Source: Candidatus Moraniibacteriota bacterium (GTDB taxonomy: Bacteria; Patescibacteriota; Minisyncoccia; Moranbacterales; GCA-2747515). From it: a DNA stretch of 64,000 bases. This document shows positions 1-64,000 of this stretch, piece after piece. Below the pieces are notes generated by a model. It was not told the origin of the DNA. It ran no database searches and saw only the letters and a list, made by a program, of their open reading frames with translations. Every line of letters starts with the position of its first letter. Within the stretch, counting starts at the first letter, position 1. The stretch covers positions 4,392 through 68,391 of the forward strand of contig PDPP01000017.1 in assembly GCA_002747515.1 (NCBI GenBank). The letters run 5' to 3'. Position numbers and translations under genes: made by a program.

Positions 1-1
1 G

Positions 2-340
2 ACATGGTTATTTTTTCAAGGTATGCTTTTTGTGCTTTTGCCGTTTTCAGTTGCATTAGCATTATTTTTTGAAATGTCACCATTACTTGGTTTGGTTGTG
101 AATTTGCCATTTTATGCTCTGGGATTTTTATACGTTATATTAAATATTGGTTTATATGAATTTCACAAGAGTTATGATATTAAATATTCGCCATTATTAA
201 TTATTAAAACAGCAGTTTTTTACTTCCCTTTTCAGATACTTCTGGGGATTAGTGCTTTTCGCGCAATTATTAGACAGTTGTTTGGAAATATTACATGGGA
301 AAAAACAGCGCATACAAATGTAAATCGCCAAGAAGTATAA
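2..340 (+). CDS. 5'-truncated hypothetical membrane protein (C-terminal TM segment; frame is open back to the window edge)
   Basis: The ORF track gives 23..340, but the frame has no stop from position 2. The product is hydrophobic with 2-3 TM helices, so it is likely the tail of an upstream gene. Confidence 0.35.
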   Translation, partial: TWLFFQGMLFVLLPFSVALALFFEMSPLLGLVVNLPFYALGFLYVILNIGLYEFHKSYDIKYSPLLIIKTAVFYFPFQILLGISAFRAIIRQLFGNITWEKTAHTNVNRQEV

Positions 341-344
341 AAAT

Positions 345-3020
345 ATGAAAAAATTGCACGATATTATTACACATCAAAGAACTTTATATGCACTTGCATT
401 TATTTTTACATTGATTTTTGTGGGTGTGATGCATGGATATAATATGAATCATTATCCATATTATGAAAGTGATGAAGGTACATATATTTCGCAGGCATGG
501 TCAGTTATAAATATGGGGGAATTTACGCCATATACTTATTGGTACGATCATCCACCGATGGGATGGGTTTTTTTAGCTGGTTGGATTCAAATGTTGGGTG
601 GAGATTTTTTTCAATTTGGCACATCAGTTGATACATTTCGTGTGTGTATGCTTATGGTGCATATTATATCAACAGCGCTTATATTTTATATCGTGCATCG
701 TGTGACAAAAAATATTTTTGCAGCAATTTTTGCTGGCGTGATATTTTCTATTTCTCCACTTGAAATTTATTTTCAGAGACGTGTGCTTTTAGATAATATT
801 ATGATTATGTGGCTTTTGTTTTCTATTGCAATTCTTTTTGTGAAAAAAATATCTTTGCGACATATTTGTGCTTCAGGTATTTTTTTTGCACTTGCTGTTT
901 TGACAAAAGTGACAGCTGTGATGTTTGGTCCAGTTATTTTGGGATATATTATTTTGTATAAAACAAAAATTTCTCGTGTTTTTCGCACAACAATATGGTT
1001 GTTGGTTTCTATCATGTCTACATCATTTTATATCCTTTATGCATTTTTACGTGGTGAATTTTTCCCAGCAAAAAATGGTGAACATGTCAGCTTCATTGAA
1101 GCATTGCAATTTCAAATGTCTCGTAAAGGTGCTGATGTGCATTTTTGGGAGTATGGAAGTGATTTTTACTTTGCACTTGAAAGCTGGATGAATAAAGATA
1201 TATATTTTATTATAATTGGCGCAATTATTATTGTATTGAGTATTATTGTTGCGATACGTTTTAAAAATATTCGTTTTTTCTTAATAGCATTTTTATTGTA
1301 TTTTGTATTTTTGATTCGCGGTGGTGTTGTCATTAATTTTTATATTTTGCCTTTGTTTCCATTCTTTGCAATGATTGTTGCAATTATGTTTTATGATATT
1401 TCTACACTTTTTTGCAAGCGAGAGGGCACACGTGCTATGGTCATGTTTGTTCCTTTTCTTGCTGTGTGCATATATTATGGATTTTATGGACCACGTATTC
1501 ATTTTTTACGTGATGAAACAACACCACAGTCAAATGCAATTGAGTGGATAAAGAAAAATTTACCAAATGACAGTGCAGTAATTATCGATAGCTATGCATT
1601 GGTAGATATCCGTGATCCACACAACATTAATGATAAGACATTTCCAAATGCGGATTGGTTTTATAAGATTAATCGTGACGTTGCAATTCGTGATGAAAAA
1701 TATCATAATATGTGGCAAAATTTTGACTATATTGCATTGACACATGAGATGCTCAAACAAATTGAATTGGATTCACATTCTTTGGTACGTGATGCATATC
1801 GTAATTCGTTGCCACTTGCAAAATGGTTGGGTGATAGAGAGACGTATGTTAATGAGCAAAAATTTCGTACAACAAATGGAGATTGGGCGATGATATTTCG
1901 TGTTAATGATGTGCATCATGCACAACTTTTAGATTCATGGGAATCATATCGCAGTACATATATTAATTTTGATGGAGCTAATTATGGTCAAGTTATTGAT
2001 CCAGCAACAAATACCACAACATCTGAAGGGCAATCGTATGCGATGTTGCGATCTGCATGGATGAATGATCATGAAACATTTCTTGCTGCGTGGTTGTGGG
2101 CAAAAAATCATTTACAAAATCGTGTTGGCGATAAGTTGTTTTCATGGCAATGGAAAGATGATGCTGTTGCAGATAATTCAAATGCAACAGACGCAGATGA
2201 GGATATTGCTCTCGCGCTTTTGTTTGGGTATAAATTGTGGGATGAAGAGCAGTATCTTACAGAGGCAAAAGTAATCATCAATGATCTTTGGGAGCATAGT
2301 GTTATTAAAATTAATGGAAGGTATTACTTTTTGCCAATGCATGAGAGAGATGCTGATAAATGGAGCGGATATTTATTTAATCCATCATATATTTCACCTG
2401 CACATTATCGTATTTTTGCAGAAGTTGATCCAAAACATGATTGGGAACAATTAGCAACAGATTCATACAAAACACTCAATGAAATTGGTGAACGTTATGA
2501 TAATAAAATTTATTTACCAGCTGATTGGTATTTCATTGATAAAAAATATGGGAGATTTTCTACAGCAAATACATATTTTAATCGTAATGTAAACCATTTT
2601 AGTTTCGATGCTTTTCGTGTGTTGTGGCGCGTTGCTTTGGATGCGCAGTGGTTTGACGCAAAAGATGCACATGAATATTTGACACATACAGCAGAGTTCG
2701 TAGATGCATATTATAAAAAAAATGGAAGAATGCCAATGATCTTGAGTAAAAATGGCATACCAATTAATGATAGTCATGCATTGTCAACTGATGTAGGATA
2801 TGCGATTAGTATGCTTTATGGAGAATCAACAGATCATGCACATGAATTTTTTGAAAAGTATGTTTATTCAGTTTATGATGTAGAACGTGCATTTTGGAAT
2901 GAAGGTACAAATTATTATGATGAGAATTGGGCTTGGTTTGGAACTGGGGTGTTTTATAATAATTTGTCAAACATATGGGAAATCAATGTTTTTCGTGATG
3001 ATAATGATATAACTCTATAA
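345..3020 (+). CDS. Fusion protein: N-terminal GT-C fold (PMT/ArnT-like, GT39/GT83-type) polytopic glycosyltransferase domain plus C-terminal glycoside hydrolase family 8 domain
   Basis: The N-terminal ~430 aa has many TM helices, and the first loop carries a DE motif (YPYYESDEGTYISQAW) typical of GT-C enzymes. The C-terminal domain carries GH8 hallmarks TSEGQSYAMLRS and ATDADEDIALALLFGYKLW, consistent with the PROSITE-like GH8 signature A-[ST]-D-[AG]-D-x2-[IM]-A. Confidence 0.6.
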   Translation: MKKLHDIITHQRTLYALAFIFTLIFVGVMHGYNMNHYPYYESDEGTYISQAWSVINMGEFTPYTYWYDHPPMGWVFLAGWIQMLGGDFFQFGTSVDTFRVCMLMVHIISTALIFYIVHRVTKNIFAAIFAGVIFSISPLEIYFQRRVLLDNIMIMWLLFSIAILFVKKISLRHICASGIFFALAVLTKVTAVMFGPVILGYIILYKTKISRVFRTTIWLLVSIMSTSFYILYAFLRGEFFPAKNGEHVSFIEALQFQMSRKGADVHFWEYGSDFYFALESWMNKDIYFIIIGAIIIVLSIIVAIRFKNIRFFLIAFLLYFVFLIRGGVVINFYILPLFPFFAMIVAIMFYDISTLFCKREGTRAMVMFVPFLAVCIYYGFYGPRIHFLRDETTPQSNAIEWIKKNLPNDSAVIIDSYALVDIRDPHNINDKTFPNADWFYKINRDVAIRDEKYHNMWQNFDYIALTHEMLKQIELDSHSLVRDAYRNSLPLAKWLGDRETYVNEQKFRTTNGDWAMIFRVNDVHHAQLLDSWESYRSTYINFDGANYGQVIDPATNTTTSEGQSYAMLRSAWMNDHETFLAAWLWAKNHLQNRVGDKLFSWQWKDDAVADNSNATDADEDIALALLFGYKLWDEEQYLTEAKVIINDLWEHSVIKINGRYYFLPMHERDADKWSGYLFNPSYISPAHYRIFAEVDPKHDWEQLATDSYKTLNEIGERYDNKIYLPADWYFIDKKYGRFSTANTYFNRNVNHFSFDAFRVLWRVALDAQWFDAKDAHEYLTHTAEFVDAYYKKNGRMPMILSKNGIPINDSHALSTDVGYAISMLYGESTDHAHEFFEKYVYSVYDVERAFWNEGTNYYDENWAWFGTGVFYNNLSNIWEINVFRDDNDITL

Positions 3021-3240
3021 GCGTATGAAAAAAAATATAAGTCAATACATACTTTACGTGAAAAAAAACTTGCGTAGCAGTATAAAAAATATATGGAATC
3101 ATGATAGAGTTTCTTCTTTTATAAAAAAAAGAAAAAAGCAGATGTACGTCATATATAAAAAATGTGCGAATCAATGTGTATGTAAAAAACAGAAATTATG
3201 TGATGTTGTGAATAAAAAAATACGTGACACGTATCAAGGT

Positions 3241-5910
3241 ATGCGTGAGTATACATGGAAACAGTTTATGCGTGATTTACGTGCAATTCCGCGATCAATG
3301 TGGGTAAATATTGGCGTGCTACTTTTTCTTATGATTATTGTAATTGTGGCACATACATATAATTTTTTTGCTTATCCTTATTATGAAAATGATGAAGGGA
3401 CATATATATCACAAGCACATGCATTGATTACACAAGGCAAACTTTCACCCTATGTGTATTGGTATGATCATGCGCCAGGTGGATGGATCATTATTGCATT
3501 TTTTGCCAAGATTACAGGAGCTCTTTTTGCATTTGACACATCCGTGAATTTTGGTCGTGTTTTGATGCTTGGTTTTCATATTTTATCAGCAATGATGATC
3601 TATGTTATCGCAAAACGCTTGAGTAAAGGTTATGTAGTTGCAATTATTTCAACAATTATTTTTGCACTTTCTCCACTTGCAATTTATTATCAGAGACGTG
3701 TTTTGCTTGATAATATGATGACGACGCTTGTATTGTGTGCCATAGCAATTCTTTATAAAAAAAGAATTACGATGAATTGGATTATTGCAAGTGCTATACT
3801 TTTTGCAAGTGCTGTATTGGTCAAAGAAACGGCGTTAGTTTTTTTGCCGGCACTGTTGATTGGTGTGTGGCAGAGACGTAAGGAGATATCGTGTAAATGG
3901 GTCAGTGGGAAATGGTTGATTGTTGTTTGTGAGGTGATGGCACTTTATCCGTGGTATGCATTTGTGCGTGGAGAGTTATTTGATGCGCAGGGTGGAGGTG
4001 ATCATGTAAGTTTGTTGGGCACATTGTCATGGCAATTATCTCGTACGGGTTCTGATATTGCATTTTGGCACAAAGGCAGCGAGTTTATGAATGGTGTTAT
4101 GGATTGGTTGTATCATGATCCATATATTATTATCGCAGGATTTCTCACTGGCATGTTGGTGGTTGTGTGGAGTTTGGGACGTAAGGACTTGCGTGTTATT
4201 TCGCTTGGTATGATTTTTTTCTTTTTTTATTTATTGCGAAGTAATATTGTATTAAATTTTTATATCGTACCACTTATTCCTTTCCTCGCTCTTTCTATTG
4301 CATTGATTGTTGAACGATTGGCGCGGTATATTGCAGATGGGTATCAAAAACGATTTGTTTTTACGAGTATGATATTTGTACTTATTGTTGTGGTTGCGAT
4401 GGTGTTGCCTACACAAAAACATTTTATGCTCAATGAAACACAAGCACAAATTGATGCCGTGCATTGGGTTAAAAAACATGTACCTACTTCTGCAAAAATT
4501 GCTATTGATGATTATATGTATACAGATTATCATGATGCGCGATTTGGTAATGGTAAAGTGTTTAATCATGCAGATATTTTCTGGAAGATTGAATCTGATC
4601 CACAGGTGCGCAATGATGTGTACAATAGCGATTGGCGCACAATCAATTATGTTGTAGGTAGTAGCACATTTGATACACATCGATCACATGGACAATTAGA
4701 ATTTGTGGGAGAAGCTGCGAGCAGTGCAGTTGAAATAGTAAAATTTGTCTCTGATGATACAGCAGATGCATATCAGACACGTATTTTAAAAGTTGATCCT
4801 GATATGCCAGTGGATATTACTTATGCACACAGTGATGAAATTACGGATCAGTTGTATCGTGCTTTGCGTTCGTATAAAAAATTCTTTTTTCGGACATACG
4901 GACAAATCGTTGATCCAGATACATCTCTCACAACTTCTGAAGGGCAATCGTATGCGATGTTGCGATCTGTATGGGTGGATGATAAAGAAACATTTGATGG
5001 TGTATGGGAATGGACACAAGATCATCTCCAATTTCGTATAGGCGATAATCTGATTTCGTGGAAATGGGCGTTGGACAAATTGGAAGATTCAAGCAATGCA
5101 ACAGATGCAGATGAGGATATTGCGCTTGCACTTCTTTTTGCGTATGCGCAATGGGGTGATGAAAGATATCTTACAGATGCAAAAAAGATTATTGATGATA
5201 TTGGAGATTATGCAGTTGTGGAAATCGCTGGGAAAAATTATGTACTTTCGTCACATTGGAAGATTATTGAACAAACAGATGGGTTTTTACTTAATCCTTC
5301 TTATCTCGCACCTGCACATTATCGTATTTTTGCAGAAGTTGATCCAAAACATGATTGGCAAAAAATTGCACGTGATTCGTATGACGTGCTTGCACGGGCA
5401 AGTCATTTGGAAGGAAATGTTACAGGTTTACCTGCTGATTGGGTGCTCGTAGATAAAGAGACGGGAGAATTGTCTAGTGCACAGGCATATTTTGATTATG
5501 ATGTGGATAAGTTTAGTTTTGATGCTTTTCGTGTGTTGTGGCGTGTGTCATTGGACTATCAGTGGTTCAATTCATTGAAAGCACGTACATATTTGGATAG
5601 TGTGAATACGTATTTGATTGAACAATATAAAAAAGAAAAAACACTGCCTTCAGAAATAGCATCAGATGGCACGGTAATTGCAAAAGATGCAAGGTTGGCA
5701 GTTGATGCGGGATATCTCGCTGCATTTATGATAAAGAGAGATGCACTTTTGGCAAAAGATTTTTTTGAAAAACAATTTGTACAAAAATATAATGATAGTG
5801 GTGAGTATTGGGGTGATGATAAATACAATTATTACGATGCGAATTGGGCATGGTTTGCGACTGCGATGTATAACGGTAATATGAAAAATCTTTTTGCAGT
5901 TTCTGAATAA
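3241..5910 (+). CDS. Tandem paralog of the previous gene: GT-C (PMT/ArnT-like) membrane domain fused to a GH8 domain
   Basis: Domain order and motifs match the upstream gene (YPYYENDEGTYISQAH; TSEGQSYAMLRS; ATDADEDIALALLFAYAQW). The ORF is open from 3025, but 3025-3240 is A-rich, lysine-coding and low-complexity, so ATG 3241 (MREYTW...) is preferred as start. The start remains uncertain. Confidence 0.55.
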   Translation: MREYTWKQFMRDLRAIPRSMWVNIGVLLFLMIIVIVAHTYNFFAYPYYENDEGTYISQAHALITQGKLSPYVYWYDHAPGGWIIIAFFAKITGALFAFDTSVNFGRVLMLGFHILSAMMIYVIAKRLSKGYVVAIISTIIFALSPLAIYYQRRVLLDNMMTTLVLCAIAILYKKRITMNWIIASAILFASAVLVKETALVFLPALLIGVWQRRKEISCKWVSGKWLIVVCEVMALYPWYAFVRGELFDAQGGGDHVSLLGTLSWQLSRTGSDIAFWHKGSEFMNGVMDWLYHDPYIIIAGFLTGMLVVVWSLGRKDLRVISLGMIFFFFYLLRSNIVLNFYIVPLIPFLALSIALIVERLARYIADGYQKRFVFTSMIFVLIVVVAMVLPTQKHFMLNETQAQIDAVHWVKKHVPTSAKIAIDDYMYTDYHDARFGNGKVFNHADIFWKIESDPQVRNDVYNSDWRTINYVVGSSTFDTHRSHGQLEFVGEAASSAVEIVKFVSDDTADAYQTRILKVDPDMPVDITYAHSDEITDQLYRALRSYKKFFFRTYGQIVDPDTSLTTSEGQSYAMLRSVWVDDKETFDGVWEWTQDHLQFRIGDNLISWKWALDKLEDSSNATDADEDIALALLFAYAQWGDERYLTDAKKIIDDIGDYAVVEIAGKNYVLSSHWKIIEQTDGFLLNPSYLAPAHYRIFAEVDPKHDWQKIARDSYDVLARASHLEGNVTGLPADWVLVDKETGELSSAQAYFDYDVDKFSFDAFRVLWRVSLDYQWFNSLKARTYLDSVNTYLIEQYKKEKTLPSEIASDGTVIAKDARLAVDAGYLAAFMIKRDALLAKDFFEKQFVQKYNDSGEYWGDDKYNYYDANWAWFATAMYNGNMKNLFAVSE

Positions 5911-5971
5911 TTTTGAATATATTTTATGTATGAATAAAATATTTTTTTGGATGTAATTTACAATTATTTTT

Positions 5972-7330
5972 ATGACGAAAATAAAACGTAAAGCATTAAT
6001 GTACTTCATTATTGTGGCTTTGCTTCTAATTGTTTTGGGGAAAGTTTTTTTTGGAACTAATAATACTTCCAATCTTTTTCTATACATGTATGGCATCACA
6101 GTTACAATGATTTTATGTGTTGTATTTTTTATGGTTTTTACGAGTTATTGTGATCCATATGAAATTGCAAAAGAAGAATTGCAAAAAAAAGATAATAATA
6201 AGAAAAAACCTTTGTTTGTCACATGTATGGTAGCTGCGTGGAATGAGGGTGATGGGATTGTGTCATGTATTGAGTCAATGATTGCGCAAACATATCAACA
6301 TCGAGAAATTATTTTTGTTGATGATTGTAGTGATGATAACACAAGAGAGATAATTGAGAGATATGAAAAAAAAGGTCTCATAAAGGGGATTTATCTTGAT
6401 AAAAATGTAGGAAAAAAATGTGCTCTCGGCAAAGCGATGCGCATAGCAAAAGGAGATATATTTGCATTTTCTGATAGTGATTCATTGTGGAAAGAAGATG
6501 CATTGGAGCGAATCATGGCGATTTTTATGCACGATAAAAATGTAGGAGGTGTGAGTGGACATTGTCGCGCACAAAATGCACAAAAAAATGTGATTACACG
6601 GGTACAAGATTCATGGTATGAGGGACAATTTGGCATTCGCAAAGCGTTTGAAAGTATTTTTGGGGCGATTACATGTGTCTCTGGTCCACTTGCTGTTTTC
6701 CGTCGTGAAGCAATTTATAATTATATTCCTGCGTGGGAAAATGATAAGTTTCTTGGACAAGAATTTCGTTTTGCGACAGATCGCACATTAACTGGTTTTG
6801 TATTAGGTGCACCATATATTGGGAAAAAACTGAAGAAAAAGTATGCACAATCTTCATTTGTGAAAGAAATTGATTATCCAGAAAAAGAATGGAAAATTGT
6901 ATATTGCAAATCTGCACGATCATGGACGATTGTGCCAGATACACTGTCTCGTGTTTTCAGGCAACAGGTGCGATGGAAAAAAAGTTTTATTAGAAATACT
7001 ATCTTTACAGGTAGTTTTTATTGGCACAAGCATTTTTTAACAGCCTTTGTGTATTATATGCATATAATATTTGTTGTTATCGGTCCTTTTGTGGTTTTTC
7101 GTCATTTGGTGTATATGCCACTTCATGGAAATTGGTGGACAGTGCCTTTGTATCTGTCAGGAATTCTTCTTGTAGGGTTTTCATTTGGATTGGCATATCG
7201 GTTGGATAATCCTGATGATGATCAATGGGTGTATCGACCGCTTATGAGTTTGTTTTCAACACTTGTTTTGTCTTGGATATTGTTCTATTCATTATTTACT
7301 ATTAAAAAAATGCAATGGTCACGAAATTAA
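5972..7330 (+). CDS. Processive family-2 glycosyltransferase (PgaC/IcaA/BcsA/NodC-like polysaccharide synthase), membrane-embedded
   Basis: N-terminal TM helices followed by a GT2 catalytic core. The core shows DDCSDD (a D,D,D-type motif), DSD, and the QQVRWKKS (QxxRW) motif characteristic of processive beta-glycan synthases, then C-terminal TM helices. Confidence 0.65.
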   Translation: MTKIKRKALMYFIIVALLLIVLGKVFFGTNNTSNLFLYMYGITVTMILCVVFFMVFTSYCDPYEIAKEELQKKDNNKKKPLFVTCMVAAWNEGDGIVSCIESMIAQTYQHREIIFVDDCSDDNTREIIERYEKKGLIKGIYLDKNVGKKCALGKAMRIAKGDIFAFSDSDSLWKEDALERIMAIFMHDKNVGGVSGHCRAQNAQKNVITRVQDSWYEGQFGIRKAFESIFGAITCVSGPLAVFRREAIYNYIPAWENDKFLGQEFRFATDRTLTGFVLGAPYIGKKLKKKYAQSSFVKEIDYPEKEWKIVYCKSARSWTIVPDTLSRVFRQQVRWKKSFIRNTIFTGSFYWHKHFLTAFVYYMHIIFVVIGPFVVFRHLVYMPLHGNWWTVPLYLSGILLVGFSFGLAYRLDNPDDDQWVYRPLMSLFSTLVLSWILFYSLFTIKKMQWSRN

Positions 7331-8940
7331 GTAAGAAAGAATTGTGTGCATATTTGGTTATTGTTTGTGTAACAATTATTGCTGTAGGAAAGTATTATTT
7401 TGAAGATGCGACTCGAATAGCAGATGCATACGATATGTATAAATTATTTGAGAATAAGCATGCACAAAGCAAAAAGAAAATTGTAAAAGAAAATCTTGTA
7501 TTGCGCTATGATGTTTCACGAGGAGAGTGGGTTGTGTATAACAAAAACGGTTCAGAAAGCGTTTTATTTCTAGCAAAAAAAAGTACAGATGGATTTATTG
7601 ATATTATACCTACACAAAAATTAACAGAAGATCATGTTGTGGCACATGTATATAATGTTGGCACATATTATGGTAACAGTGCATATGCGATTACAACAAA
7701 TATTCCTTTTGATGTTTCTCAATCATCATATGATCTTTTTGCACAAGAGGATGTGATACCAATTATTGGATATCATTTTGTTATACCAGATAAACAGCCA
7801 ATCACATATCCATCTTTGGAAATTCACAAAACAGATTTTCGTAGGCAAATTCAATATATGACAGAACAAGTTGGTTGTCAGTGGTTTACTTTTTCAGAGA
7901 TTGTTGACAATTTTATTAATAAGGGTCGTAAAGTTCCACGTAATGCATGTGTGATTAGTTTTGATGATGGGAAGCGAAATAATTATACAGAAGCATTTCC
8001 TATTTTGGAAGAATTTGGTGCGAAAGCAACATTTTTTGTGATCACGGATCGTGTGGGTTCATCAGATGCTTATATGACATGGCGTCAAATCAATGATCTT
8101 TATAAACATGGTCATGAAATTGGTTCACATTCTGTAGCATCGGGAAGCTTGGTTAAGGATTTAACTAAGGGAGGAGAAGATCTATTGAATCATGAATTAA
8201 AAGATTCGCTTTTGCGATTGCAAAAAAAAGGATTTGAGACAAAAACATTTGCTTATCCACACGGTGAATGTAATGATCGCATAGTACAAGGTGTAAAGGA
8301 AGCGGGGTATAGTGCTGCACGTGCAATTCGTGTGCCACAAATTTGGCGAGATAAACGCACAACTACAATTGGATATGATGACACATTTAAATGGCACATG
8401 CATTATATCAAGACAGAAGAAATGACACTGGAACAAATTGGTGATGCAATTATGTATGATGGATGGTGGCAGTGTGAAAATGGATATAGTGATAATGCAG
8501 AAAAATCTGGAAAAAATACACTTACATTTAATGCAAAAACGAAACCAACAGATCGCAGTTTTGGCGTAACTGTATTATCTGCAAATGAAAAAATGCATCA
8601 AGATTTTTTCCTTGAACAATCAGGTACATATACGATTGATATATCAGTTGGCATATCACAATCAGTATACAAAAAAATGGAAAATATCAATGATTTTATA
8701 AATGTTTTTGTGAATGATAATATGTATACATTGATTAATGATCCACATGATTGTGTGGATGTGAAAAATTGGAAATTTTGTACATATGAAATTACTGCAG
8801 ATATGAAACATGGAAGACAAAAAATTACAATGCAAGCAACATCATGTAAAATACTTTTAGATCGATTTCGTGCGTATCGTACACTTTCACAAAAAGAAGA
8901 ATACCCACTTACAATACTGTATAAAACTGACATAAAATAA
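7315..8940 (+). CDS. Polysaccharide deacetylase (CE4, NodB homology domain) with an extra C-terminal domain
   Basis: NodB-domain motifs are present: VISFDDGKRNNYTEAFPILEEFGAKATFFVITDRVG ... HGHEIGSHS. The gene overlaps the upstream GT2 gene by 16 nt, indicating an operon. N-terminal TM anchor. Confidence 0.65.
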   Translation: MVTKLSKKELCAYLVIVCVTIIAVGKYYFEDATRIADAYDMYKLFENKHAQSKKKIVKENLVLRYDVSRGEWVVYNKNGSESVLFLAKKSTDGFIDIIPTQKLTEDHVVAHVYNVGTYYGNSAYAITTNIPFDVSQSSYDLFAQEDVIPIIGYHFVIPDKQPITYPSLEIHKTDFRRQIQYMTEQVGCQWFTFSEIVDNFINKGRKVPRNACVISFDDGKRNNYTEAFPILEEFGAKATFFVITDRVGSSDAYMTWRQINDLYKHGHEIGSHSVASGSLVKDLTKGGEDLLNHELKDSLLRLQKKGFETKTFAYPHGECNDRIVQGVKEAGYSAARAIRVPQIWRDKRTTTIGYDDTFKWHMHYIKTEEMTLEQIGDAIMYDGWWQCENGYSDNAEKSGKNTLTFNAKTKPTDRSFGVTVLSANEKMHQDFFLEQSGTYTIDISVGISQSVYKKMENINDFINVFVNDNMYTLINDPHDCVDVKNWKFCTYEITADMKHGRQKITMQATSCKILLDRFRAYRTLSQKEEYPLTILYKTDIK

Positions 8941-9021
8941 AAAATACTGTATGATAATATCTATGTATTTAATAAGGAATAATTTATAAATTTCTGATAA
9001 AAGAAAAACAAAAAAATTTTT

Positions 9022-10281
9022 ATGATTAACAAATTTTTGCAAGATAAATTTATCAAAGATAACGCTGTGTTTTTTGTAGGTTCAATAATCGTAGCTATTT
9101 TGAATTATCTCTATCATCCTGTGATGAGTCGGATGATGAGCGTTGAAGATTTTGGAGAAGTACAGACACTTATTTCTTTGACATATCTTACAGGAATACT
9201 TAGTGTAATATTTGGGACGATCGCAACAAACATCGTTGCACACATAAAAGATCTATCAGTAAAAAAGCACACAGAAATTTTGTCGCAGCTAGCTACTCTT
9301 GCATTATATGTTACTGGTTTTTTTGCATTAGCTCTACTTGTGCTTAGTCCATATTTGCGTGATGTGTTGCAATTTAGGTCAATAGCTTCCTTTTTGCCTT
9401 TGATTTTGATTATGTTAGTAGGTGTGCCAATGATTTTCTATAACGCATATTTTCGTGGCATAAAACAATTTGACGTGGCATCAATCACAGGAATTATTAT
9501 GTCTAGCGGAAAGATTATCTTTGCAATACTTTTTGTTTTTCTTGGTTTTCGTGTTTTTGGTGCAATAAGTGCACTTGCACTTGCAACACTTTGCTCATTG
9601 CTATATGCAATGCGTAAAGCACGTGGCACATTTGTATTGAATTGGGAAGGTAAATTAACATGGACACCAGAAATGAAAAGAGAACTTTCATATGGAATGC
9701 TTATTTTCTTTTCTTTAGGATATATCACATTTTTATATACATCAGATGTGATTATGGTGAAATATTTTTTTTCACCTGAAATAGCAGGAGTGTATAGTGG
9801 AGTTGCAACAATTGCACGTATCATTTTCTTTGCGACAGCATCTGTGGCAGGCGTCCTTTTGCCAACGATAAAGATGACCGCTAAATATGAAGAAAATATT
9901 GCAGTTTTGAAAAAAGCTTTTATGATCATCTCACTTATGGGAGTAGGAGCACTTGGAATTTTTTTTCTTTTTCCAAAATTTATTATAACTGTGCTAATTG
10001 GAGAAAAATATCTATCGCTAACAAACTTACTGCCACTTGCAGGATTGTATATTTTCCTAGCCTCTGTGACAAATATTTTGTATTCTTATTCACTGGCGTT
10101 GCGAGACAAAAGGCTAATTACAACTTCATTGATTGGCTTTTTAGTTATCATTGGTTTAATTTGGTGGCATCATGATTCACCTAGAGCGATTGTAATAGAC
10201 TATATCATAGGTGCAGCAATGACAATTATTGTCACTTTTGTAGTGCTTTTGTTTTCAAAAAGAAAAGAAGTTAGATTGTAA
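9022..10281 (+). CDS. Polysaccharide biosynthesis protein / oligosaccharide flippase (Wzx-like, MOP superfamily)
   Basis: The protein is 419 aa with about 12 predicted TM helices, and the composition and length are typical of Wzx/PST family transporters. It sits within a glycosyltransferase cluster. Confidence 0.5.
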   Translation: MINKFLQDKFIKDNAVFFVGSIIVAILNYLYHPVMSRMMSVEDFGEVQTLISLTYLTGILSVIFGTIATNIVAHIKDLSVKKHTEILSQLATLALYVTGFFALALLVLSPYLRDVLQFRSIASFLPLILIMLVGVPMIFYNAYFRGIKQFDVASITGIIMSSGKIIFAILFVFLGFRVFGAISALALATLCSLLYAMRKARGTFVLNWEGKLTWTPEMKRELSYGMLIFFSLGYITFLYTSDVIMVKYFFSPEIAGVYSGVATIARIIFFATASVAGVLLPTIKMTAKYEENIAVLKKAFMIISLMGVGALGIFFLFPKFIITVLIGEKYLSLTNLLPLAGLYIFLASVTNILYSYSLALRDKRLITTSLIGFLVIIGLIWWHHDSPRAIVIDYIIGAAMTIIVTFVVLLFSKRKEVRL

Positions 10282-10285
10282 ATTT

Positions 10286-11242
10286 ATGGATAAAAAAATA
10301 AAAGAAAAGAAAGTGATATCAATTATCATCCCAGCATATAATGAAGTGGAAAATGTTTTACGCATCTATAAAGCACTTAAGAAAGAATGGAAAAAATCAA
10401 TGAAAAAGTTCTATGATTATGAAATTATTTTTATTGATGATGGAAGCACGGATGAGACGATAAAGGAAATTGAAAAAATTGCACATACAGATGAACAAGT
10501 ACGTTTTGTGGAATTTTCACGAAATTTTGGTAAGGAAATCGCAACAACTGCAGGAATTCATGTGTGTACAGGTGATGCGTGTATCATAATTGATGCAGAT
10601 TTACAACACCCAGTAGAATTAATTCCAGAATTTATTGAAAAATGGTGTAATGGATTTGAGGTGGTTATTGGTGTTCGAAAAGAAAGTAAAAGTGATAGCT
10701 GGATCAAAAAGATTGGTGGAAAGGTATTTTATAAAATTATGCGATTTATCTCTGATGTGCCAATCATCTCTCATGCAACAGATTATCGATTACTTGACCG
10801 TAAGGTAATTGATGCGTTTAATGAATTGCCAGAGCGAAATCGGATGACACGTGGATTGATTGACTGGCTTGGATTTAAGCGAGGCGTCATTTATTTTGAA
10901 GCAAATGAACGGGTGTGTGGCACAGCAAGTTATTCTACATGGAAGTTGTTTCGTCTTGCATTTACAAGTGTCATCTCTCTCAGCATGATGCCGCTGCGAT
11001 TTGCTGGATATCTGGGTGTGATTATTATGTTTGCTTCAGGAGCACTTGGCATTTTTATGTTTGTTGATCGTTATTTTGCTGATTGGGGATTTCATTTTTC
11101 AGGCTCAGCGATTCTTGCTGATATCATTCTCTTTCTTATTGGTATCGTATTAATATCTTTGGGATTACTCGCATTTTATATCGGACACATCTATAACGAA
11201 TGTCAGGGAAGACAAATGTATATTATAAGAAATAAAAAATAG
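10286..11242 (+). CDS. GT2 polyprenyl-phosphate glycosyltransferase (DPM1/ArnC/GtrB-like)
   Basis: Motifs ISIIIPAYNEVENV, FIDDGSTDET and DADLQHP are followed by two C-terminal TM helices, the classic DPM1/GtrB architecture. It would be a functional partner for GT-C enzymes. Confidence 0.65.
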   Translation: MDKKIKEKKVISIIIPAYNEVENVLRIYKALKKEWKKSMKKFYDYEIIFIDDGSTDETIKEIEKIAHTDEQVRFVEFSRNFGKEIATTAGIHVCTGDACIIIDADLQHPVELIPEFIEKWCNGFEVVIGVRKESKSDSWIKKIGGKVFYKIMRFISDVPIISHATDYRLLDRKVIDAFNELPERNRMTRGLIDWLGFKRGVIYFEANERVCGTASYSTWKLFRLAFTSVISLSMMPLRFAGYLGVIIMFASGALGIFMFVDRYFADWGFHFSGSAILADIILFLIGIVLISLGLLAFYIGHIYNECQGRQMYIIRNKK

Positions 11243-11379
11243 TTCATATTATTTTTACAAAGATAGGAATATAAAGAGTGAAGAATTTTATATTGTCATT
11301 CCAGCGCAAGTGGGAATTTAGTAAATATAAAATAAAAAATATTTTAAACAATATTGCAGAAGCAAGTTATAAAACATTT

Positions 11380-12954
11380 ATGAGAATTCTTTGGTTTACA
11401 TGGAAAGATAAGACGCATCCACTTGCAGGTGGTGCAGAGGTTGTCGCGAGTGAGCTAGGCAAACGTCTTGTATCTGATGGTCATGAGGTTGTTTTTATTG
11501 TTGGTGGATATAAAAAAAATAAAAAAGCTAGATCAAAAGAAATAATTGATGGTTACACAGTGATCCGTGTCGGTGGACGTTGGAGTGTGTATTGGCAAGC
11601 ATATAGATATTACAAAAAACATCTCAGAGGTTGGGCAGATGTTGTGATTGATGAGATGAATACGATGCCATTTTTCACAAAATATTACATAACAAAAAAT
11701 AAAAACACTCCTACTTGTCATTCTCGTGAAAGAAGAAATCCAAAAGATAAAAAAGATACACCGTGTCATTCTCGTAAAAGCAGAAATCCAGAATATGAAG
11801 AAAACACCTTTTGTCATTCTCGTAAAAGCAGAAATTCAGAACATGAAGAAGCTACCTCTTGTCATTCCCGCGCAGGCGGGAATCCAGAGAATAAAGATGT
11901 CGTTAAAAATCAAAAAAAATCCTTTTGTCACAATCACGAAGCAGAAAATTCACAAAATAAAAATCCACGCCAGTTTCTATTTGTTCACCAACTTTGTAGA
12001 GAGATTTGGTTTTATCAGATGTTTTTTCCACTCAATATTATCGGTTATGTGTTAGAATTTTTTTATCTGCGTTTACTCAATGATCAAGAAGTGATTACCG
12101 TGTCAGAGAGTACAAAAAAAGACCTCATGCGATATGGATTTAAAAAAGATCGTATTCACATTATTTCCGAAGGGATTCAATGTGAACCACTTGCACAATT
12201 ACCTGCAATACATCATGCAAAATATGACACGCCGACTATTCTCTCACTTGGTGCAGTGCGTGCGATGAAGCGTGCAGATCATATTGTCACAGCATTTAAC
12301 ATCCTCAAGTCCACCTCCTCCCACTCTCACAAAAACCTTTCTCATCTCCACGACAACTCTTGTCATTCCCGCGCAGGCGAGAATCCAGAATATGAAGAAG
12401 CTACCTCTTGTCATTCCCGCGCAGGCGGGAATCCAGGGAATAAAGATGTCGTTAAAAATCAACAAAAAACCTGTCAATCTATTCACAAAAATAACAATCT
12501 AAAATATAAACAACAAATCAAAAATGCAAAACTCATCATCGCAGGAGACATACATGATCCATATGCACAAAAAGTACTGCATAATGTCGCAAAATCTCCG
12601 TACAAAAACGATATCACTGTCCTCGGGCGAGTCTCTACAGAAAAAAAATGGGAACTCATGCAAAAAAGCCACCTCATCGCAGTTACCAGTATCAAAGAAG
12701 GATGGGGACTCATCGTCACAGAAGCAGCGAGTCAGGGCACACCGGCAGTAGTTTATGATGTAGATGGACTCAGAGATGCAGTGGAGTGGGGTGATGCAGG
12801 ATACATGACAAAAGACAACACGCCAAAGGCACTGGCAAATGAAATGATACAAGCATTGCAAGATGAAGATAAATATGAGAGAATACGCCAATATGCATGG
12901 CACAAATCACAAAAACTTACTTTTGAAAAAAGCTACAAAGACTTTTTTCTGTGA
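11380..12954 (+). CDS. GT4 glycosyltransferase carrying two in-frame tandem arrays of a degenerate palindromic repeat (possible pseudogene or repeat-tolerant enzyme)
   Basis: The N-terminus MRILWFTWKDKTHPLAGGAEVV and the C-terminus GWGLIVTEAASQGTPAVVYDVDGLRDAVE match a GT-B/GT4 fold. The ORF is open from GTG 11278, but 11278-11379 is itself a degenerate repeat copy, so ATG 11380 is preferred. The interior encodes repeated CHSR(K/A)(S/G)(R/G)NPE peptides derived from the repeat DNA. Confidence 0.55.
   Translation: MRILWFTWKDKTHPLAGGAEVVASELGKRLVSDGHEVVFIVGGYKKNKKARSKEIIDGYTVIRVGGRWSVYWQAYRYYKKHLRGWADVVIDEMNTMPFFTKYYITKNKNTPTCHSRERRNPKDKKDTPCHSRKSRNPEYEENTFCHSRKSRNSEHEEATSCHSRAGGNPENKDVVKNQKKSFCHNHEAENSQNKNPRQFLFVHQLCREIWFYQMFFPLNIIGYVLEFFYLRLLNDQEVITVSESTKKDLMRYGFKKDRIHIISEGIQCEPLAQLPAIHHAKYDTPTILSLGAVRAMKRADHIVTAFNILKSTSSHSHKNLSHLHDNSCHSRAGENPEYEEATSCHSRAGGNPGNKDVVKNQQKTCQSIHKNNNLKYKQQIKNAKLIIAGDIHDPYAQKVLHNVAKSPYKNDITVLGRVSTEKKWELMQKSHLIAVTSIKEGWGLIVTEAASQGTPAVVYDVDGLRDAVEWGDAGYMTKDNTPKALANEMIQALQDEDKYERIRQYAWHKSQKLTFEKSYKDFFL
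11716..11887 (+). repeat. Four tandem 48-nt units (28-nt palindromic core TGTCATTC(C/T)CG...GAAATCCAG plus a 20-nt linker) inserted in-frame in the GT4 gene
   Basis: Cores start at 11716, 11764, 11812 and 11860, an exact 48-nt (16-codon) period. The first three are A/T-mutated variants and the fourth is near-consensus (tgtcattcccgcgcaggcgggaatccag). Confidence 0.8.
12361..12436 (+). repeat. Second in-frame insertion in the same GT4 gene: two 48-nt-spaced copies of the palindromic core
   Basis: The cores are tgtcattcccgcgcaggcgagaatccag (12361) and tgtcattcccgcgcaggcgggaatccag (12409). Low-complexity flanks on either side. Confidence 0.8.
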
Positions 12955-12987
12955 TATTAGAAAATGTAAAAAAATAATATATTTTTT

Positions 12988-13797
12988 ATGAAAGAACCAC
13001 TAGTGTCAGTTGTTGTGCCAACATATAATTCAGAAAAGTTTTTGAAATTGTGTTTAGACTCAGTGCAGAATCAGACTTATAAAAATATTGAATTAATTGT
13101 GGTAGATAATAATTCAACAGATGGAACAAAAGAAATTGCAAAAAAATATACCAGTAAAGTTTTTAATAAAGGTCCTGAAAGGAGTGCTCAAGTAAATTTT
13201 GGTGTAAAACATGCAAATGGCGTGTATGTATATAAAATTGATTCTGATTTTGTTCTAGAAAAGAATGTCGTTCAACAATGTGTAGATGAAATTTCTAATA
13301 ATTTTGATGCAATTGTTGTTCACAATTCTCCAGATATTAGAGTGAGTTGGATAGCAAAAATTAGAAAATTTGAAGTTGATATGTATAAATATGATATTAC
13401 ACATTCATCGGCACGATTTGTTAAAAAAAGTGTATATCAAAAAATTGGGGGATTTAATAGTGCAATCACTGCAGGCGAGGATTATGATTTTCAAAATAAA
13501 TTAAATAGAAGTGGTTATAGGACTGGATTCATAGAAGCTGAAGCTTTACATTTGGGAGAGCCTACAAATTTTTTTGCACATATGAAAAAATATTATGACT
13601 ATGGAAAAGATTTTGTAAATTATAAATCTGAAAACGAAACAGAATCAAAAGAGCAATTAGGATTTATTAGAAAGGTGTATGTAAAAAATTGGAAAAAATT
13701 TTTATGTCATCCAATACTTTCTGCTGGTTTCATTTTTTATAATATTTGTAAATTTGGATGTGGAGGGGTCGGTTTATTGATAAATAGCATGAAGTAA
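12988..13797 (+). CDS. GT2 glycosyltransferase (soluble, single-domain)
   Basis: VSVVVPTYNSEKFLKLCLDSVQNQTYKNIELIVVDNNSTDGT matches the typical GT2 N-terminal signature with the DxD region. Confidence 0.6.
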   Translation: MKEPLVSVVVPTYNSEKFLKLCLDSVQNQTYKNIELIVVDNNSTDGTKEIAKKYTSKVFNKGPERSAQVNFGVKHANGVYVYKIDSDFVLEKNVVQQCVDEISNNFDAIVVHNSPDIRVSWIAKIRKFEVDMYKYDITHSSARFVKKSVYQKIGGFNSAITAGEDYDFQNKLNRSGYRTGFIEAEALHLGEPTNFFAHMKKYYDYGKDFVNYKSENETESKEQLGFIRKVYVKNWKKFLCHPILSAGFIFYNICKFGCGGVGLLINSMK

Positions 13798-13831
13798 AGT
13801 TAAATAAGTTTTAAATGATAATTTATTTACT

Positions 13832-15016
13832 TTGATTAAAAATAGTATGTGTATATATTTTTTTGAATTACCAAAAACAGGACATAATATAAGTGGTGGC
13901 GAAAATTGTTTACTTGAAAATATTAAATATTTTAGTAAAAAGTATCGATGTATAATTATTACAACTGATTTGGCAGAAAAAATTTTCAAAGAAAGGCTGG
14001 GTGGTAATTTAAAAAATGTAGAATATAGAACAATTTCAACGAGTGATAAGGAGGGAAATTTAAATATATTTTTTTCTTATGTTTTAAGAACTGTAAAAGC
14101 AATTTTTTTGGTTAGTAGAATTAAATTAAATAATCAAGATGTTTTAATATGCAATTCAGATTTTTTTCCAAATTCTATTCCTTTCTTTATTTTTGCAACA
14201 ACGAAAAAAAGTGTAAAAATTTTTTATTGGTGGAGAGTTGTGGCTCCCTCTATTTTTAAGGGATTTGAGGGACAATATACGGGTCGATATCAAATTCCGA
14301 AAATTAATGTTGTTCATTATAAAATAAATCAATTATTATACATATTATTAACTAAAAAAAAGGGTATAATAATAACTCATGCCCCAGCATATTATGATTA
14401 TCTTTCAAACAAGTTCGCAAAAAATCAAATCAGGGTCATTAAACCCTATGGAGGCCATGAAAAAGTCGTTTTTAATTGTAAAGAAAAGATAATTGATATT
14501 ATATGGATGGCTAGATTTCAAAAATTGAAAGGTCTTGATAATTTTATAAATATTGTAAAAAAAATTCAAAAAGATATCCCCAATATAAAAGTGGTTATTT
14601 TGGGAAGTGGGAATAAAAAGGAGATAAATAAACTCAACGAAGCAATATTAAAAAATGGTCTTAGTAAAAATATTAAATGCAAAGGATTTGTTTTTGGACA
14701 ACAAAAGAGTGATTTTCTTTCGCAGTCGAAAATTTTTGCGATGACAAGTTATTTTGAAAGTTACGGACAGGTTATTGTGGAATCTATGGCACACGGCCTT
14801 CCTATTGTTTCATATGACCTTCCTACGTTTACAGTTTTTTCTCGTGGAATCATAAAAGTTCCAATTCTTGATGATGATAGTTTTTCTAAAGAAATCATAA
14901 AATTGTTATCAGATAAAGAAAAATTGCAAAAGTTTTCGGAAGACGCAAAAGAATTCTCATCGGGATTTTCTTGGGATAAAACAAATTCTGCAATCGAATC
15001 AATCATTAATTGTTAA
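13832..15016 (+). CDS. GT4 glycosyltransferase
   Basis: The C-terminal GT4 motif is FAMTSYFESYGQVIVESMAHGLPIVSYD, with the EX7E-like region. The gene is very AT-rich. Confidence 0.55.
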   Translation: MIKNSMCIYFFELPKTGHNISGGENCLLENIKYFSKKYRCIIITTDLAEKIFKERLGGNLKNVEYRTISTSDKEGNLNIFFSYVLRTVKAIFLVSRIKLNNQDVLICNSDFFPNSIPFFIFATTKKSVKIFYWWRVVAPSIFKGFEGQYTGRYQIPKINVVHYKINQLLYILLTKKKGIIITHAPAYYDYLSNKFAKNQIRVIKPYGGHEKVVFNCKEKIIDIIWMARFQKLKGLDNFINIVKKIQKDIPNIKVVILGSGNKKEINKLNEAILKNGLSKNIKCKGFVFGQQKSDFLSQSKIFAMTSYFESYGQVIVESMAHGLPIVSYDLPTFTVFSRGIIKVPILDDDSFSKEIIKLLSDKEKLQKFSEDAKEFSSGFSWDKTNSAIESIINC

Positions 15017-18000
15017 TAATTATGAAATTACAAGATAAGGATAATATCATAAATATAATTGTGATAATATTTTTTTTGTTTTTACCATACTTTATATTCA
15101 AAGGAAATTTTCATATTGGTGGTGATGATTCACATCTATTTTATATATATCCGCAATTATGGATTGAAAATGTTTCAAATTCTACATGGACAAGTTATTC
15201 ATCTTTAGGATTATTTAGCAATCAATATTATTATAATCCATTGTTATATATTTTGTCATTTTTACACATTTTTTTTATTTCGAGTTATGTAATTCAAAAC
15301 ATTATATTCTCAACAATTTTTATTGGTGGTTTTGTATTTTTGAAGAATTTTTTATATGTAATTATTCCGCAGTCTAGAAGATATATTGTCGAAATCAATC
15401 TCAGTGGTTTTGTCTATATTTTTTCTCCAATTTTATTGATAACCCCTCTTAGAGCGTATTTGGCAAATATTTGGTTAATTCCTTTAATTCCATTACTTGC
15501 TTTTTTGTTTTCTAAATATTATAAAACAAATCATTTCAAGTATAACACTCTAATTGGAATTGTATCTTTCTTTTTTGCACTAGCTTTTAATGCTGTTCCG
15601 TGGCTTTTGGGAGTTATTCTGCCACTTATTTCTGGGGTTTTAATTGGGGTGTTTTTTTTGAAGAAGGCAAGAGCATATAATCTTCTTAAAAAATTTTTTT
15701 TATCTGGGTTGTTAATTGGTTTAACTCAATTATTTTGGCTATTCCCCTTTTTTATGTCAGTTATGTCGTCACATAATTCTGTGGGATCAAAAGTTTTTAA
15801 TGATGAATTTGAAAATACATTTATAAAGGAAGTCTTAGCAACTTCTGCTAACACAACGATTTTAGATCCTTTAAGGAATTTTTTCCATATCGGACTACAG
15901 GAAAATTTTAAGTGGTCAACTTTACAATTATATTCTAATTGGTATTTAAAAATTGATTTTCTTAATTATATTTTTCCAATTATAATATTTTTGGGAATTA
16001 TATTATCTTACAAGAATTTGAAAAGGGTTTATCTAGTTTTTTTATTTCCATTTATCGTGTCCTTGTTTTTATTTACGGTTAAGATTGGTTTATTGAAAGA
16101 CTTCTTTATGATATTGGGCAATATTCCTGGATTTGTTATGTTTAGAAATTTTTATGATAAATTTTCTATAGGCTATGTTTTTTTCTTTTCAATAATTATT
16201 TGTTTTTCATTAATTTTTTTAAAAAACAGTTTAAATAGATCAGGTATCTATAAATTAATATTAATCGTGATAGCATTTGTTGTTTTGTATGATTCAAAAC
16301 CGTTAATTTTTGGGGATGTTTTTAATGATAATATAAGAGGAACAAATTCTGTTGGTCAAAATATTATAATTCCGCAAGAATATTTAAATTTTATGGATCA
16401 TGTATCTAAAGTTGTTCCACATTCATCGAATATTTTTGATGTTCCATTTGGTAATTCTGCGTTTACTATTATTGTTGGAGAATCTGGCCATTCTGTTTTT
16501 TCTGGTAAGTCTCCTGTAAAGTTATTTAGTGGCATTAATGATTTTAGCGGAAAGCTTTCATTTGATAAAGAAACTTCTAAAATTATTTATAAATTTATCA
16601 GAGAAAGAAAATATTATAAACTAAGAAATCTATTAAGTATTTATAATATTAATTATGTTTTTGAAACAAATAATATTCCTTTTGAAATTTTAAATTCGCA
16701 TCTCTATTCTGAAAAAATTTTAAAAAAGCAAGATGAAATTTTTAGGGATAATATGTATGGTGATTTAATTTTTTCTAGTATAAATAAAAATTATAATTTA
16801 TATTCTTTAAAGAAAAATGAATCAGGAAATTCTCAAATAATAAATTTTCCCAAAAATATATATTTGTATGAAGATGTCATTGATCAGAGAATTAGAGAGT
16901 CTTTAATGAGTTTGGTGAACTCAGAAAATGTTTTTGTTAGAGAGAAATTACATGGCATTAATAAATTAAAAAAAATTGAAAAATTAACAGAGGACTCCGA
17001 GTATGAAGATCATAAGCGTTCATCTATTTTGATTGTAGATGAATTGAATGTTGGGCTGTTGTCTTTTGAAGAAAGTGATAAAAATATGTATATATCAAAT
17101 GTATATGATTATATTTTTGATAAAAAAAATTCGAAAGTATTTCAAGAAAATATTTCTTCAGATTCTTTAATTGAAATTAATCAAAAGATTTATAATATAA
17201 AAGACGTTGATTATATTCCGATAGATACCGAATCTTCAAAAATTAAACTGTATACAAAATCTTTAGACAATATACTCGAATCAAGTTTTGATATTTATAA
17301 AAATTGGAAAAAAGGTGATTGTAATGCGCATGATGGCAATCGCGAAGTTTTTTTTAACTTTGACGTTGAAAAAAACAGTCTTGTTTTAAAATCTCAAAAT
17401 AATCATAATGCATGTACTTATTCTAATATTGATATTGAAAAAAATGAAATTTATTCTTTAGTTTTTGATTATGAAACTAATAATGATAGAATTACTGTTT
17501 TTATTGAGTTATCAGATGGTGAATTTATTAAACGTGAAGAAAAAGTTAATCAAAAAGGACAATTTAATCTAACATTTAAAAATCCTATTGATGATGATAT
17601 AAAATTATATTTATATTCAGGAGAATCAAGTGATAAGAGTATCACTGAGTATTTTAATGTTAGGTTATTCAAATATAATTTTTTAAAAGAATTTGATGAT
17701 ACAGATATTGCAATTGATAATTTACATTCTCGTTATATTCCAGGTAATTCTCTGAGTAAAAGAATGAAAATTATATCTCCAGTTGTAAATAATGTTGATG
17801 AGTTTTCAAATTCATTTGAAAACTGGAAAAAGGGTGATTGTGGTGCAATTAATTTGGAAAAAAAAGTTTTTTTTAACAATATTTCAAATAATGAAATAGA
17901 ACTAAAATCTAGTGATGGGCATAATGCTTGTATGCATAAGTCAATTTCAATTGATAAGAATTATAAATATGATTTATCTTTTCAATACATGAATAAAGAT

Positions 18001-18762
18001 TTGGATTATATTGATATTTATATTGATTATGGAAAAAATAACAATCCACAAAAAATAAGAAAGTCTGTACAAATTGGTCAGTGGGAAGATTTGTCTTTTG
18101 AAATATATCCGCCTCGTGATGCAGAAAAAATGACTATATATTTTTATTCAGGAAAGTCACAAAATTCTAATTACACACGTAGTGTTTATAAAAATATTAA
18201 GTTATCCTATAGTCTAAGGGGTTATTACAATAATCTGTTGGTTGAAAATGATGGGGATATCTCAGAGATAAAACCTGAAGTGTCTTTCAAAAAAGAAGCA
18301 AATTATCAATATAGGGTTTTTATTTCTTCAATTACTCGTCCTGAATTATTGAATTTTGTGGATTCTTATCATCCAAAATGGAATATTTTTGCCATTGGAA
18401 CAGATGGAAAAAAAGTGGGAATTAATGCTCAGCATGTAGAAGTCAATCGTTATTCAAATGGATGGGTAATAAACCCAAAAGAGATATGTGAAAACAATAA
18501 AAATTTTTGCGTTAAAAATGAAGATGGTAGCTATGACATGGAAATGACGATAGAATTCGTTCCACAAAGGTGGTTCTATTTAGGGTTGTTTATAAGTGGA
18601 ATAACGTTTATGAGCTTGATCGGATTTTTGGGATATGATTTTGTGAGGCGTCGCAGAGTGAAAAGGTATGGTTTGCAGCGTGGTGATGTGGGTGGAGAGA
18701 AGCGTTTTGGCGGTTCTGGTTCGCGTTCGCGGAGGTGTAGTACACGTGGTGTGCGACGGTAG
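15010..18762 (+). CDS. Giant polytopic membrane protein, possibly a GT-C-like glycosyltransferase, with a large extracytoplasmic region containing an internally duplicated ~150-aa beta-sandwich/CBM-like module
   Basis: The first ~430 aa contain about 12 TM helices. Two internal repeats share NWKKGDC..(K/R)(E/K)VFFN...HNAC. A C-terminal TM helix is followed by an Arg-rich tail. The gene is AT-rich and overlaps the upstream gene by 7 nt. Confidence 0.35.
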   Translation: MLIIMKLQDKDNIINIIVIIFFLFLPYFIFKGNFHIGGDDSHLFYIYPQLWIENVSNSTWTSYSSLGLFSNQYYYNPLLYILSFLHIFFISSYVIQNIIFSTIFIGGFVFLKNFLYVIIPQSRRYIVEINLSGFVYIFSPILLITPLRAYLANIWLIPLIPLLAFLFSKYYKTNHFKYNTLIGIVSFFFALAFNAVPWLLGVILPLISGVLIGVFFLKKARAYNLLKKFFLSGLLIGLTQLFWLFPFFMSVMSSHNSVGSKVFNDEFENTFIKEVLATSANTTILDPLRNFFHIGLQENFKWSTLQLYSNWYLKIDFLNYIFPIIIFLGIILSYKNLKRVYLVFLFPFIVSLFLFTVKIGLLKDFFMILGNIPGFVMFRNFYDKFSIGYVFFFSIIICFSLIFLKNSLNRSGIYKLILIVIAFVVLYDSKPLIFGDVFNDNIRGTNSVGQNIIIPQEYLNFMDHVSKVVPHSSNIFDVPFGNSAFTIIVGESGHSVFSGKSPVKLFSGINDFSGKLSFDKETSKIIYKFIRERKYYKLRNLLSIYNINYVFETNNIPFEILNSHLYSEKILKKQDEIFRDNMYGDLIFSSINKNYNLYSLKKNESGNSQIINFPKNIYLYEDVIDQRIRESLMSLVNSENVFVREKLHGINKLKKIEKLTEDSEYEDHKRSSILIVDELNVGLLSFEESDKNMYISNVYDYIFDKKNSKVFQENISSDSLIEINQKIYNIKDVDYIPIDTESSKIKLYTKSLDNILESSFDIYKNWKKGDCNAHDGNREVFFNFDVEKNSLVLKSQNNHNACTYSNIDIEKNEIYSLVFDYETNNDRITVFIELSDGEFIKREEKVNQKGQFNLTFKNPIDDDIKLYLYSGESSDKSITEYFNVRLFKYNFLKEFDDTDIAIDNLHSRYIPGNSLSKRMKIISPVVNNVDEFSNSFENWKKGDCGAINLEKKVFFNNISNNEIELKSSDGHNACMHKSISIDKNYKYDLSFQYMNKDLDYIDIYIDYGKNNNPQKIRKSVQIGQWEDLSFEIYPPRDAEKMTIYFYSGKSQNSNYTRSVYKNIKLSYSLRGYYNNLLVENDGDISEIKPEVSFKKEANYQYRVFISSITRPELLNFVDSYHPKWNIFAIGTDGKKVGINAQHVEVNRYSNGWVINPKEICENNKNFCVKNEDGSYDMEMTIEFVPQRWFYLGLFISGITFMSLIGFLGYDFVRRRRVKRYGLQRGDVGGEKRFGGSGSRSRRCSTRGVRR

Positions 18763-18776
18763 TGGTTGGTTTTTTT

Positions 18777-19070
18777 CTGGATTTCCGCTTTTGTGGGAAT
18801 GATGAGGGTATGGTGGGAATTGTTGGATTCCCGCCTCCGCGGGAATGACAGGGGGTATGGGAATGACAAGGGGGACGCGCGGGGGTGACATAGACTATAG
18901 TGGAAACCTCTGGATTCCCGCCTTCGCGGGAATGACACAGTGCGATATAGTGGTAGTTTCTGGATTCCCGCCTTCGCGGGAATGACAGGGGGGTATGGGA
19001 ATGACAAAAGGGGGCGCGGGAATGACAAGGGAGGTGCGGGGTGACGTATGAGATGTGGGGTTTGTAATGT
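18777..19070 (+). repeat. Repeat island A: clustered copies of the 28-nt palindrome CTGGATTCCCGCC(T/C)(T/C)CGCGGGAATGACA with GGGAATGACA(R)GGG sub-repeats
   Basis: Core copies lie at 18824, 18910 and 18960, and a degenerate copy at 18777. The island is GC-rich within an AT-rich genome and the units are 50-95 bp. Confidence 0.8.
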
Positions 19071-19098
19071 TATGTTGTTGAATATATAATGATCTTTT

Positions 19099-19674
19099 AT
19101 GGATATAATGAGAAAACAGAAAAATACGGTTGATTTGCGTGGTGGTGTGTTACGACAAGAGCAGAGGCATCGACATGGCACGCGGCGATCTTTTGATACG
19201 CAAAAGCATGCAAATGCGATATCTCATAGGAAATATATGGATGCGCAATCATATACAGTATCACAGAAGCAACAACAAGAAAGAGTGAAAAAAAATGGGC
19301 AGAATACCAAAAAATTTCAATTATTGCAAAAGAAACATTCTGTTTTATATAATAGTATTGGTGGAGTTGTGTTTTTTTGTGTGATTATAGGTCTTTTTGT
19401 TTTTACGGAGTTGACGAGTATTGATATTTTCTTTTGGACATTTTTTCTGTCGCTTTTTTATTGGCATATTGATAGTCGTGTTTCAATTGGTGGAGCTTTG
19501 GCGTGTCTTTTGGCAATTCCAGTTTTACTTATTGCAGAAAATAACTTTGGATATATCAATGGTGGTGTGTGGGCAGAAGAAGTTGCGGTGTGGGCATATT
19601 TTTTTCTCGTGATTGGTGTGGTGAAACAAATCTATGAATATATATGGGAGTCAAAAAGACTGAAGTCATCATGA
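19099..19674 (+). CDS. Hypothetical protein with a basic N-terminus and C-terminal TM helices, embedded between repeat islands
   Basis: ORF of 191 aa with a hydrophobic C-terminal half and no recognisable motif. The true start may be internal. It could also be a non-genic ORF. Confidence 0.25.
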   Translation: MDIMRKQKNTVDLRGGVLRQEQRHRHGTRRSFDTQKHANAISHRKYMDAQSYTVSQKQQQERVKKNGQNTKKFQLLQKKHSVLYNSIGGVVFFCVIIGLFVFTELTSIDIFFWTFFLSLFYWHIDSRVSIGGALACLLAIPVLLIAENNFGYINGGVWAEEVAVWAYFFLVIGVVKQIYEYIWESKRLKSS

Positions 19675-19688
19675 TGTTTTTTGTGGTT

Positions 19689-19895
19689 CTCTGGATTCCC
19701 GCCTTCGCGGGAATGACAAAGGGGAGCGCGGGAATGACAGGGGGGACGCGCGGGGGTGACATAGGCTATAGTGGAAAACTCTGGATTCCCGCCTTCGCGG
19801 GAATGACAAAGGGGAGCGTGGGAACGACAAAAGAGACAAAGATGATGTTTTTTATAATTATGTTATCCCCGCGAAGGCGGGGATCCAGGAATTTT
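19689..19895 (+). repeat. Repeat island B: two forward palindrome copies (19691, 19781) followed by a ~50-bp module containing the inverted-orientation core (ATCCCCGCGAAGGCGGGGATCCAGG, 19866-19890)
   Basis: Identical in layout to island A units (gacgcgcgggggtgacatagNctatagtggaaa). The island ends 7 nt before the GIY-YIG start codon. Confidence 0.8.
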
Positions 19896-19897
19896 TT

Positions 19898-20182
19898 ATG
19901 AAACAGTATTATGTATATATTTTAGCTAGTCAGAAAAATGGTACTTTGTATATTGGAGTGACGAGTAATTTGCAAAAAAGAGTTTTTGAACATAAAGAAA
20001 AGTTGGTTGCAGGGTTTACAGAAAAGTATAATGTAGATAAATTAGTGTATTTTGAACAAACAGGTGATGTGCAATCTGCACTTTTGAGAGAGAAGCAATT
20101 GAAAAAATGGAATAGGGATTGGAAATTGAAATTAATTGAAGAAAAAAATCCGCAATGGAATGATTTGTATGATTTTTTGTGA
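19898..20182 (+). CDS. Small GIY-YIG domain nuclease (UPF0213/YhbQ-like stand-alone GIY-YIG protein)
   Basis: YVYILASQKNGTLYIGVTSNLQKRVFEHK matches the GIY-YIG catalytic motif. The 94-aa size is typical of stand-alone GIY-YIG proteins. Confidence 0.7.
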   Translation: MKQYYVYILASQKNGTLYIGVTSNLQKRVFEHKEKLVAGFTEKYNVDKLVYFEQTGDVQSALLREKQLKKWNRDWKLKLIEEKNPQWNDLYDFL

Positions 20183-20184
20183 TT

Positions 20185-20512
20185 TTCTGGATTCCCGCAT
20201 GCGCGGGAATGACGAAGTGGACGTGGGAATGACAAGGAGTATAGTGAAAGTCTCTGGATTCCCGCATGCGCGGGAATGACAGGAAGGGTGCGGGAATGAC
20301 ATGGGAGACGTGGGAATAATATGATGTGCGTGAATGAGACGGGGTGTGTGCATGAATGACATGGATTATAGTGAAAGTCTCTGGATTCCCGCCTGCGCGG
20401 GAATGACAGGATGGGTGCGGGAATGACAGGGGAGGGTACGGGAATGACAAGGGGATGTAAGGATGATGTTTTTTATAATTGTGTCATCCCCGCGAAGGCG
20501 GGGATCCAGGGG
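20185..20512 (+). repeat. Repeat island C: three forward palindrome copies (20187, 20254, 20381; loop variant CATG/CTG) plus a terminal ~50-bp module with the inverted core (20486-20510)
   Basis: The island begins 3 nt after the GIY-YIG stop codon. Its terminal module ggatgatgttttttataattgtgtcatccccgcgaaggcggggatccagg is near-identical to 19843-19890 (upstream island B). Confidence 0.8.
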
Positions 20513-20521
20513 GTGTAATGA

Positions 20522-22228
20522 ATGACTAAGAGTGTTATGAAAAAATTTATTTTGAAATATCAGCATGGTATTTTTGCGGTTGTGGGTGCAGTTGTTGTGC
20601 TTTGGCAGATGCTTTTGCCAGGTTATGTTTTGTTGCTTGACTGGATTGCTGGTCCGAGTAATGTATTTTCGTATTATACGCTTTCGGATATTATGCATGC
20701 GCCAAGTACAGGGTTTATATATTTTTTGCAAATGTTTTTATCTGCATGGTTTGTCCAAAAAATATTTTTATTTGGTCTGTTTTTTGTCTTGTTTTATTTT
20801 CCTTTAAAATTTCATCCAAAGGAGATTTTTGATGCAATAGCACAGGATAAACCTACAATTATAAGCGTAAAATATTTTACATCAGTATTTTTTGCATGTA
20901 ATCCTTTTGTATATGAACGGTTTTTAGCGGGACAATGGCGTGTGATTATTGGCTATGCATTTATGTTTCCAATGGTTTATTATCTTTTTAAATTTTGGAA
21001 TAATCGATCATGGCATGCGATGGTCGGTGCTTTTGCAACATTATTTTTTGTGGGTATTTGGTCTGTACATTTTCTTGTGATTGGCGGAATTATGTTTTTG
21101 ATCTATGTATCTATTTTGTTTGTGGCAAATTTGAAAAATAAGGGTGTATTATGGGATGTGAGCAAAAAACTTCTCTTTGGTATTCTTGTTTTTATGGCGT
21201 TTAGCTCTTATTGGATTGTGCCATATATGTTGCAAAATGATAAAACAGTGGAGTATTTCGATGCTAGTCATCAAAAAGCTTTTGCTACAGCAATAGATCC
21301 AAAAGTTGGTGCTTTGGGCAATGTGATAACGCTGCGTGGTTTTTGGGGAGAAAGTCATGCTTGGGCGGATCAATTTGTAATGCCAGGTGATAACACTGTT
21401 GTTTTTTATATGAGTTTTTTTGTGATTATCACACTTAGTATTATTGGTATACGCATACTATGGCGTGATGTGAAAAATCGAGGGTTTGCAGTGTTTTTGG
21501 GTGTTTTTTTTATGTTGAGTGTGATTTTTTCTGCAGGAATTAGTGTAAATTTTTTGTGGAAGATTAATGAATGGCTCTTTGAGAATGTTTCGTTTTGGTC
21601 AGGATTTCGTGATACACAAAAATGGTCCGGCATAAGCGCAATGATTTATGTGCTATTGGCAAGTGTAGGTGTGAATTTACTTGTGCATAGTTGCAAAAAT
21701 CGTCTTGCACAAAAGATAGTATTGGGAGTGTGTTTATTGTTGCCAATTTCACTTGTTTCTAATATGCCTTTTGGATTTAGTGGACAAATTCACTCAGTGC
21801 AGTATCCAGAGCAGTGGCATAAAGTAAATGTTATTTTGAAAAAAGATGACGAATGCAAAATGATTTTTTTGCCATGGCATCAGTATTATTCAGTAAAGTT
21901 CAATAGTGGTATGCTCATTGCTAATCCAGCAAAAAAGTTCTTTGATTGCATTGTTGTGACCGGACATAATACAGAGCTAGGAGGCATTGCCTCAATTGCA
22001 GGAGATGTGAAACACTATCATGAAATGGAATCATTTGTTATGTCAAACAATCCTCAAGATGAATTTATAGAAAAAGGTATTGCGATGTTGCGACAAAATA
22101 ATGTGCGTTATATCGTGTGGACCAATGATTTAGAAGGACATGATTTATATCGTTATCCGTTTCTGCACTCTAGTCAATTGGAAGAGATTTATAATGGTGA
22201 CGGCATTGTGATGTATAAGATTAAATAG
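20522..22228 (+). CDS. Polytopic membrane protein, hypothetical (possible GT-C-like or YfhO-like glycosyltransferase)
   Basis: The protein is 568 aa with more than 10 TM helices in the N-terminal two-thirds and a soluble C-terminal domain. No specific catalytic motif was recognised. Confidence 0.35.
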   Translation: MTKSVMKKFILKYQHGIFAVVGAVVVLWQMLLPGYVLLLDWIAGPSNVFSYYTLSDIMHAPSTGFIYFLQMFLSAWFVQKIFLFGLFFVLFYFPLKFHPKEIFDAIAQDKPTIISVKYFTSVFFACNPFVYERFLAGQWRVIIGYAFMFPMVYYLFKFWNNRSWHAMVGAFATLFFVGIWSVHFLVIGGIMFLIYVSILFVANLKNKGVLWDVSKKLLFGILVFMAFSSYWIVPYMLQNDKTVEYFDASHQKAFATAIDPKVGALGNVITLRGFWGESHAWADQFVMPGDNTVVFYMSFFVIITLSIIGIRILWRDVKNRGFAVFLGVFFMLSVIFSAGISVNFLWKINEWLFENVSFWSGFRDTQKWSGISAMIYVLLASVGVNLLVHSCKNRLAQKIVLGVCLLLPISLVSNMPFGFSGQIHSVQYPEQWHKVNVILKKDDECKMIFLPWHQYYSVKFNSGMLIANPAKKFFDCIVVTGHNTELGGIASIAGDVKHYHEMESFVMSNNPQDEFIEKGIAMLRQNNVRYIVWTNDLEGHDLYRYPFLHSSQLEEIYNGDGIVMYKIK

Positions 22229-22290
22229 CACGGTATTATTGACTAGTGAATTTAAATGAGATAGGCTCAAATTATAATTTTTTATGATTT

Positions 22291-23010
22291 ATGATGAAGA
22301 AAAGAAAATATAAATGGCTAAAAATACTTGTAATTATCGCAAGTATTGGTGTGATTACTTTTGTGGTTTATAACAAAATGCCACAACATAGCAAAGAAGC
22401 TATCATTAACCGATTAACAAGAGGTATTATTGAAACAAAGCAACCAGTAACAGTTGAGAAAAAAGTTGTTGATGCTGTTAACACTAACAGATCACGAACA
22501 GTGAGATTTTACATGCCTTCAAAAGGCGATGTGCAAAATGATAAGCAAAAATTTTTAGCAAAGGGCATAATGTATTCAAAAAATGGCATACTCGTAACAG
22601 CAAGAGGGTATTTCCAAGAAGGAATTTCGTATGAAATTGCGATCCCAGGACAAAAAGAACATGTTGTAGCAGTGCCATTTAATGTTGGAAAAAATTTTGT
22701 TTTTTTTGATATTAAACAAAACATGCCCTTTGTTGCAGAATTAAGTAATTCACCAGTTTCTGTTGGTGATACGGTTGTAGCAATTGGAGGCGAGGAAGAA
22801 GATCAGATTGCAACAGGCGAAGTACGTTTGGTTGAAAGAACTGATCATGACTCTTTTATTGTGACAACCATCCCTTCGCATCAAATGACAATTGGATCAC
22901 CACTTATGAATGAAAAGAGAGAAGTGGTTGGACTATATTTTAAAAAGAGCGTTGATAATAAAGCGGTTTTTGTTTCTGTGCGAGGTGTTGACAAAATAAT
23001 AAATAAATAG
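22291..23010 (+). CDS. Membrane-anchored hypothetical protein, possibly a degenerate trypsin-like (HtrA-type) protease domain
   Basis: N-terminal TM helix. TIGSPLMNEKREVVGLY resembles the GNSGGPL...G(V/I)(N/G) region of S1C proteases. The match is weak. Confidence 0.3.
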   Translation: MMKKRKYKWLKILVIIASIGVITFVVYNKMPQHSKEAIINRLTRGIIETKQPVTVEKKVVDAVNTNRSRTVRFYMPSKGDVQNDKQKFLAKGIMYSKNGILVTARGYFQEGISYEIAIPGQKEHVVAVPFNVGKNFVFFDIKQNMPFVAELSNSPVSVGDTVVAIGGEEEDQIATGEVRLVERTDHDSFIVTTIPSHQMTIGSPLMNEKREVVGLYFKKSVDNKAVFVSVRGVDKIINK

Positions 23011-23102
23011 ATAATTATAGTATATTGTGCGACACTATGTAGTGTGGTATAGTAAATACATATTTAATAAAATAATTATATAAAATATAAAATATAAAAT
23101 AT

Positions 23103-23933
23103 ATGCAAGAAAAGAAAGTGATTAATGTTATGGCAAGTTTGTGCGTTGTAATCAGTATGATGTTTGCATCAACTGTATTCGCAGCTTTAGAAGATGGGGG
23201 AGAAGAGATAATTGAAATTGGTTATGGGGGTAATGATCCAGCATGTACCATGTATGCTGAACCAGATACAATTAATGCAGGGGGAGGAACAACATTACAT
23301 TGGGATGTAAATGAATATACTGTTCGTGCATATCTTCATCCAAAAGGATCGGGGAGTTGGATGCAGGAAGTGCCACTTGATGGATCATGGTGGATTTCTG
23401 GTATTACAGATAGTCGCGTATATACTTTGACAGTGGAAAATGAAGAAGGTGTCACAGCAACATGTGATGCACCTATTACAGTAAATGAAGGAGTAAATGA
23501 AGAACTAACATGTGAGATGTATGCAGATCCATCAACAATTGCACAGAATGGCGGCACAAATCTCGTGTGGAGTTCTACGGGAAATGTGGTGAATGCAAAA
23601 TTGCATCCAACAGGATCAACGTCATATTTTGCAGATGTGAGCGCAAACGGTTCATGGTGGATTTCTGGCATTTCAAATAATCGCAGTTATAGTGTGACAT
23701 TATGGGATGCACAAGGAAATACAGTGACATGTGATGCACCGATTTCTGTAATAGAGGAACAAGAAGAACCTGTGTGTTATGATTGGGACGGAGATGGCTG
23801 GGGATGGGATGGTGAAAAAGGTTGTAAAGTAGAAGCTGTGACAGAAACTGCTGAGTGCTATGACTGGGACGGAGATGGCTGGGGATGGGATGGTGAAAAA
23901 GGCTGTAAAGTGGAGTCTACCGTACAACATTAA
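23103..23933 (+). CDS. Secreted repeat protein: two ~95-aa Cys-framed repeats plus two near-identical 20-aa C-terminal DGDGWGWDGEKGCKVE repeats
   Basis: A signal peptide is present. Repeats begin C(T/E)MYA(E/D)P(D/S)TI and end TCDAPI(T/S)V. The C-terminal tandem DNA repeats (23774-23833 and 23843-23902) are about 90% identical. Confidence 0.5.
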   Translation: MQEKKVINVMASLCVVISMMFASTVFAALEDGGEEIIEIGYGGNDPACTMYAEPDTINAGGGTTLHWDVNEYTVRAYLHPKGSGSWMQEVPLDGSWWISGITDSRVYTLTVENEEGVTATCDAPITVNEGVNEELTCEMYADPSTIAQNGGTNLVWSSTGNVVNAKLHPTGSTSYFADVSANGSWWISGISNNRSYSVTLWDAQGNTVTCDAPISVIEEQEEPVCYDWDGDGWGWDGEKGCKVEAVTETAECYDWDGDGWGWDGEKGCKVESTVQH

Positions 23934-23945
23934 AGAATGCATTAT

Positions 23946-23975
23946 AAAAAACACCCATGTAGATATGGGTGTTTT
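23946..23975 (+). terminator. Rho-independent terminator
   Basis: Hairpin acacccat-gtagat-atgggtgt followed by tttttttg. Confidence 0.6.
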
Positions 23976-24057
23976 TTTGATATATGAAAATAAGTATTTT
24001 GTATGGTTTTTTGTTTTTATTTTGTTGTAAGAAATAATGTTTTGATGCAGTCTTATA

Positions 24058-24280
24058 GTGAAAGTTGCATCATTCTCTGACAAAAGTTATCACTTTTAAA
24101 TTCGTTGTGCGACAGAAGGATATGAGAAGAATATTATTGAATTTTTTCAATAATTATTAGAACTCATCGAGTGTAAATGCTGTCATGAAGTCTGCTTTTT
24201 GATAAAAGTGGAGAATTAATGTGGCAACACGAAATATTCGTCCTTAAATTATTTTTTGAGGATTTTTTATTTTTAAAACA
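24058..24280 (+). promoter_or_regulatory. Degenerate duplicate of the ileS T-box leader (paralogous to 33088-33310), probably a non-functional relic
   Basis: About 80% identical over ~230 nt to the ileS leader, including the GA/K-turn region aggatatgagaagaa, the ATC specifier context (aactcATCg), and the terminator hairpin plus T-run. The T-box consensus is damaged: AATTAATGTGGCAACACG versus the canonical AATTAAGGTGGTACCACG. Confidence 0.55.
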
Positions 24281-24305
24281 ATAGGTATAATATTTAAAAA
24301 AGTAG

Positions 24306-24367
24306 AAATAAAAAAGGAAGATTATACACTTACAATACTGTATAAAACTGACATAAAATAAAAAAAT
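24306..24367 (+). pseudogene. 3'-terminal relic of a paralog of the CE4 deacetylase gene (encodes ...KEDYTLTILYKTDIK*)
   Basis: A 39-nt exact match (cacttacaatactgtataaaactgacataaaataaaaaa) to 8906-8944, the last codons and stop of the deacetylase gene. The upstream codons are also similar (KEEYPLT vs KEDYTLT). Confidence 0.6.
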
Positions 24368-24513
24368 GTGTATGTAATTGCACAGAAATAGAGAATGTTG
24401 TACAATATATATCGGAGGGGTGAGTCTCAAAAAAACAAGCGTTGGACAAGGTCGTAGGCGCTAAAGAGAATCAATCTATCCGCGTAAATCAGTTAAGCAG
24501 GTACTTACACGTT

Positions 24514-24834
24514 ATGGAAAGAGATGCACAATTCGTCGAAGAAGTAGTGAAGATGCTTGTCGACAATCCTGAGGACGTGAAAGTTGATCGTAAAGTTGAC
24601 GAGATGGGCGTACTGATCACTTTGGATGTAAATCCAGAGGATATGGGTATGGTTATCGGTCGCGAAGGTTCTACTGCAAAAGCGCTTCGCACATTACTTC
24701 GTGTAGTGGGTGCGCGTAATAATGCACGTGTGAACTTAAAGATCAATGAGCCAGAGGGTTCTGAACGCCCAGAGAAAAAAGAAGAGGGTGATCAGAAAAC
24801 TCTTGATGAAGTTGTCGGGGATATTCAGATCTAA
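24514..24834 (+). CDS. khpA: KH-domain RNA-binding protein (KhpA/YlqC-like) with an acidic/charged C-terminal extension
   Basis: MERDAQFVEEVVKMLVDNPEDVKVD...EDMGMVIGREGSTAKALRTLL matches the KhpA family pattern (LVDNPEDV; GxxIGxxG KH motif). The ORF is open from 24442, but family alignment favours start at 24514. Confidence 0.6.
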   Translation: MERDAQFVEEVVKMLVDNPEDVKVDRKVDEMGVLITLDVNPEDMGMVIGREGSTAKALRTLLRVVGARNNARVNLKINEPEGSERPEKKEEGDQKTLDEVVGDIQI

Positions 24835-24885
24835 ATTTGAATTCACAACATGAAACGTGATCAAAGGATCGTTTCAATGAAAAAA

Positions 24886-24915
24886 CCATCTGACTTGATG
24901 GTTTTTTTATTTTTG
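24886..24915 (+). terminator. Rho-independent terminator
   Basis: aaccatc-tgacttg-gatggtt followed by tttttttatttt. A second weaker hairpin lies just upstream (gaaacgtgatcaaaggatcgtttc). Confidence 0.55.
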
Positions 24916-25106
24916 AGTTATGTTTATCATAATAGTTTTGGGATATTTTGCAGAAGTTTTTGTATTATTGGAATATTAGGTAATTATGAAACAATATGAA
25001 AATTTGGTGAATTTGTCTTTGTGTGTGGTTATATTTTGGCATAAAATATTTTTCATAAAGTATTTGATTTCGTGACAAGAAATATGTTTTTAATTAAAAT
25101 AATATT

Positions 25107-25754
25107 ATGGCAAATTTCAAAACACACATTAGCTGGGGAGTTGTACTTGCTTTTGTCATGGCAGTTGGTTTTTTGATTTGTTGGAATATTGATATGAGAG
25201 TTTTCATCCTTGTTTTTTCTTCAGCTTTGATTGGTTCTTTTTTGCCAGATGTTGATTCAGATAGTGGTGTACCGTTTCGCATATTATTTTATACACTTAG
25301 TGTAGTTTTGACATTTTTTTCCGTGCATGTACTTATTGCAAAGGAGGTTGTAGGTTTTTGGTTTTTTGTTCTTATACCGCTTACAGTTTTTATCTTTGTG
25401 CGATTTGTTTTGGGAGATATTTTTAAAAAATTTACAAGACATAGAGGGATATGGCATTCGATTCCAGCAGCGATTCTTGCAGGACTTGTGACGATGGTGA
25501 TTGTGTATGAATTGGATTTTTTGAATCGAGGATCATCAGCAGTGCATATAGGTGTGGCGATGTTTGCTGGTTATATGGCACATTTATTTCTCGATGAGGT
25601 TTATGCAAGTGTAAATTTTTCTGGAAAATTATTTAAGCCAAAAAAATCTCTTGGTACTGCGATGAAATGGTATTCGTCTTCACTGATTGTGACAGTGTTT
25701 GTGTATAGCTGTCTTCTAATCTTCTGGTTATTTGCTCTTAAAATACTATTGTAA
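25107..25754 (+). CDS. Membrane-bound metal-dependent hydrolase-like protein (YdjM/DUF457-like)
   Basis: 4-5 TM helices with His/Asp-containing loops (FLPDVDSDSG; RHRGIWHS; AHLFLDE) resembling the YdjM family. Confidence is moderate. Confidence 0.4.
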   Translation: MANFKTHISWGVVLAFVMAVGFLICWNIDMRVFILVFSSALIGSFLPDVDSDSGVPFRILFYTLSVVLTFFSVHVLIAKEVVGFWFFVLIPLTVFIFVRFVLGDIFKKFTRHRGIWHSIPAAILAGLVTMVIVYELDFLNRGSSAVHIGVAMFAGYMAHLFLDEVYASVNFSGKLFKPKKSLGTAMKWYSSSLIVTVFVYSCLLIFWLFALKILL

Positions 25755-25990
25755 AAACGGTAGTGAGTGCATGTATAAGATTATTGATTCAAAGATTATA
25801 GTAACGTGTGAAGTACCTATGCATTTTTTTTGTTTTACTTTTGAGCGGTGTCATTGTAGTATGGATACGATTTTGTTAAAGATTTGTTTTGTAATACATC
25901 TAGTTAAATATATCGATGAAAAATTTTTTGGTTTAAAGTGTGTTGTGATACTTTCATTTGTATTTGATAGTACGTATAAAATAAAAAAAT

Positions 25991-27013
25991 ATGAAGAGAA
26001 AAAAGATTGTGACAATTGGTGGTGGAACAGGATCATTTACATTGCTTAATGGAATTAAAGATTATCAATATGACATTACAGCAATTGTGACAATGGCTGA
26101 TGATGGAGGTTCTACTGGTGTTCTTAGAGATGAACTTGGTGTACTGCCTCCTGGAGATGTTCGTCAATGTCTTGTTGCGTTATCGGATTCTTCTATGAAA
26201 TTGCGTGAGCTTATGAATTATCGATTTGAAGAAGGTGGTTTAGAAGGGCATAATTTTGGCAATCTTTTTCTTTCAGCGCTAGAAAAAATTAATGGTGGGT
26301 TTTCGGAAGGTGTTGATCAAGCGATTGAGATACTTAATGTGCGTGGCAAAGTTGTGCCGGTGAGCGAGGGAGATATGCGACTCAAAATTCGACTTAATGA
26401 TGGGCGTGTTGTAGTTGGAGAAAAAGAGTTGGATGATAATGAAGATGTGCGTAGTACAGGGGTACATGATATTAAACTGGCAAAGATGGTGCATGCAAAT
26501 AAAAAGGCAGTAAAAGCGATTGAGGTGGCAGATTTTATTGTTATTGGACCGGGTGATCATTATGGTAGTATTGTGCCAAATTTACTTGTTGGTGGTATTA
26601 AAAAAGCGATCAAAAAATCACATGCAAAGGTGATATTTGTTGCACCGTTGACGAATAAAAAGGGTTTGACTGATGCATATACCGTCAGTGCCTATGTCAG
26701 TGATATTGAAGATCAGATTGGCATAGGTCAAATAGATTTTGTGATTTGTAATACAAAAGTTCCTCATAAAGATATTCTTGCGCGTTATGAAAAACAAGAG
26801 GGAAAAGATTCTCTTGTTGTGTGTGATGAATATAATCTTAATAACTGCAAAGTTGTAAAAGGTGATATTTTACAAAAAGAAACAACAAAAAACATAAAAG
26901 GAGATAAAATTGCACATACGCGTGCATTTATTCGTCATGATAGTCATAAACTTGCACGTGCAATTGCACTCATTACAGAGTATAATGATTATAGGACATT
27001 TGCTATAGAGTAA
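25991..27013 (+). CDS. YvcK/CofD-like protein (gluconeogenesis factor / UPF0052 family)
   Basis: IVTIGGGTGSFTLLNGIKDY...AIVTMADDGGSTGVLRDELGVLPPGDVRQCLVALS is the hallmark N-terminal region of the YvcK/CofD family. Confidence 0.7.
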   Translation: MKRKKIVTIGGGTGSFTLLNGIKDYQYDITAIVTMADDGGSTGVLRDELGVLPPGDVRQCLVALSDSSMKLRELMNYRFEEGGLEGHNFGNLFLSALEKINGGFSEGVDQAIEILNVRGKVVPVSEGDMRLKIRLNDGRVVVGEKELDDNEDVRSTGVHDIKLAKMVHANKKAVKAIEVADFIVIGPGDHYGSIVPNLLVGGIKKAIKKSHAKVIFVAPLTNKKGLTDAYTVSAYVSDIEDQIGIGQIDFVICNTKVPHKDILARYEKQEGKDSLVVCDEYNLNNCKVVKGDILQKETTKNIKGDKIAHTRAFIRHDSHKLARAIALITEYNDYRTFAIE

Positions 27014-27017
27014 TTTT

Positions 27018-28784
27018 ATGAATGAAAAAAAATTACAAAAATTTCAATATGATCCAAAAGGATTTATTTTTTTTGCTGCAAGGCAAAAAGTATGTCTCGG
27101 TATTATCATATTTATTTGTGTGATTATTGCGCGTGGTGTGTATACAATTGTGCCGTTTATTTCAAAACAAATTACTGATTTATTGACACATTTTAGTGGA
27201 AATTATGATGATTTATATAGGTTGATTTTTTTGCTTTTGATTGCAATGATTGTGAGTATGTTGATATATCGTATTACTGGAATTATCGCAACGATATGGA
27301 TACCATATATTGAAAAATATGCAGCACAAATATCTTTTGATTATTTGATGAGACATGGCGCACAATACTTTTCTAATCGACTCAGTGGAAAGTTGCAAAA
27401 TAAGATATTTAATATCTCACAAGCCATTCATAATATTTTTCCAATTATTTTTTGGAATCTCACAGATTTATGTGTAAAGTTATTTTTTTCTATATTTCTT
27501 GCATTTACAGTGCATTTTTATGTAGGTTGTGTTTTTTTAATCTTTTCTGCAATAACTGTAATTTATAGTATTTTTGTTTCACGAAAACTTGCTAAATATT
27601 CACAAATTTGTGCAGAATCTGCATCAGAATCACGAGGTGTCATGATAGATGTTATTAGTAATATTTTGGCAGTAAAACAAAATGTTGCATTGGAGAGAGA
27701 ATCGCATAATGTGGATAGTGCTTTAGAGGATTATCGTAGAAAGAGTCAAAAAAATTGGAATTTTTTTGAGTGGTCATTACTTTTTAATAACATCATTATT
27801 CTCACGATGTTTTTTGTTGTTTTGATTGTTTCTGTACATTTTTTGCGAGAGGGCGTTGCAACGCCTGGTGATATCGTGATGCTCTTGGTGATTATGATGG
27901 GACTTTATGGTGAATTGCAATTTTTAAGTATGTCGCTTAATCGATTTATGGAGCAATATGGACAATTGCGAGAAGGATTAGAAGAAGTATTTGCGCCATT
28001 TGATATTGTTGATCGTTCTTATGAATGTAAGGATGGTAAAATGTCAAAAGGGGACATTCTGTTTGATCATATCAATTTTAAGTATGAAGACGATGATTCT
28101 CAAGCAGTATTTAAAGATTTATCATTTTCGATACCTTCAGGACAAAAAGTTGGACTTGTGGGAGAGTCTGGTGCAGGAAAGTCAACTTTTGTAAATTTGC
28201 TTTTGCGATTTGTCGAGCCAAATGATGGAGTAATTTTAATTGATGGATGTGATATTTCAAAAATAAAACAAGACACCTTACGAAATGTAGTGGCATATGT
28301 ACCGCAAGATTCGATGCTTTTTCACAGGACGCTTCAAGATAATATTAAATATTCTGATCCACACGTGTCTGATGAGGAAATGATTATTGCAACAAAGCGA
28401 GCGCATGCAGAGAAATTTATAGAAGATTTACCAAAAAAGTATAACACTCTTGTAGGAGAGCGTGGTGTAAAGCTTTCTGGTGGACAAAAGCAACGTGTAA
28501 TGATTGCGCGTGCTATGCTCAAAAAATCTCCAATTCTTGTACTTGATGAAGCAACAAGTGCATTGGACTCTGAGTCAGAAAAGCTAATTCAAGATGCACT
28601 TGAAAAACTAATGGAAGATCGTACAACTATTGTAATTGCACATAGATTGAGTACGCTTAAGAAAATGGATCGTATTGTCGTATTTGATAATGGAAAAATC
28701 ATTGAGGATGGCACGCACAAAGAATTACTCGAGAAAAGAGGAAAATATTATGATCTCTGGCAATATCAAACAGGAGAAATGTAA
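27018..28784 (+). CDS. ABC transporter, fused permease/ATP-binding protein (MsbA-like exporter)
   Basis: Six N-terminal TM helices. Walker A GESGAGKST, ABC signature LSGGQKQR, and Walker B ILVLDEATSALD. Confidence 0.8.
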   Translation: MNEKKLQKFQYDPKGFIFFAARQKVCLGIIIFICVIIARGVYTIVPFISKQITDLLTHFSGNYDDLYRLIFLLLIAMIVSMLIYRITGIIATIWIPYIEKYAAQISFDYLMRHGAQYFSNRLSGKLQNKIFNISQAIHNIFPIIFWNLTDLCVKLFFSIFLAFTVHFYVGCVFLIFSAITVIYSIFVSRKLAKYSQICAESASESRGVMIDVISNILAVKQNVALERESHNVDSALEDYRRKSQKNWNFFEWSLLFNNIIILTMFFVVLIVSVHFLREGVATPGDIVMLLVIMMGLYGELQFLSMSLNRFMEQYGQLREGLEEVFAPFDIVDRSYECKDGKMSKGDILFDHINFKYEDDDSQAVFKDLSFSIPSGQKVGLVGESGAGKSTFVNLLLRFVEPNDGVILIDGCDISKIKQDTLRNVVAYVPQDSMLFHRTLQDNIKYSDPHVSDEEMIIATKRAHAEKFIEDLPKKYNTLVGERGVKLSGGQKQRVMIARAMLKKSPILVLDEATSALDSESEKLIQDALEKLMEDRTTIVIAHRLSTLKKMDRIVVFDNGKIIEDGTHKELLEKRGKYYDLWQYQTGEM

Positions 28785-28922
28785 ATATATGTACGAATCT
28801 CGTTTTGCATTTTTAATTAAAGAGTTATAAAAATTTTATTGATTTTGATGATTTGTGAAAATAAAAAACCTTACATGAGTTTGTATCATTTGTTTGATAA
28901 CAATAGTCATGTGAGGCGTGAC

Positions 28923-29282
28923 TTATGAAGCTTTTACGGATTTTGGTGGAATGATATCTGCACAAAAGCGTTTCTCCCATTCTTGTAACCACATGTAGTT
29001 GTATAAATAAGAAATTTTTTCTTTCTTATCCATATGTACAATGATGTGTGGGAAATTGTTGCGGATAGCATTTTTACGATGTTTGTATCTTGTTGTACTG
29101 ATGAATTTACAAGATTCAAAAGTATCAATCCAGTAACGTGTAGCAGTTTGACTGATGTTTGCTTTTGTAGCAATATCAGGAATCAATGCTTCCTTTAATC
29201 CAATCTCAACGAGTGCCATGAGCGTTGTTGCTACGCGGTAGGCATTCTCACTGTTAAAAAGAACTTCTCTTTGTTCTTTCAT
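28923..29282 (-). CDS. Small HTH DNA-binding protein (putative transcriptional regulator), divergent from glmS
   Basis: Likely HTH region IPDIATKANISQTATRYWI. The start codon was chosen at ATG 29280-29282, which has a strong RBS (aaaaggagaaaaaagATG). The ORF track extends it to 29381 without an RBS. Confidence 0.4.
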   Translation of the reverse strand: MKEQREVLFNSENAYRVATTLMALVEIGLKEALIPDIATKANISQTATRYWIDTFESCKFISTTRYKHRKNAIRNNFPHIIVHMDKKEKISYLYNYMWLQEWEKRFCADIIPPKSVKAS

Positions 29283-29462
29283 CTTTTTTCTCCTTTTGTT
29301 TTTTTGATGAAAATATACATTAACATGACATTGTATTTTTGTCAATGGATTTTGCAGGCAATACCATGATATACTTGGCACAGTCGTTAAATAGAAAGAT
29401 TCTTGTTCACAAGATTTTGTTTTTAAGTGAATGAGTTATGTCTAAAATGTAATTATAAATAT

Positions 29463-31289
29463 ATGTGTGGAATTGTAGGATTTATAGGAAAAAAAGATAA
29501 CGCATATGATGTGCTTTTGGATGGATTGAAACGGTTGGAATATCGTGGGTATGATAGTTCTGGAATGTGTTTGTTATCTAATGATAAAGTCAAAACATTT
29601 AGATCTGTGGGAAAAATTTCTTCGCTCGAAGAAAAAATTGGTAGTAGACATATAGAGTCACATATGGGTATTGCACATACACGGTGGGCAACACATGGTA
29701 AGCCAAGTGTAAAAAATGCACATCCGCATAGTAGTGGAAAAATTCATCTTGTACACAATGGAATCATAGAAAATTATCAACAGTTAAAAAGCATGCTTGT
29801 GGAGAAGGGGCACAAGTTTACGTCTGATACTGACAGTGAAGTTGTTGCACACTTAATTGCACAAGAGAATAAAAAAAGTGGATTTGAAGAATCTGTATAT
29901 AATGCAATGGCTCAAATTCACGGAGCATACGCACTCGTGATTTGTCATGAGGATGAACCAGAAAAAATGATTGCAGTACGCAACAGTTCTCCACTTGTTA
30001 TGGGTGTTGGAAAAAATGAATATATTCTTGCATCTGATGCATCAGCTATTGTTCAACATACAGATCGTGTCATTTATCTTGATGATGGGGAATTAATTAT
30101 TCTGACACCAACCGAATATAAAATAACAACTTTACGTGGAAAGAAAAAAAATAAAAAAGAGCATATTCTTGAATGGACTGATGATGAAGCACAAAAAGAA
30201 GGATATAATCATTTTATGATTAAAGAGATTTTTGAACAGCCGCATGCTATAGAGGACGCAATTCGTGGTAGGATGATTTTGTCTGATGGATTAGCTCGAT
30301 TAGGTGGTCTTAAAGACGTGGAAAAGCGTTTGCGAAATATTAATAGAATTGTGATTGTGTCATGTGGCACATCATATTGTGCTGGACTTGTGGGTGAGTA
30401 TATGCTTGAAGAATATGCTGGTATTTCAACAGAGGTGGAGTATGCATCTGAATTTCGTTATCGCAAACCACTTATTGATAAAAATACTGTGGTGATTGCA
30501 ATTTCGCAGTCTGGTGAAACTGCAGATACACTTGCAGCGATTCGTGAAGCAAAAAATAAAGGTGGTTTGACATTGGGCATTGTTAATGTTGTTGGTTCTA
30601 CAATTGCACGTGAAACTGATGCAGGAATATACAATCATGCAGGTCCAGAAGTTGCTGTTGCAAGTACAAAGGCGTTTACATCACAACTTTCGATACTAGC
30701 TCTGCTGACGGTGTATCTCGGTCGTCAAAGAAATATGTCAATGGTTATGGGTAAGAGAATACTTGCAGAGTTACAAAGAATTCCAAAAAAAATTAATACA
30801 ATACTTGAAAGCGAAAAGGAGATAAAAAAAATTGCAAAAAAATATATAAAATATAACAGCATGTTTTATTTGGGGAGAAAATATAATTTTCCAATTGCTT
30901 TGGAAGGGGCAATTAAAATAAAAGAAATATCATATGTTCATGCAGAGGGATACGCTTCTGGTGAAATGAAACATGGTCCAATTGCACTTATTGATAAAAA
31001 TTTCCCTTCTGTCATTATTGCCGTAAAAGATAGTGTGTATGAAAAAACATTGTCAGCGATTGAGGAAGTAAAAGCACGTGATGGAAAAGTGATTGCTATT
31101 ACAACAAAGGGTTCGAAAGAGGTAGAAAAAATTGCAGATCATGTGTTATATATTCCAAAGACATTGGAGATGCTTACGCCACTGCTTTCTATAATTCCTT
31201 TACAGCTTTTAGCATATTATACTGGTGTAGAAAAAGGTTTTGATGTAGATAAACCACGTAATCTTGCTAAAAGCGTTACTGTAGAATAA
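29463..31289 (+). CDS. glmS: Glutamine--fructose-6-phosphate aminotransferase (isomerizing)
   Basis: N-terminal MCGIVGFIG, with Cys2 as the nucleophile, so the start is set at 29463 rather than 29427. Two SIS domains and the C-terminal ...KSVTVE. The gene is about 608 aa. Confidence 0.85.
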   Translation: MCGIVGFIGKKDNAYDVLLDGLKRLEYRGYDSSGMCLLSNDKVKTFRSVGKISSLEEKIGSRHIESHMGIAHTRWATHGKPSVKNAHPHSSGKIHLVHNGIIENYQQLKSMLVEKGHKFTSDTDSEVVAHLIAQENKKSGFEESVYNAMAQIHGAYALVICHEDEPEKMIAVRNSSPLVMGVGKNEYILASDASAIVQHTDRVIYLDDGELIILTPTEYKITTLRGKKKNKKEHILEWTDDEAQKEGYNHFMIKEIFEQPHAIEDAIRGRMILSDGLARLGGLKDVEKRLRNINRIVIVSCGTSYCAGLVGEYMLEEYAGISTEVEYASEFRYRKPLIDKNTVVIAISQSGETADTLAAIREAKNKGGLTLGIVNVVGSTIARETDAGIYNHAGPEVAVASTKAFTSQLSILALLTVYLGRQRNMSMVMGKRILAELQRIPKKINTILESEKEIKKIAKKYIKYNSMFYLGRKYNFPIALEGAIKIKEISYVHAEGYASGEMKHGPIALIDKNFPSVIIAVKDSVYEKTLSAIEEVKARDGKVIAITTKGSKEVEKIADHVLYIPKTLEMLTPLLSIIPLQLLAYYTGVEKGFDVDKPRNLAKSVTVE

Positions 31290-31341
31290 TAGTATAATTA
31301 AAAAATATCATTTTTCATTTTACATTTAAATATTTTAAAAT

Positions 31342-32133
31342 ATGGAGATGACAATTATGCAGGCAATTGTGTTCGGTATCGTTCAAGGTGTTACAGAGTT
31401 TTTGCCGATATCTAGTTCTGGGCACATTGTATTGGCACAATATTTTTTTGGCATTGAGGATCCGCAAATGAGTTTTGTTTTCGCATTACATATGGGAAGT
31501 CTTTTGGCAGTGGTGATGTATTTTTGGCGTGACTGGTTAAATCTCGTGCATATTAAAAAAGATATGAAAGTTTATCAAGATAATCCACATCTGTTATGGT
31601 TAATTGTTGTCGCAACAATTCCTTCTGTTGCAGTTGGTTTATTTATTGGGGATTTTGTGGAAAATTTAGTTTTTTCTAAAGTTGTTGTTGCATTTTTGAT
31701 TTTGTGTGGAAGTGTTGTTTTGTTTGTATGTGACAGAATATTTAGTAAAAAAAGAACATTGAAACATATCAATGTAAAAAATTCTTTTATTATCGGACTT
31801 TTTCAAATTGTTGCATTGATACCCGGAGTATCTCGTAGTGGAATGACAATTTCTGGTGCACGGATGTGCGGATTTAATCGTGTGGATGCAGCACGTTTCT
31901 CATTTCTTATCTCTGTACCAATTATTATTGGAGCAGGTATTTTAATGATTAAAAGTGCTGTATTTTCTGAATTTACTGTGCAAGTTTTTGTAGGCACAGT
32001 TGCTTCGTTTATTGTATCAATTTGCACAATTCATTATTTTCTTGCACTTATTAGAAAAGTAAGTTACGCTATATTTTTATACTATTCAATAGTATTTTTT
32101 ATTATTACTTGTTGTGTTGTTTATCTGGGGTAA
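31342..32133 (+). CDS. uppP: Undecaprenyl-diphosphate phosphatase (BacA/UppP)
   Basis: QAIVFGIVQGVTEFLPISSSGHI and SRSGMTISGA are the conserved UppP motifs. Eight TM helices. The start could instead be ATG 31357. Confidence 0.75.
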   Translation: MEMTIMQAIVFGIVQGVTEFLPISSSGHIVLAQYFFGIEDPQMSFVFALHMGSLLAVVMYFWRDWLNLVHIKKDMKVYQDNPHLLWLIVVATIPSVAVGLFIGDFVENLVFSKVVVAFLILCGSVVLFVCDRIFSKKRTLKHINVKNSFIIGLFQIVALIPGVSRSGMTISGARMCGFNRVDAARFSFLISVPIIIGAGILMIKSAVFSEFTVQVFVGTVASFIVSICTIHYFLALIRKVSYAIFLYYSIVFFIITCCVVYLG

Positions 32134-32199
32134 GGGTTTTTTGATATGATACAAAATATCTATAAAGAAAAAATATGTGTTATTGCATAGAATTATATT

Positions 32200-33051
32200 A
32201 TGAAAAAAATTAATGGAAAAGAAATTGCAGCAAAAAAACTTCTTAAATTGAAGGAGGATATTGAAGAACTGAATTTAGAACCATCACTTGGTGTAATACT
32301 TGTTGGTGATGATGCACCATCACATTTATACGTAAAACTCAAAGAAAAGGCTGCAAAAGAAATTGGCATAGAGTTGCGAAAATATATTTTTGATGCAGAA
32401 GCATCAGAGGATGAATTGCGTTTAAGTATTGAATTTCTCAATAATGATTTAGACACGCATGGGATTATTGTGCAATTGCCATTAGCAAAGCAATTTAATG
32501 CTGATGATATTGTGAGTTTGGTGAATCCAAAAAAAGACGTTGATGGTTTTCATAGTGCAAATCAAGAGCGATTTTTGCACAATGAGGAATTTATTTATCC
32601 TGTATTTCCACGGGCAATTGTTGAGCTTATTGATAGTTGTAATGTAATTTTATCGGGGAAAAAAGCTGTTGTAATCGGCAAGAGTGATGTGTTTGATCGT
32701 GTGATGACACATGCATTGGAGCGTAAAGGTCTTAAAACACAATTTATTCAATGTGTTGATAGAGTGATTTTTTCTCAAAAAGAAAAAGAAATTATAAATC
32801 AATCAGACGTGATTGTGACTGCATGTGGTGTGCCTAGAGTGCTTTCTTGTGATATTGTACAGGATGGTGCGATTGTAATTGATGGCGGCATCAGTAAGGT
32901 TGATGGAAAAACTGTAGGAGATGTCGACGTAAAAAATTGTATTGATCGAGATATTTTTATTTCTCCTGTTCCTGGTGGCGTAGGTCCGATGACAATTGCG
33001 TTTCTTATGGAAAATGTTGTGCAGTTAGCTAAAAGAAATATAAAAAAGTAA
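32200..33051 (+). CDS. folD: Bifunctional methylenetetrahydrofolate dehydrogenase/cyclohydrolase
   Basis: INGKEIAAKKL...LGVILVGDDAPSHLYVKLKEKAAKEIGI; GFHSANQ; PVPGGVGPMTIA. Confidence 0.8.
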   Translation: MKKINGKEIAAKKLLKLKEDIEELNLEPSLGVILVGDDAPSHLYVKLKEKAAKEIGIELRKYIFDAEASEDELRLSIEFLNNDLDTHGIIVQLPLAKQFNADDIVSLVNPKKDVDGFHSANQERFLHNEEFIYPVFPRAIVELIDSCNVILSGKKAVVIGKSDVFDRVMTHALERKGLKTQFIQCVDRVIFSQKEKEIINQSDVIVTACGVPRVLSCDIVQDGAIVIDGGISKVDGKTVGDVDVKNCIDRDIFISPVPGGVGPMTIAFLMENVVQLAKRNIKK

Positions 33052-33089
33052 TTAGTTTGCAAAAAGTAACATTTTACTGTAACCTTGTA

Positions 33090-33310
33090 GTGAAAAATGA
33101 TAAAATCCTCTGACAGTGAATATCATCATTGAATTTGTGTGTAGACACAAAAGGATATGAGAAGAACGTTGTTGAAACAATTATTAGAACTCATCGGGTA
33201 AGCCCGTAAACGCTGTAATGAAGTCCGCTTTTTTGTAAGGTGGAGAATTAAGGTGGTACCACGAAATATTCGTCCTTAAATAATTTTTAAGGATTTTTTA
33301 TTTTTATAAA
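33090..33310 (+). promoter_or_regulatory. T-box riboswitch leader, Ile-specific, controlling ileS
   Basis: Stem I GA motif (aggatatgagaagaa). ATC specifier at 33191-33193. T-box sequence AATTAAGGTGGTACCACG at about 33246-33263. Terminator hairpin tccttaaa...ttaagga followed by a T-run ending about 33310, just 9 nt before the ileS ATG. Confidence 0.75.
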
Positions 33311-33318
33311 ACAATAAT

Positions 33319-36258
33319 ATGGCATTTAAAAAAGTAGAGTCAAATCAAAAATTACCAGAAATGGAAAAAGAAATTATCAATGTGTGGAACAAAAATCAAA
33401 CATTTCAAAAAACATTAGAAAATCGTAAAGGTGCAAAGGAATATACATTTTATGATGGTCCTCCATTTGCAACTGGTTTACCGCATTATGGTCATATCGT
33501 GGCAAGTGTATTGAAAGATGTGGTGCCACGGTATTGGACGATGCGTGGTTACTATGTGGAGCGTAAATGGGGGTGGGATTGTCACGGATTGCCAATTGAA
33601 AATATTGTGGAAAAAGAATTGGGCTCAAAAAAGAAAAAAGATATCGAAAAGATGGGCGTGGCGGTATTTAATGAAAAATGTCGTGAAAAGGTTTTGGTTT
33701 ATGTATCTGAATGGGAAAAAACCATAGAACGACTCGGACGTTGGGCAGATATGGAAAATGCATATCGTACGATGGACAGGGATTATATGGAGAGTGTGTG
33801 GTGGGTATTCAAAGAGTTGTGGGATAGGAAGTTAATCTATGAAGATTATCGCTCAATGCACATTTGTCCGCGGTGCGAAACGACATTATCACAACAAGAA
33901 GTTTCAGAAGAGTATCAAAATATTAAAGATTTGTCAGTAATGGCAAAATTTGCACTTGTTGATGAGTTGAATACGTATGTACTTGCATGGACAACAACAC
34001 CATGGACATTGCCGGGCAATGTTGCACTTGCTGTAGGAAATGAAATTACATATGTGAAAGTGGAGAAAAATGAAGAAGGTGATTTTGTGCAATATATTTG
34101 TGCTAAAGAACTTGTTGAAAATATTTTTAAAGATCAAGAATATAAAATTGTTGAGGAATTTTTGGGGTCAGAATTTGTGGGCAAAAAATACCAACCGCTT
34201 TTTGATGTGTACAAAAAAGATGAAAATGTAGAAAATCGGGAAAATGGATGGAAAATTTATGCAGCGGATTTTGTAACAACTGATGAAGGAACTGGTGTGG
34301 TGCATATCGCACCAGCATTTGGTGAAGATGATATGAATCTCGGTCGTGAAAATCATTTACCATTTGTACAGCACGTTGCGATGGATGGAAGTTTTAAAAA
34401 GGAATTGGGTGATTTGGCTGGAAAAAATGTGAAGCCGATTGACAATCATCAAGAAACAGATGTGGAGATTATTAAATATCTCGCAAAAAATGGAACATTA
34501 TTTCACAAGGAAAAATATGAGCATAGTTATCCGCACTGTTGGCGTTGTGATACACCACTGATTAATTACGCAACAACCTCGTGGTTTGTGTCTGTGACAA
34601 AAATCAAAAAACGTATGTTGGAATTGGCAAAAGAGATTAATTGGTCGCCAGAACATATCAAAGAGGGGCGTTTTGGAAAATGGTTAGAGGGCGCACGGGA
34701 CTGGTCAATTTCTCGTCAACGGTTTTGGGCGAGTGTGATGCCGATCTGGGTGTGTGATACGTGTGACAAGAAAATTGTTTTTGGTAGTGCAAAAGAATTA
34801 GAGGATGCGAGCGGGCAACAAATTGATGATCTGCATAAACATATTGTAGATGAAGTGACATTTGGATGCGATGCATGTGAGGGAACAATGAAACGTGTGC
34901 CAGATGTTTTAGATACGTGGTTTGACAGTGGTTCGATGCCATATGCAGGGAAACACTATCCGTTTGAAAATGAGGAGCAATTTGAGCAAAATTTTCCAGC
35001 AGATTTTATCGCAGAGGGTGTAGATCAAACACGTGCATGGTTTTATTATCAACATGTTATTGCAACAGGTATTAAGGATAATCATGCATTTAAAAACGTG
35101 GTTGTTAATGGAATTGTGTTGGCGGAGGATGGTAAGAAGATGAGTAAAAAATTACAAAATTATCCAGATCCAGGTGACATGTTTGAAAAGTATGGTGCGG
35201 ATGCGGTACGTTTTTACTTGATGCAGTCTCCAGTCGTTGCGGCAGAAAACATGAATTTCATTGAGCAAGAGTTGGGTGAGGTTTCGCGGGGGATGTTGCG
35301 TCGGTTGTGGAACAGTTATTCATTTTTTGTGTTGTATGCGTTGGTGGATAAGTGGTCGCCAAAAACTGTCAATCACCAGCCGTCGGTTACTCGTTCTAAC
35401 ATTCTTGACCGATGGATTCTGTCAGAGTTACATGTGTTAATTGGGAATTTCAATACTCATATGGAGGCGTATGAACTGCACAAAGCGGCACGACTATTGC
35501 CACAATTTATCGATGATCTGTCAAATTGGTACATTCGTCGTTCGCGGCGGCGGTTTTGGAAAAGTGAAGATGACGCGGACAAAAACGAGGCATATCAGAC
35601 ACTTTATGAGGTATTGGTGACGATATCAAAAGTGATGGCACCGTTCACGCCGTTTATCACCGAAGAAATTTTTAGAAACTTGACTGACGAAGAATCGGTA
35701 CATCTTACTGATTTTCCCGAAGCAAATGCAAAGCTGATTGACGAGGAACTCAATCAAAAAATGGCAAACACGAGAAAAGCGATTGAAATAGGCTTGTCAC
35801 TGCGTGCACAAAACAGTCTCAAAGTGCGCCAACCACTCGCAATGCTAGAAATTACTGGTGCAGATATTGACACGGAACTTCTGGAACTTATCACAGATGA
35901 GGTGAACGTCAAAGCAGTGAACATCGTGGACAAAATCAATTCTAGTTTCAAAAGCAAAGCAGACGGCACACTGACGGTCGGACTGGATATCGCACTGACG
36001 GATGAATTGAAAAAAGAAGGGCAGATGCGCGAACTCATTCGCCACATCCAGCAAGCACGCAAAAAGGCGGGGCTAGCTATTGACAATCGAATAAAACTAT
36101 GCTATACTGGTAATTCTGAAATTATTAATTCTTTTACAACTGAAATTGCCAAAGAAGTTTTGGCAACAGAAATTGTTCAAGGAGAGCCTGATGCGGAAGC
36201 GTTTTCAGAGTCCATTGCGGTAGGCGATGAAATGCTAACGATTTGGATTGTGAAATAA
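33319..36258 (+). CDS. ileS: Isoleucyl-tRNA synthetase
   Basis: HIGH motif PHYGH, KMSKS motif KMSKKL, zinc-binding Cys pairs (CPRCE; CWRCD; CDTCD). The protein is 979 aa. Confidence 0.9.
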   Translation: MAFKKVESNQKLPEMEKEIINVWNKNQTFQKTLENRKGAKEYTFYDGPPFATGLPHYGHIVASVLKDVVPRYWTMRGYYVERKWGWDCHGLPIENIVEKELGSKKKKDIEKMGVAVFNEKCREKVLVYVSEWEKTIERLGRWADMENAYRTMDRDYMESVWWVFKELWDRKLIYEDYRSMHICPRCETTLSQQEVSEEYQNIKDLSVMAKFALVDELNTYVLAWTTTPWTLPGNVALAVGNEITYVKVEKNEEGDFVQYICAKELVENIFKDQEYKIVEEFLGSEFVGKKYQPLFDVYKKDENVENRENGWKIYAADFVTTDEGTGVVHIAPAFGEDDMNLGRENHLPFVQHVAMDGSFKKELGDLAGKNVKPIDNHQETDVEIIKYLAKNGTLFHKEKYEHSYPHCWRCDTPLINYATTSWFVSVTKIKKRMLELAKEINWSPEHIKEGRFGKWLEGARDWSISRQRFWASVMPIWVCDTCDKKIVFGSAKELEDASGQQIDDLHKHIVDEVTFGCDACEGTMKRVPDVLDTWFDSGSMPYAGKHYPFENEEQFEQNFPADFIAEGVDQTRAWFYYQHVIATGIKDNHAFKNVVVNGIVLAEDGKKMSKKLQNYPDPGDMFEKYGADAVRFYLMQSPVVAAENMNFIEQELGEVSRGMLRRLWNSYSFFVLYALVDKWSPKTVNHQPSVTRSNILDRWILSELHVLIGNFNTHMEAYELHKAARLLPQFIDDLSNWYIRRSRRRFWKSEDDADKNEAYQTLYEVLVTISKVMAPFTPFITEEIFRNLTDEESVHLTDFPEANAKLIDEELNQKMANTRKAIEIGLSLRAQNSLKVRQPLAMLEITGADIDTELLELITDEVNVKAVNIVDKINSSFKSKADGTLTVGLDIALTDELKKEGQMRELIRHIQQARKKAGLAIDNRIKLCYTGNSEIINSFTTEIAKEVLATEIVQGEPDAEAFSESIAVGDEMLTIWIVK
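36080..36108 (+). promoter_or_regulatory. Putative sigma70-type promoter embedded in the 3' end of ileS (TTGACA-N17-TATACT)
   Basis: ttgaca at 36080-36085, a 17-nt spacer, then tatact at 36103-36108. The same segment is repeated at 37042 and 38410 with TTGACA-N17-TATGAT. Confidence 0.5.
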
Positions 36259-36309
36259 TAGGAAATTATAGACAGACAGTAAGAAAAACAGTTAATCAAG
36301 GAGAAAATC

Positions 36310-36969
36310 ATGGAAATTACAGGAAAGCTGAACAAGCTGGATAGTCTTACTCGAGGAGAGGTGGATTCAGTTTTGATTAAAATTGGACATGATGCAGGGA
36401 TGGATGTCTTGGAAGCAATCAGAGCGTATCTTCGCGGTGATCTCATCATTCGGCCCAAGGGGCTATTTCTCAAAAATGACAATGGTCACCATGTATTTAA
36501 AATTTTTGGAGAGAATTATCTTGGCAAGGAGGAAGCAGATCGCATAGATGCAGGTATTCTTCAGATGAATATTGAAGCTTATCAAATTCTGATAAATGAC
36601 GATTACAACAAAAACCATCTTCTTGAAGAAGATGAGGAATACACGATTGTGTTAGTTCCTAGTGATGAAATCACCGAAGGAAGAACAGTGGAAGAATATG
36701 GATTATCTTTTAATTATCAAAAAATGCGTGCCGAAGCCGTTCTTCGTATGCAAGAAATTGTTACTCAAAAACAAATGAAAAAGATGGGTTTTTCTGATAT
36801 TATGGGAGTTCATATGCCAATCAGCACTCTTCGTGGTGATTTCTATTCTCTCGGATTGAGTCGTTGTAATAGTGTCGGTGATGAACACTGTCTCCTTGGT
36901 GCTTATAGTAGGACGTATGATAGCCAGTGGAATAATTTAGCATTTGCATTCTTTGCTCCTGGAGATTAA
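36310..36969 (+). CDS. Hypothetical soluble protein with no recognisable domain, GC-richer than its surroundings
   Basis: ORF of 219 aa with RBS aaggag 8 nt upstream. It follows the ileS stop by 51 nt. Composition is visibly more G+C-rich than flanking genes. Confidence 0.45.
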   Translation: MEITGKLNKLDSLTRGEVDSVLIKIGHDAGMDVLEAIRAYLRGDLIIRPKGLFLKNDNGHHVFKIFGENYLGKEEADRIDAGILQMNIEAYQILINDDYNKNHLLEEDEEYTIVLVPSDEITEGRTVEEYGLSFNYQKMRAEAVLRMQEIVTQKQMKKMGFSDIMGVHMPISTLRGDFYSLGLSRCNSVGDEHCLLGAYSRTYDSQWNNLAFAFFAPGD

Positions 36970-36984
36970 CTTCTGTTCCTTAAG

Positions 36985-37040
36985 TCTTTGCCCTTTGTTC
37001 TTTTTTCACAAAACTGTGAGAGAAGTGCAAAGGGTTTTTT
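36985..37040 (+). terminator. Probable terminator hairpin after the 219-aa gene
   Basis: ccctttg ... caaaggg stem followed by ttttttatt. The loop is long, so strength is uncertain. Confidence 0.35.
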
Positions 37041-37224
37041 ATTTGACAAAAATCACAAAAATTACTATGATGACCAGTCAGATATGAATAGTACCTTTAC
37101 AACTGAAATTGCCAAGGAAGTTTTGGCAACAGAAATAATCAATGGTGAGCCAGATACAAAAGTGTTTTCTCAGTCCATAACACTGGGCGAAGAAAAGCTG
37201 ACGATTTGGATTGTGAAATAATAG
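37035..37224 (+). repeat. Copy 2 of the ileS 3'-end segment (promoter TTGACA-N17-TATGAT at 37042-37070, plus diverged ileS tail codons ending TAATAG)
   Basis: The segment aligns to 36075-36261 at nucleotide and protein level (NSTFTTEIAKEVLATEIINGEPDTKVFSQSITLGEEKLTIWIVK vs ileS NSFTTEIAKEVLATEIVQGEPDAEAFSESIAVGDEMLTIWIVK). ORF-track entry 36988..37221 is this relic, not an independent gene. Confidence 0.8.
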
Positions 37225-37244
37225 GAAAAAATCGGAGGTGTGAA

Positions 37245-37544
37245 ATGAAAAATGAGACAGTAATAATGAGTGTTATTTGTCTTGGTGCTGTGATTTTGCG
37301 CAACACAATTAATCTCGGTGATTTTGTTGTAAATGCAATTTTACGCGATTATTTGTTGGCAGTTATCATCATGTCAGCATTATTTGTGACATGTGAGACG
37401 ATTTTTAGGAAAGAACTTGTTACTAATGCAGTATGGTTACAAGTAAAAGAGGCAATAAGCATGTCTATCTATCTGTTAAGTAGCGGCACTTTGCTTCTTA
37501 TCTGTTTGTGTGCGATACGAATACACACAGGTCCTTTGCTGTGA
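37245..37544 (+). CDS. Small multi-TM membrane protein, member of a local paralog family
   Basis: Starts at ggaggtgtgaaATG (37245). The 99-aa product has 3 TM helices and no known motif. Confidence 0.45.
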   Translation: MKNETVIMSVICLGAVILRNTINLGDFVVNAILRDYLLAVIIMSALFVTCETIFRKELVTNAVWLQVKEAISMSIYLLSSGTLLLICLCAIRIHTGPLL

Positions 37545-37565
37545 ATTATGAAATGGAGGTGTGAA

Positions 37566-37946
37566 ATGGTTCGTCTGAACAAGTTTGATATAGTTCTTAG
37601 TATCGTTTTCTATGGGATTTGTTTCGGTATGTATTTCACTAATTTTGGCGTATCTACAAAAATAGCATTTTTTGTTTTTGTTGCGTTGCTGGTTCTGTAT
37701 GAGTTTACTAATCCAATTGTACATCTGCCAATGCTTACAGTTAAAGCGACTGAAAGAATAAAAATCGGTTCAGTGGTCGTTTTGATTGTTTCGGAAATTT
37801 CCACTTTTGCGTTAATGTTTCTTGATCTCTGTAATTTAGGATACGTGATGCATGTAAGTAATGTGTTGCTTGGATTGGCTTTCGTTCTCATTGTTGTTTT
37901 CATAGTTTCGTGGTTGCAACGGCGGAAAGTCGTAGCATGCCAGTAA
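37566..37946 (+). CDS. Small multi-TM membrane protein, paralog of 38807..39076 plus 39089..39280
   Basis: Starts at ggaggtgtgaaATG (37566). The N-terminal half is similar to the 38807 ORF and the C-terminal half (VSNVLLGLAFVLIVVFIVSWLQRRKVVACQ) to the 39089 ORF. Confidence 0.45.
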   Translation: MVRLNKFDIVLSIVFYGICFGMYFTNFGVSTKIAFFVFVALLVLYEFTNPIVHLPMLTVKATERIKIGSVVVLIVSEISTFALMFLDLCNLGYVMHVSNVLLGLAFVLIVVFIVSWLQRRKVVACQ

Positions 37947-38051
37947 TTACTAGCGAACAAGCAATGGTGGGATTATGTGTATTATCTGGTAGTTTTGCTT
38001 ATGGTGGCAAGTGTTGTTTTGAGATTTTTTGGTTTGTGAGGGAGGTGTAAA

Positions 38052-38354
38052 ATGAATGAAGAAAATATTGAAGGCTGGTTTATTCCATACATCATCCTGA
38101 TTTTTAGTGGGTTAGCTATTATTCTGGGAGGTTGTTTGCATCCAGATTTGTGGTTGTTTAGCAAGATTTTAACAGTTTTGGCTGGATTGCTGATTGTGGT
38201 ACTTTCTTCTGTTAGAGTGTTCGCTAAAAAAAGAGATGTCACACTTGCATGGTTGGACCAAAGAAGTCATTTTGTGAAACGGTTCATGCTGATTTTAGCT
38301 TCAGTTATTCTTGCAATCGAAATTGGAAAAGAGATGTTGGTATATTTTCTATGA
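38052..38354 (+). CDS. Small multi-TM membrane protein (local paralog family)
   Basis: Starts at gggaggtgtaaaATG. The 100-aa product has 3 TM helices. Confidence 0.4.
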   Translation: MNEENIEGWFIPYIILIFSGLAIILGGCLHPDLWLFSKILTVLAGLLIVVLSSVRVFAKKRDVTLAWLDQRSHFVKRFMLILASVILAIEIGKEMLVYFL

Positions 38355-38374
38355 AGTTGCATATGAAGTATATA

Positions 38375-38408
38375 TCCGGTTGTATTCACATATATAACCG
38401 GTTTTTTA
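38375..38408 (+). terminator. Rho-independent terminator immediately upstream of the copy-3 promoter
   Basis: ccggttgtattcacatatataaccgg followed by tttttt. Confidence 0.55.
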
Positions 38409-38590
38409 TTTGACAAAAATCACAAAAATTACTATGATGACCAGTCAGATGTGAATAGTACCTTTACAACTGAAATTGCCAAGGAAGTTTTGGCAACGGA
38501 TATCATCAACAGTGAGCCAGATACGGAAGCGTTTTCTCAGTCCATTACACTGGATGATGAAATGCTCACTATGTGGATTGTGAAACAATA
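38400..38590 (+). repeat. Copy 3 of the ileS 3'-end segment (promoter TTGACA-N17-TATGAT at 38410-38438, plus diverged ileS tail ending ...MWIVKQ*)
   Basis: Aligns to copy 2 and to ileS 36075-36261. There is no in-frame ATG, so the tail is a non-expressed relic. Confidence 0.8.
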
Positions 38591-38607
38591 GGAAATGGAG
38601 ACTTAAA

Positions 38608-38805
38608 ATGGAATACAGTGCATACATACAATATATCGGATGGATTTTAATGGCATTTTGGCTGTTTCTTTCTTCTGCTGATGAGGCTTATTGTGAGTGG
38701 AAAGGAATTGTTTTGAGTAAAAAGAGAAAAATGTTTTGGAAAGGAATGTTTTTGCTTTCAGTCATAATAATTTTGGGTGGACATTTTTTGATAACGGAGG
38801 TGTAG
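38608..38805 (+). CDS. Small membrane protein (2 TM)
   Basis: RBS ggagacttaaaATG. The product is 65 aa and hydrophobic. Confidence 0.35.
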   Translation: MEYSAYIQYIGWILMAFWLFLSSADEAYCEWKGIVLSKKRKMFWKGMFLLSVIIILGGHFLITEV

Positions 38806-38806
38806 A

Positions 38807-39076
38807 ATGAATTTTTCGAAAATCAGTTTTATGGTGCCTTACATAATCTTGTTGTGTGGTTATTGCGGTGTACTCGTTTCAAATTTCAGTGCATTTACTA
38901 AGAGTTGTTTCTCTGTTTATGTTGTAGCACTGCTCTTGTATGAGTGGTTTGACCCAGAAAAAACCTACAAAAAAATTTCACCAGAAATGGAATCTTGGTT
39001 ACGGATAATTCTTTGTTATGGAGTTATTATTCTAACAGTTGTCACTTTTGGGTCAGTAATTTATGATTCTCTATAA
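38807..39076 (+). CDS. Small membrane protein, paralog of the N-terminal half of 37566..37946
   Basis: Starts at cggaggtgtagaATG. It shares ...NF(G/S)...TK..F.V.V.ALL.YE(F/W).(N/D)P with 37566..37946. Confidence 0.4.
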   Translation: MNFSKISFMVPYIILLCGYCGVLVSNFSAFTKSCFSVYVVALLLYEWFDPEKTYKKISPEMESWLRIILCYGVIILTVVTFGSVIYDSL

Positions 39077-39088
39077 TGTAGGAGGTGT

Positions 39089-39280
39089 GTGATGCGTGTA
39101 AGTGATGTATTACTCGGGTTAGCTTGCATCCTTTGTGTTATTTTTGCAGCACCGATTTGGCTACAGCAGAAAGTTGTAGCATGTCAGCAATTAGTGAACA
39201 ATCGATGGTGGGGGTGTTTGTATCTCTCAGTGATTGGATTGATTGTTGTGAGTGGTATGTTGAAGTGTTATGGATTATGA
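39089..39280 (+). CDS. Small membrane protein, paralog of the C-terminal half of 37566..37946
   Basis: Starts at taggaggtgtgtgATG. MRVSDVLLGLACILCVIFAAPIWLQQKVVACQ parallels the tail of 37566..37946. The reading frame continues past the point where the paralog has a stop. Confidence 0.4.
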   Translation: MMRVSDVLLGLACILCVIFAAPIWLQQKVVACQQLVNNRWWGCLYLSVIGLIVVSGMLKCYGL

Positions 39281-39725
39281 ATGGATGTGTGTGATGAGTT
39301 AGGATTTGGCTTTTGGACTTTGGTATCTAGGCGATGTTTTTTTCTCAGAACAAAATTTTCTGAGTAAAGTTTCAATAGCATTCTCTATTGAGACACCTTT
39401 GCTAATCCATGTTGTTTTTTTCGTGGAAATGGAAAGAATCTTTTCCATTTGCAAAAACTGTTGTACCGATTTTATTTGGCATGTTTGACATGGGGCGATA
39501 TGTGTCGCTAGTATTGTGCAGTTTGTAGGAGGCTATGTTTATGACTGGTGTAGAAATTTTTATTGCGTGGGGTATTTTTTTTGTATTGATTGGAGTAGCA
39601 GAATTGTGTTGCGGATATCTTTTTTAGAGAAAAAGTAAGGTCTTGTGCATGTAACCCAGTGTTCATAAAAGAATACTGGGTTTTTCTTTTGTTGTGTAAT
39701 TATGGTATGATATGGAGCATTAATA

Positions 39726-40469
39726 GTGTATTGTGTCATTTTTGTGAAACAAAATTATCATGCGATTACGCTTGACAAGCGAGACATAGGTGAAACAGAC
39801 CGTCTGTATACATTTTATACGTTAGAGACTGGTTTGATGCGTGTTTTAGCACGATCAATTCGTAAGATGAATGCAAAACTTCCTATGCAGGTAGAGGATT
39901 TTGTATTGTCTCATATTACTGTAGCAAAAAACTATGGTCGTGGGACACTTGCCGGAGCGGTTGCTGAGGAATATTTTGAGGAATTGCGTATAAATTATGA
40001 TGCATTGATGTGTGTGGATATTGTGCGTAATGTGCTTTTGACAATAATTGAAGAGAATGATAGTGATGAAGATATTTTTGCACTTTTAGTAGAATATTTG
40101 CAAAAAATTAACGCACTTGCAACACAGAAAAAAGAAAAGAATATTTCACAAATGCAGTGGATTACAAATGCATTCCTTATGAATTTTTTTGCATTACAAG
40201 GGTATACGTTTGATGTGTCAAAGTGCTGTGTGTGTAAAAATTCGCTTGAAAAAAAACGTAATGGGTTTAGTGCAAATAGGGGTGGTGTGATTTGTGAAAA
40301 ATGTTTTTCTGGTAATTGGTATTGTTATGTAGATCCAGATACTGTCAAAGCATTGCGTGTAATTCAGACAAATAGATTTTCAACACTGACAAAGGTAATG
40401 ATTCATTCGATTGTGCATAAACAAATGAAAATGGTTGTAGGAGACATTGAGAGATGGGTAATGCGATAG
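39726..40469 (+). CDS. recO: DNA repair protein RecO
   Basis: N-terminal OB-fold region (AITLDKRDIGETDRLYTFYT), C-terminal zinc finger (CCVCKNS...VICEKC). GTG start. Confidence 0.6.
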   Translation: MYCVIFVKQNYHAITLDKRDIGETDRLYTFYTLETGLMRVLARSIRKMNAKLPMQVEDFVLSHITVAKNYGRGTLAGAVAEEYFEELRINYDALMCVDIVRNVLLTIIEENDSDEDIFALLVEYLQKINALATQKKEKNISQMQWITNAFLMNFFALQGYTFDVSKCCVCKNSLEKKRNGFSANRGGVICEKCFSGNWYCYVDPDTVKALRVIQTNRFSTLTKVMIHSIVHKQMKMVVGDIERWVMR

Positions 40470-40519
40470 TTCGTGGTATAATACTATTAACTTTTCAATT
40501 ACGATTAAATATAAATACT

Positions 40520-42388
40520 ATGTCTCTTGATAAATTAAAAAAAGATATTCAAGGTCAAGATTCAGAAGTCCTTGATCGAGAGCATGATAAAACGGTATAC
40601 AACGAATGGGAATCAAAAGAAGTGCAAAAAAAAGAGTCAGCATGGAAACGGTTTATGGGTGGAATGCAAGAAACACGATCACGAGCAATTGTTGTTGGTG
40701 GGATTGTTATTGGCGTGATTGTTTTTTTGCTTATTGCATCAGCATCTTTTATGTATTATCAGGGTGGTTTTTTTGCAAATGATCGTGTGACTTTTTCAAT
40801 GGAAGCGCCGCAGACAGCAAAAAGTAATGATATTACAGAGATTTTGTTTTATTATGAAAATGATAATCGTGCAAAACTCATGCAATCAGAGATTGTTGTG
40901 CGATTTGGGGAATATTTTGTGCCAGAGGAAAATCAAGAAAACTTCACACGCGTTAGTGCAAGTCAAGGTGTAATTACCATTGATCAAATTGAAGGAGGTA
41001 AAAAAGGTAGTGTTTCACTTGCGGGACATTTTGTGGGACCGAAAGAATCCTCGGCAGATATCTCTAGTACATTGCGTTATGTGCCAGAGGCCTCATCGAC
41101 ACGATATATTATAGATGCACGATCTTCTACAGTTATAACATCTTCAGCGATTACTGTGGATATTGAATCTCCCCAGGAGGTTGTTAGCGGAAATTTATTG
41201 GATGTAGTTGTGAAGGTACAAAATACGAGTGCTGATCGATTAGATGATATAAAAATGACTATTGATGTGCCAAAAGAATTTTCTGTACACAGCATTGAGC
41301 CGCGTGCGAGTCATGGTTTTATGTGGCTCATTGGAGAAATGGCGCCACATGAAGAAAAAATTTATCATATACGTGGTGGCCTCGATGCAGCAATTGGTAG
41401 TGTGCAAATATTTGACGTGGAGGTTGGTGTAGGTGAAAGTGGTGATGGCTATATGCGTTATGCAAATGCAAAATATACACCACGTATTGTTAGTTCACCA
41501 ATTCTTGTGCATCAAGAGATTGATACAAGAACTCATGGTGGTGGTGTTGCGTATGCAGGGGAATCTGTAAGGTATAGTATTAAATTTACAAATGATAGCG
41601 ATATTGCGCTACGTGATGCAATCGTCACTTTGAATTTAGAAGGTGAAGCAATTGATTTTGAATCATTGACATTAGGTAAACAAGGTGATTATGATCAGGA
41701 AAATCGACGAATTATATGGAAAGCAGCAGATGTGCCGGCATTGCGTATCTTGAAGCCAAAGGATTCTGGAGAAGTGACATTTTCTTTTAATATTAAAGAA
41801 CAGTTGCCTGTCAATACGGAAAATGATCATCATTTTTCAATTACTTCTGTTGCTGCAATTGATAGTGAGGATATTCCATCGCAGTTGCGAGAAAATAAGA
41901 CGGTATTGAGTAATGTGCGCACACTGCCAGTTGGTGCAAAAGTCATTTTCAGTGCAAGTTCAGAATATGACTCAGGACAAGAACAGCCAAAGGTTGGAGA
42001 AAAATCTGTATACAAAATTACGATGAAAATCGATAGTATTAATAATGATATTTCCAATGCAGTTGTTTCTATTCCACTGCCAACACATACGACTTTTGAA
42101 GGTGGAGATTCTAAAGAGATTTCATATAAAGAACGTACAAATGACATTACATGGACTGTTGGTGATATAGCGCATGGCACAGGGGTGACGTCTGATTCAA
42201 AGACAGTGTCATTTAGAGTTGGTATCGTTCCGAGTGTTGATCAAATTGATAAATCACCAGTTCTTTTAAAGAAACAATTTCTTTCAGCAGTGGATTTATT
42301 TACAGAACTTGAAATTAATGGGGAGGCTCATGAAATATATTTAAACAGTGATGGGCGTTTTGGTGAAGTCGGTCTAGTGCAACCATAA
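40520..42388 (+). CDS. Membrane-anchored large extracytoplasmic hypothetical protein
   Basis: ATG 40520 (MSLDKLKK) is preferred over the ORF-track start 40454, which overlaps recO. There is a single TM helix near residue 55, followed by a ~550-aa beta-rich Ser/Thr/Val-rich domain. No identifiable motif. Confidence 0.4.
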   Translation: MSLDKLKKDIQGQDSEVLDREHDKTVYNEWESKEVQKKESAWKRFMGGMQETRSRAIVVGGIVIGVIVFLLIASASFMYYQGGFFANDRVTFSMEAPQTAKSNDITEILFYYENDNRAKLMQSEIVVRFGEYFVPEENQENFTRVSASQGVITIDQIEGGKKGSVSLAGHFVGPKESSADISSTLRYVPEASSTRYIIDARSSTVITSSAITVDIESPQEVVSGNLLDVVVKVQNTSADRLDDIKMTIDVPKEFSVHSIEPRASHGFMWLIGEMAPHEEKIYHIRGGLDAAIGSVQIFDVEVGVGESGDGYMRYANAKYTPRIVSSPILVHQEIDTRTHGGGVAYAGESVRYSIKFTNDSDIALRDAIVTLNLEGEAIDFESLTLGKQGDYDQENRRIIWKAADVPALRILKPKDSGEVTFSFNIKEQLPVNTENDHHFSITSVAAIDSEDIPSQLRENKTVLSNVRTLPVGAKVIFSASSEYDSGQEQPKVGEKSVYKITMKIDSINNDISNAVVSIPLPTHTTFEGGDSKEISYKERTNDITWTVGDIAHGTGVTSDSKTVSFRVGIVPSVDQIDKSPVLLKKQFLSAVDLFTELEINGEAHEIYLNSDGRFGEVGLVQP

Positions 42389-42404
42389 AAAAGAATTTTG
42401 ATGT

Positions 42405-44621
42405 ATGCGTATATTTTTTGCAATAATGTTATTATTGCCATTTGTGGCAACAGCTCAAGAGTCTTCCACGATACAATTATTTATGGAGAGGGCAGAGAGT
42501 GGGGATGTGGTTTTTGATATTCCTGGTGGAAGTCAAGAATCTTTTACTATTTTTGTGAAAAACGATACAGACAAGAAAAGCGAAATAAGAATATTAATGA
42601 GTGGTGAGGGGGGCAGTCTTGTAGAAAACACGCGTTTTTTTGATGAAATGACAGATCCAAAGATACAGACAATTCTAGAAGAAAACAAAAATGATATCAT
42701 TACACTTTGTAGTAAAAATGACCTTCAGGATGAAATAAAAAAATGGTGTTTAGGAATAAAACAACTTTCTTTTGTAGCTGATCCTGGACAAGAAAAACAG
42801 ATTTTGGTGCGCATTGCGATTGATTCTGCACAAACTGCACAAGAGGCAAATCTTGTTGTTGAGCAGAAAAATGCTCTTGGAGAATATGAGCGCGTGCAGG
42901 AGCAAAAAATACAGTATCATCCACCAGAGAAAGATGTTGCTTTGCTTCAGGTGTCTAATTTTACACTTGATCAAAAATTCGGTCCATTAGATGTGCAATC
43001 GTGGTTTTCGGCAGGAATGAAGGAATTGTATGGTGCGCATTATCTTGTAGAAAATAGAGGAATAAGGGATGTGAAATATACATCTGTTGCAAAAGTATAC
43101 TCACATTTCATTGGAGATGAAGTGTATTATGAGGAAACAGAAGTGATTTCACGAGGAGAAAAAAAAGAAACTACGCTCGAATTACGTATGCCACGATTTG
43201 GAAAAGTGCAGATTACTGGTAGTGTTACATATACTGATCAAAATGATGTTTTACAAGAGATACAAAGTGAACCAATCGAAATTTTTGTGTGGCCAGCAAC
43301 TTTGTTTTTATTGATAATGCTCGGCGGTTGTTTTTGTCTCATAAGTGTTTTATTATATAAGTATCTAAAAAAAAATATGTTTGGATTCAAAAAGAAAAAC
43401 GAAAAAAAAGATGAAAGCGGTTTCGGTGGAACATACACTGTGCAAGATGCTGATAATATTATTTCTATTGCGCAACATTACAATATTTCATGGAAAGAAT
43501 TAGCTAAACAAAATGGTATCGAACCACCCTATATTTTGATTTCTGGTGAAACGATTAAAGTACCGGGAGAAGCTGACGAGTCTATATCTCAATCTCAGAA
43601 AAAACAAGCAAAAGAGAAAAAAAATGTGGCAGATCAGTGGGGGGGAAAGTTTAAAGAAAAACAAGAAAACATTGTGCAATCGACTACAGAAGATTCGCAC
43701 GATAATCAGATGCTTATTGAAAACAAAGAACAGGAGTTATCAGCGCCTAAGCAAAATGCGATTGCAGAGGATATGACAGTGGCATCTCAAAAATCTGTAA
43801 ATACTTCACATGAGAAAAAAGAAGTGGAAAAAGAACAAAAGAAAAAGCGAAAAGTAACATTTGCTTCACCGAAGAATATGCTCACAAAACCGTCATCTGA
43901 GCCAACAACGCGTGCGATTGATATTGAATGGATGCGTGATGATGAGATTGCATATATGGAAGAAATGGAGGTGCAGGAAAAAAAGACAAACAGAAAATTT
44001 ATTGCTGTGATTGTGATAAGTGTTTTGATTGTTGGTATAGTGATTTGGTATGGTGTCGTATGGTTTATGGAGAAAAACAAAGGCGAAGAAAGTGTTTCAG
44101 TTGACACATTGATTACAGAGCAATCTGCGGAGAAAGAAAAAAAGAAAGAGGAAATGAATGCTTCACAAGTTGAAGCACCAAAAGTTGAGTCTGATGTATC
44201 TGATGATCATGAAAAGAAAGAGGAGAATAATTTAGAGAATTTGCAAGATAATAATCCTGATAAAGAAGAGGTTACTGCTAAAGAATCTGATATAAAAGAA
44301 ACTGAAGAAGGACAGGATAAAGAAAGTGTTAGTGAAAATAACAAAGAAGTGTCTGTGCAAGTCCTTAATGCTGGCGCACCAACTGGCGCAGCAGGTGCAG
44401 TTTCTAGTGAAATCAAAAAAGCTGGATTTACAACTAAAGCAGCGCAAAATGCACAAAATGATTATGAAAATGTTGTGATTTATTATAAAAAGAATTTAGA
44501 AGATGTTGCGAAAAAGATTGGTGTTGAAATTGATGAGAAATATGGTGTACAAAAAGTAGAAGAGTCAGATGATGTAGCAAAAAAATATGGTGTGGATATT
44601 GTTGTTGTGTTAGGTACGTAA
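42405..44621 (+). CDS. Secreted/membrane protein with a LysM domain, a Lys/Glu-rich linker and a C-terminal LytR_C-like domain
   Basis: Signal peptide MRIFFAIMLLLPFVATAQ. LysM (YTVQDADNIISIAQHYNISWKELAKQNGIE...GETIKVP). Internal TM helices. C-terminal VSVQVLNAGAPTGAAGAVSSEIKKAGF...VVIYY...VAKKIG resembles LytR_C. Confidence 0.5.
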   Translation: MRIFFAIMLLLPFVATAQESSTIQLFMERAESGDVVFDIPGGSQESFTIFVKNDTDKKSEIRILMSGEGGSLVENTRFFDEMTDPKIQTILEENKNDIITLCSKNDLQDEIKKWCLGIKQLSFVADPGQEKQILVRIAIDSAQTAQEANLVVEQKNALGEYERVQEQKIQYHPPEKDVALLQVSNFTLDQKFGPLDVQSWFSAGMKELYGAHYLVENRGIRDVKYTSVAKVYSHFIGDEVYYEETEVISRGEKKETTLELRMPRFGKVQITGSVTYTDQNDVLQEIQSEPIEIFVWPATLFLLIMLGGCFCLISVLLYKYLKKNMFGFKKKNEKKDESGFGGTYTVQDADNIISIAQHYNISWKELAKQNGIEPPYILISGETIKVPGEADESISQSQKKQAKEKKNVADQWGGKFKEKQENIVQSTTEDSHDNQMLIENKEQELSAPKQNAIAEDMTVASQKSVNTSHEKKEVEKEQKKKRKVTFASPKNMLTKPSSEPTTRAIDIEWMRDDEIAYMEEMEVQEKKTNRKFIAVIVISVLIVGIVIWYGVVWFMEKNKGEESVSVDTLITEQSAEKEKKKEEMNASQVEAPKVESDVSDDHEKKEENNLENLQDNNPDKEEVTAKESDIKETEEGQDKESVSENNKEVSVQVLNAGAPTGAAGAVSSEIKKAGFTTKAAQNAQNDYENVVIYYKKNLEDVAKKIGVEIDEKYGVQKVEESDDVAKKYGVDIVVVLGT

Positions 44622-44657
44622 GTTTACTCTAAAGATCAGTCAAAAATAAAAATACAC

Positions 44658-47357
44658 ATGAAAAAGTTTGCACAAAGACCGCATTATATGCTGTCATCAA
44701 GCGCGACACTTTTACATTTACAAACATCAGAAAAGGGATTGAGTGATTTTGATGCAAATGGACGTCTGAATGTATTTGGAAAAAATGCGCTACCAAAACA
44801 AAAAAAGCTTTCACGTATAAAATTATTTTTTCGTCAGTTCAATAATCCATTGATTTATATTGTGGTTGTTGCTGCGGGTATTTCGGTGATGCTCAATCAT
44901 ATGATTGACGCATCTTTTATTATGTTTGTTGTTGTGCTTAATGCTATTGTGGGATATTTACAGGAAAACAAAGCAGAGAAATCGCTTGAAAAATTATATG
45001 ATAGTATTCAGCAATATGTGCGTGTTATACGACAAGGCGGAAAGAAAGAGATTTTGGCAGAACAGCTTGTTGTCGGAGATGTGGTAAATCTTATGGCAGG
45101 AGATAAAATTGCTGCAGATGGGCGACTGTTGAGTGTGGAAGAATTACATGTTAATGAGGCAATTTTAACAGGAGAGTGGCGACCAGTAAAAAAGGAGACA
45201 GAAATTATCGAAGAGGAGGTAATTGTATCAGATCAAAAGAACATGGTATTTGCAGGTACTACTGTAACACAGGGTTATGGATATTATGTTGTGACAGCTA
45301 CAGGAGTTGATACAGAGATTGGTAAAATTTCACATTTTGTGAAAAACACAAATGAGAGTCAAACACCATTACAAAAGAAATTTGCAGAACTGTCTAAATT
45401 AATTGGTGTGGTCGTTTTTGCTGCAATAATCCTTTTTGCAATTCTCGGTTTGTGGCGTGGTCAATCCGTAGAAGATGTATTCATTGCATCAACAGCATTG
45501 ACTGTAAGTGCGATTCCGGAAGGTTTATTGCCAGCTATTACGATTGTTTTGATATTTGGCATGCGACGATTGGCAAAGCATCGTGCACTCGTGCGCAAAC
45601 TCAATGCATCTGAGACTATGGGTGCGATTACAACAATTTGTGCAGATAAAACTGGTACACTTACAATGGGAGAGATGCGTGTTAGTCACGTACTAACAGG
45701 TCCAAATGAATTGTATGATTTTGGAAAAAGTAATGGTGCTATACATACAAAAAATGGTGAGGTGCAAGGATATATCAAAGCACTACAAATCGCCTCAATT
45801 GTAAATGATGCATATACAGAACAGACACAAGAAACTGATGCGGAAATGATTTATCACGGACGACCGACAGATTGTGCGTTGCTTATGGCAGCAAATCAGG
45901 TAGGTATTAGTGTAGAGAGCTATCGTGCAAAGTATACACAAATTGATCAGGAACTTTTTCAATCAGAAAAAAAATATGCAGTTCGTGTACATGAGATTGA
46001 AAATGACAAAGTGCGCATTATGATGTTGGGCGCTCCAGAAATCATATCTGACCGAACTGATTTTTTGGATGTGAATAACGTACGTATGCCACGAAAGTCT
46101 GGAGAGGGCAAACAAATTAATAAATCTCTTGAAGAATTAACAAAGCAGGGGTTGCGTGTGCTTGCGTGTAGTGAGCGTATTTTGACACGAGAAACATATA
46201 ATCGTCTTTCAAAAAAAGATCGATATAAGAACATGACACTTGTTGGGTACATTGCGCTCAAAGACCCACTTCGTCATGAAGTAGAAGCATCACTTTCCAA
46301 AGCAGAAAGAGCAGGGATTCGATTGGTTGTGATTACAGGAGATCATGCAACAACGGCAAAATCTGTAATGCTTGAGCTTGGACACAATATTCCTGAGAGT
46401 AAAATCTGTATTGGTGCTGATATCACTGATATGAGTGATGATGAGTTGCAAAAGCAGGTAAAGACTATGAAAATTTTTGCACGCGTACTTCCAGAGCATA
46501 AGATTCGTATTGTACGTGCACTACAAAAAAATGATGAAGTTGTTGCAATGGTTGGCGATGGGATTAATGATGCACCAGCGATTAAGGCGTCTGACGTTGG
46601 TATTAGTGTGGGCAATGGAACTGATGTAGCAAAAGAAGTATCTGATATTATTTTACTTGATAGTAGTTTCAGCACGATTGTAAAAGCAATTGAGCAGGGA
46701 CGTGTGATTTATGAGAATATTCGACGAATATTGATTTATCTTATTGCAGATGATTTTTCTGAACTTTTTGTGTTTTTTGTGGCAATGCTTTTTGGTTGGC
46801 CACTGCCACTATTACCAATTCAGATTTTGTGGATTAATGTGATTGAAGATAGTTTTCCAAATATCGCACTTACAACAGAGTATGATAGTAAAAAACTCAT
46901 GGATGAGCCACCACGCAATCCAAAAGAATCAATTCTTTCAAAGAAATATAAAGAATTTATGATCATTGTGTTTTTTGTGTCAGGTATTTCTGCAGCATTT
47001 ATGTTCTGGCTCGTTAATAGTTTTTGTGAAAATGTAGAGCTTGCACGTACAGCAACATTTGCACTTATTGCATTTGATTCTTTAGTATTTGTATATGTAA
47101 TTCGCAATTTTCGACGATTTATATTTCGTAAAGATATTTTTAGTAATACATCGCTCAATATCGCTGTTATAGTATCATTTCTTTTGTTGCTTGTGGGTAT
47201 TTATATGCCATTTTTATCAAATTTTCTCGGAACAGTACCGATTGGTGGTGCGATTTGGACGATTATTATAGCAATTACATTTGCTGAGACACTTATTTTT
47301 GAGGTAATGAAAAGTGTATTATTTATCAATCGGAAAAAGTCAGTGACAAAAGTATAG
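44658..47357 (+). CDS. Cation-transporting P-type ATPase (type II, Ca2+/Mg2+-like)
   Basis: Phosphorylation motif ICADKTGTLT, hinge motif GDGINDAPAIK, TGES-like TGEWRP, and 10 TM helices. Confidence 0.85.
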   Translation: MKKFAQRPHYMLSSSATLLHLQTSEKGLSDFDANGRLNVFGKNALPKQKKLSRIKLFFRQFNNPLIYIVVVAAGISVMLNHMIDASFIMFVVVLNAIVGYLQENKAEKSLEKLYDSIQQYVRVIRQGGKKEILAEQLVVGDVVNLMAGDKIAADGRLLSVEELHVNEAILTGEWRPVKKETEIIEEEVIVSDQKNMVFAGTTVTQGYGYYVVTATGVDTEIGKISHFVKNTNESQTPLQKKFAELSKLIGVVVFAAIILFAILGLWRGQSVEDVFIASTALTVSAIPEGLLPAITIVLIFGMRRLAKHRALVRKLNASETMGAITTICADKTGTLTMGEMRVSHVLTGPNELYDFGKSNGAIHTKNGEVQGYIKALQIASIVNDAYTEQTQETDAEMIYHGRPTDCALLMAANQVGISVESYRAKYTQIDQELFQSEKKYAVRVHEIENDKVRIMMLGAPEIISDRTDFLDVNNVRMPRKSGEGKQINKSLEELTKQGLRVLACSERILTRETYNRLSKKDRYKNMTLVGYIALKDPLRHEVEASLSKAERAGIRLVVITGDHATTAKSVMLELGHNIPESKICIGADITDMSDDELQKQVKTMKIFARVLPEHKIRIVRALQKNDEVVAMVGDGINDAPAIKASDVGISVGNGTDVAKEVSDIILLDSSFSTIVKAIEQGRVIYENIRRILIYLIADDFSELFVFFVAMLFGWPLPLLPIQILWINVIEDSFPNIALTTEYDSKKLMDEPPRNPKESILSKKYKEFMIIVFFVSGISAAFMFWLVNSFCENVELARTATFALIAFDSLVFVYVIRNFRRFIFRKDIFSNTSLNIAVIVSFLLLLVGIYMPFLSNFLGTVPIGGAIWTIIIAITFAETLIFEVMKSVLFINRKKSVTKV

Positions 47358-47412
47358 GTTTACTTTATATGATGTTATTGGTACAGTGAGGATAATAAAT
47401 ATTGTATTATAA

Positions 47413-48480
47413 ATGCGTATGATAATAAAAAATTTGAACGTATATTTTTTTATCTTTTTACTAATTGTAGGAACGGTAGCAGGCTTTTTGCTTGTGAAGC
47501 CATATCTTAGTGCGATATTTATGGCTGCACTTTTTGCTGCGTTTTTTAATCGTCCATATGAATATTTGCAACGAAAATTGCATAGCCCAGCAATTGCATC
47601 ATCACTTATGCTTGTCGTGATTGCTGTAGGGATTATTGTGCCAGTTCTTTTGGTGTTTGGACTTGTGTATAATGAAGTGTCTGATGTTGTTGTCACAATT
47701 ACAGAAAAGGATTCTGTGGCACAAAGTTTTGTGAAAGACACGATTGAAACAGTAGAAAATACATCTGTATTTAGCACAGTATTTGAAAGTTTCGAGGGAC
47801 ATACTAGTGGGACGGAGATTTCTGATTCGATTAAAAATGTAGCAAATTATTTTATCACGCTAGTACAAGCACTTTACAAAGGTATTATGAATAGTGCAGT
47901 AGCAATTTTTGTTATGTTTTTTACGTTATTTTATTTTTTCATTGATGGGAAAAAGTTGGTGAAAAAGATTATGCAGATTAGTCCACTTAGAGATGTTCAT
48001 GAAAAGAAATTAATTGATGAATTTATCTCTATGACACGTGCCACACTCAAAGGCACAGTTGTTATCGGTTTTATACAGGGGACAATTGGCGGTATCGCAT
48101 TTGCTGTTGCAGGGATTACGTCGCCTGTTCTTTGGACTGTAATTATGGTTGTCGTAGCAATTATTCCGGCAATTGGTGCTGGTCTTGTTATCTTTCCAGC
48201 AGCAATTATCATGCTTCTTTTGGGTAATGTGTGGCAAGGAATATTTCTCGCAGTTATTGGGGTATTTGTTTCGACGATTGATAATGTATTACGACCAAAA
48301 CTTGTCGGAAATGATACACAAATGCATTCACTTGCGGTTTTCTTTGCGACGATTGGCGGATTACAACTTTTTGGCATTCTCGGATTTATTATTGGTCCGA
48401 TTATCATGGCGCTTATGATTGCTATGTGGAAAATTTACGCAATTGAATTCAAACAAGATCTCGAAAAATTTAATGCATAA
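47413..48480 (+). CDS. AI-2E family transporter (PerM/UPF0118-like) membrane protein
   Basis: 355 aa with about 8 TM helices and a topology typical of the family. The motif match is only approximate. Confidence 0.45.
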   Translation: MRMIIKNLNVYFFIFLLIVGTVAGFLLVKPYLSAIFMAALFAAFFNRPYEYLQRKLHSPAIASSLMLVVIAVGIIVPVLLVFGLVYNEVSDVVVTITEKDSVAQSFVKDTIETVENTSVFSTVFESFEGHTSGTEISDSIKNVANYFITLVQALYKGIMNSAVAIFVMFFTLFYFFIDGKKLVKKIMQISPLRDVHEKKLIDEFISMTRATLKGTVVIGFIQGTIGGIAFAVAGITSPVLWTVIMVVVAIIPAIGAGLVIFPAAIIMLLLGNVWQGIFLAVIGVFVSTIDNVLRPKLVGNDTQMHSLAVFFATIGGLQLFGILGFIIGPIIMALMIAMWKIYAIEFKQDLEKFNA

Positions 48481-48484
48481 ATGA

Positions 48485-49306
48485 ATGTTTATGTTGCAAT
48501 TTTATCAAGAACTTCCATCGCATCTTAGTTCAACTGTTTTTACGATTGGAAATTTTTCGTTGTATTGGTATTCTGTGATGTGGATTGTTGCATTTGCTGT
48601 GGGATACACACTTTTGATTTATCGTATAAAAAAAGGCGAAGGTTCATATAACAAAGAGTTTATCCAAAATATTGTAATGTATGGTTTGATCGGTGCGATT
48701 ATCGGTGGGCGAATTGGATATGTGCTTTTTTATGATTTGCAGTATTATATCGCACATCCATTGGAGATCGTATCGCCATATAGTTTTTCTTTGGGGGAAT
48801 GGGTTGGGATTTATGGAATGAGTTATCATGGTGGACTTATCGGTGTGATTGTCGCACTTATGTGGACTGTGCACAAAGATAAGAAAGATGTTTTGGAAGT
48901 TGGTGATTTTGTTGCGCCTGTTGTACCAATTGGTTATTTTTTTGGTCGTGTGGGTAATTTTATGAATGAGGAACTCTTTGGACGTGTGACAGAATCAGCT
49001 TTTGGGATGTATTTTACTGGTGAGACAGCATTGCGGTATCCATCACAGTTATATGAAGGGTTTTTTGAGGGGATTGTGCTTTTTTGTGTCTTATGGAGTA
49101 TACGAAATAAAAAATATAAAAAGGGTACACTGAGTGCACTATATCTACTTGGCTATGCAATTACACGGTTTTTTGTGGAGTATTTTCGTGCGCCAGATGA
49201 GCATTTGGGATTTGTGTTTGGTGAATGGTCAATGGGACAGATTTTGTCGATTATTATGTTTTTTGCAAGCGGGAGCTTTCTTTTGTGGGTTTATAAAAAA
49301 CAGTAG
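48485..49306 (+). CDS. lgt: Prolipoprotein diacylglyceryl transferase
   Basis: GGRIGYVLFYD, YHGGLIGV and the Lgt signature FFGRVGNFMNEELFG. Confidence 0.8.
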   Translation: MFMLQFYQELPSHLSSTVFTIGNFSLYWYSVMWIVAFAVGYTLLIYRIKKGEGSYNKEFIQNIVMYGLIGAIIGGRIGYVLFYDLQYYIAHPLEIVSPYSFSLGEWVGIYGMSYHGGLIGVIVALMWTVHKDKKDVLEVGDFVAPVVPIGYFFGRVGNFMNEELFGRVTESAFGMYFTGETALRYPSQLYEGFFEGIVLFCVLWSIRNKKYKKGTLSALYLLGYAITRFFVEYFRAPDEHLGFVFGEWSMGQILSIIMFFASGSFLLWVYKKQ

Positions 49307-49445
49307 TTAGTGAATTGGATCGTGTGATGAGGTGATAAAATTTGAGTGAATTTGTATTTTGTCAGGTGTGGGAGGATATAGAGTCGAAATAGATATATAG
49401 TGAAATGTTATAGTACAATTTACAAATTCATACATTTAAAAAAAA

Positions 49446-50846
49446 GTGTGTTATAATTTATCTCGTATGGATATAAAAAGCAGTCACTTGCAGAAATGTG
49501 TGAGTGGCGAATACAAAAAAAAGCAACGGATTAATACGGATGGGATTTCTAGAAAAAGACCACAGAAACAAAAAGTGTCTTTGGATGGGTTTCGAAATAC
49601 GTCAGTAAAAAATGCACAAAATGTCAAATATGCACATACAATTCTGTTAAAGGATTTAAATGTGTGTCGTCGTACAGCAGTGGATCCTGAGCGATATATC
49701 AGAACGCAGAGACAGAGACAACACATGTATCGCGCACAATATGTAGCACAAACACAGGGACGGCGCATGGATGGTGTGAGGGTTGCAAAAACAAAAAATA
49801 CGGTAGTTACAGCAACGACAGAAAAGAAAAAGAAACAGATAAGTGTTCAAGAACGTTTTCAAAACACATACAATGCGTTTGTGGCATATCGTCGATCGAT
49901 TGGTGTATATTTTGATATACATTTCAATTTCGATCTCTCACCAACACGAATGTGGCAAGCATCTCTGGCAGGTGCGGTGATTTTTGGTATGGTATCGATG
50001 AGTTTTATCTATAGAAACTTGGGTCAGAGTGCATTTGCAAAAGAAAAAGCTGAGCGTGCACTTGCAGTTGCACAAGAAGAAAAGATTGAGCGTAGCATCG
50101 AAGACGTTGAAAGTGTTGAGAAAGGAGAGCAAGATGAAGAGAGAGATGAGAAAGAAGATGAGGAAAAAGGTAAAAATAATGTAAAGGAGAAGGATAAAAA
50201 ACCAGAAGAAGAGAAAATTGAGGAATCTGAAAATGTCGTAACAAAATCGGTGGATAGCGTAACAAAAAAAGAAAATACCGATAAGAGCGTGAAAAAAAAG
50301 ACGCAGGAAAAAACAGAAAAAAAAGAAGTAGTGAAAAAATCAATTGATAGTGTCGTGCAAACAAAGGAAAGTACGGAAGACGAAGTGAAGGAGGTCAAAG
50401 AAAAATTAAAAGAAAAAACACTAAAAGAAATCGCATATGAAACAGTGGAGGGATATCCGATTGAAAAGATGTTGCCATATATCCTCGAACAAGACCCTGA
50501 GGTAGCAAAATATTTGATTGCAATTGCAAAACAGGAGAGTGGATGGGGTAAACGCGTACCAGTGCTTAATGGACAAGATTGTTATAATTACTGGGGATAT
50601 CGTGGAATAAGAAAACTCATGGGAACAGGTGGACACACATGTTTCAATAGTCGTAAAGATGCAGTAGAAACAGTCGGAAAACGTCTCAATGATTTGATTT
50701 ATGAATACGACCGCACAACTGCAGAGCGTTTAATCGTATGGAAGTGTGGAAGCAGTTGTGCTGGACATTCACAATCTGGTGTAGATCGTTGGATTGGTGT
50801 GGTGGGAGCATATTATGATAAATTATCACAAAAAAGTCGGAAGTAG
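49446..50846 (+). CDS. Membrane-anchored protein with a basic N-terminus, a Lys/Glu-rich coiled region and a C-terminal glucosaminidase (GH73/FlgJ-like) type domain (putative peptidoglycan hydrolase)
   Basis: TM helix ASLAGAVIFGMVSMSFIY. C-terminal AIAKQESGWGKR resembles the (A)xESGWG motif of mannosyl-glycoprotein endo-beta-N-acetylglucosaminidase domains. The start codon is uncertain. Confidence 0.4.
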   Translation: MCYNLSRMDIKSSHLQKCVSGEYKKKQRINTDGISRKRPQKQKVSLDGFRNTSVKNAQNVKYAHTILLKDLNVCRRTAVDPERYIRTQRQRQHMYRAQYVAQTQGRRMDGVRVAKTKNTVVTATTEKKKKQISVQERFQNTYNAFVAYRRSIGVYFDIHFNFDLSPTRMWQASLAGAVIFGMVSMSFIYRNLGQSAFAKEKAERALAVAQEEKIERSIEDVESVEKGEQDEERDEKEDEEKGKNNVKEKDKKPEEEKIEESENVVTKSVDSVTKKENTDKSVKKKTQEKTEKKEVVKKSIDSVVQTKESTEDEVKEVKEKLKEKTLKEIAYETVEGYPIEKMLPYILEQDPEVAKYLIAIAKQESGWGKRVPVLNGQDCYNYWGYRGIRKLMGTGGHTCFNSRKDAVETVGKRLNDLIYEYDRTTAERLIVWKCGSSCAGHSQSGVDRWIGVVGAYYDKLSQKSRK

Positions 50847-51102
50847 AGATGTGTGTTTTAGAAAAGTGAAAAAGACAAGTTTTTTCAAAACAGGTCTTTT
50901 TCTTTTTATGCCTATTTTTAATTATTTTTTATCAAAAATATTAAAACCATATAACAATGCGGTCTCTAGCTGTGGATAATAAAGGGTTTGCAAAAAAGAT
51001 AATTATGGTACAATGAGTTTGTATCATGGTGTAACTTGCGGTCGAGAAGGTTATACAAATGGTACGCATATATATGTTTGTAAATAAATAATTAAAAAAA
51101 AT

Positions 51103-51852
51103 ATGCAAATGAAAAAAATTATTGCAGGCACAAGTGCAATTGCACTTTCGCTTTCGATGACATCTTTCGCTCTTGCAGCGACTGACAGTGAAACGATTAA
51201 TCTCGAAGTAACAGTACAAGACACTCTATCAATGGATTGTTTTGATATAGCTGACAATGATGGAACAGTTACACTCGGTGGTGCGGCAGGTGCAGGTATT
51301 GTATCAGCTGGTTCACCAGCAATTGGTCAATCACGATGTTCAGTAACAACAAATGATCAAAACGGATATTATCTTACAATTGTAAATTCGACTACAGATG
51401 AGGCAGGTACTACAGATGTATTACAGCATCAGTTACCGGATACTTCATGGGTTTCAATTGATGATGATGTGGCAGGAGCATTGCAGCCATACGAGTATGA
51501 TTTAGTTGGTGGAAATGTGTGGGGTGCTACTGCACAAAACTGGGCATCAACTATAACAGGTCTTGGTTTTACTGTAACAGCTGTTCCAGACACGACGAAT
51601 GCAAGCGCTGCGGATGATCTTTGGGCTGATGGTGGATTGAGTACATGTACTACCGCTGCAACAGATAGTGGTAAGTTTTTTGCAGTACCTGATACAGCAC
51701 AGACAATTACAGCAGTGCCAGTTTATCTATCTGGTACAACGCATACAGATGTATGTTATAAAGTTGATGTGCCGACAACACAACAGTCAGGTGATTATGC
51801 TGGTCAGGTGACATATACAGCAACAACAAGTGCAGCTGCGTATCATAACTAA
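51103..51852 (+). CDS. Secreted Thr/Ser/Ala/Gly-rich surface protein (hypothetical)
   Basis: Signal peptide MQMKKIIAGTSAIALSLSMTSFALA. Low-complexity composition typical of a surface protein. No anchor motif recognised. Confidence 0.45.
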   Translation: MQMKKIIAGTSAIALSLSMTSFALAATDSETINLEVTVQDTLSMDCFDIADNDGTVTLGGAAGAGIVSAGSPAIGQSRCSVTTNDQNGYYLTIVNSTTDEAGTTDVLQHQLPDTSWVSIDDDVAGALQPYEYDLVGGNVWGATAQNWASTITGLGFTVTAVPDTTNASAADDLWADGGLSTCTTAATDSGKFFAVPDTAQTITAVPVYLSGTTHTDVCYKVDVPTTQQSGDYAGQVTYTATTSAAAYHN

Positions 51853-51960
51853 GAGAGTTATTTGGAGTTAATATGTATTCTTGCCCTCTTCACATTTCTG
51901 CTATGTGGAGAGGGTTCTGAATGTATTAATTGTGTAATAATTTGTAGTATAAAACAGTGT

Positions 51961-52941
51961 ATGAATAATGTGATTTATAGGTTTTTTGGTGTTTTTTTGA
52001 TGGTGGGGTTGTGCTTTTTAGGGCAAAGCGTTTTTGCTGATGAAGTGGAACCAGACCCAAATGATGGAATTCCTGATAGTGGGATACAGATTTCGCCGAC
52101 AAAATTTGTATGGACTCTCAATGATGGAGAGGTGAAAACAGGAAAAGTTGTTGTAAAAAACTATTCTGATAAAGAACAATATATCACGATGGAGGTGGAG
52201 GACTTTTTTGTCCAAGCAGATGGAAAAAGTACTCAATTGTATGTGCCAGATGCAGATCATGAGCTCAAATCTCTTGATGTCATCGACTGGTTTACAGCAC
52301 CTAATGCGACCAAGCTTGCACCTGGAGAATCAAAGTCTGTGGAATTTACTGTGCGCGTACCAGATGGGCAGCCGACAAATGGATATTATGGCTCGCTTTT
52401 GTTTCGTGCTAGTGACGATCCTGGTGATGGAGATAAATCGCGCATTGGAATTAGTTATCGCATTGGTACACTTGTGATTATGACGGTACAAGGAGATCAG
52501 CCATTGGAAACCAATGGAGAGATTCAAGAATTTTACTCTGAAGAAGACGTGTACTGGGAATCACCAGTGCAAGTGGTTGCGAAGATAAAAAACACGGGAA
52601 ATATCCACTTTCCACTTCTTGGAGATATTGAGATTAAAAAGTTTGGTAAAAAATTTCATGAGATTAAAATAGAGCCACAGTTGCTTTATCCAACAGCAGA
52701 TGCGACGTTTATCCGAGAGCGTATGGATTTTGGTATATGGGAATTTGGGAAGTTTGATGCACGATTTGTAGCATACTCGGAGGATAAAACTGTACAGATG
52801 GAGGGTGGCACATCGTTTTGGATTATTCCGTGGAAGGGAAGTGCGATTATCATTGGTAGTCTCATTGGATTTTTCATCATAACAATACTGTTTAAGCGGT
52901 ATGTGCATATTGATATCGGCAAGAGGGAAAAGAAAGGATAG
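51961..52941 (+). CDS. Cell-surface protein with an N-terminal signal peptide and a C-terminal TM anchor plus basic tail (DUF916/DUF3324-like architecture)
   Basis: ATG 51961 gives the signal peptide MNNVIYRFFGVFLMVGLCFLGQSVFA. The ORF-track start 51862 is TTG with a non-signal N-terminus. C-terminal IIIGSLIGFFIITILFKRYVHIDIGKREKKG. Confidence 0.45.
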   Translation: MNNVIYRFFGVFLMVGLCFLGQSVFADEVEPDPNDGIPDSGIQISPTKFVWTLNDGEVKTGKVVVKNYSDKEQYITMEVEDFFVQADGKSTQLYVPDADHELKSLDVIDWFTAPNATKLAPGESKSVEFTVRVPDGQPTNGYYGSLLFRASDDPGDGDKSRIGISYRIGTLVIMTVQGDQPLETNGEIQEFYSEEDVYWESPVQVVAKIKNTGNIHFPLLGDIEIKKFGKKFHEIKIEPQLLYPTADATFIRERMDFGIWEFGKFDARFVAYSEDKTVQMEGGTSFWIIPWKGSAIIIGSLIGFFIITILFKRYVHIDIGKREKKG

Positions 52942-53101
52942 TTTTTTGGAAAACATAAAAAGAAAGAGTAAGTTTTGTCAAACTACTCTTTTTTGTTATC
53001 AGTGGTTATTCTGAAAAATGCGAGATAGCATATCTAATATAAAATTTTTTGTTTTTTTGATAAAAAATGCCAGTTTATGTGATATTTTCCATAAATAAAA
53101 A

Positions 53102-53135
53102 AGGATAGATTTGTGGTCTATCCTTTTTGATTTTT
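53102..53135. terminator. Bidirectional rho-independent terminator
   Basis: aaaaa-ggatagatttgtggtctatcc-tttttgattttttt. It lies at the 3' end of the minus-strand phosphohexomutase gene and downstream of the plus-strand surface-protein genes. Confidence 0.55.
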
Positions 53136-54479
53136 TTAGCTTCTGATAATTGCAAGTAATTCATCACGTTTTTCTTCCATGAGTTTTTGCGTTTTTGCTT
53201 CGCAGTTGAGACGGAGGACCGGCTCTGTATTTGAAGCACGAACGTTAAACCACCAGTCAGGGAAATCAACTTTTATACCATCGAGCTCTGTAATGATGCC
53301 GTCAGAATAGGTATTTCTGAGCGTGGTAATCACTGCGTCTTTATCTTGTACTTCTGAGTTAATTTCACCACTGTGTGCATAGCGTCGAAGATCAGATACG
53401 AGTTCAGAAATCTTTTTTTCTGTCTCTGCCATGAGATTGAGCAATGTAAATGCTGCGAGCGTACTAACCTCGCCATTTTTGTTTGCTTGGAAATAATAAT
53501 GTCCAGAGAGTTCACCAGCAAAAAGTGCGTTTTCTTCACGCATTTGTTCTTTGATAAACGCATGTCCGACACGACATTCATGTGCAACACCATTATTTTC
53601 CTCGATTATTTCTTTGACTGCACGTGATGAACGGAGATCATAAAGAATTGTTGCACCTGTATTTTCTGCGTTTTCTAAAAGAACCTTTGCGATAAGTCCT
53701 GTTGTGAGATCCATGGGGATAATCTCGCCGTTTTCATCGATAAATCCGATACGATCAGCATCACCATCATAAGCGATACCAAGATCAGCATTTTCTGCGA
53801 TAACTTTTTCTTGTAATTCTTCTAGTGTTTTTGTGTTGAGTGGATTTGCCTCGTGCGCATTGTATGCATTATTGAGATCACAATAGAGTTGGACAACTTC
53901 AAAGTTCTGCGGGAAATGCTTCATGTAAAATGGTAGCTCTAAGACACCCATTGTATTGGCACAATCTACAACAATCTTGAATTTTTTATCACCAAATTGT
54001 GCAAATTTACTGAAATATGCATAATATTTTTCTTTGATATCTTGATGTGAAACGATACCTTTTTTCTCTGCTTTGGCAAATTTTTCTGCGATGACAGCGT
54101 CGCGGATTTCATTGAGTCCGCTTGTGCTACCAACTGGTATGGCATTTTTGCGACAGATTTTTATCCCGTTGTATTCACCAGGATTGTGAGATGCTGTTAC
54201 AGCGATTGCGCCATCTACATCAAGGTGATGTGAAGAAAAATACAACATCGGTGTTGTGACCATGCCAAGATCAATCACATCACATCCTGCATCAGTGATT
54301 CCGTTGATCAGTGCGGTGTGTAATGATGGTCCAGATTTTCGTGCATCATGTCCAACAGTAAGTACTTTTGCATCGAGTTCTTGCACTGCTGCACGACCGA
54401 TTTTGTATACTGTTTCTTCGTCGATATCACTTGGATAAATACCACGAATATCGTATGCCTTGAAAATTTCTTTATTCAT
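53136..54479 (-). CDS. Phosphohexomutase (phosphoglucomutase/phosphomannomutase family; possibly a GlmM-like phosphoglucosamine mutase)
   Basis: Phosphoserine loop TASHNPGEYNGIK. N-terminal FKAYDIRGIY and the Mg site DGDADR. Substrate specificity is not determinable from sequence alone. Confidence 0.75.
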   Translation of the reverse strand: MNKEIFKAYDIRGIYPSDIDEETVYKIGRAAVQELDAKVLTVGHDARKSGPSLHTALINGITDAGCDVIDLGMVTTPMLYFSSHHLDVDGAIAVTASHNPGEYNGIKICRKNAIPVGSTSGLNEIRDAVIAEKFAKAEKKGIVSHQDIKEKYYAYFSKFAQFGDKKFKIVVDCANTMGVLELPFYMKHFPQNFEVVQLYCDLNNAYNAHEANPLNTKTLEELQEKVIAENADLGIAYDGDADRIGFIDENGEIIPMDLTTGLIAKVLLENAENTGATILYDLRSSRAVKEIIEENNGVAHECRVGHAFIKEQMREENALFAGELSGHYYFQANKNGEVSTLAAFTLLNLMAETEKKISELVSDLRRYAHSGEINSEVQDKDAVITTLRNTYSDGIITELDGIKVDFPDWWFNVRASNTEPVLRLNCEAKTQKLMEEKRDELLAIIRS

Positions 54480-54687
54480 AAGCGAATTTTATTATGGTTT
54501 TAGAATGGCTATATTGATATTATAAGGGTAAAATGAAAAACTGTGCAATTATTTTTGATTTTTATGAATAATCTGTACAAAACTTTTGAGGTAGAGATGT
54601 ACAAGGTGTTTTTGTGAGTGTATTATTTTAATTTGACAGAGATGCTTTTGTCAGTCACACTTTAGATGTAAGAAAAAAACAAAAAAT

Positions 54688-54900
54688 ATGCGAAAAAGTT
54701 TGAGAAAATTACGCAAAACATATCATAATGGGTATGTGGTCGTGGTTGCAGTTGCAATTGTGATGTTTTGGTATGGAATGCTTGGAATTTTAGAGACATT
54801 TCTTTTTCCAAATAATAAAGTGTTGAGCTATGCGATCGCACTTACGTTGGGATTATTTGTGTTATTTGTGAATGATTTTAAATTAGATGAGTTAGAGTAA
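54688..54900 (+). CDS. Small hypothetical membrane protein (2 TM)
   Basis: ORF of 70 aa with two hydrophobic helices and no homology recognised. Confidence 0.25.
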   Translation: MRKSLRKLRKTYHNGYVVVVAVAIVMFWYGMLGILETFLFPNNKVLSYAIALTLGLFVLFVNDFKLDELE

Positions 54901-55086
54901 GGTTTTTCACTAAAGAGATAGAAACTTTAACTTCTATGAGTTTCATCGTTTTTGATAAATGACAAAATTCATGACGTATGAAATCTTTTGAGATATGGAT
55001 GTTTACTCAAAATAAGGTGTCTTATTTATAGTACATATATTGTAAAAGTTCATATCTACTAAAATATATAATTTTTCTATAAATAT

Positions 55087-55752
55087 ATGAAAAAATATGT
55101 AATTTGTGATTTTGATAGCACGATTGTTTCTATCGAAACACTTGATGAACTAGCAAAGTTTGTCATGCATAAATCAGAATACAAAGCAGATCTCACGCAA
55201 AAGATTGAAGAAATCACAGAAATGGGTATGCAGGGAAAGATTAGTTTCTCACAATCGCTATATATGCGTCTCGATCTCATGCATTTACATAAGGATGATA
55301 TCGAGGAATTCAAAGATCGTGTGAAAAATGCGATTACGGTATCGGTGGATAAGAATAAGAAATTTATTGAAAAAAACCGTGATAACATGTATGTTGTATC
55401 TGGTGGTTTTCGTGAGCTAATTACACCAGCAGCTGTGAGTATTGGGTTCAAAAAGGAAAATATTTTTGCTAATGATTTTGTATATGACGGCAAAGGGTAT
55501 GTGACAGGGTTTGATGAGAATAATTTTCTTGCTACTACTCTTGGAAAGGCAAATCAGGTTAAACAATTGCAATTGGAAGGATGTGTGATTATGGTAGGAG
55601 ATGGGTGGACAGATTATGAAGTAAAGCAAGAAGGTGTAGCAGATTGTTTCGTTGCATTTGCGGAACATGTAGAGAGAAAAATAGTGGTGCAGCATGCAGA
55701 TTGTGTAGCATATGATTTTGATGAGGTTATTAATTTTTATAAAAAAGTATAA
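55087..55752 (+). CDS. HAD-family phosphatase, phosphoserine phosphatase (SerB)-like
   Basis: Motif I DFDST, motif III/IV MVGDGWTD. The overall length fits HAD subfamily IB. Confidence 0.6.
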   Translation: MKKYVICDFDSTIVSIETLDELAKFVMHKSEYKADLTQKIEEITEMGMQGKISFSQSLYMRLDLMHLHKDDIEEFKDRVKNAITVSVDKNKKFIEKNRDNMYVVSGGFRELITPAAVSIGFKKENIFANDFVYDGKGYVTGFDENNFLATTLGKANQVKQLQLEGCVIMVGDGWTDYEVKQEGVADCFVAFAEHVERKIVVQHADCVAYDFDEVINFYKKV

Positions 55753-55754
55753 GT

Positions 55755-56807
55755 ATGGGATTGCAGGTAGGAATTGTCGGATTACCAAATGTGGGTAAGT
55801 CAACGCTTTTTAAAGCAATGACAAAAAATCCTGTAGATATCAATAATTATCCATTTTGTACAATTGAGCCAAATGTCGGTGTTGTAGAAGTACCAGATGA
55901 AAGACTAAGTCAGCTGGCGCAAATGTCAAAAAGTGAAAAGGTAGTACCGACGGTGATTGAGTTTGTTGATATTGCAGGATTGGTTAAAGGTGCATCAGAA
56001 GGAGAGGGATTGGGTAACAAATTTCTTGCAAATATTCGTGAAGTAGATGCAATTGCACAGGTAGTGCGTGTGTTTGATAATGGGAACATTACACATGTGC
56101 ATGACAGTGTGGATCCATTGAGAGATATTGAAATTATTGAAACAGAGCTTATTCTCGCTGATATGGTCACAGTGGATAAGACGATTGCACGATTGGAAAA
56201 ACTAATTCGCGGAAATGATAAAGATGCAATTGGTCAATTGGAATTAGTTAAAAAAATAAAGAAAGCGCTTGATGCTGGAGAGTTGGCGCGAACTGTATTG
56301 TTTGACAGAACACATGAACCGAGTAAAAGGATTGTACAGGAAATGAGTTTGCTTACTATAAAACCGATTATGTACATTTATAATGTATCTAATATGGATG
56401 CAGACCTTGATGAAGAGCTGGAGAAAAAACCACATGTGAAACTTGATATCAAGATTGAAGAAGAATTGATGGAAATGAGCGTAGAAGATGCTCAGGAACT
56501 TGGGATACAGTCACATCTCGATGATGTAATCACAGAAGCATTTGATTTACTGGGACTGCAAACATTTCTCACAACTGGTGAAAAAGAATCACGTGCATGG
56601 ACGATTAAACAGGGTGCAACAGCCCCAGAAGCTGGAGCAGTAATTCATAATGATTTCAAAGAACGATTTATCCGAGCGGATATCGTGAATTGGAAAAAAC
56701 TTCTCGAAGTGGGCAGTTGGAGTGCTGCGCGTGATGCTGGCGTATTGCAAACAGTAGGAAAAGATTATGTGATGCAGGATGGGGATGTGGTGGAGTTCAA
56801 GGTTTAG
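55755..56807 (+). CDS. ychF: Ribosome-binding ATPase YchF (Obg-family GTPase)
   Basis: G1 GIVGLPNVGKST. NYPFCTIEPNVGVVEVPDERL. C-terminal TGS domain (DYVMQDGDVVEFKV). Confidence 0.85.
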   Translation: MGLQVGIVGLPNVGKSTLFKAMTKNPVDINNYPFCTIEPNVGVVEVPDERLSQLAQMSKSEKVVPTVIEFVDIAGLVKGASEGEGLGNKFLANIREVDAIAQVVRVFDNGNITHVHDSVDPLRDIEIIETELILADMVTVDKTIARLEKLIRGNDKDAIGQLELVKKIKKALDAGELARTVLFDRTHEPSKRIVQEMSLLTIKPIMYIYNVSNMDADLDEELEKKPHVKLDIKIEEELMEMSVEDAQELGIQSHLDDVITEAFDLLGLQTFLTTGEKESRAWTIKQGATAPEAGAVIHNDFKERFIRADIVNWKKLLEVGSWSAARDAGVLQTVGKDYVMQDGDVVEFKV

Positions 56808-56826
56808 CAACTAATAATGAGAAATT

Positions 56827-57318
56827 GTGGAAGAAAGATTATATACAGTTTTAGATGCTCTAGGGATTCAATACGAGAAGTATGAACACCCAGCTTTTGC
56901 TTCATGTGATGCGTCAGGAGATTATTATCAAAATCATGATATGGGTGTGGATTGTCGGAATAGTTTTATGCGTAATCGTCGTGGGAAAAAACACTATCTT
57001 GTAGTAATGAAGAAAGAGAAAAAGATTGATATTCCACATCTTGCTGCATTTCTCGGTGAAAATAAAAAAATGGGTTTTGCATCAAAAGAGCGATTAGAAA
57101 AATATCTTGGACTCACACCTGGATCTGTGACGCCATTTGGAATTTTGCACGAGAATGCTTGTGATATTCCACTTGTGATAGATAATGACATATTTGATCA
57201 TGAATATGTGCATTATCATCCATTGCGTAATACAGCATCGCTCAAGATTACAACAAAAGACTTTAAAAAATTTCTCGATATGATCAATCGAAAAGTTTTC
57301 TATTATGAGGTTAAATAG
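56827..57318 (+). CDS. YbaK/ProX-like aminoacyl-tRNA deacylase (trans-editing domain protein)
   Basis: HPAF..C; KHYLVVM; GLTPGSVTPFGIL is typical of the YbaK/ProX family core. Confidence 0.45.
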   Translation: MEERLYTVLDALGIQYEKYEHPAFASCDASGDYYQNHDMGVDCRNSFMRNRRGKKHYLVVMKKEKKIDIPHLAAFLGENKKMGFASKERLEKYLGLTPGSVTPFGILHENACDIPLVIDNDIFDHEYVHYHPLRNTASLKITTKDFKKFLDMINRKVFYYEVK

Positions 57319-57445
57319 CAGTTTGTAGCACAAGCAGTGTTACTTTTTAGATAATAATTAGTTATTGATGATTTTTGTTTTTTATTACACGATGATGTGT
57401 AATGATGGTAAAAAGTGGATTGATTTTTTATGATAGTTTAATATA

Positions 57446-57473
57446 TTGACAAATAAAAAAAATTGGATACAAT
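57446..57473 (+). promoter_or_regulatory. Sigma70-type promoter for groEL (TTGACA-N16-TACAAT)
   Basis: ttgaca at 57446-57451, a 16-nt spacer, then tacaat at 57468-57473. It lies directly upstream of the CIRCE element. Confidence 0.5.
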
Positions 57474-57483
57474 AATGAAGGAA

Positions 57484-57510
57484 TTAGCACTCTCTTGTTT
57501 AGATTGCTAA
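57484..57510 (+). promoter_or_regulatory. CIRCE operator (HrcA binding site)
   Basis: TTAGCACTC-N9-GATTGCTAA against the consensus TTAGCACTC-N9-GAGTGCTAA, one mismatch. Confidence 0.7.
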
Positions 57511-57578
57511 TGTGCCTTGTCGGCACACAAGTTCTATGTAATAAATGTATTATTAAATAATTAACTTTATATTGGGTT

Positions 57579-59237
57579 ATGGCTAAACAAATAGAATTTA
57601 GTACAGAGGCGAGGAAAAAGATCGTTGCAGGGATTGATACTGTGGCGGACGCAGTGAAAACGACAATTGGTCCAAAGGGGCGGAATGTCGTGCTTGATAA
57701 AGGTTTTGGTGCACCAACAGTGACAAATGATGGTGTATCAATTGCAAAAGATATCGAATTGGAGGATAAGTTTGAGAACATCGGAGCTGAACTCATTAAG
57801 GAGGTTGCAGATAAGACAAATGATGCAGCAGGTGATGGAACAACAACATCAACAATTATGACACAAGCAATTGTGAATGAGGGGTTGAAATTTGTGGAGA
57901 CAGGAATTAATCCAGTTGGTATTCGTAAGGGTCTCGAGTCAGCAAAAAATGATGTGATTGCTATTTTACAGAAAAATTCAAAGCGCGTATCAAATAAAGA
58001 GGAGATTGCACAAGTTGCAACGATTAGTGCAGAAAACGTAGAAATGGGTACAATGATTGCTAATGTAATGGAGCAAGTTGGTAAAGATGGTGTAATCACG
58101 GTAGAAGAGTCACAAACAGTAGGACTTTCTTATGACGTGGTAGAAGGTATGCAGTTTGATAAAGGATATGTGTCTCCATATATGATTTCTGATGCAGAGT
58201 CTCGCAAAGCAGAAATTAAAGATCCAGCAATCCTCATTACTGATAAAAAAATTTCAGCAATCAATGATATCTTGCCACTGCTTGAAAAAATTGCACAAAG
58301 TGGAAAGAAAGATCTCGTAATCATTTGCGAAGATCTCGAAGGTGAAGCACTTGCAACGCTTGTAGTGAATAAATTGCGTGGCACAATGAATGTGCTTGCT
58401 GTGAAAGCGCCAGAATTTGGGGATACGCGAAAGGATGTTCTTGAGGATATTGCAATTGTGACTGGAGCGACTGTAATTGCTGAAGATAAAGCGATGACAA
58501 TGGAAAATGTTGATCTTGATGTTTTAGGATCTGCAGCAAAAGTTGTATCTACAAAGGATGATACGACAATTGTAGATGGTAAGGGAACCAAAAGAATAAT
58601 TAAAGAACGCGCAGCGCAAATTGCACGTCAAGCTGAGATGGAAACATCAAATTATGAAAAAGAAAAGTTGCAAAAACGTGTAGCAAAGCTTTCAGGTGGT
58701 GTGGCTGTGATTCGTGCTGGTGCTGCAACTGAAACAGAAATGAGTTATGTGCGACACAAGCTTGAAGATGCACTTGCTGCAACAAAAGCTGCTGTAGAAG
58801 AAGGTATAGTAGCTGGTGGTGGTACAGCACTTGCAAAAGCAGCTACTGTAGTAAAGGTTGATGAAGAAGCAAATAATGAATTTCGTGCAGGATATGAGAC
58901 ACTGCTTAATGCGCTTTCAGCGCCACTGAAACAAATTGCAAAAAATGCAGGTGAAAGAGATGCAGCAGTTGTGTTCAATGCAGTCATTGAAGGAAAAGGA
59001 AAAAATTATGGATATAATGCATTGGATGATGTATATGAAGATGATATGGTGAAATCAGGTATCATCGATCCGCTTAAGGTAACGCGAACAGCGATTGAAA
59101 ATGCTGTGTCTGTAGCATCAATGCTTCTTACAACTGAAGCGGTGATTACAGATAAGCCAGAAGAAAATGGTGGTGGCATGGATACTGCAGCCGCAGCAGC
59201 AATGGGCGGCATGGGCGGCGGCATGCCGATGATGTAG
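57579..59237 (+). CDS. groEL: Chaperonin GroEL
   Basis: MAKQIEFSTEARKKI...TIGPKGRNVVLDK. ATP-site motif DGTTTST. C-terminal GGM-repeat tail (GGMGGGMPMM). Confidence 0.95.
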   Translation: MAKQIEFSTEARKKIVAGIDTVADAVKTTIGPKGRNVVLDKGFGAPTVTNDGVSIAKDIELEDKFENIGAELIKEVADKTNDAAGDGTTTSTIMTQAIVNEGLKFVETGINPVGIRKGLESAKNDVIAILQKNSKRVSNKEEIAQVATISAENVEMGTMIANVMEQVGKDGVITVEESQTVGLSYDVVEGMQFDKGYVSPYMISDAESRKAEIKDPAILITDKKISAINDILPLLEKIAQSGKKDLVIICEDLEGEALATLVVNKLRGTMNVLAVKAPEFGDTRKDVLEDIAIVTGATVIAEDKAMTMENVDLDVLGSAAKVVSTKDDTTIVDGKGTKRIIKERAAQIARQAEMETSNYEKEKLQKRVAKLSGGVAVIRAGAATETEMSYVRHKLEDALAATKAAVEEGIVAGGGTALAKAATVVKVDEEANNEFRAGYETLLNALSAPLKQIAKNAGERDAAVVFNAVIEGKGKNYGYNALDDVYEDDMVKSGIIDPLKVTRTAIENAVSVASMLLTTEAVITDKPEENGGGMDTAAAAAMGGMGGGMPMM

Positions 59238-59280
59238 GATTAGTTATATCAGTGGATGAATAGATTGGTAAAAATAAAAA

Positions 59281-59317
59281 GGATAGGTCAGACCTATCCT
59301 TTTTGCTTTTTTGTTTT
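59281..59317 (+). terminator. Rho-independent terminator after groEL
   Basis: ggataggtc-aga-cctatcc followed by tttttgcttttttg. Confidence 0.65.
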
Positions 59318-59369
59318 CAATATATGCACAAAGATGATATAATAAGTTGTAGATACACAAACAAAAGAT

Positions 59370-61109
59370 ATGAAAATAGAAAATTCACAGATACGAGACT
59401 ATCTTTTAGAAAATAGTATTGTTGATCAAAAAGTGCTTGATCCGCTTTTTATGCGTGCAGAAAAAGAAAATGTGCAATTATGTGATCTTTTAGTACAAGA
59501 AGAAGTACTAAAGGAAGCACAATGTGTTAAGTGTATGTCGTCAGTTTTAGGGTATCCGTTTGTCGATCTTACAAAAGAGCAGATTCCAACTCAGATTTTA
59601 GGAATTATTCCTGAACAAGCTGCAAAGAAATCACAAGTGATTGCTTTTGAAAAAAATGGAAAGATGCTTAATGTGGCAATGATTGATCCAGAAAACTTGC
59701 AGGTAATTGATTTTCTCAAAAAAAAGACAGATTTGGAAATCATGCCGTACATGACAACAAAAGATAGTATAAAAACAGCGCTCAAACAATACACAAAGAG
59801 CTTGAAAGCAGAATTTGGCGATATGATTAGTGAGGATGAGCGTCAGGCAATCGAAACAGCAGGAGGAGAAGAAGATCTCGTAAAAATTGCAGAAGATCTT
59901 CCAATTGTGCGGATTGTAGACACACTTCTCAAACACGCAATTTTGGACGGTGCATCTGACATTCACATTGAACCACAGGAGAAGGAAGTTTTGGTGCGAT
60001 ATCGTATTGATGGTGTTTTGCGTCAGGCAATGACACTACCAAAGACAGCCCTTGCTGGTATTGTGGCACGCATCAAAGTGCTTTCTAGTCTCAAACTTGA
60101 TGAACATCGTTTACCACAAGATGGACGATTTAAGATTGAAAAAGATGAATATAAGATTTCTTTTCGTGTAAGTATTCTTCCAGTATTTGATGGTGAAAAG
60201 ATTGTTATGCGTTTGTTAGATGAAACATCACAAGGTCTTACACTAGAAAAGATGGGTCTTTATGGGGACGCACTTGAAGCAATTCAAAGAGAAATTCACA
60301 AACCAAATGGCATGGTTTTGGTTACTGGTCCAACTGGTTCTGGTAAGACAACAACACTTTATACTGTTGTGGATATTTTGAACTCACCTGAAGTAAATAT
60401 CTCTACCGTAGAAGATCCTGTTGAGTATCGTATGAATAACATCAACCAGACACAAGTGATTACGAAGATCGGTATGACCTTTGCTTCTGCACTTCGCGCA
60501 CTTTTGCGTCAAGATCCAGATATTATTATGGTTGGTGAGATTCGTGATCAGGAAACACTAGAAATTGCGATTCATGCGGCCATGACTGGTCATTTAGTAC
60601 TTTCAACACTTCATACCAATTCAGCAGCTGGTGCAGTTCCTCGTATGGTGGATATGGGTGTGGAGCCTTTTCTTATTGCGTCGACAACAAATGTAGTGAT
60701 TGGTCAGCGTCTTGTGCGTCGTGTGTGTGGAGAGTGTCGTAAATCTTATAAACTTGATCAGAAGGAAGTTGATACACTCAAGAAAAATTATGATATGGAT
60801 GCTATAATGAATACAATGTTGCGCATTGGTGGAATGAAGTCTGGAACACAGTGGACAGATGTGGAACTATTTAAGCCAGAAGGATGCTCTCATTGTAATG
60901 GGACAGGATATAAGGGACGAAGTGGTATTTATGAGGTTTTTGAGATAACAGAAGATATCGAAAAAATGATTACACAAAATGCAACGTCAGAGGCAATGGA
61001 ACGAAAGGCACGAGAGAATGGGATGGTTACGATGGTGGAGGATGGGTTTTATAAAGTTTTACAAGGTGTGACGAGTATCGAAGAAGTGATGCGTGTCACG
61101 AAAGAATAA
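59370..61109 (+). CDS. pilB: Type IV pilus assembly ATPase PilB (GspE family)
   Basis: N-terminal GSPII_E_N domain. Walker A GPTGSGKTT, Asp box, His box and a tetracysteine motif (CGECRKSY...CSHCNGTGY). Confidence 0.8.
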   Translation: MKIENSQIRDYLLENSIVDQKVLDPLFMRAEKENVQLCDLLVQEEVLKEAQCVKCMSSVLGYPFVDLTKEQIPTQILGIIPEQAAKKSQVIAFEKNGKMLNVAMIDPENLQVIDFLKKKTDLEIMPYMTTKDSIKTALKQYTKSLKAEFGDMISEDERQAIETAGGEEDLVKIAEDLPIVRIVDTLLKHAILDGASDIHIEPQEKEVLVRYRIDGVLRQAMTLPKTALAGIVARIKVLSSLKLDEHRLPQDGRFKIEKDEYKISFRVSILPVFDGEKIVMRLLDETSQGLTLEKMGLYGDALEAIQREIHKPNGMVLVTGPTGSGKTTTLYTVVDILNSPEVNISTVEDPVEYRMNNINQTQVITKIGMTFASALRALLRQDPDIIMVGEIRDQETLEIAIHAAMTGHLVLSTLHTNSAAGAVPRMVDMGVEPFLIASTTNVVIGQRLVRRVCGECRKSYKLDQKEVDTLKKNYDMDAIMNTMLRIGGMKSGTQWTDVELFKPEGCSHCNGTGYKGRSGIYEVFEITEDIEKMITQNATSEAMERKARENGMVTMVEDGFYKVLQGVTSIEEVMRVTKE

Positions 61110-61154
61110 TGAATGAATGCAATAAATAATTTGTGAAATTAGGAATAAGGAGGT

Positions 61155-62372
61155 ATGTCAAAATATTTATATACAGCAAAAAGTGTCGAAGGAAAACCGC
61201 GTTCAGGTGAGATGGAGGCAAAGAATGAACGTGATCTTGCGTTGCAATTGCGAGGAGATGGTTATATTGTTACATCTATTGAGCGTGTGGAAGACTATGG
61301 TGGAAAACCACATATCAGATTTATTGATCGCATACAAGGCGTAAGCATGAAAGAAAAACTTTTTTTTACGCGTAATTTGGGCGTTATGGTTTCTTCTGGT
61401 CTCACTATTGCGCGTGCAATATCAAATTTGAGCACACAAACAGAAAATAAACATTTCAAAGCAATTCTCGACAATGTATATAATGATGTGCAAAAAGGTC
61501 TGCCATTGAGTGATGCATTGGCAAAATATCCGGTAGTGTTCAATGATCTCTTTGTGAATATGATTCGTGTTGGTGAGATTGGTGGAACACTTGAAGAATC
61601 ACTGAATATCATAACAATTCAGATGGAAAAAGATCACGAACTTCGATCAAAAGTAAAAGGTGCAATGATGTATCCTTCAGTAATTGTTGTGGCGATGATT
61701 ATTATTGGGATTATTATGCTTACATATATTTTACCGCAAATCTTGAGTGTTTTTGATGGTATGGAGGTAGAATTACCAGCAACAACACAATTCATTATTA
61801 AAATAAGTGAAATTTTAGGAAGTTATAAAATTGTAATTGGTATTGGTTTGATTGGCGGTGGAGTTTTTCTTAAAGCATTTACGTCAACTAATTTTGGAAA
61901 AAAGACTGCAAGTTTTACATTACTCAAAATGCCAATTCTCAAAAATATTGTAACAAAGGTGAATTGTGCGCGTTTTGCACGTATTTACAGCTCTCTTTTG
62001 CATAGTGGCGTGTCAGTTGTGGACTCACTTAATATTGTAGCAGCAACATTATCAAATACTTTTTTCAAAGAAGCAGTGCTAGAAGGACGAAATAAAATTC
62101 AACGTGGAATTGATTTATCTTCTGTTATTGCAGAATATCCAGATATTTTTCCAGTAATTGTAGCGCAAATGATAAAAGTGGGTGAGGAGACAGGAAAAAC
62201 AGAAGATATGATGGTAAAGCTTGCAGAATTTTATGAGGAAGAAGTAAATCAAATTACAAAGAATTTATCATCAATTATTGAACCAGTTTTAATGTTGTTG
62301 ATTGGTGGCGCAGTTGGATTTTTTGCGGTAGCAATGCTGACGCCAATGTATAGTGTATTAGAAAATATATAA
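61155..62372 (+). CDS. pilC: Type IV pilus inner-membrane platform protein PilC (GspF family)
   Basis: Two T2SSF-like repeats (…FTRNLGVMVSSGLTIARAIS…; …CARFARIYSSLLHSGVSVVDSL…), each followed by TM helices. The 405-aa size fits the family. Confidence 0.75.
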   Translation: MSKYLYTAKSVEGKPRSGEMEAKNERDLALQLRGDGYIVTSIERVEDYGGKPHIRFIDRIQGVSMKEKLFFTRNLGVMVSSGLTIARAISNLSTQTENKHFKAILDNVYNDVQKGLPLSDALAKYPVVFNDLFVNMIRVGEIGGTLEESLNIITIQMEKDHELRSKVKGAMMYPSVIVVAMIIIGIIMLTYILPQILSVFDGMEVELPATTQFIIKISEILGSYKIVIGIGLIGGGVFLKAFTSTNFGKKTASFTLLKMPILKNIVTKVNCARFARIYSSLLHSGVSVVDSLNIVAATLSNTFFKEAVLEGRNKIQRGIDLSSVIAEYPDIFPVIVAQMIKVGEETGKTEDMMVKLAEFYEEEVNQITKNLSSIIEPVLMLLIGGAVGFFAVAMLTPMYSVLENI

Positions 62373-62381
62373 AATCGTTTT

Positions 62382-63950
62382 ATGATGTATATACAAAAAA
62401 ATAAAAAAGGATTTACGATTATTGAAGGGTTGATTGCTCTCACAATATTTATTATTCTTGTGACAGTTTTTTATAAAATTTTTTCACAATCAGCTACGCA
62501 TCTCGGTGATGCAAAACAACGTCGTGCTGCAGTAGCACTTGCTAATGAGCGTATGGAACATTATCGTAATTTTGCATATGATAATGTTGAAGTGACGACA
62601 AAAGGTGGAGATATCGTTGCTGATGAAAATGCTACGATGAATGATATGAATTTTCGTATTATTACATCAGTAAATCTTGTAGACGATCCACTTGATGGAA
62701 CGATTATTGATGGCACAGATCCAATATGGAATGATTATAAGCGAGTGAGTGTAACGGTGGTGTGGGATGCATGTAATAATATGTCAGCGTATGATCGTGG
62801 TATAGCGGAATATGGTGATGTATGTTCTAGTAAACGTGTGCGGATTGTTTCACAATTTGTGCCACCTGGTGGATTGGAAGTAAGTCCTTCTGGTGGGGTG
62901 CTTTCAGTGAATGTTTTGGATGAGGATGCACATATTGTGGATACAGCACATATTACAATTTATGATAATGTACGTGATCAGACACCATTTGCAAATGAAC
63001 CTGTTAGCTCTGATGGCAACTTACTTTATGTTGGTGCACCTGCGTGTGAGGGGTGTTATGAGGTAACTGTAGAAGCTGATGGATATGAAGTGATACGTAC
63101 TGAAAGAAAGCCAACAGAATCAAATCCGATAACACAGACCATTCCAATCAATGGAAGCAATGAAGACGTTGCATATCATCCTCGATATTTACATCAAAAT
63201 GTTGCTGATGGTGAATTAACAACGATGACATTTGTGATTCATAAAAAATCAGAATTGAATATTGTAGCAGAGGATCCATTGGGCACAGAAAATTATGGCG
63301 GAATCAACTTTTCCGCTCGGGGTGGTCGTGTACTTGGCACGAACCTTGGTGAAAATCCATTGTACACAGAACCAGACGTATATAATTTCAATAAGGATGT
63401 AACAACAGATGGAAGGGGTGAATTGGAAATACGTACAGATACAGATAATGATGGTGATATTGATAGCAATGATAAGACAAATGCTGGTCCATTTACATTT
63501 TTTGATTTTGATCTAGATACAGATGATGATGGAAGTGATGAATATGTTTTTTGGAAGTTTGCTCCAGGAATAGATACCAATGCATCACAAATTGGACTAG
63601 AATCAGATACAACTATTGATGCAAAAATGATTCTTGTAGACAAAGAAAAAGAGGGGATTTTTCTCACAATTATAGATAATGATGGAAATCCTATAGAAAA
63701 TGCAACAGCACATGTTTATGATGATAAAGATATACTTGATCCTGATAAATATAATGTGCAAATACAATCTGATGTATATGGAAAAGTTTTTTTCCCTGAT
63801 GATTCTGATGAGTTGATTGTTGGAGATAAATATAATATCGAAATTGGAGCGGCTGGATTTGATACTGAGTCTTTTGTTGATGCTGATGCTGTAGAGATTG
63901 AGCAAGACACACTTATTGAAAAGGAAGTGATATTAACACCAAGCACATAG
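62382..63950 (+). CDS. Large prepilin-type protein (N-terminal cleavage/methylation motif; putative major or minor type IV pilin or pseudopilin)
   Basis: The N-terminus ...KKGFTIIEGLIALTIFIILV is a class III signal peptide (G/FTxIE followed by a hydrophobic helix). A large Thr/Asp/Asn-rich C-terminal domain follows. Confidence 0.65.
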   Translation: MMYIQKNKKGFTIIEGLIALTIFIILVTVFYKIFSQSATHLGDAKQRRAAVALANERMEHYRNFAYDNVEVTTKGGDIVADENATMNDMNFRIITSVNLVDDPLDGTIIDGTDPIWNDYKRVSVTVVWDACNNMSAYDRGIAEYGDVCSSKRVRIVSQFVPPGGLEVSPSGGVLSVNVLDEDAHIVDTAHITIYDNVRDQTPFANEPVSSDGNLLYVGAPACEGCYEVTVEADGYEVIRTERKPTESNPITQTIPINGSNEDVAYHPRYLHQNVADGELTTMTFVIHKKSELNIVAEDPLGTENYGGINFSARGGRVLGTNLGENPLYTEPDVYNFNKDVTTDGRGELEIRTDTDNDGDIDSNDKTNAGPFTFFDFDLDTDDDGSDEYVFWKFAPGIDTNASQIGLESDTTIDAKMILVDKEKEGIFLTIIDNDGNPIENATAHVYDDKDILDPDKYNVQIQSDVYGKVFFPDDSDELIVGDKYNIEIGAAGFDTESFVDADAVEIEQDTLIEKEVILTPST

Positions 63951-63958
63951 GTAATATT

Positions 63959-64000
63959 ATGAAAAAATATCGTGGAATCACATTAATAGAAACAATTGTT
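63959..64000 (+). CDS. 3'-truncated prepilin-type protein (second pilin gene; window ends)
   Basis: MKKYRGITLIETIV... carries the class III signal motif (GITLIE). The gene continues beyond the window. Confidence 0.5.
   Translation, partial: MKKYRGITLIETIV

Follow-up and report, generated by a model that had tools for sequence, protein, structure and literature searches.

Tandem genes for two membrane-bound fusion proteins

The window, i.e. the whole 64,000-nt stretch of DNA that was analysed, contains two adjacent genes on the forward strand with a spacer of 4 nt between them. The first gene (345..3020) encodes a type-1 paralogue of 891 aa, termed W1, and the second (3025..5910) a type-2 paralogue of 961 aa, termed W2. 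W1 consists of a GT-C membrane domain (aa 1–385, nt 345–1499), an extracytoplasmic α/β domain (aa 385–520) and an (α/α)6 domain of family GH8 (aa 523–891, nt 1911–3017). W2 starts with a basic, cytoplasmic N-terminal extension (aa 1–90 with 25 Lys and Arg residues), which is also present in its 1007-aa orthologue, gene 2 of the related locus L001. The GT-C domain of W2 comprises aa 91–462 and the GH8 domain about aa 606–961 (nt about 4840–5907). The reading frames and Pfam searches confirm the tandem GT-C–GH8 fusions proposed in a preliminary description of this DNA. The paralogues are, as stated there, diverged overall (40% protein identity over 870 aa), and identity at this level marks them, as far as sequence can tell, as products of an old duplication. 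Scans of the window for tRNA genes and Rfam families gave no matches.

The GT-C domain

The N-terminus of W1 matches Pfam family PMT_2 (PF13231) with 35.3 bits (cut-off 26.1), and that of W2 matches PMT (PF02366) marginally with 23.4 bits (cut-off 22.7). The fold was assessed with a model of the N-domain (pLDDT 92.4; AF2 model pLDDT 92). Every Foldseek match with E ≤ 0.02 is a GT-C enzyme, with TM-scores of 0.5–0.6; the matches include STT3, ArnT, Pmt4, ALG12, AglB, AftD, PglB and AftB. Together, Pfam and Foldseek bear out the GT-C assignment.

Eleven transmembrane helices are predicted, with the N-terminus inside and the GH8 domain outside, in agreement with the extracytoplasmic location suggested earlier. 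The invariant acidic and basic residues of the GT-C domain (Asp43, Glu44, Asp68, His69, Arg99, Arg145, Asp150, Lys188, Glu238 and Arg260 in W1) are all placed on the extracytoplasmic side of the membrane. Asp43 and Glu44 belong to the motif YPYYESDEGTY of the first extracytoplasmic loop; in 54 of 54 sequences these two and the other catalytic residues of the GT-C domain are unchanged.

The specific GT-C families ArnT (GT83) and PMT (GT39) were discarded, since neither protein matches any NCBIfam ArnT model and the MIR domain is absent from the Pfam results of both. No other NCBIfam GT-C model was matched by W1 or W2, and the identity to solved GT-C enzymes is low, at 12–13%; for solved ArnT and Pmt structures a range of 12–16% was obtained. 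A match of W2 to the NCBIfam model "AZOBR_p60025 cell surface glycopolymer formation protein" was too weak to be considered (28 bits, cut-off 150).

The GH8 domain

At the C-terminus of both proteins Pfam detects Glyco_hydro_8 (PF01270; cut-off 24) with 127.6 bits and an E-value of 7e-37 for W1, and 148 bits and 4e-43 for W2. The modelled domain (AF2, pLDDT 92) has the (α/α)6 fold, and its best structural matches are cellulases, namely CelA, CMCax and BcsZ, with Foldseek TM-scores of 0.81–0.86. CelA of C. thermocellum is also its best match in a search of PDB sequences. The catalytic acid of W1 is Glu561, followed by an Asp cluster (Asp616, Asp618 and Asp620) and the base Asp755. These residues align with Glu95, Asp152 (in the signature ATDADxDIA) and Asp278 of CelA, respectively, the last being a base of the GH8a/c type. 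The acid and the base of W2 are Glu639 and Asp833. The GH8 assignment of the preliminary description is therefore upheld by Pfam, the PDB sequence search, the fold search and the alignment of the catalytic Glu/Asp/Asp. Judged by these residues, the set in W1 and W2 is complete for an inverting β-1,4-glycanase of the CelA/BcsZ type. The NCBIfam equivalog model of BcsZ (NF008305) gives 103.7 and 113.5 bits, below its cut-off of 299; thus, W1 and W2 are not orthologues of BcsZ.

A reading of the domain as a chitosanase, prompted by two neighbouring genes described below, is disfavoured. Among the fold matches, GH8 chitosanases rank last; they lack any sequence match, and the catalytic base of W1 and W2 is of the Asp type. 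Furthermore, the neighbouring gene pair is found in only 3–6 of 82 loci.

Both window copies are intact, and Glu561, Asp755 and the Asp cluster are kept in 27 of 49 relatives as well. Asn replaces Asp755 in five more of the 49; an Asn at the equivalent position is known in active GH8b enzymes. In the remaining 17 the acid, the base or both are lost, examples being TTSQGQ in locus L016 and TTSSGQ in gene 1 of locus L004. Hydrolysis is accordingly not the conserved core function. The loss of GH8 residues in about a third of the relatives, next to the unvarying GT-C residues, indicates that trimming is not universal in the family.

This loss raises the question of whether the GH8 domain mainly recognizes the acceptor in the manner of a CBM, with hydrolysis incidental or absent and the proteins acting as polymer-decorating transferases only. 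C-terminal acceptor-binding CBMs are present in some GT-C enzymes (PMC11127046), which adds to the appeal of such a role. It is nevertheless unlikely, given the full catalytic set in both window copies and in the majority of relatives, to which those with the Asn variant are to be added. In addition, where the GH8 domain is exchanged, a hydrolase (GH3) and not a CBM takes its place, and the gene-conversion tracts described below fall on the catalytic motifs and preserve them. Trimming by the GH8 domain is likely in this organism, as judged from its intact residues. The coupled transfer and trimming suggested earlier describes the system incompletely, as it overlooked the loss of GH8 residues in relatives and the nearly constant pairing with a processive GT2 synthase.

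Neighbouring genes and a putative lipid-linked donor

Directly upstream of W1, the window edge cuts the gene of a processive, channel-forming GT2 synthase, of which the C-terminal end remains (2..340, forward strand; listed as an open reading frame at 23–340). By tblastn, this end is 89% identical to residues 290–401 of the synthase half of the corresponding L001 protein (575–686 in the numbering of the full-length protein of 686 aa). In this L001 protein a GtrB/ArnC-like GT2 is fused to a processive GT2 resembling PgaC, CelA and NodC, and the motifs DAEDE, TED and QRTRW are present. Its N-terminal half resembles ArnC, PgfS, AglJ and Dol-P-hexose synthases. The partner synthase scores far below all NCBIfam equivalog cut-offs (47.7 bits for the CelA model, cut-off 699); a PilZ domain was undetected in it and BcsB was not found.

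A GT2 synthase with the TED and QRxRW motifs (QRTRW) is encoded directly upstream, on the same strand and within 1 kb, in 70 of 75 assessable loci, which span Patescibacteria, Chloroflexota, Dormibacterota and Actinobacteria. GtrA is encoded upstream in loci L001–L004, L007, L008 and L016, together with a GT2 resembling polyprenyl-phosphate-sugar synthases. Among 82 loci, each with at most 10 kb of flanking DNA on the two sides of the GT-C gene, GtrA was detected in nine and a GtrB-like GT2 in 39. The genes further upstream lie beyond the window edge, and for this organism GtrA and the GtrB-like part are therefore inferred from L001, with 78–89% sequence identity. From the context of a GtrB/ArnC-like GT2 and GtrA in the operons of relatives, a polyprenyl-phosphate-linked sugar is the putative donor of the GT-C domain.

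Downstream, two accessory genes follow on the forward strand: a second membrane GT2 synthase of the NodC/PgaC/chitin-synthase type (5972..7330), with a homologue in 6 of 82 loci, and an IcaB/PgaB-like CE4 polysaccharide deacetylase (7315..8940), which overlaps it.

The fusion of a polyprenyl-phosphate-sugar synthase in cis to a processive synthase, and the coupling of GT-C to the synthase up to a triple fusion, would also fit a lipid-primed pathway. The GtrB-like domain would make a polyprenyl-phosphate-sugar primer, the fused synthase would elongate and export it, the GT-C domain would attach the chain en bloc to an acceptor (wall or lipid), and its length would be set by GH8. Precedents are the synthase pathway of Salmonella O:54, with a lipid-linked primer and ligation by WaaL at the end, and the old lipid-intermediate model of Agrobacterium cellulose with the GH8 enzyme CelC. 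We consider this pathway rather improbable here. With a primer that exits through the channel of the synthase, the closest relatives would have no need of the GtrA flippase in their operon. In Actinobacteria the small GT2 is encoded separately and downstream, and an acceptor candidate is not evident.

Distribution and variants of the family

Clustering of the GT-C–GH8 family at 50% identity gives 678 clusters, and species genomes contain at least 598 of its loci. The fusion, described earlier as unusual, is thus uncharacterised but not rare. It is found in Patescibacteria, Chloroflexota and Dormibacterota, and the same components occur as separate genes in Actinobacteria; in Curtobacterium the unfused operon reads GT2 synthase, GT-C, DUF4397, GH8, sortase and GT2. 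One relative (P0209) is the triple fusion of GT2, GT-C and GH8. In five relatives a GH3 domain replaces GH8. In one of these (P0232) the NagZ signature was checked and reads KHYPGGLG...NPH, which is ambiguous as a pointer to the sugar.

The two activities might also be unrelated, with GH8 as a tethered cellulase for foraging or for host β-glucan and the GT-C domain as a protein O-glycosyltransferase or an anchor. Patescibacteria are often episymbionts with a reduced metabolism, and the best GH8 sequence match, CelA, is a degradative cellulase. However, the near-universal adjacency of a processive synthase across phyla and the existence of the triple fusion do not fit this arrangement, the invariant catalytic residues of GT-C are at odds with a mere anchor, and a nutritional enzyme would hardly lose its catalytic residues in many lineages. 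We regard it as very unlikely.

The literature searched yielded no description of the GT2/GT-C/GH8 system. The GtrA-containing gsf cluster of Actinoplanes (PMC13390465) is a different system, without GT-C or GH8.

Exact DNA tracts shared by the paralogues

Four exact tracts on the forward strand are shared by W1 and W2, all at a constant offset of 2914. A 34-nt tract (2022..2055 = 4936..4969) encodes the GH8 catalytic-acid motif SEGQSYAMLRS, and its coordinates are those given in the preliminary description. The 50-nt tract reported there is real, with coordinates 1–2 nt off and out of register; it lies at 2395..2444 = 5309..5358 and encodes the motif PAHYRIFAEVDPKHDW. Two shorter tracts cover the ADEDIA motif of the GH8 signature (17 nt, 2193..2209 = 5107..5123) and the catalytic-base motif DAFRVLWR (23 nt, 2607..2629 = 5521..5543). 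Taken alone, the 17-nt tract is within chance.

Each tract falls on one of the four best-conserved GH8 motifs, the codons of conserved residues are identical at a rate of 0.67 over the whole genes (expected 0.54), and the sequence derives from a MAG. Codon bias on invariant motifs or an assembly artefact, without any gene conversion, therefore has to be weighed as their cause. Simulations conditioned on the amino-acid sequence and codon usage speak against it. With codons redrawn from the codon usage of the window, a longest run of at least 50 nt has P = 0.0002 and a second longest of at least 34 nt has P = 0; with codon pairs permuted within amino-acid classes, the values are 0.0008 and 0.003, respectively. 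A Sawyer-type permutation of polymorphic sites, which leaves out invariant sites, found concordant runs of 19 and 14 sites, which 0 of 10,000 permutations reached, as well as a third run, of 8 sites (P = 0.005). Control pairs of paralogues from different genomes showed no significant runs in the polymorphic-site permutation. The tracts thus exceed codon constraint on conserved motifs (P <1e-4 to 0.003).

Comparison with orthologues points in the same direction. Inside the tracts W1 and W2 have no differences, whereas the L001 orthologues differ from the shared sequence by 4–10 nt in three of the four; for the 34-nt tract the distances are 6 and 10 nt for L001 genes 1 and 2. Just outside, W1–W2 identity is 43–70% and orthologue identity 68–85%. 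Some of the shared, genome-specific states are nonsynonymous (Glu vs Gln, Val vs Thr). In the 50-nt tract both window copies encode FAE and both L001 copies FAQ, and a Lys of W2 corresponds to Tyr in the orthologue of W2. At the 23-nt site the L001 paralogues are identical to each other with another sequence (RTLW instead of RVLW), so that an independent assembly shows an identical tract of its own at this position. By its sequence, this site records concerted evolution in both lineages. Moreover, the W1 and W2 reading frames are both intact and have distinct flanks. Codon bias or an assembly artefact as the sole cause is consequently a highly improbable explanation. A functional nucleotide element was rejected, because the tract sequences are not conserved in the orthologues of L001 and L002.

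The concerted evolution seen in the orthologue comparison, together with the tract statistics, supports short-tract gene conversion between the tandem paralogues, as had been proposed. Conversion of the RecA type, seeded in the most conserved GH8 motifs, would have made the four patches identical recently.

The "conversion" site patterns number 48 and the cross pattern 31; codon drift specific to a genome may account for some of the former.

Proposed function and comparison with known systems

We propose that a synthase-dependent surface-glycan machine has W1 and W2 among its subunits, which act on the extracytoplasmic side and there decorate and trim the polymer; we give this proposal about even chances. 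The GT2 synthase would polymerise and extrude a β-linked glycan, most likely a β-1,4-glucan. The GtrB-like domain would load a sugar onto polyprenyl phosphate, GtrA would flip it across the membrane and the GT-C domain would move the lipid-linked sugar onto the emerging polymer. The fused GH8 domain would hold the chain and, in this organism, cut it. Cutting would serve to release the polymer, to set its size or to clear a jam, a role that BcsZ has for cellulose; the secretion of cellulose needs the hydrolytic activity of BcsZ (PMC11379886). W1 and W2 may act as a heteromer.

The GH8 domain shares with BcsZ, CMCax and CelA the (α/α)6 fold and the aligned catalytic Glu/Asp/Asp, and with BcsZ and CMCax the genetic linkage to a processive GT2 synthase and the extracytoplasmic location. 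However, BcsZ is soluble, is located in the periplasm and comes from diderm bacteria, whereas in W1 and W2 the GH8 domain forms the C-terminal part of a GT-C enzyme with 11 TM helices, and the lineages concerned have Gram-positive-like (monoderm) envelopes.

Three-component systems (GtrABC, ArnC/ArnT, CsbB/YfhO, GacI/GacL and GT136) share with W1 and W2 a GT-C fold whose first outer loop is acidic, and the GtrB-like GT2 and GtrA are encoded in the operon of the closest relatives. In contrast to these systems, the polymer would be made by a synthase instead of a pathway of the Wzx/Wzy, ABC-transporter or teichoic-acid type, the synthase carries the GtrB-like GT2 as a fused domain, and the C-terminal module is a glycoside hydrolase instead of the acceptor-binding CBM of some members.

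Paralogous GT-C enzymes that form heterodimers are known from the mycobacterial arabinosyltransferases EmbA/EmbB, with adjacent embA and embB genes, and from yeast Pmt1/Pmt2; PDB entries 7bvc and 6p25 occur among the fold hits of the GT-C domain. The Emb proteins have C-terminal extracytoplasmic carbohydrate-binding domains. Unlike W1 and W2, neither pair has a hydrolase domain, and their donors and acceptors are different.

Conceptually, BcsG of E. coli is also comparable, as a membrane-anchored enzyme that uses a lipid donor to modify cellulose as it exits alongside a GH8 enzyme (PMC11379886). The likeness is a functional analogy only, since BcsG belongs to the alkaline-phosphatase superfamily and transfers phosphoethanolamine from phosphatidylethanolamine, with unrelated fold and chemistry.

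Taken jointly, the GT2 synthase with its fused lipid-sugar synthase, the GT-C enzyme and the glycanase could represent an undescribed class of envelope-glycan machinery, a tentative reading that we hold as possible but doubtful. This class would be shared by Patescibacteria, Chloroflexota, Dormibacterota and Actinobacteria. GT-C would branch or cap the polymer with a lipid-linked sugar at the exit of the synthase channel, and the chain would be held and its size set by an exchangeable hydrolase module (GH8, GH3 or a GH8 without catalytic activity). Some Patescibacteria would have a heteromer of two ancient paralogues, with catalytic motifs matched by micro-conversion.

The tandem genes provide a clean example of micro-gene-conversion limited to the catalytic motifs of otherwise saturated paralogues. 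With its live GH8, dead GH8 and GH3 versions, the family lends itself as a natural experiment on the reason for pairing cellulases with glycan synthases. As the unfused gene set is present in cultivable Actinobacteria (Curtobacterium, Frigoribacterium, Microbacterium and Arthrobacter), the hypothesis is genetically testable now. The locus merges synthase-dependent secretion with lipid-linked GT-C glycosylation, which are usually treated apart. Patescibacteria (CPR) account for a large share of bacterial diversity, and their envelope polymers have scarcely been studied by experiment; for these bacteria the locus points to a conserved, probably important surface-glycan machine.

Tandem GT-C–GH8 fusion proteins

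Two co-directional genes on the + strand, W1 (345-3020, 891 aa) and W2 (3025-5910, 961 aa), are separated by a gap of 4 nt. Each encodes an N-terminal GT-C domain (membrane glycosyltransferase fold) and a C-terminal GH8 domain. The tandem fusions of the preliminary description are thus borne out, as Pfam finds both domains in both proteins. The N-terminal half of W1 matches PMT_2 (35.3 bits, cut-off 26.1) and that of W2 matches PMT (23.4 bits, cut-off 22.7); Glyco_hydro_8 is found in both C-terminal halves (E-values of 7e-37 and 4e-43). The proteins share 40% identity across 870 residues. W2 has an N-terminal extension of 90 residues (3025-3294) that is absent from W1, very basic (25 K/R) and predicted to be cytoplasmic. 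The W2 orthologue (type-2, 1007 aa) of L001, the locus of a relative, also has a long N-terminal extension with a start similar to that of W2; the type-2 gene of a second relative, L002, has none.

Exact tracts and gene conversion

W1 and W2 share four exact DNA tracts at a common offset of 2914. These comprise 50 nt (2395-2444 = 5309-5358), 34 nt (2022-2055 = 4936-4969), 23 nt (2607-2629 = 5521-5543) and 17 nt (2193-2209 = 5107-5123). The 34-nt tract had been located correctly. The 50-nt tract exists as described, with coordinates that were 1–2 nt off; the other facts of the preliminary description were correct.

The tracts coincide with the four GH8 motifs of highest conservation (SEGQSY, ADEDIA, PAHYRIFAEVDPKHDW and DAFRVLW), so protein constraint had to be taken out before judging them. 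When codons were redrawn from the usage of the window with both protein sequences fixed (5000 trials), the probability of a longest tract of at least 50 nt was 0.0002 and that of a second longest of at least 34 nt was 0. Shuffling the observed codon pairs inside each amino-acid class gave P = 0.0008 (longest) and 0.003 (second longest). A Sawyer/GENECONV-style permutation was restricted to the polymorphic positions in a codon alignment of six sequences. The W1-W2 concordant-site runs of 19 and 14 were reached in 0 of 10,000 permutations and the third run of 8 had P = 0.005; in the same permutation, pairs of paralogues from different genomes gave no significant result. By all three tests (P 0.0002–0.005, or never reached) the longest tracts exceed what codon constraint would lead one to expect, and an origin of the tracts by chance or artefact is very unlikely.

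L001 (ENA contig, 1.5 Mb) carries the same tandem pair at 78% identity, and the pair is also present in L002 and in a further locus, L004. In a neighbor-joining tree the type-2 genes group together, as sister to a clade that contains the type-1 genes (W1 and its orthologues). Thus, the duplication predates these genomes. Inside the tracts W1 equals W2, and the L001 orthologue of either gene is 4–10 nt away in three of the four tracts and just 1 nt away in the 17-nt tract. In the flanks immediately outside, W1-W2 identity is 43–70% and orthologue identity 68–85%. Genome-specific non-synonymous states are shared as well: FAE and RVLW stand in W1 and W2 alike, where the two L001 genes read FAQ and RTLW. 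At the equivalent of 2607-2629 the two L001 paralogues match exactly, in a sequence of their own that differs from that of W1 and W2, which indicates an independent conversion event. Quartet site patterns comprise 564 orthologous, 48 'conversion' and 31 'cross' sites, with the conversion sites concentrated in the tracts.

From these sequences we conclude that short-tract gene conversion occurred between W1 and W2; tract statistics and orthologue comparison both uphold the earlier proposal. Conversion was probably seeded where motif conservation leaves enough identity for recombination. In the tracts, the sequence of W1 and W2 is slightly nearer to that of the type-1 orthologue, a weak hint that W1 was the donor and W2 the recipient.

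The GT-C domain

The AlphaFold2 model of W1 (77 homologues as input; pLDDT 92.1, pTM 0.85) comprises 11 transmembrane helices, an extracytoplasmic α/β domain (aa 385-520) and an (α/α)6 GH8 domain (aa 523-891). The positive-inside pattern agrees with an N-in, C-out topology. With 11 helices and C-out, the GH8 domain is predicted to be extracytoplasmic, as had been proposed. In the model the first outer loop has 63 residues, is acidic and contains YPYYESDEGTY.

With the N-domain modelled alone, Foldseek hits at E <= 0.02 were only GT-C enzymes (STT3, ArnT, Pmt4, ALG12, AglB, AftD, PglB and AftB), with TM-scores of 0.5–0.6 and identities of 12–13%. As modelled, the N-domain is a GT-C fold near no solved GT-C family, and this search and Pfam both support the GT-C assignment. 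Asp43, Glu44, Asp68, His69, Arg99, Arg145, Asp150, Lys188, Glu238 and Arg260 are invariant in 54 of 54 family members, and all ten are predicted at the outer face of the membrane.

The GH8 domain and its catalytic residues

Cellulases are the closest relatives of the GH8 domain. The C. thermocellum cellulase CelA matches in sequence with an E-value of 1e-25, and CelA, CMCax and BcsZ superpose with TM-scores of 0.81–0.86; xylanases and chitosanases rank lower. The domains are not BcsZ orthologues, since they score 104 and 114 bits against an NCBIfam equivalog cut-off of 299. The catalytic acid, signature Asp and base of W1 (Glu561, Asp616-620 and Asp755) align with Glu95, Asp152 and Asp278 of CelA; in W2, where the GH8 domain occupies aa 606-961, the acid is Glu639 and the base Asp833. 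Pfam, sequence and fold matches and these aligned residues together support the GH8 assignment.

Among 49 family sequences the catalytic pair is intact in 27, has an Asn variant at the base position in five and is lost in 17. The losses sit in well-aligned motifs such as TTSQGQ and TTSSGQ, the former resembling the engineered inactive CelA E95Q. Acid and/or base are replaced in L004 gene 1, L006, L008, L015, L016, L021, L027, L029-L033, L036, L038, L040, L042 and L043, including changes of Glu to Gln, Ser, Ala, Val, Arg, Leu or Gly. Judged by these residues, copy 1 of the L004 tandem pair appears dead and copy 2 live. No catalytic residue is missing from W1 or W2, and it is exactly these motifs that the conversion tracts span. 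That the GH8 domain is a binding module only is possible, if unlikely. As judged from residue conservation, the GH8 module always looks like a glycan binder and only sometimes like a cutter. With invariant GT-C residues and a variable GH8 pair, the transferase is the conserved engine of the family.

Upstream synthase and gene neighbourhood

The window, which belongs to a Candidatus Moraniibacteriota MAG, begins with the C-terminal end of an upstream gene (2-340), whose L001 counterpart is a 686-aa double GT2. The N-terminal half of that protein resembles polyprenyl-phosphate-sugar synthases (ArnC, PgfS, AglJ, Dol-P-hexose transferase, PpgS). A processive membrane synthase with the motifs DAEDE, TED and QRTRW makes up the C-terminal half, which best matches PgaC/IcaA, CelA (here the cellulose-synthase-type model) and NodC. 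A lipid-primed synthase with the GT-C domain as en bloc ligase is a rather unlikely reading of this arrangement. Ahead of the double GT2 lie genes for GtrA and a PRK07233-family FAD oxidoreductase. The latter (L001 6601-7920; NCBIfam 'hypothetical') has an amine-oxidase fold, lies between GtrA and the GtrB-like/synthase gene in the closest relatives and has homologues in 12 of 82 loci. By analogy with DprE1, a role in modifying the lipid-linked sugar is conceivable.

When one genome per species was scanned, at least 598 relatives turned up, in Patescibacteria, Chloroflexota, Dormibacterota and Actinobacteria. Neighbourhoods were counted in 81 fetched loci plus the window (82; fewer where assessable). 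In 70 of 75 the GT-C gene has a synthase-type GT2 on the same strand no more than 1 kb upstream, and GH8 is fused to GT-C or encoded downstream in 61 of 79. Of the 82 loci, 39 have a GtrB-like GT2 and nine have GtrA. In a Chloroflexaceae MAG a GT-C–GH8 fusion comes after the synthase. In Curtobacterium the parts are separate genes (synthase, GT-C, DUF4397, GH8, sortase and small GT2); in Curtobacterium sp. L1-20 this operon occupies about 1,566,100-1,574,100 of NZ_CP151473.1 (L073 7806-15777). There, the DUF4397 protein and the sortase are encoded next to GT-C and GH8 or in the space between them (L073 11836-14937), a hint that the unfused actinobacterial system may have a partner protein anchored in the wall.

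A HMMER scan of 1.84 billion representatives (E <= 1e-30) matched 678 clusters. Among these, the protein P0209 unites GT2 synthase, GT-C and GH8 in a single polypeptide, GH8 is replaced by GH3 (N-terminal domain) in five proteins, and two proteins carry DUF5719. Altered architectures occur in P0228, P0232, P0234, P0241, P0254, P0209, P0240 and P0246. The fusions of lipid-sugar synthase to processive synthase, of GT-C to hydrolase and of synthase to GT-C and GH8 tie the four activities into one pathway; unrelated functions in foraging and anchoring are quite improbable.

Several loci whose fusions cluster with Patescibacteria (L006, L008, L010, L011, L013, L019, L022, L026, L028, L034, L040, L041, L045) bear titles such as 'uncultured Gammaproteobacteria', 'Pseudomonadales' or 'Bdellovibrionales', probably mislabelled taxonomy of MAG submissions.

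Other genes of the window

Directly downstream of W2, a NodC/PgaC/chitin-synthase-like GT2 gene overlaps a CE4 deacetylase gene (5972-8940), a second synthase module that recurs in L008 and L026. The pair suggests a partly de-N-acetylated poly-GlcNAc polymer. Another glycan cluster (9022-18762) encodes a Wzx-like flippase (Polysacc_synt), GT2, GT4, GT2 and GT4 proteins and a 1250-aa protein with CBM_4_9 as its only recognisable domain. GlmS, undecaprenyl-diphosphatase (BacA/UppP), RecO and a phosphoglucomutase/phosphomannomutase-family protein are encoded at 29427-32133, 39726-40469 and 53136-54479. These envelope-precursor and recombination genes fit lipid-carrier-dependent glycan synthesis and RecFOR-type recombination. 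Seven consecutive small ORFs (63–132 aa, + strand, 36988-39280) between an unannotated 219-aa ORF and recO had no Pfam match, and tRNA and Rfam scans of the whole window gave no matches.

Proposed mechanism

Domains, topology, catalytic residues, gene linkage and gene conversion are directly supported. The identities of donor, acceptor and polymer, like a trimming role for GH8 and a possible heteromer of W1 and W2, are inferred. The GT2 synthase would polymerise and extrude a β-linked glycan, most likely β-1,4-glucan, judging by what the GH8 domain resembles. The GtrB-like domain and GtrA would provide a polyprenyl-phosphate sugar at the outer face, and the GT-C domain would attach this sugar to the emerging polymer. 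The GH8 domain would grip the chain and, in this organism, trim it. Decoration of an extruded glycan with gripping or trimming by GH8 is the best explanation, held with moderate confidence. It would parallel E. coli, where cellulose secretion depends on hydrolysis by BcsZ and where BcsG alters the polymer with a group drawn from a lipid donor (PMC11379886). C-terminal modules that bind the acceptor are known from some GT-C enzymes (PMC11127046) and may parallel the GT-C–GH8 arrangement.

Each domain family is already known, and the fusion is auto-annotated in databases, for example as 'endo-1,4-beta-D-glucanase Y / ArnT-like glycosyltransferase'. Literature searches aimed at the GT-C–GH8 fusion system found no study. 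The fusion, described earlier as unusual, is therefore so in being uncharacterised and not in being rare, given its relatives and clusters. Synthase, GT-C and glycanase, conserved as a set, appear to form a new version of the synthase-dependent glycan systems, one in which parts are fused, the hydrolase can be exchanged and its catalytic residues are often lost.

Follow-up and report, generated by a model that had tools for sequence, protein, structure and literature searches.

How did a palindrome of 28 nt come to stand, several times over and in frame, inside the gene for a conserved enzyme? The question is raised by a GT4 glycosyltransferase gene of a Candidatus Moraniibacteriota MAG with a GC content of 35%, which we analyzed within a window of 64,000 nt, the window being the whole stretch of DNA examined. 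An earlier note, made from the letters of this DNA alone, had described the palindrome and its decayed copies as inserted at two sites of the gene. Our best explanation, which we hold at a probability of roughly 0.8, is that copies of the NTS/CGTC-1 REP element inserted in loops of the GT4 protein and were then amplified, copied and decayed.

The glycosyltransferase gene and its reading frame

The gene, its 5' flank and its inserts comprise the following features:

11278..11379, + strand: ORF extension from a GTG, probably untranslated GT2-GT4 spacer
11294..11321, + strand: degenerate NTS copy TGTCATTCCAGCGCAAGTGGGAATTTAG in the GT2-GT4 spacer; 5 G/C-to-A/T changes; DNA hairpin -2.4 kcal/mol
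11380..12954, + strand: GT4 (GT-B) glycosyltransferase CDS, host of the inserts; 524 aa, intact; Pfam PF13439 and PF00534
11692..11973, + strand: insert 1, ~90 aa, between PFFTKYYI and FLFVHQL; boundaries +/-10 nt
11716..11859, + strand: three 48-nt units with A/T-decayed NTS (TGTCATTCTCGTAAAAGCAGAAAT..); hairpin lost, -0.6 kcal/mol
11804-11930 and 12353..12476, + strand: ~120-nt block common to both inserts (unit, NTS, tail and TGTCA), found by local alignment
11860..11887, + strand: intact NTS / CGTC-1 REP; tag TGTC, 8-bp stem ATTCCCGC, loop GCAG, tail CCAG
11888..11973, + strand: tail GAATAAAGATGTCGTTAAAAATCAA.. and fifth, very degenerate TGTCA unit (11926-11973)
12307..12507, + strand: insert 2, 67 aa, between AFNIL and the QQIKNAKLIIAG strand
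12361..12388, + strand: NTS copy with one stem mismatch (GCGAGAAT); hairpin -3.7 kcal/mol
12409..12436, + strand: intact NTS, the same sequence as 11860-11887 and as an intergenic copy on the - strand (20381-20408)

The ORF from 11278 to 12954 (558 aa) is open throughout, and both Pfam domains are found in the 524-aa form (Glyco_transf_4 at aa 17-115, Glycos_transf_1 at aa 377-506), in agreement with the open GT4 frame described before. The orthologues all begin with MK/RILW, which corresponds to ATG 11380 (the GT4 alignment begins MRILW); the GTG extension is absent in 21 of 21 fully aligned orthologues, most of which start at the residue matching the Met of this ATG; and the GT2-GT4 spacer is 0-5 nt long in the orthologous loci L001, L005 and L088. 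The true start of the GT4 gene is probably ATG 11380, and the degenerate 5' NTS copy is therefore GT2-GT4 spacer and most likely outside the protein. This copy, previously placed at 11295-11322, does exist, but it really lies at 11294-11321, upstream of the probable start.

The features that define a GT4 member are present, namely the GT-B fold, the two domains and the EX7E motif, whose spacing is that of the residues E440 and E448, invariant in the orthologue alignment. The AlphaFold model has a pLDDT >90 in the GT4 core, and its Foldseek matches are MshA, BshA, PimA and WaaG, with a target-normalised TM of ~0.7. At 129 highly conserved columns the agreement is 96.9%, versus an orthologue mean of 97.2%; the enzyme core is intact and conserved as in the orthologues.

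The gene might be a decaying pseudogene, or encode two split products, with a frame that is open because the repeat is stop-free. The product given in GenBank is only the C-terminal 311 aa, starting 3' of insert 1, and the tag strand of TGTCATTCCCGCGCAGGCGGGAATCCAG, the exact 28-mer, reads without a stop codon in all three frames, both of which suit such a view. We consider it unlikely, since the frame is open in the decayed units and in the A/T-rich spacers and tails too, across both inserts the stop-free frame is the gene frame only, and nucleotide shuffles stay open in just 21/20000 cases for insert 1 and 405/20000 for insert 2. The conservation given above, E440 and E448 included, holds for both domains, and no terminator-like site follows the in-gene hairpins. 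At the sequence level the gene is not split.

Repeat units and the peptides that they encode

The 28-mer TGTCATTCCCGCGCAGGCGGGAATCCAG is found without mismatch at 11860-11887 and 12409-12436 and with one mismatch at 12361-12388, always on the + strand; at up to 3 mismatches the window contains 12 copies, versus 0 in 100 shuffles. The 48-nt units start at 11716, 11764, 11812 and 11860 in site 1 and at 12361 and 12409 in site 2, all in codon phase 0, and each consists of the 28-nt repeat and a 20-nt spacer that is repeated as well. Tandem Repeats Finder reports the 48-nt period across 11714-11867. The unit peptides are CHSRERRNPK, CHSRKSRNPE, CHSRKSRNSE and CHSRAGGNPE in site 1, and CHSRAGENPE and CHSRAGGNPG in site 2. 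The palindrome, its period, the 4 + 2 copies and their reading as repeated CHSR..NPE-type peptides were thus all as the earlier note had them; what it lacked was one extra, very degenerate TGTCA unit that closes each site, at 11926 and 12472.

The intact NTS at 11860-11887 has a hairpin energy of -8.9 kcal/mol as DNA and -17.5 as RNA. In the decayed copies the changes are exclusively G/C-to-A/T and the hairpin is gone. Rfam and tRNA scans of the window gave no match, and nothing at the inserts pointed to an intron or to a family of structured RNA. A terminator function of the in-gene hairpins was rejected because no T-run follows them.

Within the ~120-nt block shared by the two inserts, the first NTS differs at 9/28 positions and the remainder at 4/83 (Fisher p=5e-4). 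Its spacer and tail are found nowhere else in the window, the intergenic arrays included; an exact-match scan of metagenome contigs for the tail AATAAAGATGTCGTTAAAAATCAA gave 0 matches. A protein search with the insert-2 peptide gave 0 candidates and missed even the insert's own protein, so it carries no information. That spacers and block are shared suggests a small number of insertions, with tandem amplification of the 48-nt unit and intragenic copying between the sites afterwards, rather than six separate insertions; the claim that the palindrome was inserted four times at one site and twice at the other is for this reason unlikely. The view that the decayed copies are old and tolerated fits some of them, but two copies are perfect and the block has only 4/83 differences outside its first repeat, so part of the structure would be recent or homogenised. 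Because the decay is focused in one repeat of the block (9/28 versus 4/83), conversion or selection is needed to account for it, and simple neutral change does not suffice. Assembly of the MAG could alter the copy number of the 48-nt array and of the near-identical blocks.

In the AlphaFold model, residues 113-119 and 124-187, which make up most of insert 1, and residues 323-351 of insert 2 have a pLDDT <50. Both inserts are accordingly modelled as disordered loops between secondary-structure elements of a confident GT-B core, and in the model the loop-or-core alternative raised before comes out as loop. As described for RPEs, the palindromic elements of Rickettsia, the modelled peptide lies at the surface and is compatible with the fold. 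The CHSR..NPE peptides would form disordered loops at the surface, presumably neutral and without an evident function in their own right.

Certain details could instead speak for co-option of the repeats, maintained by selection as a loop with a function such as binding a metal or contacting a protein: the Cys-His codons TGTCAT are retained in 7/8 units and the Cys codon in 8/8, and in the decayed units the codon changes at Ser (TCC-to-TCT) and Arg (CGC-to-CGT) are synonymous. The core of 24 nt is the same in decayed units 2 and 3 and similar in unit 1, so the apparent conservation is confounded by duplication. Moreover, the regions are predicted to be disordered, other orthologues read the element as VIPA..AGIQ or hold unrelated hairpins at the same loop, and most orthologues have no insert at all. 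Co-option is in our judgment quite improbable.

The repeat family and the ssn-like nuclease gene

CGTC-1 REPs are defined by an unpaired CGTC tag (often TGTC, also CCTC), a stem of 8 bp that begins with AT, a loop of 4 nt and an unpaired CCA(G) tail, and they have been equated with dRS3 of Neisseria and RPE-6 of R. conorii (PMC3733652). In the window the tag is TGTC in 10/12 copies and CGTC at 20187-20214, the stem ATTCCCGC / GCGGGAAT has 8 bp beginning AT, the loops are GCAG, GAAG, GGAG and GCAT, and the tail is CCAG. The dRS3 core ATTCCC-N8-GGGAAT gives 13 matches at up to one mismatch versus 0.13 expected. Small GIY-YIG nucleases of the Ssn family recognise NTS/SRM hairpins in single-stranded form (Chenal et al. 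2025, PMC11893778), and the authors accept at most one mismatch to the NTS consensus; on this basis CGTCATTCCCGCGMAVGCGGGAATCYRG has 8 copies in the window, those at 11860 and 12409 included, the copy at 12361 having 2 mismatches. The in-gene 28-nt sequence differs from CGTCATTCCCGCGMAVGCGGGAATCYRG at one position. The published SRM pattern matches 11 times in the window against a shuffle mean of 0.06, 3 of these falling within GT4 and the other 8 near ssn, and none of them being a decayed unit. The same 28-mer being found in the intergenic arrays, the in-gene repeat does belong with the intergenic ones, as had been proposed.

Judged from its sequence, the 28-nt palindrome is a CGTC-1-type REP, alias NTS or SRM. 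It is a widespread repeat, not a private family, and belongs to the superfamily of dRS3, RPE-6 and NTS already known in ORFs, which lowers the novelty compared with what the earlier note held. The comparison with Rickettsia stands, but to call it analogous was too weak: with the CGTC-1 features (those of dRS3 and RPE-6) present and the NTS target matched, the relation to RPE-6 is probably one of homology. The same hairpin stands beside the ssn gene of a Rickettsiaceae MAG (locus L020), and GGGAATGACA, a sequence with the ATGAC motif, has 18 occurrences.

Further copies lie around a small nuclease gene 7 kb downstream of GT4, in the arrangement NTS-ssn-NTS:

18775..19031, - strand: intergenic mosaic array of NTS and GGGAATGACA half-sites
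19689..19833, - strand: intergenic NTS array upstream of ssn
19861..19888, + strand: variant NTS (TGTTATCCCCGCGAAGGCGGGGATCCAG), ending 9 nt 5' of the ssn start codon
19898..20182, + strand: ssn-like gene, 94-aa single-domain GIY-YIG nuclease (Pfam PF01541), presumed partner of the repeat
20185..20510, - strand: NTS array from a few nt past the ssn stop, closing with a + strand variant NTS at 20482-20509

PF01541 covers residues 3-77 of the 94-aa ORF (E=2.5e-17); searches of PDB and NCBIfam with the nuclease returned nothing specific. Homologues of the gene with 62-78% identity occur across many phyla, and at 63/80 homologue loci CGTC-type hairpins are found within 150 nt of it, the hairpin density over the 80 loci being 4.67 per kb within this distance versus 0.08 per kb elsewhere. 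Hairpin orientation inverts around the homologues, with 48 on the + and 8 on the - strand upstream, and 54 on the - and 9 on the + strand downstream. SRM hairpins flank the gene on both its 5' and 3' sides, as in the Ssn family and at 63/80 homologue loci, and we infer that the Ssn of the window may act on the GT4 copies. The GIY-YIG partner of CGTC REPs is already published (PMC11893778) and is not a new finding of ours; the 2013 survey knew of no dedicated enzyme for these REPs (PMC3733652). In the main text of PMC11893778, Ssn cleaves single-stranded DNA with no transposition reported, its role in transformation is described for Neisseria only, and neither intragenic in-frame copies nor Patescibacteria are mentioned. 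The window shares with the NTS/SRM-Ssn system both the 28-nt sequence (CGTCATTCCCGCGMAVGCGGGAATCYRG, one mismatch) and the NTS-ssn-NTS flanking of a 94-aa gene.

CGTC-1 REPs are mainly intergenic and clustered, and are also found in frame within genes of known proteins, where their clusters encode 43-82 aa, with different REPs at about one site in orthologous genes (Di Nocera et al. 2013, PMC3733652). The GT4 copies share with them the CGTC/TGTC tag, the 8-bp AT stem, the 4-nt loop, the CCA tail and the in-frame position in a gene, and differ in the exact 48-nt tandem register and in having a block copied from loop to loop of one gene; Patescibacteria are not one of the five phyla that the survey lists. 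RPEs are known for frame-preserving insertion in conserved proteins at solvent-exposed sites (Ogata et al. 2000, 2002; Matsutani et al. 2013, PMC3767692), for an ATGAC motif common to RPE-4, -6 and -7, and for different RPE groups at one locus in orthologues (PMC3767692). The likeness to the GT4 case extends to all three: in-frame surface insertion, the motif, and different elements at the same locus in orthologues. RPE-1 to -3, in contrast, are 100-150-bp elements unrelated in sequence to the 28-nt unit, and the basic unit in GT4 is 28 nt, the ~120-nt composite block itself being no palindrome. Our literature search for Patescibacteria and palindromic elements found no paper.

Two other classes were considered and rejected. 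MITEs require terminal inverted repeats of 15-30 bp and a target-site duplication, and here there is only one 8-bp-stem hairpin, with no conserved flank and no duplication at filled sites. The REP/REPIN-RAYT systems are similar in that short hairpins go with a single-copy nuclease or transposase gene flanked by repeats, but their tag is GTAG and their partner an HUH Y1 transposase, whereas here the hairpins are tagged TGTC or CGTC, they flank a GIY-YIG gene and no HUH Y1 transposase was seen in the window.

Filled and empty sites in orthologues and a proposed history of the inserts

About 90% of 119 GT4 orthologues are without both inserts, and most of the 119 have a length of 364-370 aa. This is the comparison on which the earlier note had made its claim depend, and it upholds frame-preserving insertion of a selfish-type palindrome into a conserved enzyme; the hallmark of RPEs, an in-frame insertion in an otherwise conserved protein that is missing from orthologues, is present. 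The note had named an ancestral linker and a split gene as findings that would speak against it; the inserts are no ancestral linker and the gene is unsplit at the sequence level. An empty site reads PFFAKYYV|KEPHLMFF in L006, an orthologue with a CGTC-type hairpin at site 2, and synteny around GT4 is conserved in L001. The site 1 junction carries NTS in the frame VIPA (VIPA..AGIQ) in L001, L003, L004 and L087, unrelated hairpins occupy it in L005, L088, L089 and L090, and P0090 has NTS at a site 3. Insert-bearing orthologues are scattered in a neighbour-joining tree without support values. In both the window and P0004, its nearest relative, NTS stands in the spacer and at site 1, and the reading frames differ.

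Tagged in-gene hairpins (CGTC/TGTC) are found in seven genes, the tag strand being the coding strand every time, and an exact junction ..TTTTAYGTT| is common to several insertions. We found neither a target-site duplication nor a flanking target motif at the filled sites. Across 183 tagged hairpins the 15 nt on the upstream side likewise showed no common target motif, and only the tail C-C/T-A-G is conserved. When we looked for further internal in-frame copies in ~600 kb of DNA that flanks ssn genes, we found ten hairpins in ORFs of at least 200 aa, all within ~70 residues of the ORF end and for this reason probably intergenic; in-gene arrays like that of GT4 would seem to be uncommon.

The source being a MAG and the repeat multi-copy, short reads of intergenic NTS could have been mis-threaded into GT4 during assembly. 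This is very improbable, because both inserts keep the reading frame, colinear GT4 sequence stands on both sides of them, their spacers and tails are missing from the intergenic arrays, and NTS occurs at the same loop in independent assemblies from other samples. That the inserts go back to a low-complexity or linker stretch of the ancestral GT4 family and resemble the intergenic repeat by chance, as the extra residues at both positions in some orthologues could suggest, we dismiss as having next to no chance of being true, given that ~90% of the orthologues are uninserted, that the existing inserts vary in sequence, frame and hairpin family, and that the element shows 28-nt DNA identity with intergenic copies and 11 family-pattern matches versus 0.06 by chance.

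For the insertion of NTS/CGTC-1 REP copies in loops, we infer the following route. In the Moraniibacteriota lineage copies would have entered the spacer between GT2 and GT4 as well as two short loops on the GT4 surface, and purifying selection on the enzyme would have left only stop-free insertions of a multiple of three in permissive loops, the tag strand, stop-free in three frames, favouring survival in frame. The in-gene unit (28-nt NTS and 20-nt spacer) would then have been amplified in tandem as 16-codon steps, and the ~120-nt block of unit, NTS and tail copied between the loops, probably through NTS-primed recombination or gene conversion. G/C-to-A/T changes may afterwards have removed the hairpin from some copies, and the decayed version may have spread in the array by duplication or conversion. 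To our knowledge, the mobility of NTS/CGTC REPs has never been demonstrated and no mechanism of insertion has been shown.

A more doubtful idea is that the in-gene NTS are no fossils but are continually replenished or homogenised out of the NTS pool of the genome, with Ssn nicking the coding strand while it is single-stranded and repair following. Hints in this direction are the perfect copies that persist in a 35% GC genome beside heavily decayed ones, the NTS sites shared in different frames by P0004 and the window, and the strand agreement in the seven genes together with the common junction. If it were true, recombination would have hot spots in the GT4 loops, which belong to a surface-glycan locus, and the filled and empty sites would be the first junction-level evidence of strand-specific insertion without target duplication.

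The locus is a clear fresh example of a known phenomenon of the NTS/dRS3/RPE-6 type and not a new kind of thing. It carries the NTS / CGTC-REP / RPE-6 family, together with its tendency to add peptides to host proteins, into Patescibacteria, ultra-small bacteria of the candidate phyla radiation; it provides a clean orthologous set of filled and empty sites with which to ask how such elements move; and it shows two or three loops of a single enzyme that have been occupied again and again, in some orthologues by unrelated hairpins and in others by NTS, whose reading frame varies. Two minor observations concern annotation: the public record shortens the GT4 gene, and NTS arrays yield long spurious ORFs (SFPRRRES, VIPAKAGIQ) that gene callers and protein databases should class as artefacts.

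The repeat and its register in the GT4 gene

The best-supported reading of the data is that a known selfish-type hairpin family (NTS / CGTC-1 REP, paired with the nuclease Ssn) entered two permissive loops of an otherwise normal GT4 glycosyltransferase gene, as well as the spacer upstream of it. The 28-mer TGTCATTCCCGCGCAGGCGGGAATCCAG is found exactly at 11860-11887 and 12409-12436 and with one mismatch at 12361-12388, all on the + strand, and the window contains 12 copies at ≤3 mismatches against 0 in 100 shuffles. Its anatomy, a TGTC tag, an 8-bp stem (ATTCCCGC), a 4-nt loop (GCAG, GAAG, GGAG or GCAT) and a CCAG tail, agrees exactly with the published definition of the CGTC-1 REPs, which their authors equated with Neisseria dRS3 and R. 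conorii RPE-6 and for which in-frame copies inside genes were reported (PMC3733652). The 28-mer has one mismatch to the Neisseria Transformation Sequence (NTS) consensus CGTCATTCCCGCGMAVGCGGGAATCYRG; the dRS3 core ATTCCC-N8-GGGAAT occurs 13 times in the window versus 0.13 expected, and the published degenerate SRM pattern has 11 window sites versus 0.06 in shuffles, 3 in the GT4 gene and 8 within 1.1 kb of ORF 19898-20182. The earlier note drew a parallel with Rickettsia palindromic elements, which was right but understated: given the published equation of RPE-6 with CGTC-1, the two are probably homologous, a judgement that rests on those papers and not on direct alignment.

Repeat units in the GT4 gene
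11716, 11764, 11812, 11860; + strand; starts of the 48-nt units at site 1, codon phase 0
12361, 12409; + strand; starts of the repeat units at site 2, codon phase 0

Tandem Repeats Finder reports the 48-nt period over 11714-11867, the units translate in the gene frame as CHSR(E/K/A)(R/S/G)(R/G/E)N(P/S)(K/E/G), and one extra, hardly recognisable TGTCA unit closes each site (11926 at site 1, 12472 at site 2). The exact copies, the period, the codon phase and the open ORF bear out the earlier claim of in-frame palindrome copies in 48-nt register at two sites. The copies had been counted as four plus two; they are present, but the register and the shared spacers disfavour six separate events. A block of ~120 nt is common to both sites (11804-11930 versus 12353-12476) and comprises a 48-nt unit, an intact NTS, the tail GAATAAAGATGTCGTTAAAAATCAA and a further TGTCA; its spacer and tail have no other occurrence in the window, and the intergenic arrays differ in having spacings of 46-127 nt and other mosaic partners. 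The exact register and shared spacers suggest that a 16-codon unit was tandemly duplicated within the gene and that a block was copied between the loops, the latter, we infer, by recombination between NTS copies. Differences between the two versions of the block are concentrated in its first NTS, at 9/28 positions versus 4/83 elsewhere (Fisher p=5e-4). The second and third units of insert 1 are decayed (A/T-shifted) and have an identical 24-nt core, and the decay probably arose once and then spread along the array. All 7 of the 7 differences between this core and the consensus are G/C-to-A/T, and with decay the DNA hairpin energy goes from -8.9 to -0.6 kcal/mol; RNA folding of intact copies gives about -17.5 kcal/mol.

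Integrity of the host gene and position of the inserts

The ORF 11278-12954 is stop-free and contains both GT4 Pfam domains, as had been read from the sequence. The orthologues begin with MK/RILW, equivalent to ATG 11380 of the window gene, which gives a probable length of 524 aa for the protein, and the degenerate copy at 11294-11321, correctly recognised before but placed at the 5' end of the ORF, probably falls in the GT2-GT4 spacer upstream of that ATG. This spacer measures 137 nt in the window (11243-11379) versus 0-5 nt in three orthologous loci. The GT2 and GT4 genes abut or overlap in L001, L005 and L088; the window spacer contains a degenerate NTS, and the 150-nt spacer of L003 (419-567) an NTS-like hairpin at 481-507. 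The gene order flippase, GT2, GT4, GT2 is conserved in L001.

Over its C-terminal 311 aa the window protein shows 100% identity with the GenBank protein CR972_02320 (Candidatus Moraniibacteriota MAG, 106-kb contig), and the GenBank annotation is therefore limited to the part after insert 1; the listed product starts MFFPLNIIG and lacks the N-terminal domain (window 11380-12020). A pseudogene or split gene is unlikely: only the gene frame is stop-free across both inserts, of 129 columns conserved at ≥90% the window protein has the consensus residue in 96.9% (orthologue mean 97.2%, minimum 91.5%), and there are no T-runs 3' of the in-gene hairpins. E440 and E448 are among the invariant residues and have the spacing of the EX7E motif, and shuffled inserts remained open in 21/20000 and 405/20000 trials. 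Judged from these comparisons, the protein core is intact.

Alignment with orthologues and mapping on a GT-B model had been proposed as checks, and both favoured insertion into loops. The 119 best orthologues are mostly 364-370 aa long, and the window protein is longer by 90 residues at site 1 and by 67 at site 2. Counting insertions of ≥6 aa in the alignment of all 120 sequences, we found them at site 1 (after PFFAKFYV) in 13/120, the window protein included, at site 2 (after AFEIAK) in 8/120, and at site 3 (before KY..PTILS) and near residue 45 in a few sequences each. It is unlikely that the repeats are an ancestral linker, and an assembly artefact is unlikely as well. In the AlphaFold model, built from the 120 sequences, pLDDT is ≥90 for 314 residues, and Foldseek matches the model to MshA, BshA, PimA and WaaG (target-normalised TM ~0.7). 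The residues with pLDDT <50 (113-119, 124-187 and 323-351) lie between secondary-structure elements, namely strand 88-93 and helix 100-103 before insert 1 and strand 197-202 beyond it, and helix 299-320 before and strand 384-388 after insert 2; both inserts are thus predicted to expand loops without disrupting the core. The insert peptides are predicted to be disordered and are probably neutral, and co-option of the CHSR..NPE repeats as a Cys-His loop is unlikely. Selection on the enzyme would have retained only stop-free insertions with a length that is a multiple of three, and a surviving in-frame insertion would be easy for this element because all three of its tag-strand frames are open.

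The same loops in other Patescibacteria

The DNA of nine orthologous loci was read. Site 1 is empty in L006 (..TACTACGTG directly followed by AAAGAACCA...). In L001, L004 and L087 an NTS stands immediately 3' of ..TTTTATGTT, in the window orientation, in the frame VIPA..AGIQ and preceded by the 8-nt leader TCTC....., while L003 has a 93-aa composite of an NTS and two other TGTCAT-tagged hairpins. The site-1 junction of L005, L088, L089 and L090 carries unrelated GC-rich hairpins of the CACCCTGTTAAATCC.. and CCCCTCCTT-GCAA-GGAGGGG types.

Hairpin in the L005 orthologue
10304-10351; GC-rich hairpin at the site-1 GT4 loop

In the GT4 loop the CACCCTGTTAAATCC..GCAATTTAACAGGGT family is read HPVK..FNRV and the CCCCTCCTT-GCAA-GGAGGGG family SPLLRKEGLGVV or SPLQGEGRGEV. 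Site 2 of L006 has a CGTC-tagged hairpin (CGTCATTGC..GCAATCCAG), site 3 of L090 an NTS read as CHSRENGNP, and site 2 of L089 a 39-nt tandem repeat (SSRPAGVSPQN).

The neighbour-joining tree built from the core alignment has no support values; in it the insert-bearing orthologues are scattered and the window GT4 groups with P0004, the protein of L003. L003 resembles the window in its NTS-like spacer hairpin and long site-1 insert, so part of the invasion may predate the divergence of these two, with later turnover. The tag strand is the coding strand in every in-gene tagged hairpin seen; with so few cases, some of them possibly related by descent, we give this as an observation only. No conserved motif was found 5' of the tag in 183 hairpins, nor any other clearly internal in-frame copy in ~600 kb of ssn-flanking DNA.

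In-frame CGTC REP clusters encoding 43-82 aa and different elements at one site of orthologues have been published (PMC3733652), as has the GIY-YIG partner of the repeat (PMC11893778). Our literature search returned no report of NTS/CGTC REPs in Patescibacteria or of loops in one enzyme family that several hairpin families have colonised repeatedly; an in-frame array of 48-nt period with copying between loops also appears unreported.

The nuclease gene and the intergenic arrays

ORF 19898-20182 encodes a single-domain GIY-YIG protein of 94 aa. On the 5' side a variant hairpin ends 9 nt before the start codon; on the 3' side an inverted NTS begins a few nt beyond the stop codon. This is the published NTS-ssnA-NTS layout of the Ssn family (PMC11893778). 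Members of the family are site-specific single-strand DNA nucleases: they bind the hairpin of one strand, and the cut falls a few nt upstream of it (PMC11893778). At 80 homologue loci from many phyla (61-78% identical to the window protein), strict CGTC-type hairpins lie within 150 nt of the nuclease gene upstream in 48/80, downstream in 53/80 and on either side in 63/80, at a density of 4.67 per kb near the gene versus 0.08 per kb elsewhere; the orientation is 48 + versus 8 - upstream and 54 - versus 9 + downstream. We infer both the route of copy insertion and the action of the local Ssn on the in-gene copies; what the Ssn literature documents is cleavage of single-stranded DNA rather than transposition (PMC11893778).

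The groups in which the homologues (L007-L086) occur include Bdellovibrionales, Omnitrophota, Bacteroidota, Desulfobacterota, Rickettsiaceae, Planctomycetota, Chloroflexota and Saccharibacteria, and short contigs carry many of the genes; this suggests frequent horizontal spread. Over-extended gene calls of these homologues read the hairpins as CHSRVGGNPE, VIPAKAGIQ, SFPRKRES and DSRLRGND.

A 52-nt direct repeat (19838-19889 and 20459-20510, 94% identical, 621 nt apart), both copies of which end with a variant NTS (ATCCCCGC stem), brackets the ssn gene and the downstream NTS array, an arrangement that resembles a cassette, either duplicated or mobile. In L001 an 86-aa GIY-YIG gene lies between two 91%-identical copies (18461-18570, 18858-18967) of the final 110 nt of a 973-aa gene, as if it had inserted in the 3' end of that gene and brought a replacement end; L001 also has a truncated GIY-YIG start after a hairpin near 19268 and an assembly gap within arrays of other TGTCAT-tagged hairpins.

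Intergenic NTS copies of the window belong to a mosaic unit of 82 nt, made up of GGGAATGACA half-sites followed by ..TAGACTATAGTGGAAAC.. and an NTS, which resembles the mosaic intergenic arrays described in Neisseria.

Mosaic units of 82 nt
18859-18940, 19730-19811, 20203-20284, 20330-20411; intergenic

The NTS arrays are traversed by ORFs of 85-201 aa (18576-19181 and 20016-20450 on the - strand, 19644-19901 on the + strand), which translate as repeats of SFPRRRES, VIPAKAGIQ and WIPAFAGMT. Almost certainly these ORFs are spurious, and they feed junk entries into protein databases. The GC content is 0.23-0.28 over 13001-18000 versus 0.30-0.43 in nearly all other 1-kb windows. This low-GC stretch spans more glycosyltransferase genes and extends into a membrane ORF of 1250 aa (15010-18762), the Arg/Gly-rich C-terminal tail of which enters the GC-rich region where the first NTS array begins.

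Follow-up and report, generated by a model that had tools for sequence, protein, structure and literature searches.

Introduction

The founder of the Ssn family of nucleases is SsnA of Neisseria meningitidis, described by Chenal et al. (Nat Commun 2025; PMC11893778). The homologs assayed, which come from three Neisseria species (N. meningitidis, N. elongata, and N. wadsworthii) and from Wolbachia, bind the hairpin of the Ssn-related motif (SRM) only in single-stranded DNA and cut it just upstream. The meningococcal enzyme restricts transformation, its activity being directed at incoming single-stranded transforming DNA that bears the motif; this role is shown in Neisseria only, and the role in other bacteria was left unknown (PMC11893778). 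In the same study, the family is delimited operationally by an E value below 1e-10 against Neisseria SsnA, the dRS3 repeat is defined, residues Y6, Y17, and E64 of SsnA are mutated, and the GTC before the stem and the C after it are the motif positions that mattered most in mutagenesis. The conserved domain in the family definition, CDD cd10448, carries the name GIY-YIG_unchar_3. No later work on Ssn, SRM, or cd10448 came up in a literature search, which returned the original paper alone.

Here, we analyze a window of 64 kb (the whole stretch of 64,000 nucleotides) from a Moraniibacteriota MAG, in which an island of palindromic repeats surrounds a small GIY-YIG nuclease gene. The island is very probably an Ssn/SRM locus, a fresh example, in a bacterium of the candidate phyla radiation, of a system published in 2025, and it places that system in the Moraniibacteriota lineage. 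The association of nuclease and repeats was rediscovered from raw sequence in an initial annotation of the window, and the main value of the follow-up is that the right name and a mechanism can now be attached to it.

Architecture of the repeat island

The repeat is a 28-mer, CTGGATTCCCGCCYTCGCGGGAATGACA, present in the window in 13 copies with up to three mismatches, compared with 0.00 expected from 100 shuffles. Ten of the 13 are found at 18823-20509, around the nuclease gene; eight of these are on the + strand as written, with loops that vary between CTCC, CTTC, CATG, and CCTG, and two are inverted, at 19861-19888 and 20482-20509. The three clusters in which the repeats occur have a GC content of 0.53-0.55, compared with 0.35 for the window. 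Thus the description in the initial annotation, of GC-rich 28-nucleotide palindromes with eight + strand copies of varied loop, stands, as do its sub-repeats, which are nine GGGAATGACA half-sites outside the full copies. The two inverted copies were missing from it. When folded as single-stranded DNA, each copy gives an 8-bp stem and a 4-nt loop with a dG of −8.7 to −9.7 kcal/mol and a z-score of about −4.2 to −4.7, the outcome of a folding-energy check that had been proposed there.

All three clusters have the sense of the Neisseria NTS element on the − strand. Cluster A (18777..19040) contains a decayed copy at 18777-18804, full copies at 18823, 18910, and 18960, and half-sites at 18859, 18997, and 19018. 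Cluster B (19691..19829) contains full copies at 19691 and 19781, each followed by half-sites with a period of ∼21 nt, and a TATAGTGGAAA spacer. Cluster C (20187..20449) contains full copies at 20187, 20254, and 20381 with half-sites at 20225, 20292, 20419, and 20440; its TRF consensus period is 67 nt and the actual SRM spacings are 67 and 127 nt. The half-sites build tandem arrays of 21 nt as detected by TRF, and the composite arrays share an 82-nt module, with SRM-to-SRM spacings of 50-127 nt. The two inverted copies belong to a different, 52-nt module (repeat family D6), which includes a TATAAT sequence and occupies both 5′ leader positions. One copy (19838..19889, + strand) consists of GATGATGTTTTTTATAAT and a variant SRM directly upstream of the nuclease gene, and is 94% identical to the other (20459..20510, + strand), which includes the SRM at 20482-20509 and stops 12 nt ahead of the next gene. 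Both carry the compensatory stem ATCCCC/GGGGAT. There are two compensatory stem variants, differently placed, and it is the variant stem that lies just before gene starts.

The initial annotation took the nuclease gene to be the only coding gene in the island, which does not hold. An open reading frame of 191 codons (19099..19674, + strand), with clusters A and B on either side in an ‘SRM-gene-SRM’ arrangement, has homologs in 188 cluster representatives at E ≤ 1e-3, of which 79 reach E ≤ 1e-10. Conservation falls on residues ∼85-187 of the product, which has a conserved C-terminal membrane domain; Pfam and NCBIfam scans gave no match to the protein. Judged by this conservation, it is a real gene too. 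Upstream of the island, a membrane protein of 1250 aa that includes a carbohydrate-binding module (15010..18762, + strand; Pfam CBM_4_9, E = 2.3e-6) ends 15 nt before cluster A. Downstream is a 568-aa polytopic membrane protein (20522..22228, + strand) that is MmpA-like but below the family cut-off (NCBIfam NF053599, E = 2.8e-46, 158 bits; cut-off 210). Pfam scans of the neighboring genes returned envelope, polysaccharide, CofD, and ABC-transporter families only, with no Cas family among them. A CRISPR array was considered and rejected: the copies lie at irregular distances of 46 to 712 nt, what would be the ‘spacers’ consists of repeats too (half-sites and shared modules), and the copies run in both directions.

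The nuclease and its predicted motif

The ssn gene (19898..20182, + strand), the only one in the window, encodes a single-domain GIY-YIG nuclease of 94 aa, as had been annotated (Pfam PF01541, residues 3-77, E = 2.5e-17). An AF2 model (pLDDT 94.9) shows one compact GIY-YIG domain whose nearest folds are UPF0213, Slx1, and the N-terminal domain of UvrC, and both Pfam and the model indicate that an extra DNA-binding domain is absent. By blastp, a 94-aa SsnA ortholog of N. gonorrhoeae shows 61% identity to the protein (E = 5e-41), and a tblastn search of the chromosome that encodes it (NZ_CP119140.1) gives E = 2e-29. This ortholog, recognized by its length and by Y6, Y17, and E64, served as the reference in place of the meningococcal protein itself, and it is through the gonococcal ortholog that the E value falls below the published family limit. 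NZ_CP119140.1 is a chromosome that is mislabelled as a plasmid in PLSDB. Residues Y7, Y18, and E65 align, with equal spacing, with the three gonococcal residues just named, and together with R28 they are the catalytic equivalents in the protein, invariant in alignments of 14 and of 26 sequences. Judged by homology and by Pfam superfamily, the protein very probably belongs to the Ssn family.

The identity of the repeat is found on its reverse complement, TGTCATTCCCGCGAAGGCGGGAATCCAG, which equals the Neisseria NTS/dRS3 element at 27 of 28 positions. The initial annotation stated that nothing in the island matches a known defined element, and this was wrong because the repeat is the NTS/dRS3 motif, that is, the Ssn-related motif. 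The published degenerate pattern, HGTCWYN(0-2)YYVSBRHN(0-5)WNVSBRGN(0-2)RNCYNB, finds 11 sites in the window, compared with none in 100 Markov simulations. Matches are located upstream of ssn at 18910, 18960, 19691, and 19781, and downstream at 20187, 20254, 20381, and 20482; the copy at 18823 has a loop beyond the published degeneracy. The dRS3 core ATTCCC-N8-GGGAAT occurs at 10 sites, each counted on both strands, and is replaced by the variant stem in the two inverted copies. The full 28-nt NTS consensus, CGTCATTCCCGCGMAVGCGGGAATCYRG, has no exact match in the window: most copies begin with T, not with the C of Neisseria, and the single copy that begins with C has the loop GCGCATGC. Without its first base, the consensus is matched exactly at seven sites.

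Two of these motifs enclose the gene. The upstream SRM (19861..19888, + strand; variant TGTTATCCCCGCGAAGGCGGGGATCCAG) reads in the NTS sense along the strand of the gene and stops 9 nt short of the ATG, and the downstream SRM (20187..20214, − strand; CGTCATTCCCGCGCATGCGGGAATCCAG) reads in the NTS sense along the other strand and starts 5 nt past the stop codon. The downstream motif fits the published pattern, and the upstream copy falls outside it because GTT, not GTC, lies just before the palindrome. Apart from this copy, the GTC before the stem and the C after it are retained. The palindromes of the island are the predicted cognate Ssn-related motifs of the ssn protein, and their 27/28 likeness to Neisseria shows how tightly this small protein constrains its DNA target. 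As a natural pair of enzyme and site from an AT-rich host, the two may be useful in tool development.

Association of ssn and SRM in other genomes

The initial annotation proposed co-localization as a check on the association, and the result is in its favor. Ten of the 13 copies are no more than 1.1 kb away from ssn, which occurs once in the window, and the probability of finding 10 of 13 in the 1.74 kb around it is about 6e-14 (binomial). Among 80 loci of GTDB relatives, spread over many phyla, 54 carry an SRM no more than 300 nt from the ssn gene and 27 have SRMs on both sides. In these relatives an upstream SRM shares the strand of the gene (36 lie within 100 nt) and a downstream SRM has the other strand (34 lie within 100 nt), so that the usual form is an inverted SRM pair around ssn, like that at 19861-19888 and 20187-20214. 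The closest relatives (80% identity) have the same SRM arrangement in a different gene neighborhood. Homologs show 62-80% identity across many phyla, and several loci have two copies. The cassette is also found on viral or proviral contigs; SRMs accompany it on 15 of the 26. Homology between the DNA of cassettes from different contexts or genomes ends at the SRMs, spanning 335-424 nt; for example, two cassettes within one MAG (L012 and L024) are 81% identical over 363 nt. Arrays of 5′ half-sites with a 21-nt period recur in many phyla and in the gonococcus. The main text of PMC11893778 does not mention the Moraniibacteriota group, 21-nt arrays of 5′ half-sites, a stem variant before gene starts, or seven in-frame copies in a glycosyltransferase gene such as those described below.

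A proposed mode of action

The core unit is the cassette SRM(+)-ssn-SRM(−), at 19861-20214. By analogy with the assayed homologs, the strand TGTCATTCCCGCG-AAG-GCGGGAATCCAG, once single-stranded, would fold into the 8-bp hairpin, and Ssn would bind this hairpin together with its oriented flanks, the GTC before the stem and the C after it. The enzyme is then expected to cut the strand of the hairpin on the 5′ side of the motif, a few nucleotides away, as shown for homologs of ∼61% identity, which for the full copies of clusters B and C predicts cleavage of the − strand shortly 5′ of TGTCATTCCC. The GTT copy next to ssn would be expected to bind the enzyme but to be cut poorly. The homologs do not act on double-stranded DNA, on RNA, or on the complementary strand, and none of these would be a substrate here. 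The suggestion in the initial annotation that the nuclease acts on the repeats has been demonstrated experimentally for the protein family (PMC11893778) and applies by analogy to this protein.

Around the cassette, the motif has probably been amplified into the composite arrays of full sites and 5′ half-sites that flank neighboring envelope genes. Our best guess is that the role in this bacterium would be as in Neisseria, in the control of single-stranded DNA intermediates and of recombination at genes for surface structures. The cassette itself probably originated as a selfish element, or still acts like one.

Alternative explanations

A rival reading, raised in PMC11893778 itself, is that SRM-ssn-SRM (about 350-420 bp) is an autonomous mobile cassette, similar to an insertion sequence, whose movement or copying depends on Ssn cutting at the hairpins of its ends. 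On that view the arrays, the half-sites, and the copies within genes would be its non-autonomous derivatives or footprints, analogous to REP/BIME elements with RAYT. This overlaps with the Ssn/SRM explanation and does not exclude it. In its favor are the inverted SRM pair, tight against the gene in most loci, the end of homology at the SRMs, the occurrence of two copies in several loci, the presence on viral and proviral contigs, and the spread of similar cassettes across many phyla. From the biochemistry of the homologs, each motif is predicted to direct a cut to its own strand on the 5′ side, and these cuts would lie just outside the two ends of the cassette. Against it, GIY-YIG enzymes hydrolyze DNA, and we know of none that performs strand transfer or ligation, which leaves no transposition chemistry to cite. 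No target-site duplication or empty site was found, a comparison limited by the fact that a scan of a metagenome collection with the 568-aa downstream protein gave no close relative. Furthermore, copies in the same genome are only about 80% identical and therefore none is recent, and the GC content of ssn (0.29) suggests adaptation to an AT-rich host and points to long residence. On balance, we consider autonomous mobility of the cassette a possible, if somewhat doubtful, interpretation. Its most specific form appears unlikely: that the cassette moves autonomously by a mechanism that defines a new class of mobile element, in which a GIY-YIG enzyme nicks single-stranded hairpins at both ends and on opposite strands, yielding the 21-nt half-site arrays, the composite arrays at envelope genes, and 48-nt in-frame insertions. 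If true, REP/RAYT would have in the cassette a counterpart that extends across phyla and, in bacteria of the candidate phyla radiation, reshapes proteins as well.

Ordinary REP-type hairpins, acting as terminators, mRNA stabilizers, or protein-binding sites and lying beside an unrelated nuclease gene by chance, would also be stable, intergenic, and GC-rich, and the two copies that occupy 5′ leaders, as part of the TATAAT-bearing 52-nt module, would suit such a function. A scan of 18400-20800 found no enrichment of promoter-like matches, 7 compared with 5.9 expected from shuffles. None of these accounts for the clusters, and no terminator-like site lies in them, the sole regional match (20601) being inside the next gene. 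No U-tract follows the stems, and intrinsic terminators were rejected on these grounds. Rfam gave no family above threshold in the whole window. The motif is also specifically bound by homologous proteins (PMC11893778), and its association with ssn recurs, in fixed orientation, in loci from unrelated phyla. Chance proximity is very improbable, and effectively refuted because of the co-localization statistics. It is similarly hard to credit that the gene is a housekeeping GIY-YIG gene of the UPF0213/YhbQ type, a homing endonuclease gene standing on its own, or the remnant of a group I intron. The protein resembles the UPF0213 structures 1zg2 and 1ywl in fold and approximate size, but this similarity is weak (E = 0.012 and 0.12, about 26% identity) compared with that to Neisseria SsnA, and UPF0213 proteins form a separate clade with no reported association with repeats (PMC11893778). 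A match to TIGR01453 (group I intron endonuclease) covers 30 residues and is below threshold (24.7 bits; cut-off 56), the protein, at 94 aa, lacks a DNA-binding domain, and no intron RNA was found in the window by Rfam. The initial annotation had named a YhbQ ortholog, in syntenic context and without repeats in relatives, as one finding that would speak against its proposal; the gene is no such ortholog, it is not syntenic with the closest relatives, and these carry the repeats.

Comparison with other repeat systems

The locus shares with SsnA/NTS of N. meningitidis a nuclease of the same size and catalytic residues, a near-identical motif, and motifs that lie on both sides of the gene and cluster around membrane and envelope genes. 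It differs in its host, in the first base of the motif, and in its two stem variants with distinct positions. The inverted pair is tight here, whereas the gonococcal locus is more complex.

We take the composite arrays to resemble the Neisseria dRS3 repeats and intergenic mosaic elements (NIMEs). They have in common the dRS3 core, longer units delimited by palindromes, and runs of half-sites after a full site, as also seen at the gonococcal locus. Unlike these, inter-palindrome units such as TATAGTGGAAA are local, and are not found in Neisseria or the closest relatives. REP/BIME elements with RAYT (IS200/IS605-like Y1) are likewise short hairpins recognized in single-stranded DNA, form mosaic arrays, and include one small nuclease gene flanked by its own repeats. 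Here, in contrast, a hydrolytic GIY-YIG nuclease takes the place of the HUH/Y1 transposase, it is not known to form a covalent intermediate or to transfer strands, and the flanking hairpins are inverted, on opposite strands and not on one. REP/RAYT and IS200/IS605 were rejected as identifications of the island, whose other gene encodes the 191-aa membrane protein.

Motif copies within a glycosyltransferase gene

A second SRM locus (11294..12436, + strand) bears out the initial annotation, which had placed the same repeat family inside a GT4 glycosyltransferase gene. Seven copies, three good and four AT-decayed, lie within or at the start of the open reading frame, all with their NTS-sense on the coding strand. 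They recur in frame every 48 nt (16 codons) and translate as 16-aa units, CHSRAGGNPEYEEATS. Both Pfam GT4 domains are broken at the two repeat clusters, and it is this interruption that delimits the in-gene repeats, the GT4 of a relative being too distant to delimit insertions. In N. meningitidis, intragenic NTS make up only 2% of the total (PMC11893778), which sets these in-frame copies apart from that system.

Along with the half-site arrays and the two stem variants, the in-frame amplification in GT4 could guide the study of how such repeats spread. Palindromic elements of Rickettsia (RPE) reportedly insert in frame into genes, according to Ogata et al. in 2000. RPEs are about 100-150 nt in length, and the SRM-based units here are 48 nt; by description only, the two are alike in being palindromic repeats within an intact open reading frame that are translated as extra peptide.

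Repeats around ssn and their identity

The initial annotation described a GC-rich island of 28-nt palindromes (18777-20512) around a GIY-YIG nuclease gene, here called ssn (19898-20182, + strand). The 28-mer occurs in 13 copies in the 64-kb window at up to three mismatches, with none expected from shuffling, and the clusters have a GC content of 0.53-0.55 vs 0.35 for the window. Eight copies have the + strand sequence CTGGATTCCCGCC..GCGGGAATGACA and are split over three clusters, A (full copies at 18823, 18910, and 18960), B (19691 and 19781), and C (20187, 20254, and 20381). Two inverted copies (19861-19888 and 20482-20509) carry a compensatory stem change, ATCCCC/GGGGAT replacing ATTCCC/GGGAAT, and a further one, at 18777, is decayed. 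After each full copy, its last 10-12 nt (GCGGGAATGACA) recur once or twice with a 20-21 nt period; nine of these half-sites are outside full copies, TRF identifies 21-nt arrays, and a TATAGTGGAAA spacer is found 5' of five full copies. Folding as single-stranded DNA gives every copy an 8-bp stem and a 4-nt loop, with dG of -8.7 to -9.7 kcal/mol (folding z approximately -4.2 to -4.7). The hairpins are neither terminators nor known RNAs. The copy counts, half-sites, GC content, folding, and the presence of ssn as the sole GIY-YIG gene of this kind in the window therefore confirm the island as real and non-random. The GC-rich, Arg/Gly-rich last ∼40 codons of a 1250-aa ORF (18640-18762) adjoin cluster A, and may be derived from old repeat sequence.

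The island had been thought to match no known element, which proved incorrect. In Neisseria meningitidis, the 94-aa SsnA consists of a single GIY-YIG domain (CDD cd10448), and its target, NTS, is CGTCATTCCCGCGMAVGCGGGAATCYRG, containing the dRS3 core ATTCCC-N8-GGGAAT (Chenal et al., Nat Commun 2025, PMC11893778). SsnA binds NTS as single-stranded DNA only, and on one strand only, cleaves a few nucleotides 5' of it, and makes transformation less efficient when the DNA carries NTS; related hairpins, termed Ssn-related motifs (SRMs), flank homologs from many phyla (PMC11893778). In the reverse complement of the window repeat, TGTCATTCCCGCGAAGGCGGGAATCCAG, 27 of 28 positions agree with the NTS consensus, and with the first consensus base left out seven copies are exact matches. 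Furthermore, the published degenerate SRM pattern finds 11 sites in the window vs 0 in 100 first-order Markov simulations of it. Window copies keep the positions rated most important in PMC11893778, namely GTC before the stem (for cutting) and C after it (for binding). The island is thus a new example of a known system, Ssn/SRM, and the functional link between nuclease and repeats that the initial annotation raised has been shown for homologs (PMC11893778).

The Ssn protein

The assignment of ssn as a 94-aa stand-alone GIY-YIG nuclease was upheld (PF01541, E=2.5e-17). The Ssn sequence is the same as that of a hypothetical protein from a Candidatus Moraniibacteriota MAG, and it has at least 8000 database relatives. 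A tblastn search of a plasmid collection matched N. gonorrhoeae NZ_CP119140.1 (60.7% identity, E=2e-29), where the ORF is also 94 aa, is situated among NTS copies, and has Y6, Y17, and E64, the residues mutated in PMC11893778. The two proteins are 61% identical over 89 residues (E=5e-41), and the gonococcal residues align with Y7, Y18, and E65 of the window protein, which together with R28 are invariant in alignments of 14 and of 26 homologs. NZ_CP119140.1 is a 2.17-Mb replicon deposited and typed as a ‘plasmid’ (as is NZ_CP119142.1) and is evidently the N. gonorrhoeae chromosome; other multi-megabase records among the matches look similarly mislabelled.

The AlphaFold model contains one GIY-YIG domain (pLDDT 94.9). 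Among solved structures, none of which is of an Ssn protein, UPF0213, Slx1, and the UvrC N-terminal domain come closest to its fold. A YhbQ ortholog was rejected because the matches to UPF0213 (YhbQ-like) proteins are weak, at E=0.012 and 0.12.

Association in relatives

The published SRM pattern was applied to the best 80 loci of GTDB species genomes, in which ssn identity is 61-78%. These span Patescibacteria, Omnitrophota, Bacteroidota, Gamma- and Betaproteobacteria, Desulfobacterota, Nitrospirota, Rickettsiaceae, and others. The co-localization suggested for relatives was borne out, with an SRM within 300 nt of ssn in 54 of the 80 loci and on both sides in 27. SRMs upstream share the strand of the gene, and 36 of them are no more than 100 nt from its start; those downstream are on the other strand, with 34 no more than 100 nt from the stop. 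The window shows the same geometry, with 19861-19888 (+) ending 9 nt before the ATG and 20187-20214 (-) beginning 5 nt past the stop.

The closest relatives, at 80% identity, are Moranbacteria GW2011_GWE2_35_2- and a related MAG. Their neighbourhood is different (GT4, 117-aa gene, ssn, 120-aa gene, Wzy_C) but the arrangement of full sites and half-sites is the same, which argues against a housekeeping gene in conserved context whose relatives lack repeats. In several loci (L023, L040, L066, L081, and L083), a further, divergent ssn homolog with 48-64% identity to the query lies less than 5 kb away. A locus labelled uncultured Bdellovibrionales (L007) shares 92% DNA identity over 1.08 kb around ssn with two from Moranbacteria (L005 and L001), which suggests that the ‘Bdellovibrionales’ MAG has been misbinned or misclassified, or else a very recent transfer.

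Features beyond the published description

The main text of PMC11893778 does not describe half-site arrays, stem variants, or copies in a GT4 ORF, and the words ‘tandem’ and ‘NIME’ are absent from it; it does report trans cleavage of split half-sites. The arrays consist of copies of the motif's 5' half lying, in the sense that folds as the Ssn target, 19-23 nt upstream of a full site. They accompany 14 of 141 full SRMs scanned (18 for a wider range of 14-44 nt). Tandem 5' half-sites with a period of ∼21 nt occur across unrelated phyla and motif variants (L006, L028, L032, L046, L047, L063, L066, and L083) and also beside gonococcal ssnA (L112, 1364-1425).

Both stem variants, ATTCCC and ATCCCC, are found together at single cassettes in other loci. 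Three viral contigs (L095, L101, and L109) have one ATTCCC/GGGAAT and one ATCCCC/GGGGAT site per cassette, like the window, and therefore the variants coexist widely. In the window the variant SRM is part of a 52-nt module (TTTTTTATAAT plus hairpin) directly 5' of two start codons. Its copies (GATGATGTTTTTTATAAT plus the variant hairpin; 19838-19889 and 20459-20510) are 94% identical and precede the starts of ssn and an MmpA-like gene. The module may be a shared promoter or leader; scanning for consensus sites gave no sigma-70 promoter call here. The SRM immediately 5' of ssn (19861-19888) has GTT before the stem, not the conserved GTC. It may be bound but poorly cleaved, because mutating these three bases mainly affects cutting and not binding (PMC11893778).

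The same repeat family was correctly recognized within a GT4 gene (ORF 11278-12954, +), which holds seven SRM-derived copies (11294-12436), all sense on the coding strand. The spacing of recurring copies is exactly 48 nt, equal to 16 codons. The copies translate to CHSRAGGNPEYEEATS-like 16-aa units and break both Pfam GT4 domains at the two repeat clusters; four of the seven are AT-decayed. In this respect they resemble Rickettsia palindromic elements, which are in-frame insertions. If translation really begins at the ATG of codon 35, the first copy (11294) may instead lie in a 5' leader.

Is the cassette mobile?

The SRM-ssn-SRM unit (19861-20214) could itself be a mobile element, an idea already raised in PMC11893778 and compatible with the Ssn/SRM explanation. 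The inverted SRM pair is tight against ssn, and cassettes in different contexts share DNA homology that ends at the SRMs (335-424 nt). Identity is high across phyla. Multiple copies are present in several genomes and loci, and 26 viral or proviral contigs carry the cassette, 15 of them with SRMs. However, no strand-transfer chemistry is known for GIY-YIG enzymes, and a metagenome scan with the 568-aa downstream protein gave no relative and hence no empty site. Copies within a genome are old (∼80% identical), and the GC content of ssn, 0.29, suggests long residence. On balance we consider mobility possible but rather unlikely.

Genomic setting and proposed role

Contrary to the view that ssn is the only coding gene of the island, clusters A and B flank a second real gene, a 191-aa ORF (19099-19674, +). 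Its homologs number 188 cluster representatives, of which 79 reach E<=1e-10, and a membrane domain at the C terminus is conserved. It belongs to no Pfam or NCBIfam family. The neighbourhood of ssn is an envelope-polysaccharide cluster (GT2, deacetylase, flippase, GT4, CBM protein, and MmpA-like protein); in Neisseria, NTS copies similarly cluster around genes for surface proteins (PMC11893778).

By analogy with the homologs, the NTS-sense strand would fold when single-stranded, this being the - strand for the eight canonical copies and the + strand for the two variants. Ssn would then bind the hairpin and its flanks and nick 5' of it. Substrates in vivo might be transforming strands as they enter the cell, or other intermediates in single-stranded form, and dense SRM arrays could modulate recombination around envelope genes. 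Strand asymmetry of the window bears on which strand of each SRM is exposed as single-stranded DNA. GC skew is positive in all 1-kb bins of the window (1-64000) but one, and nearly all ORFs of at least 150 aa between 5 and 30 kb are on the + strand, consistent with a single replichore with co-oriented genes.
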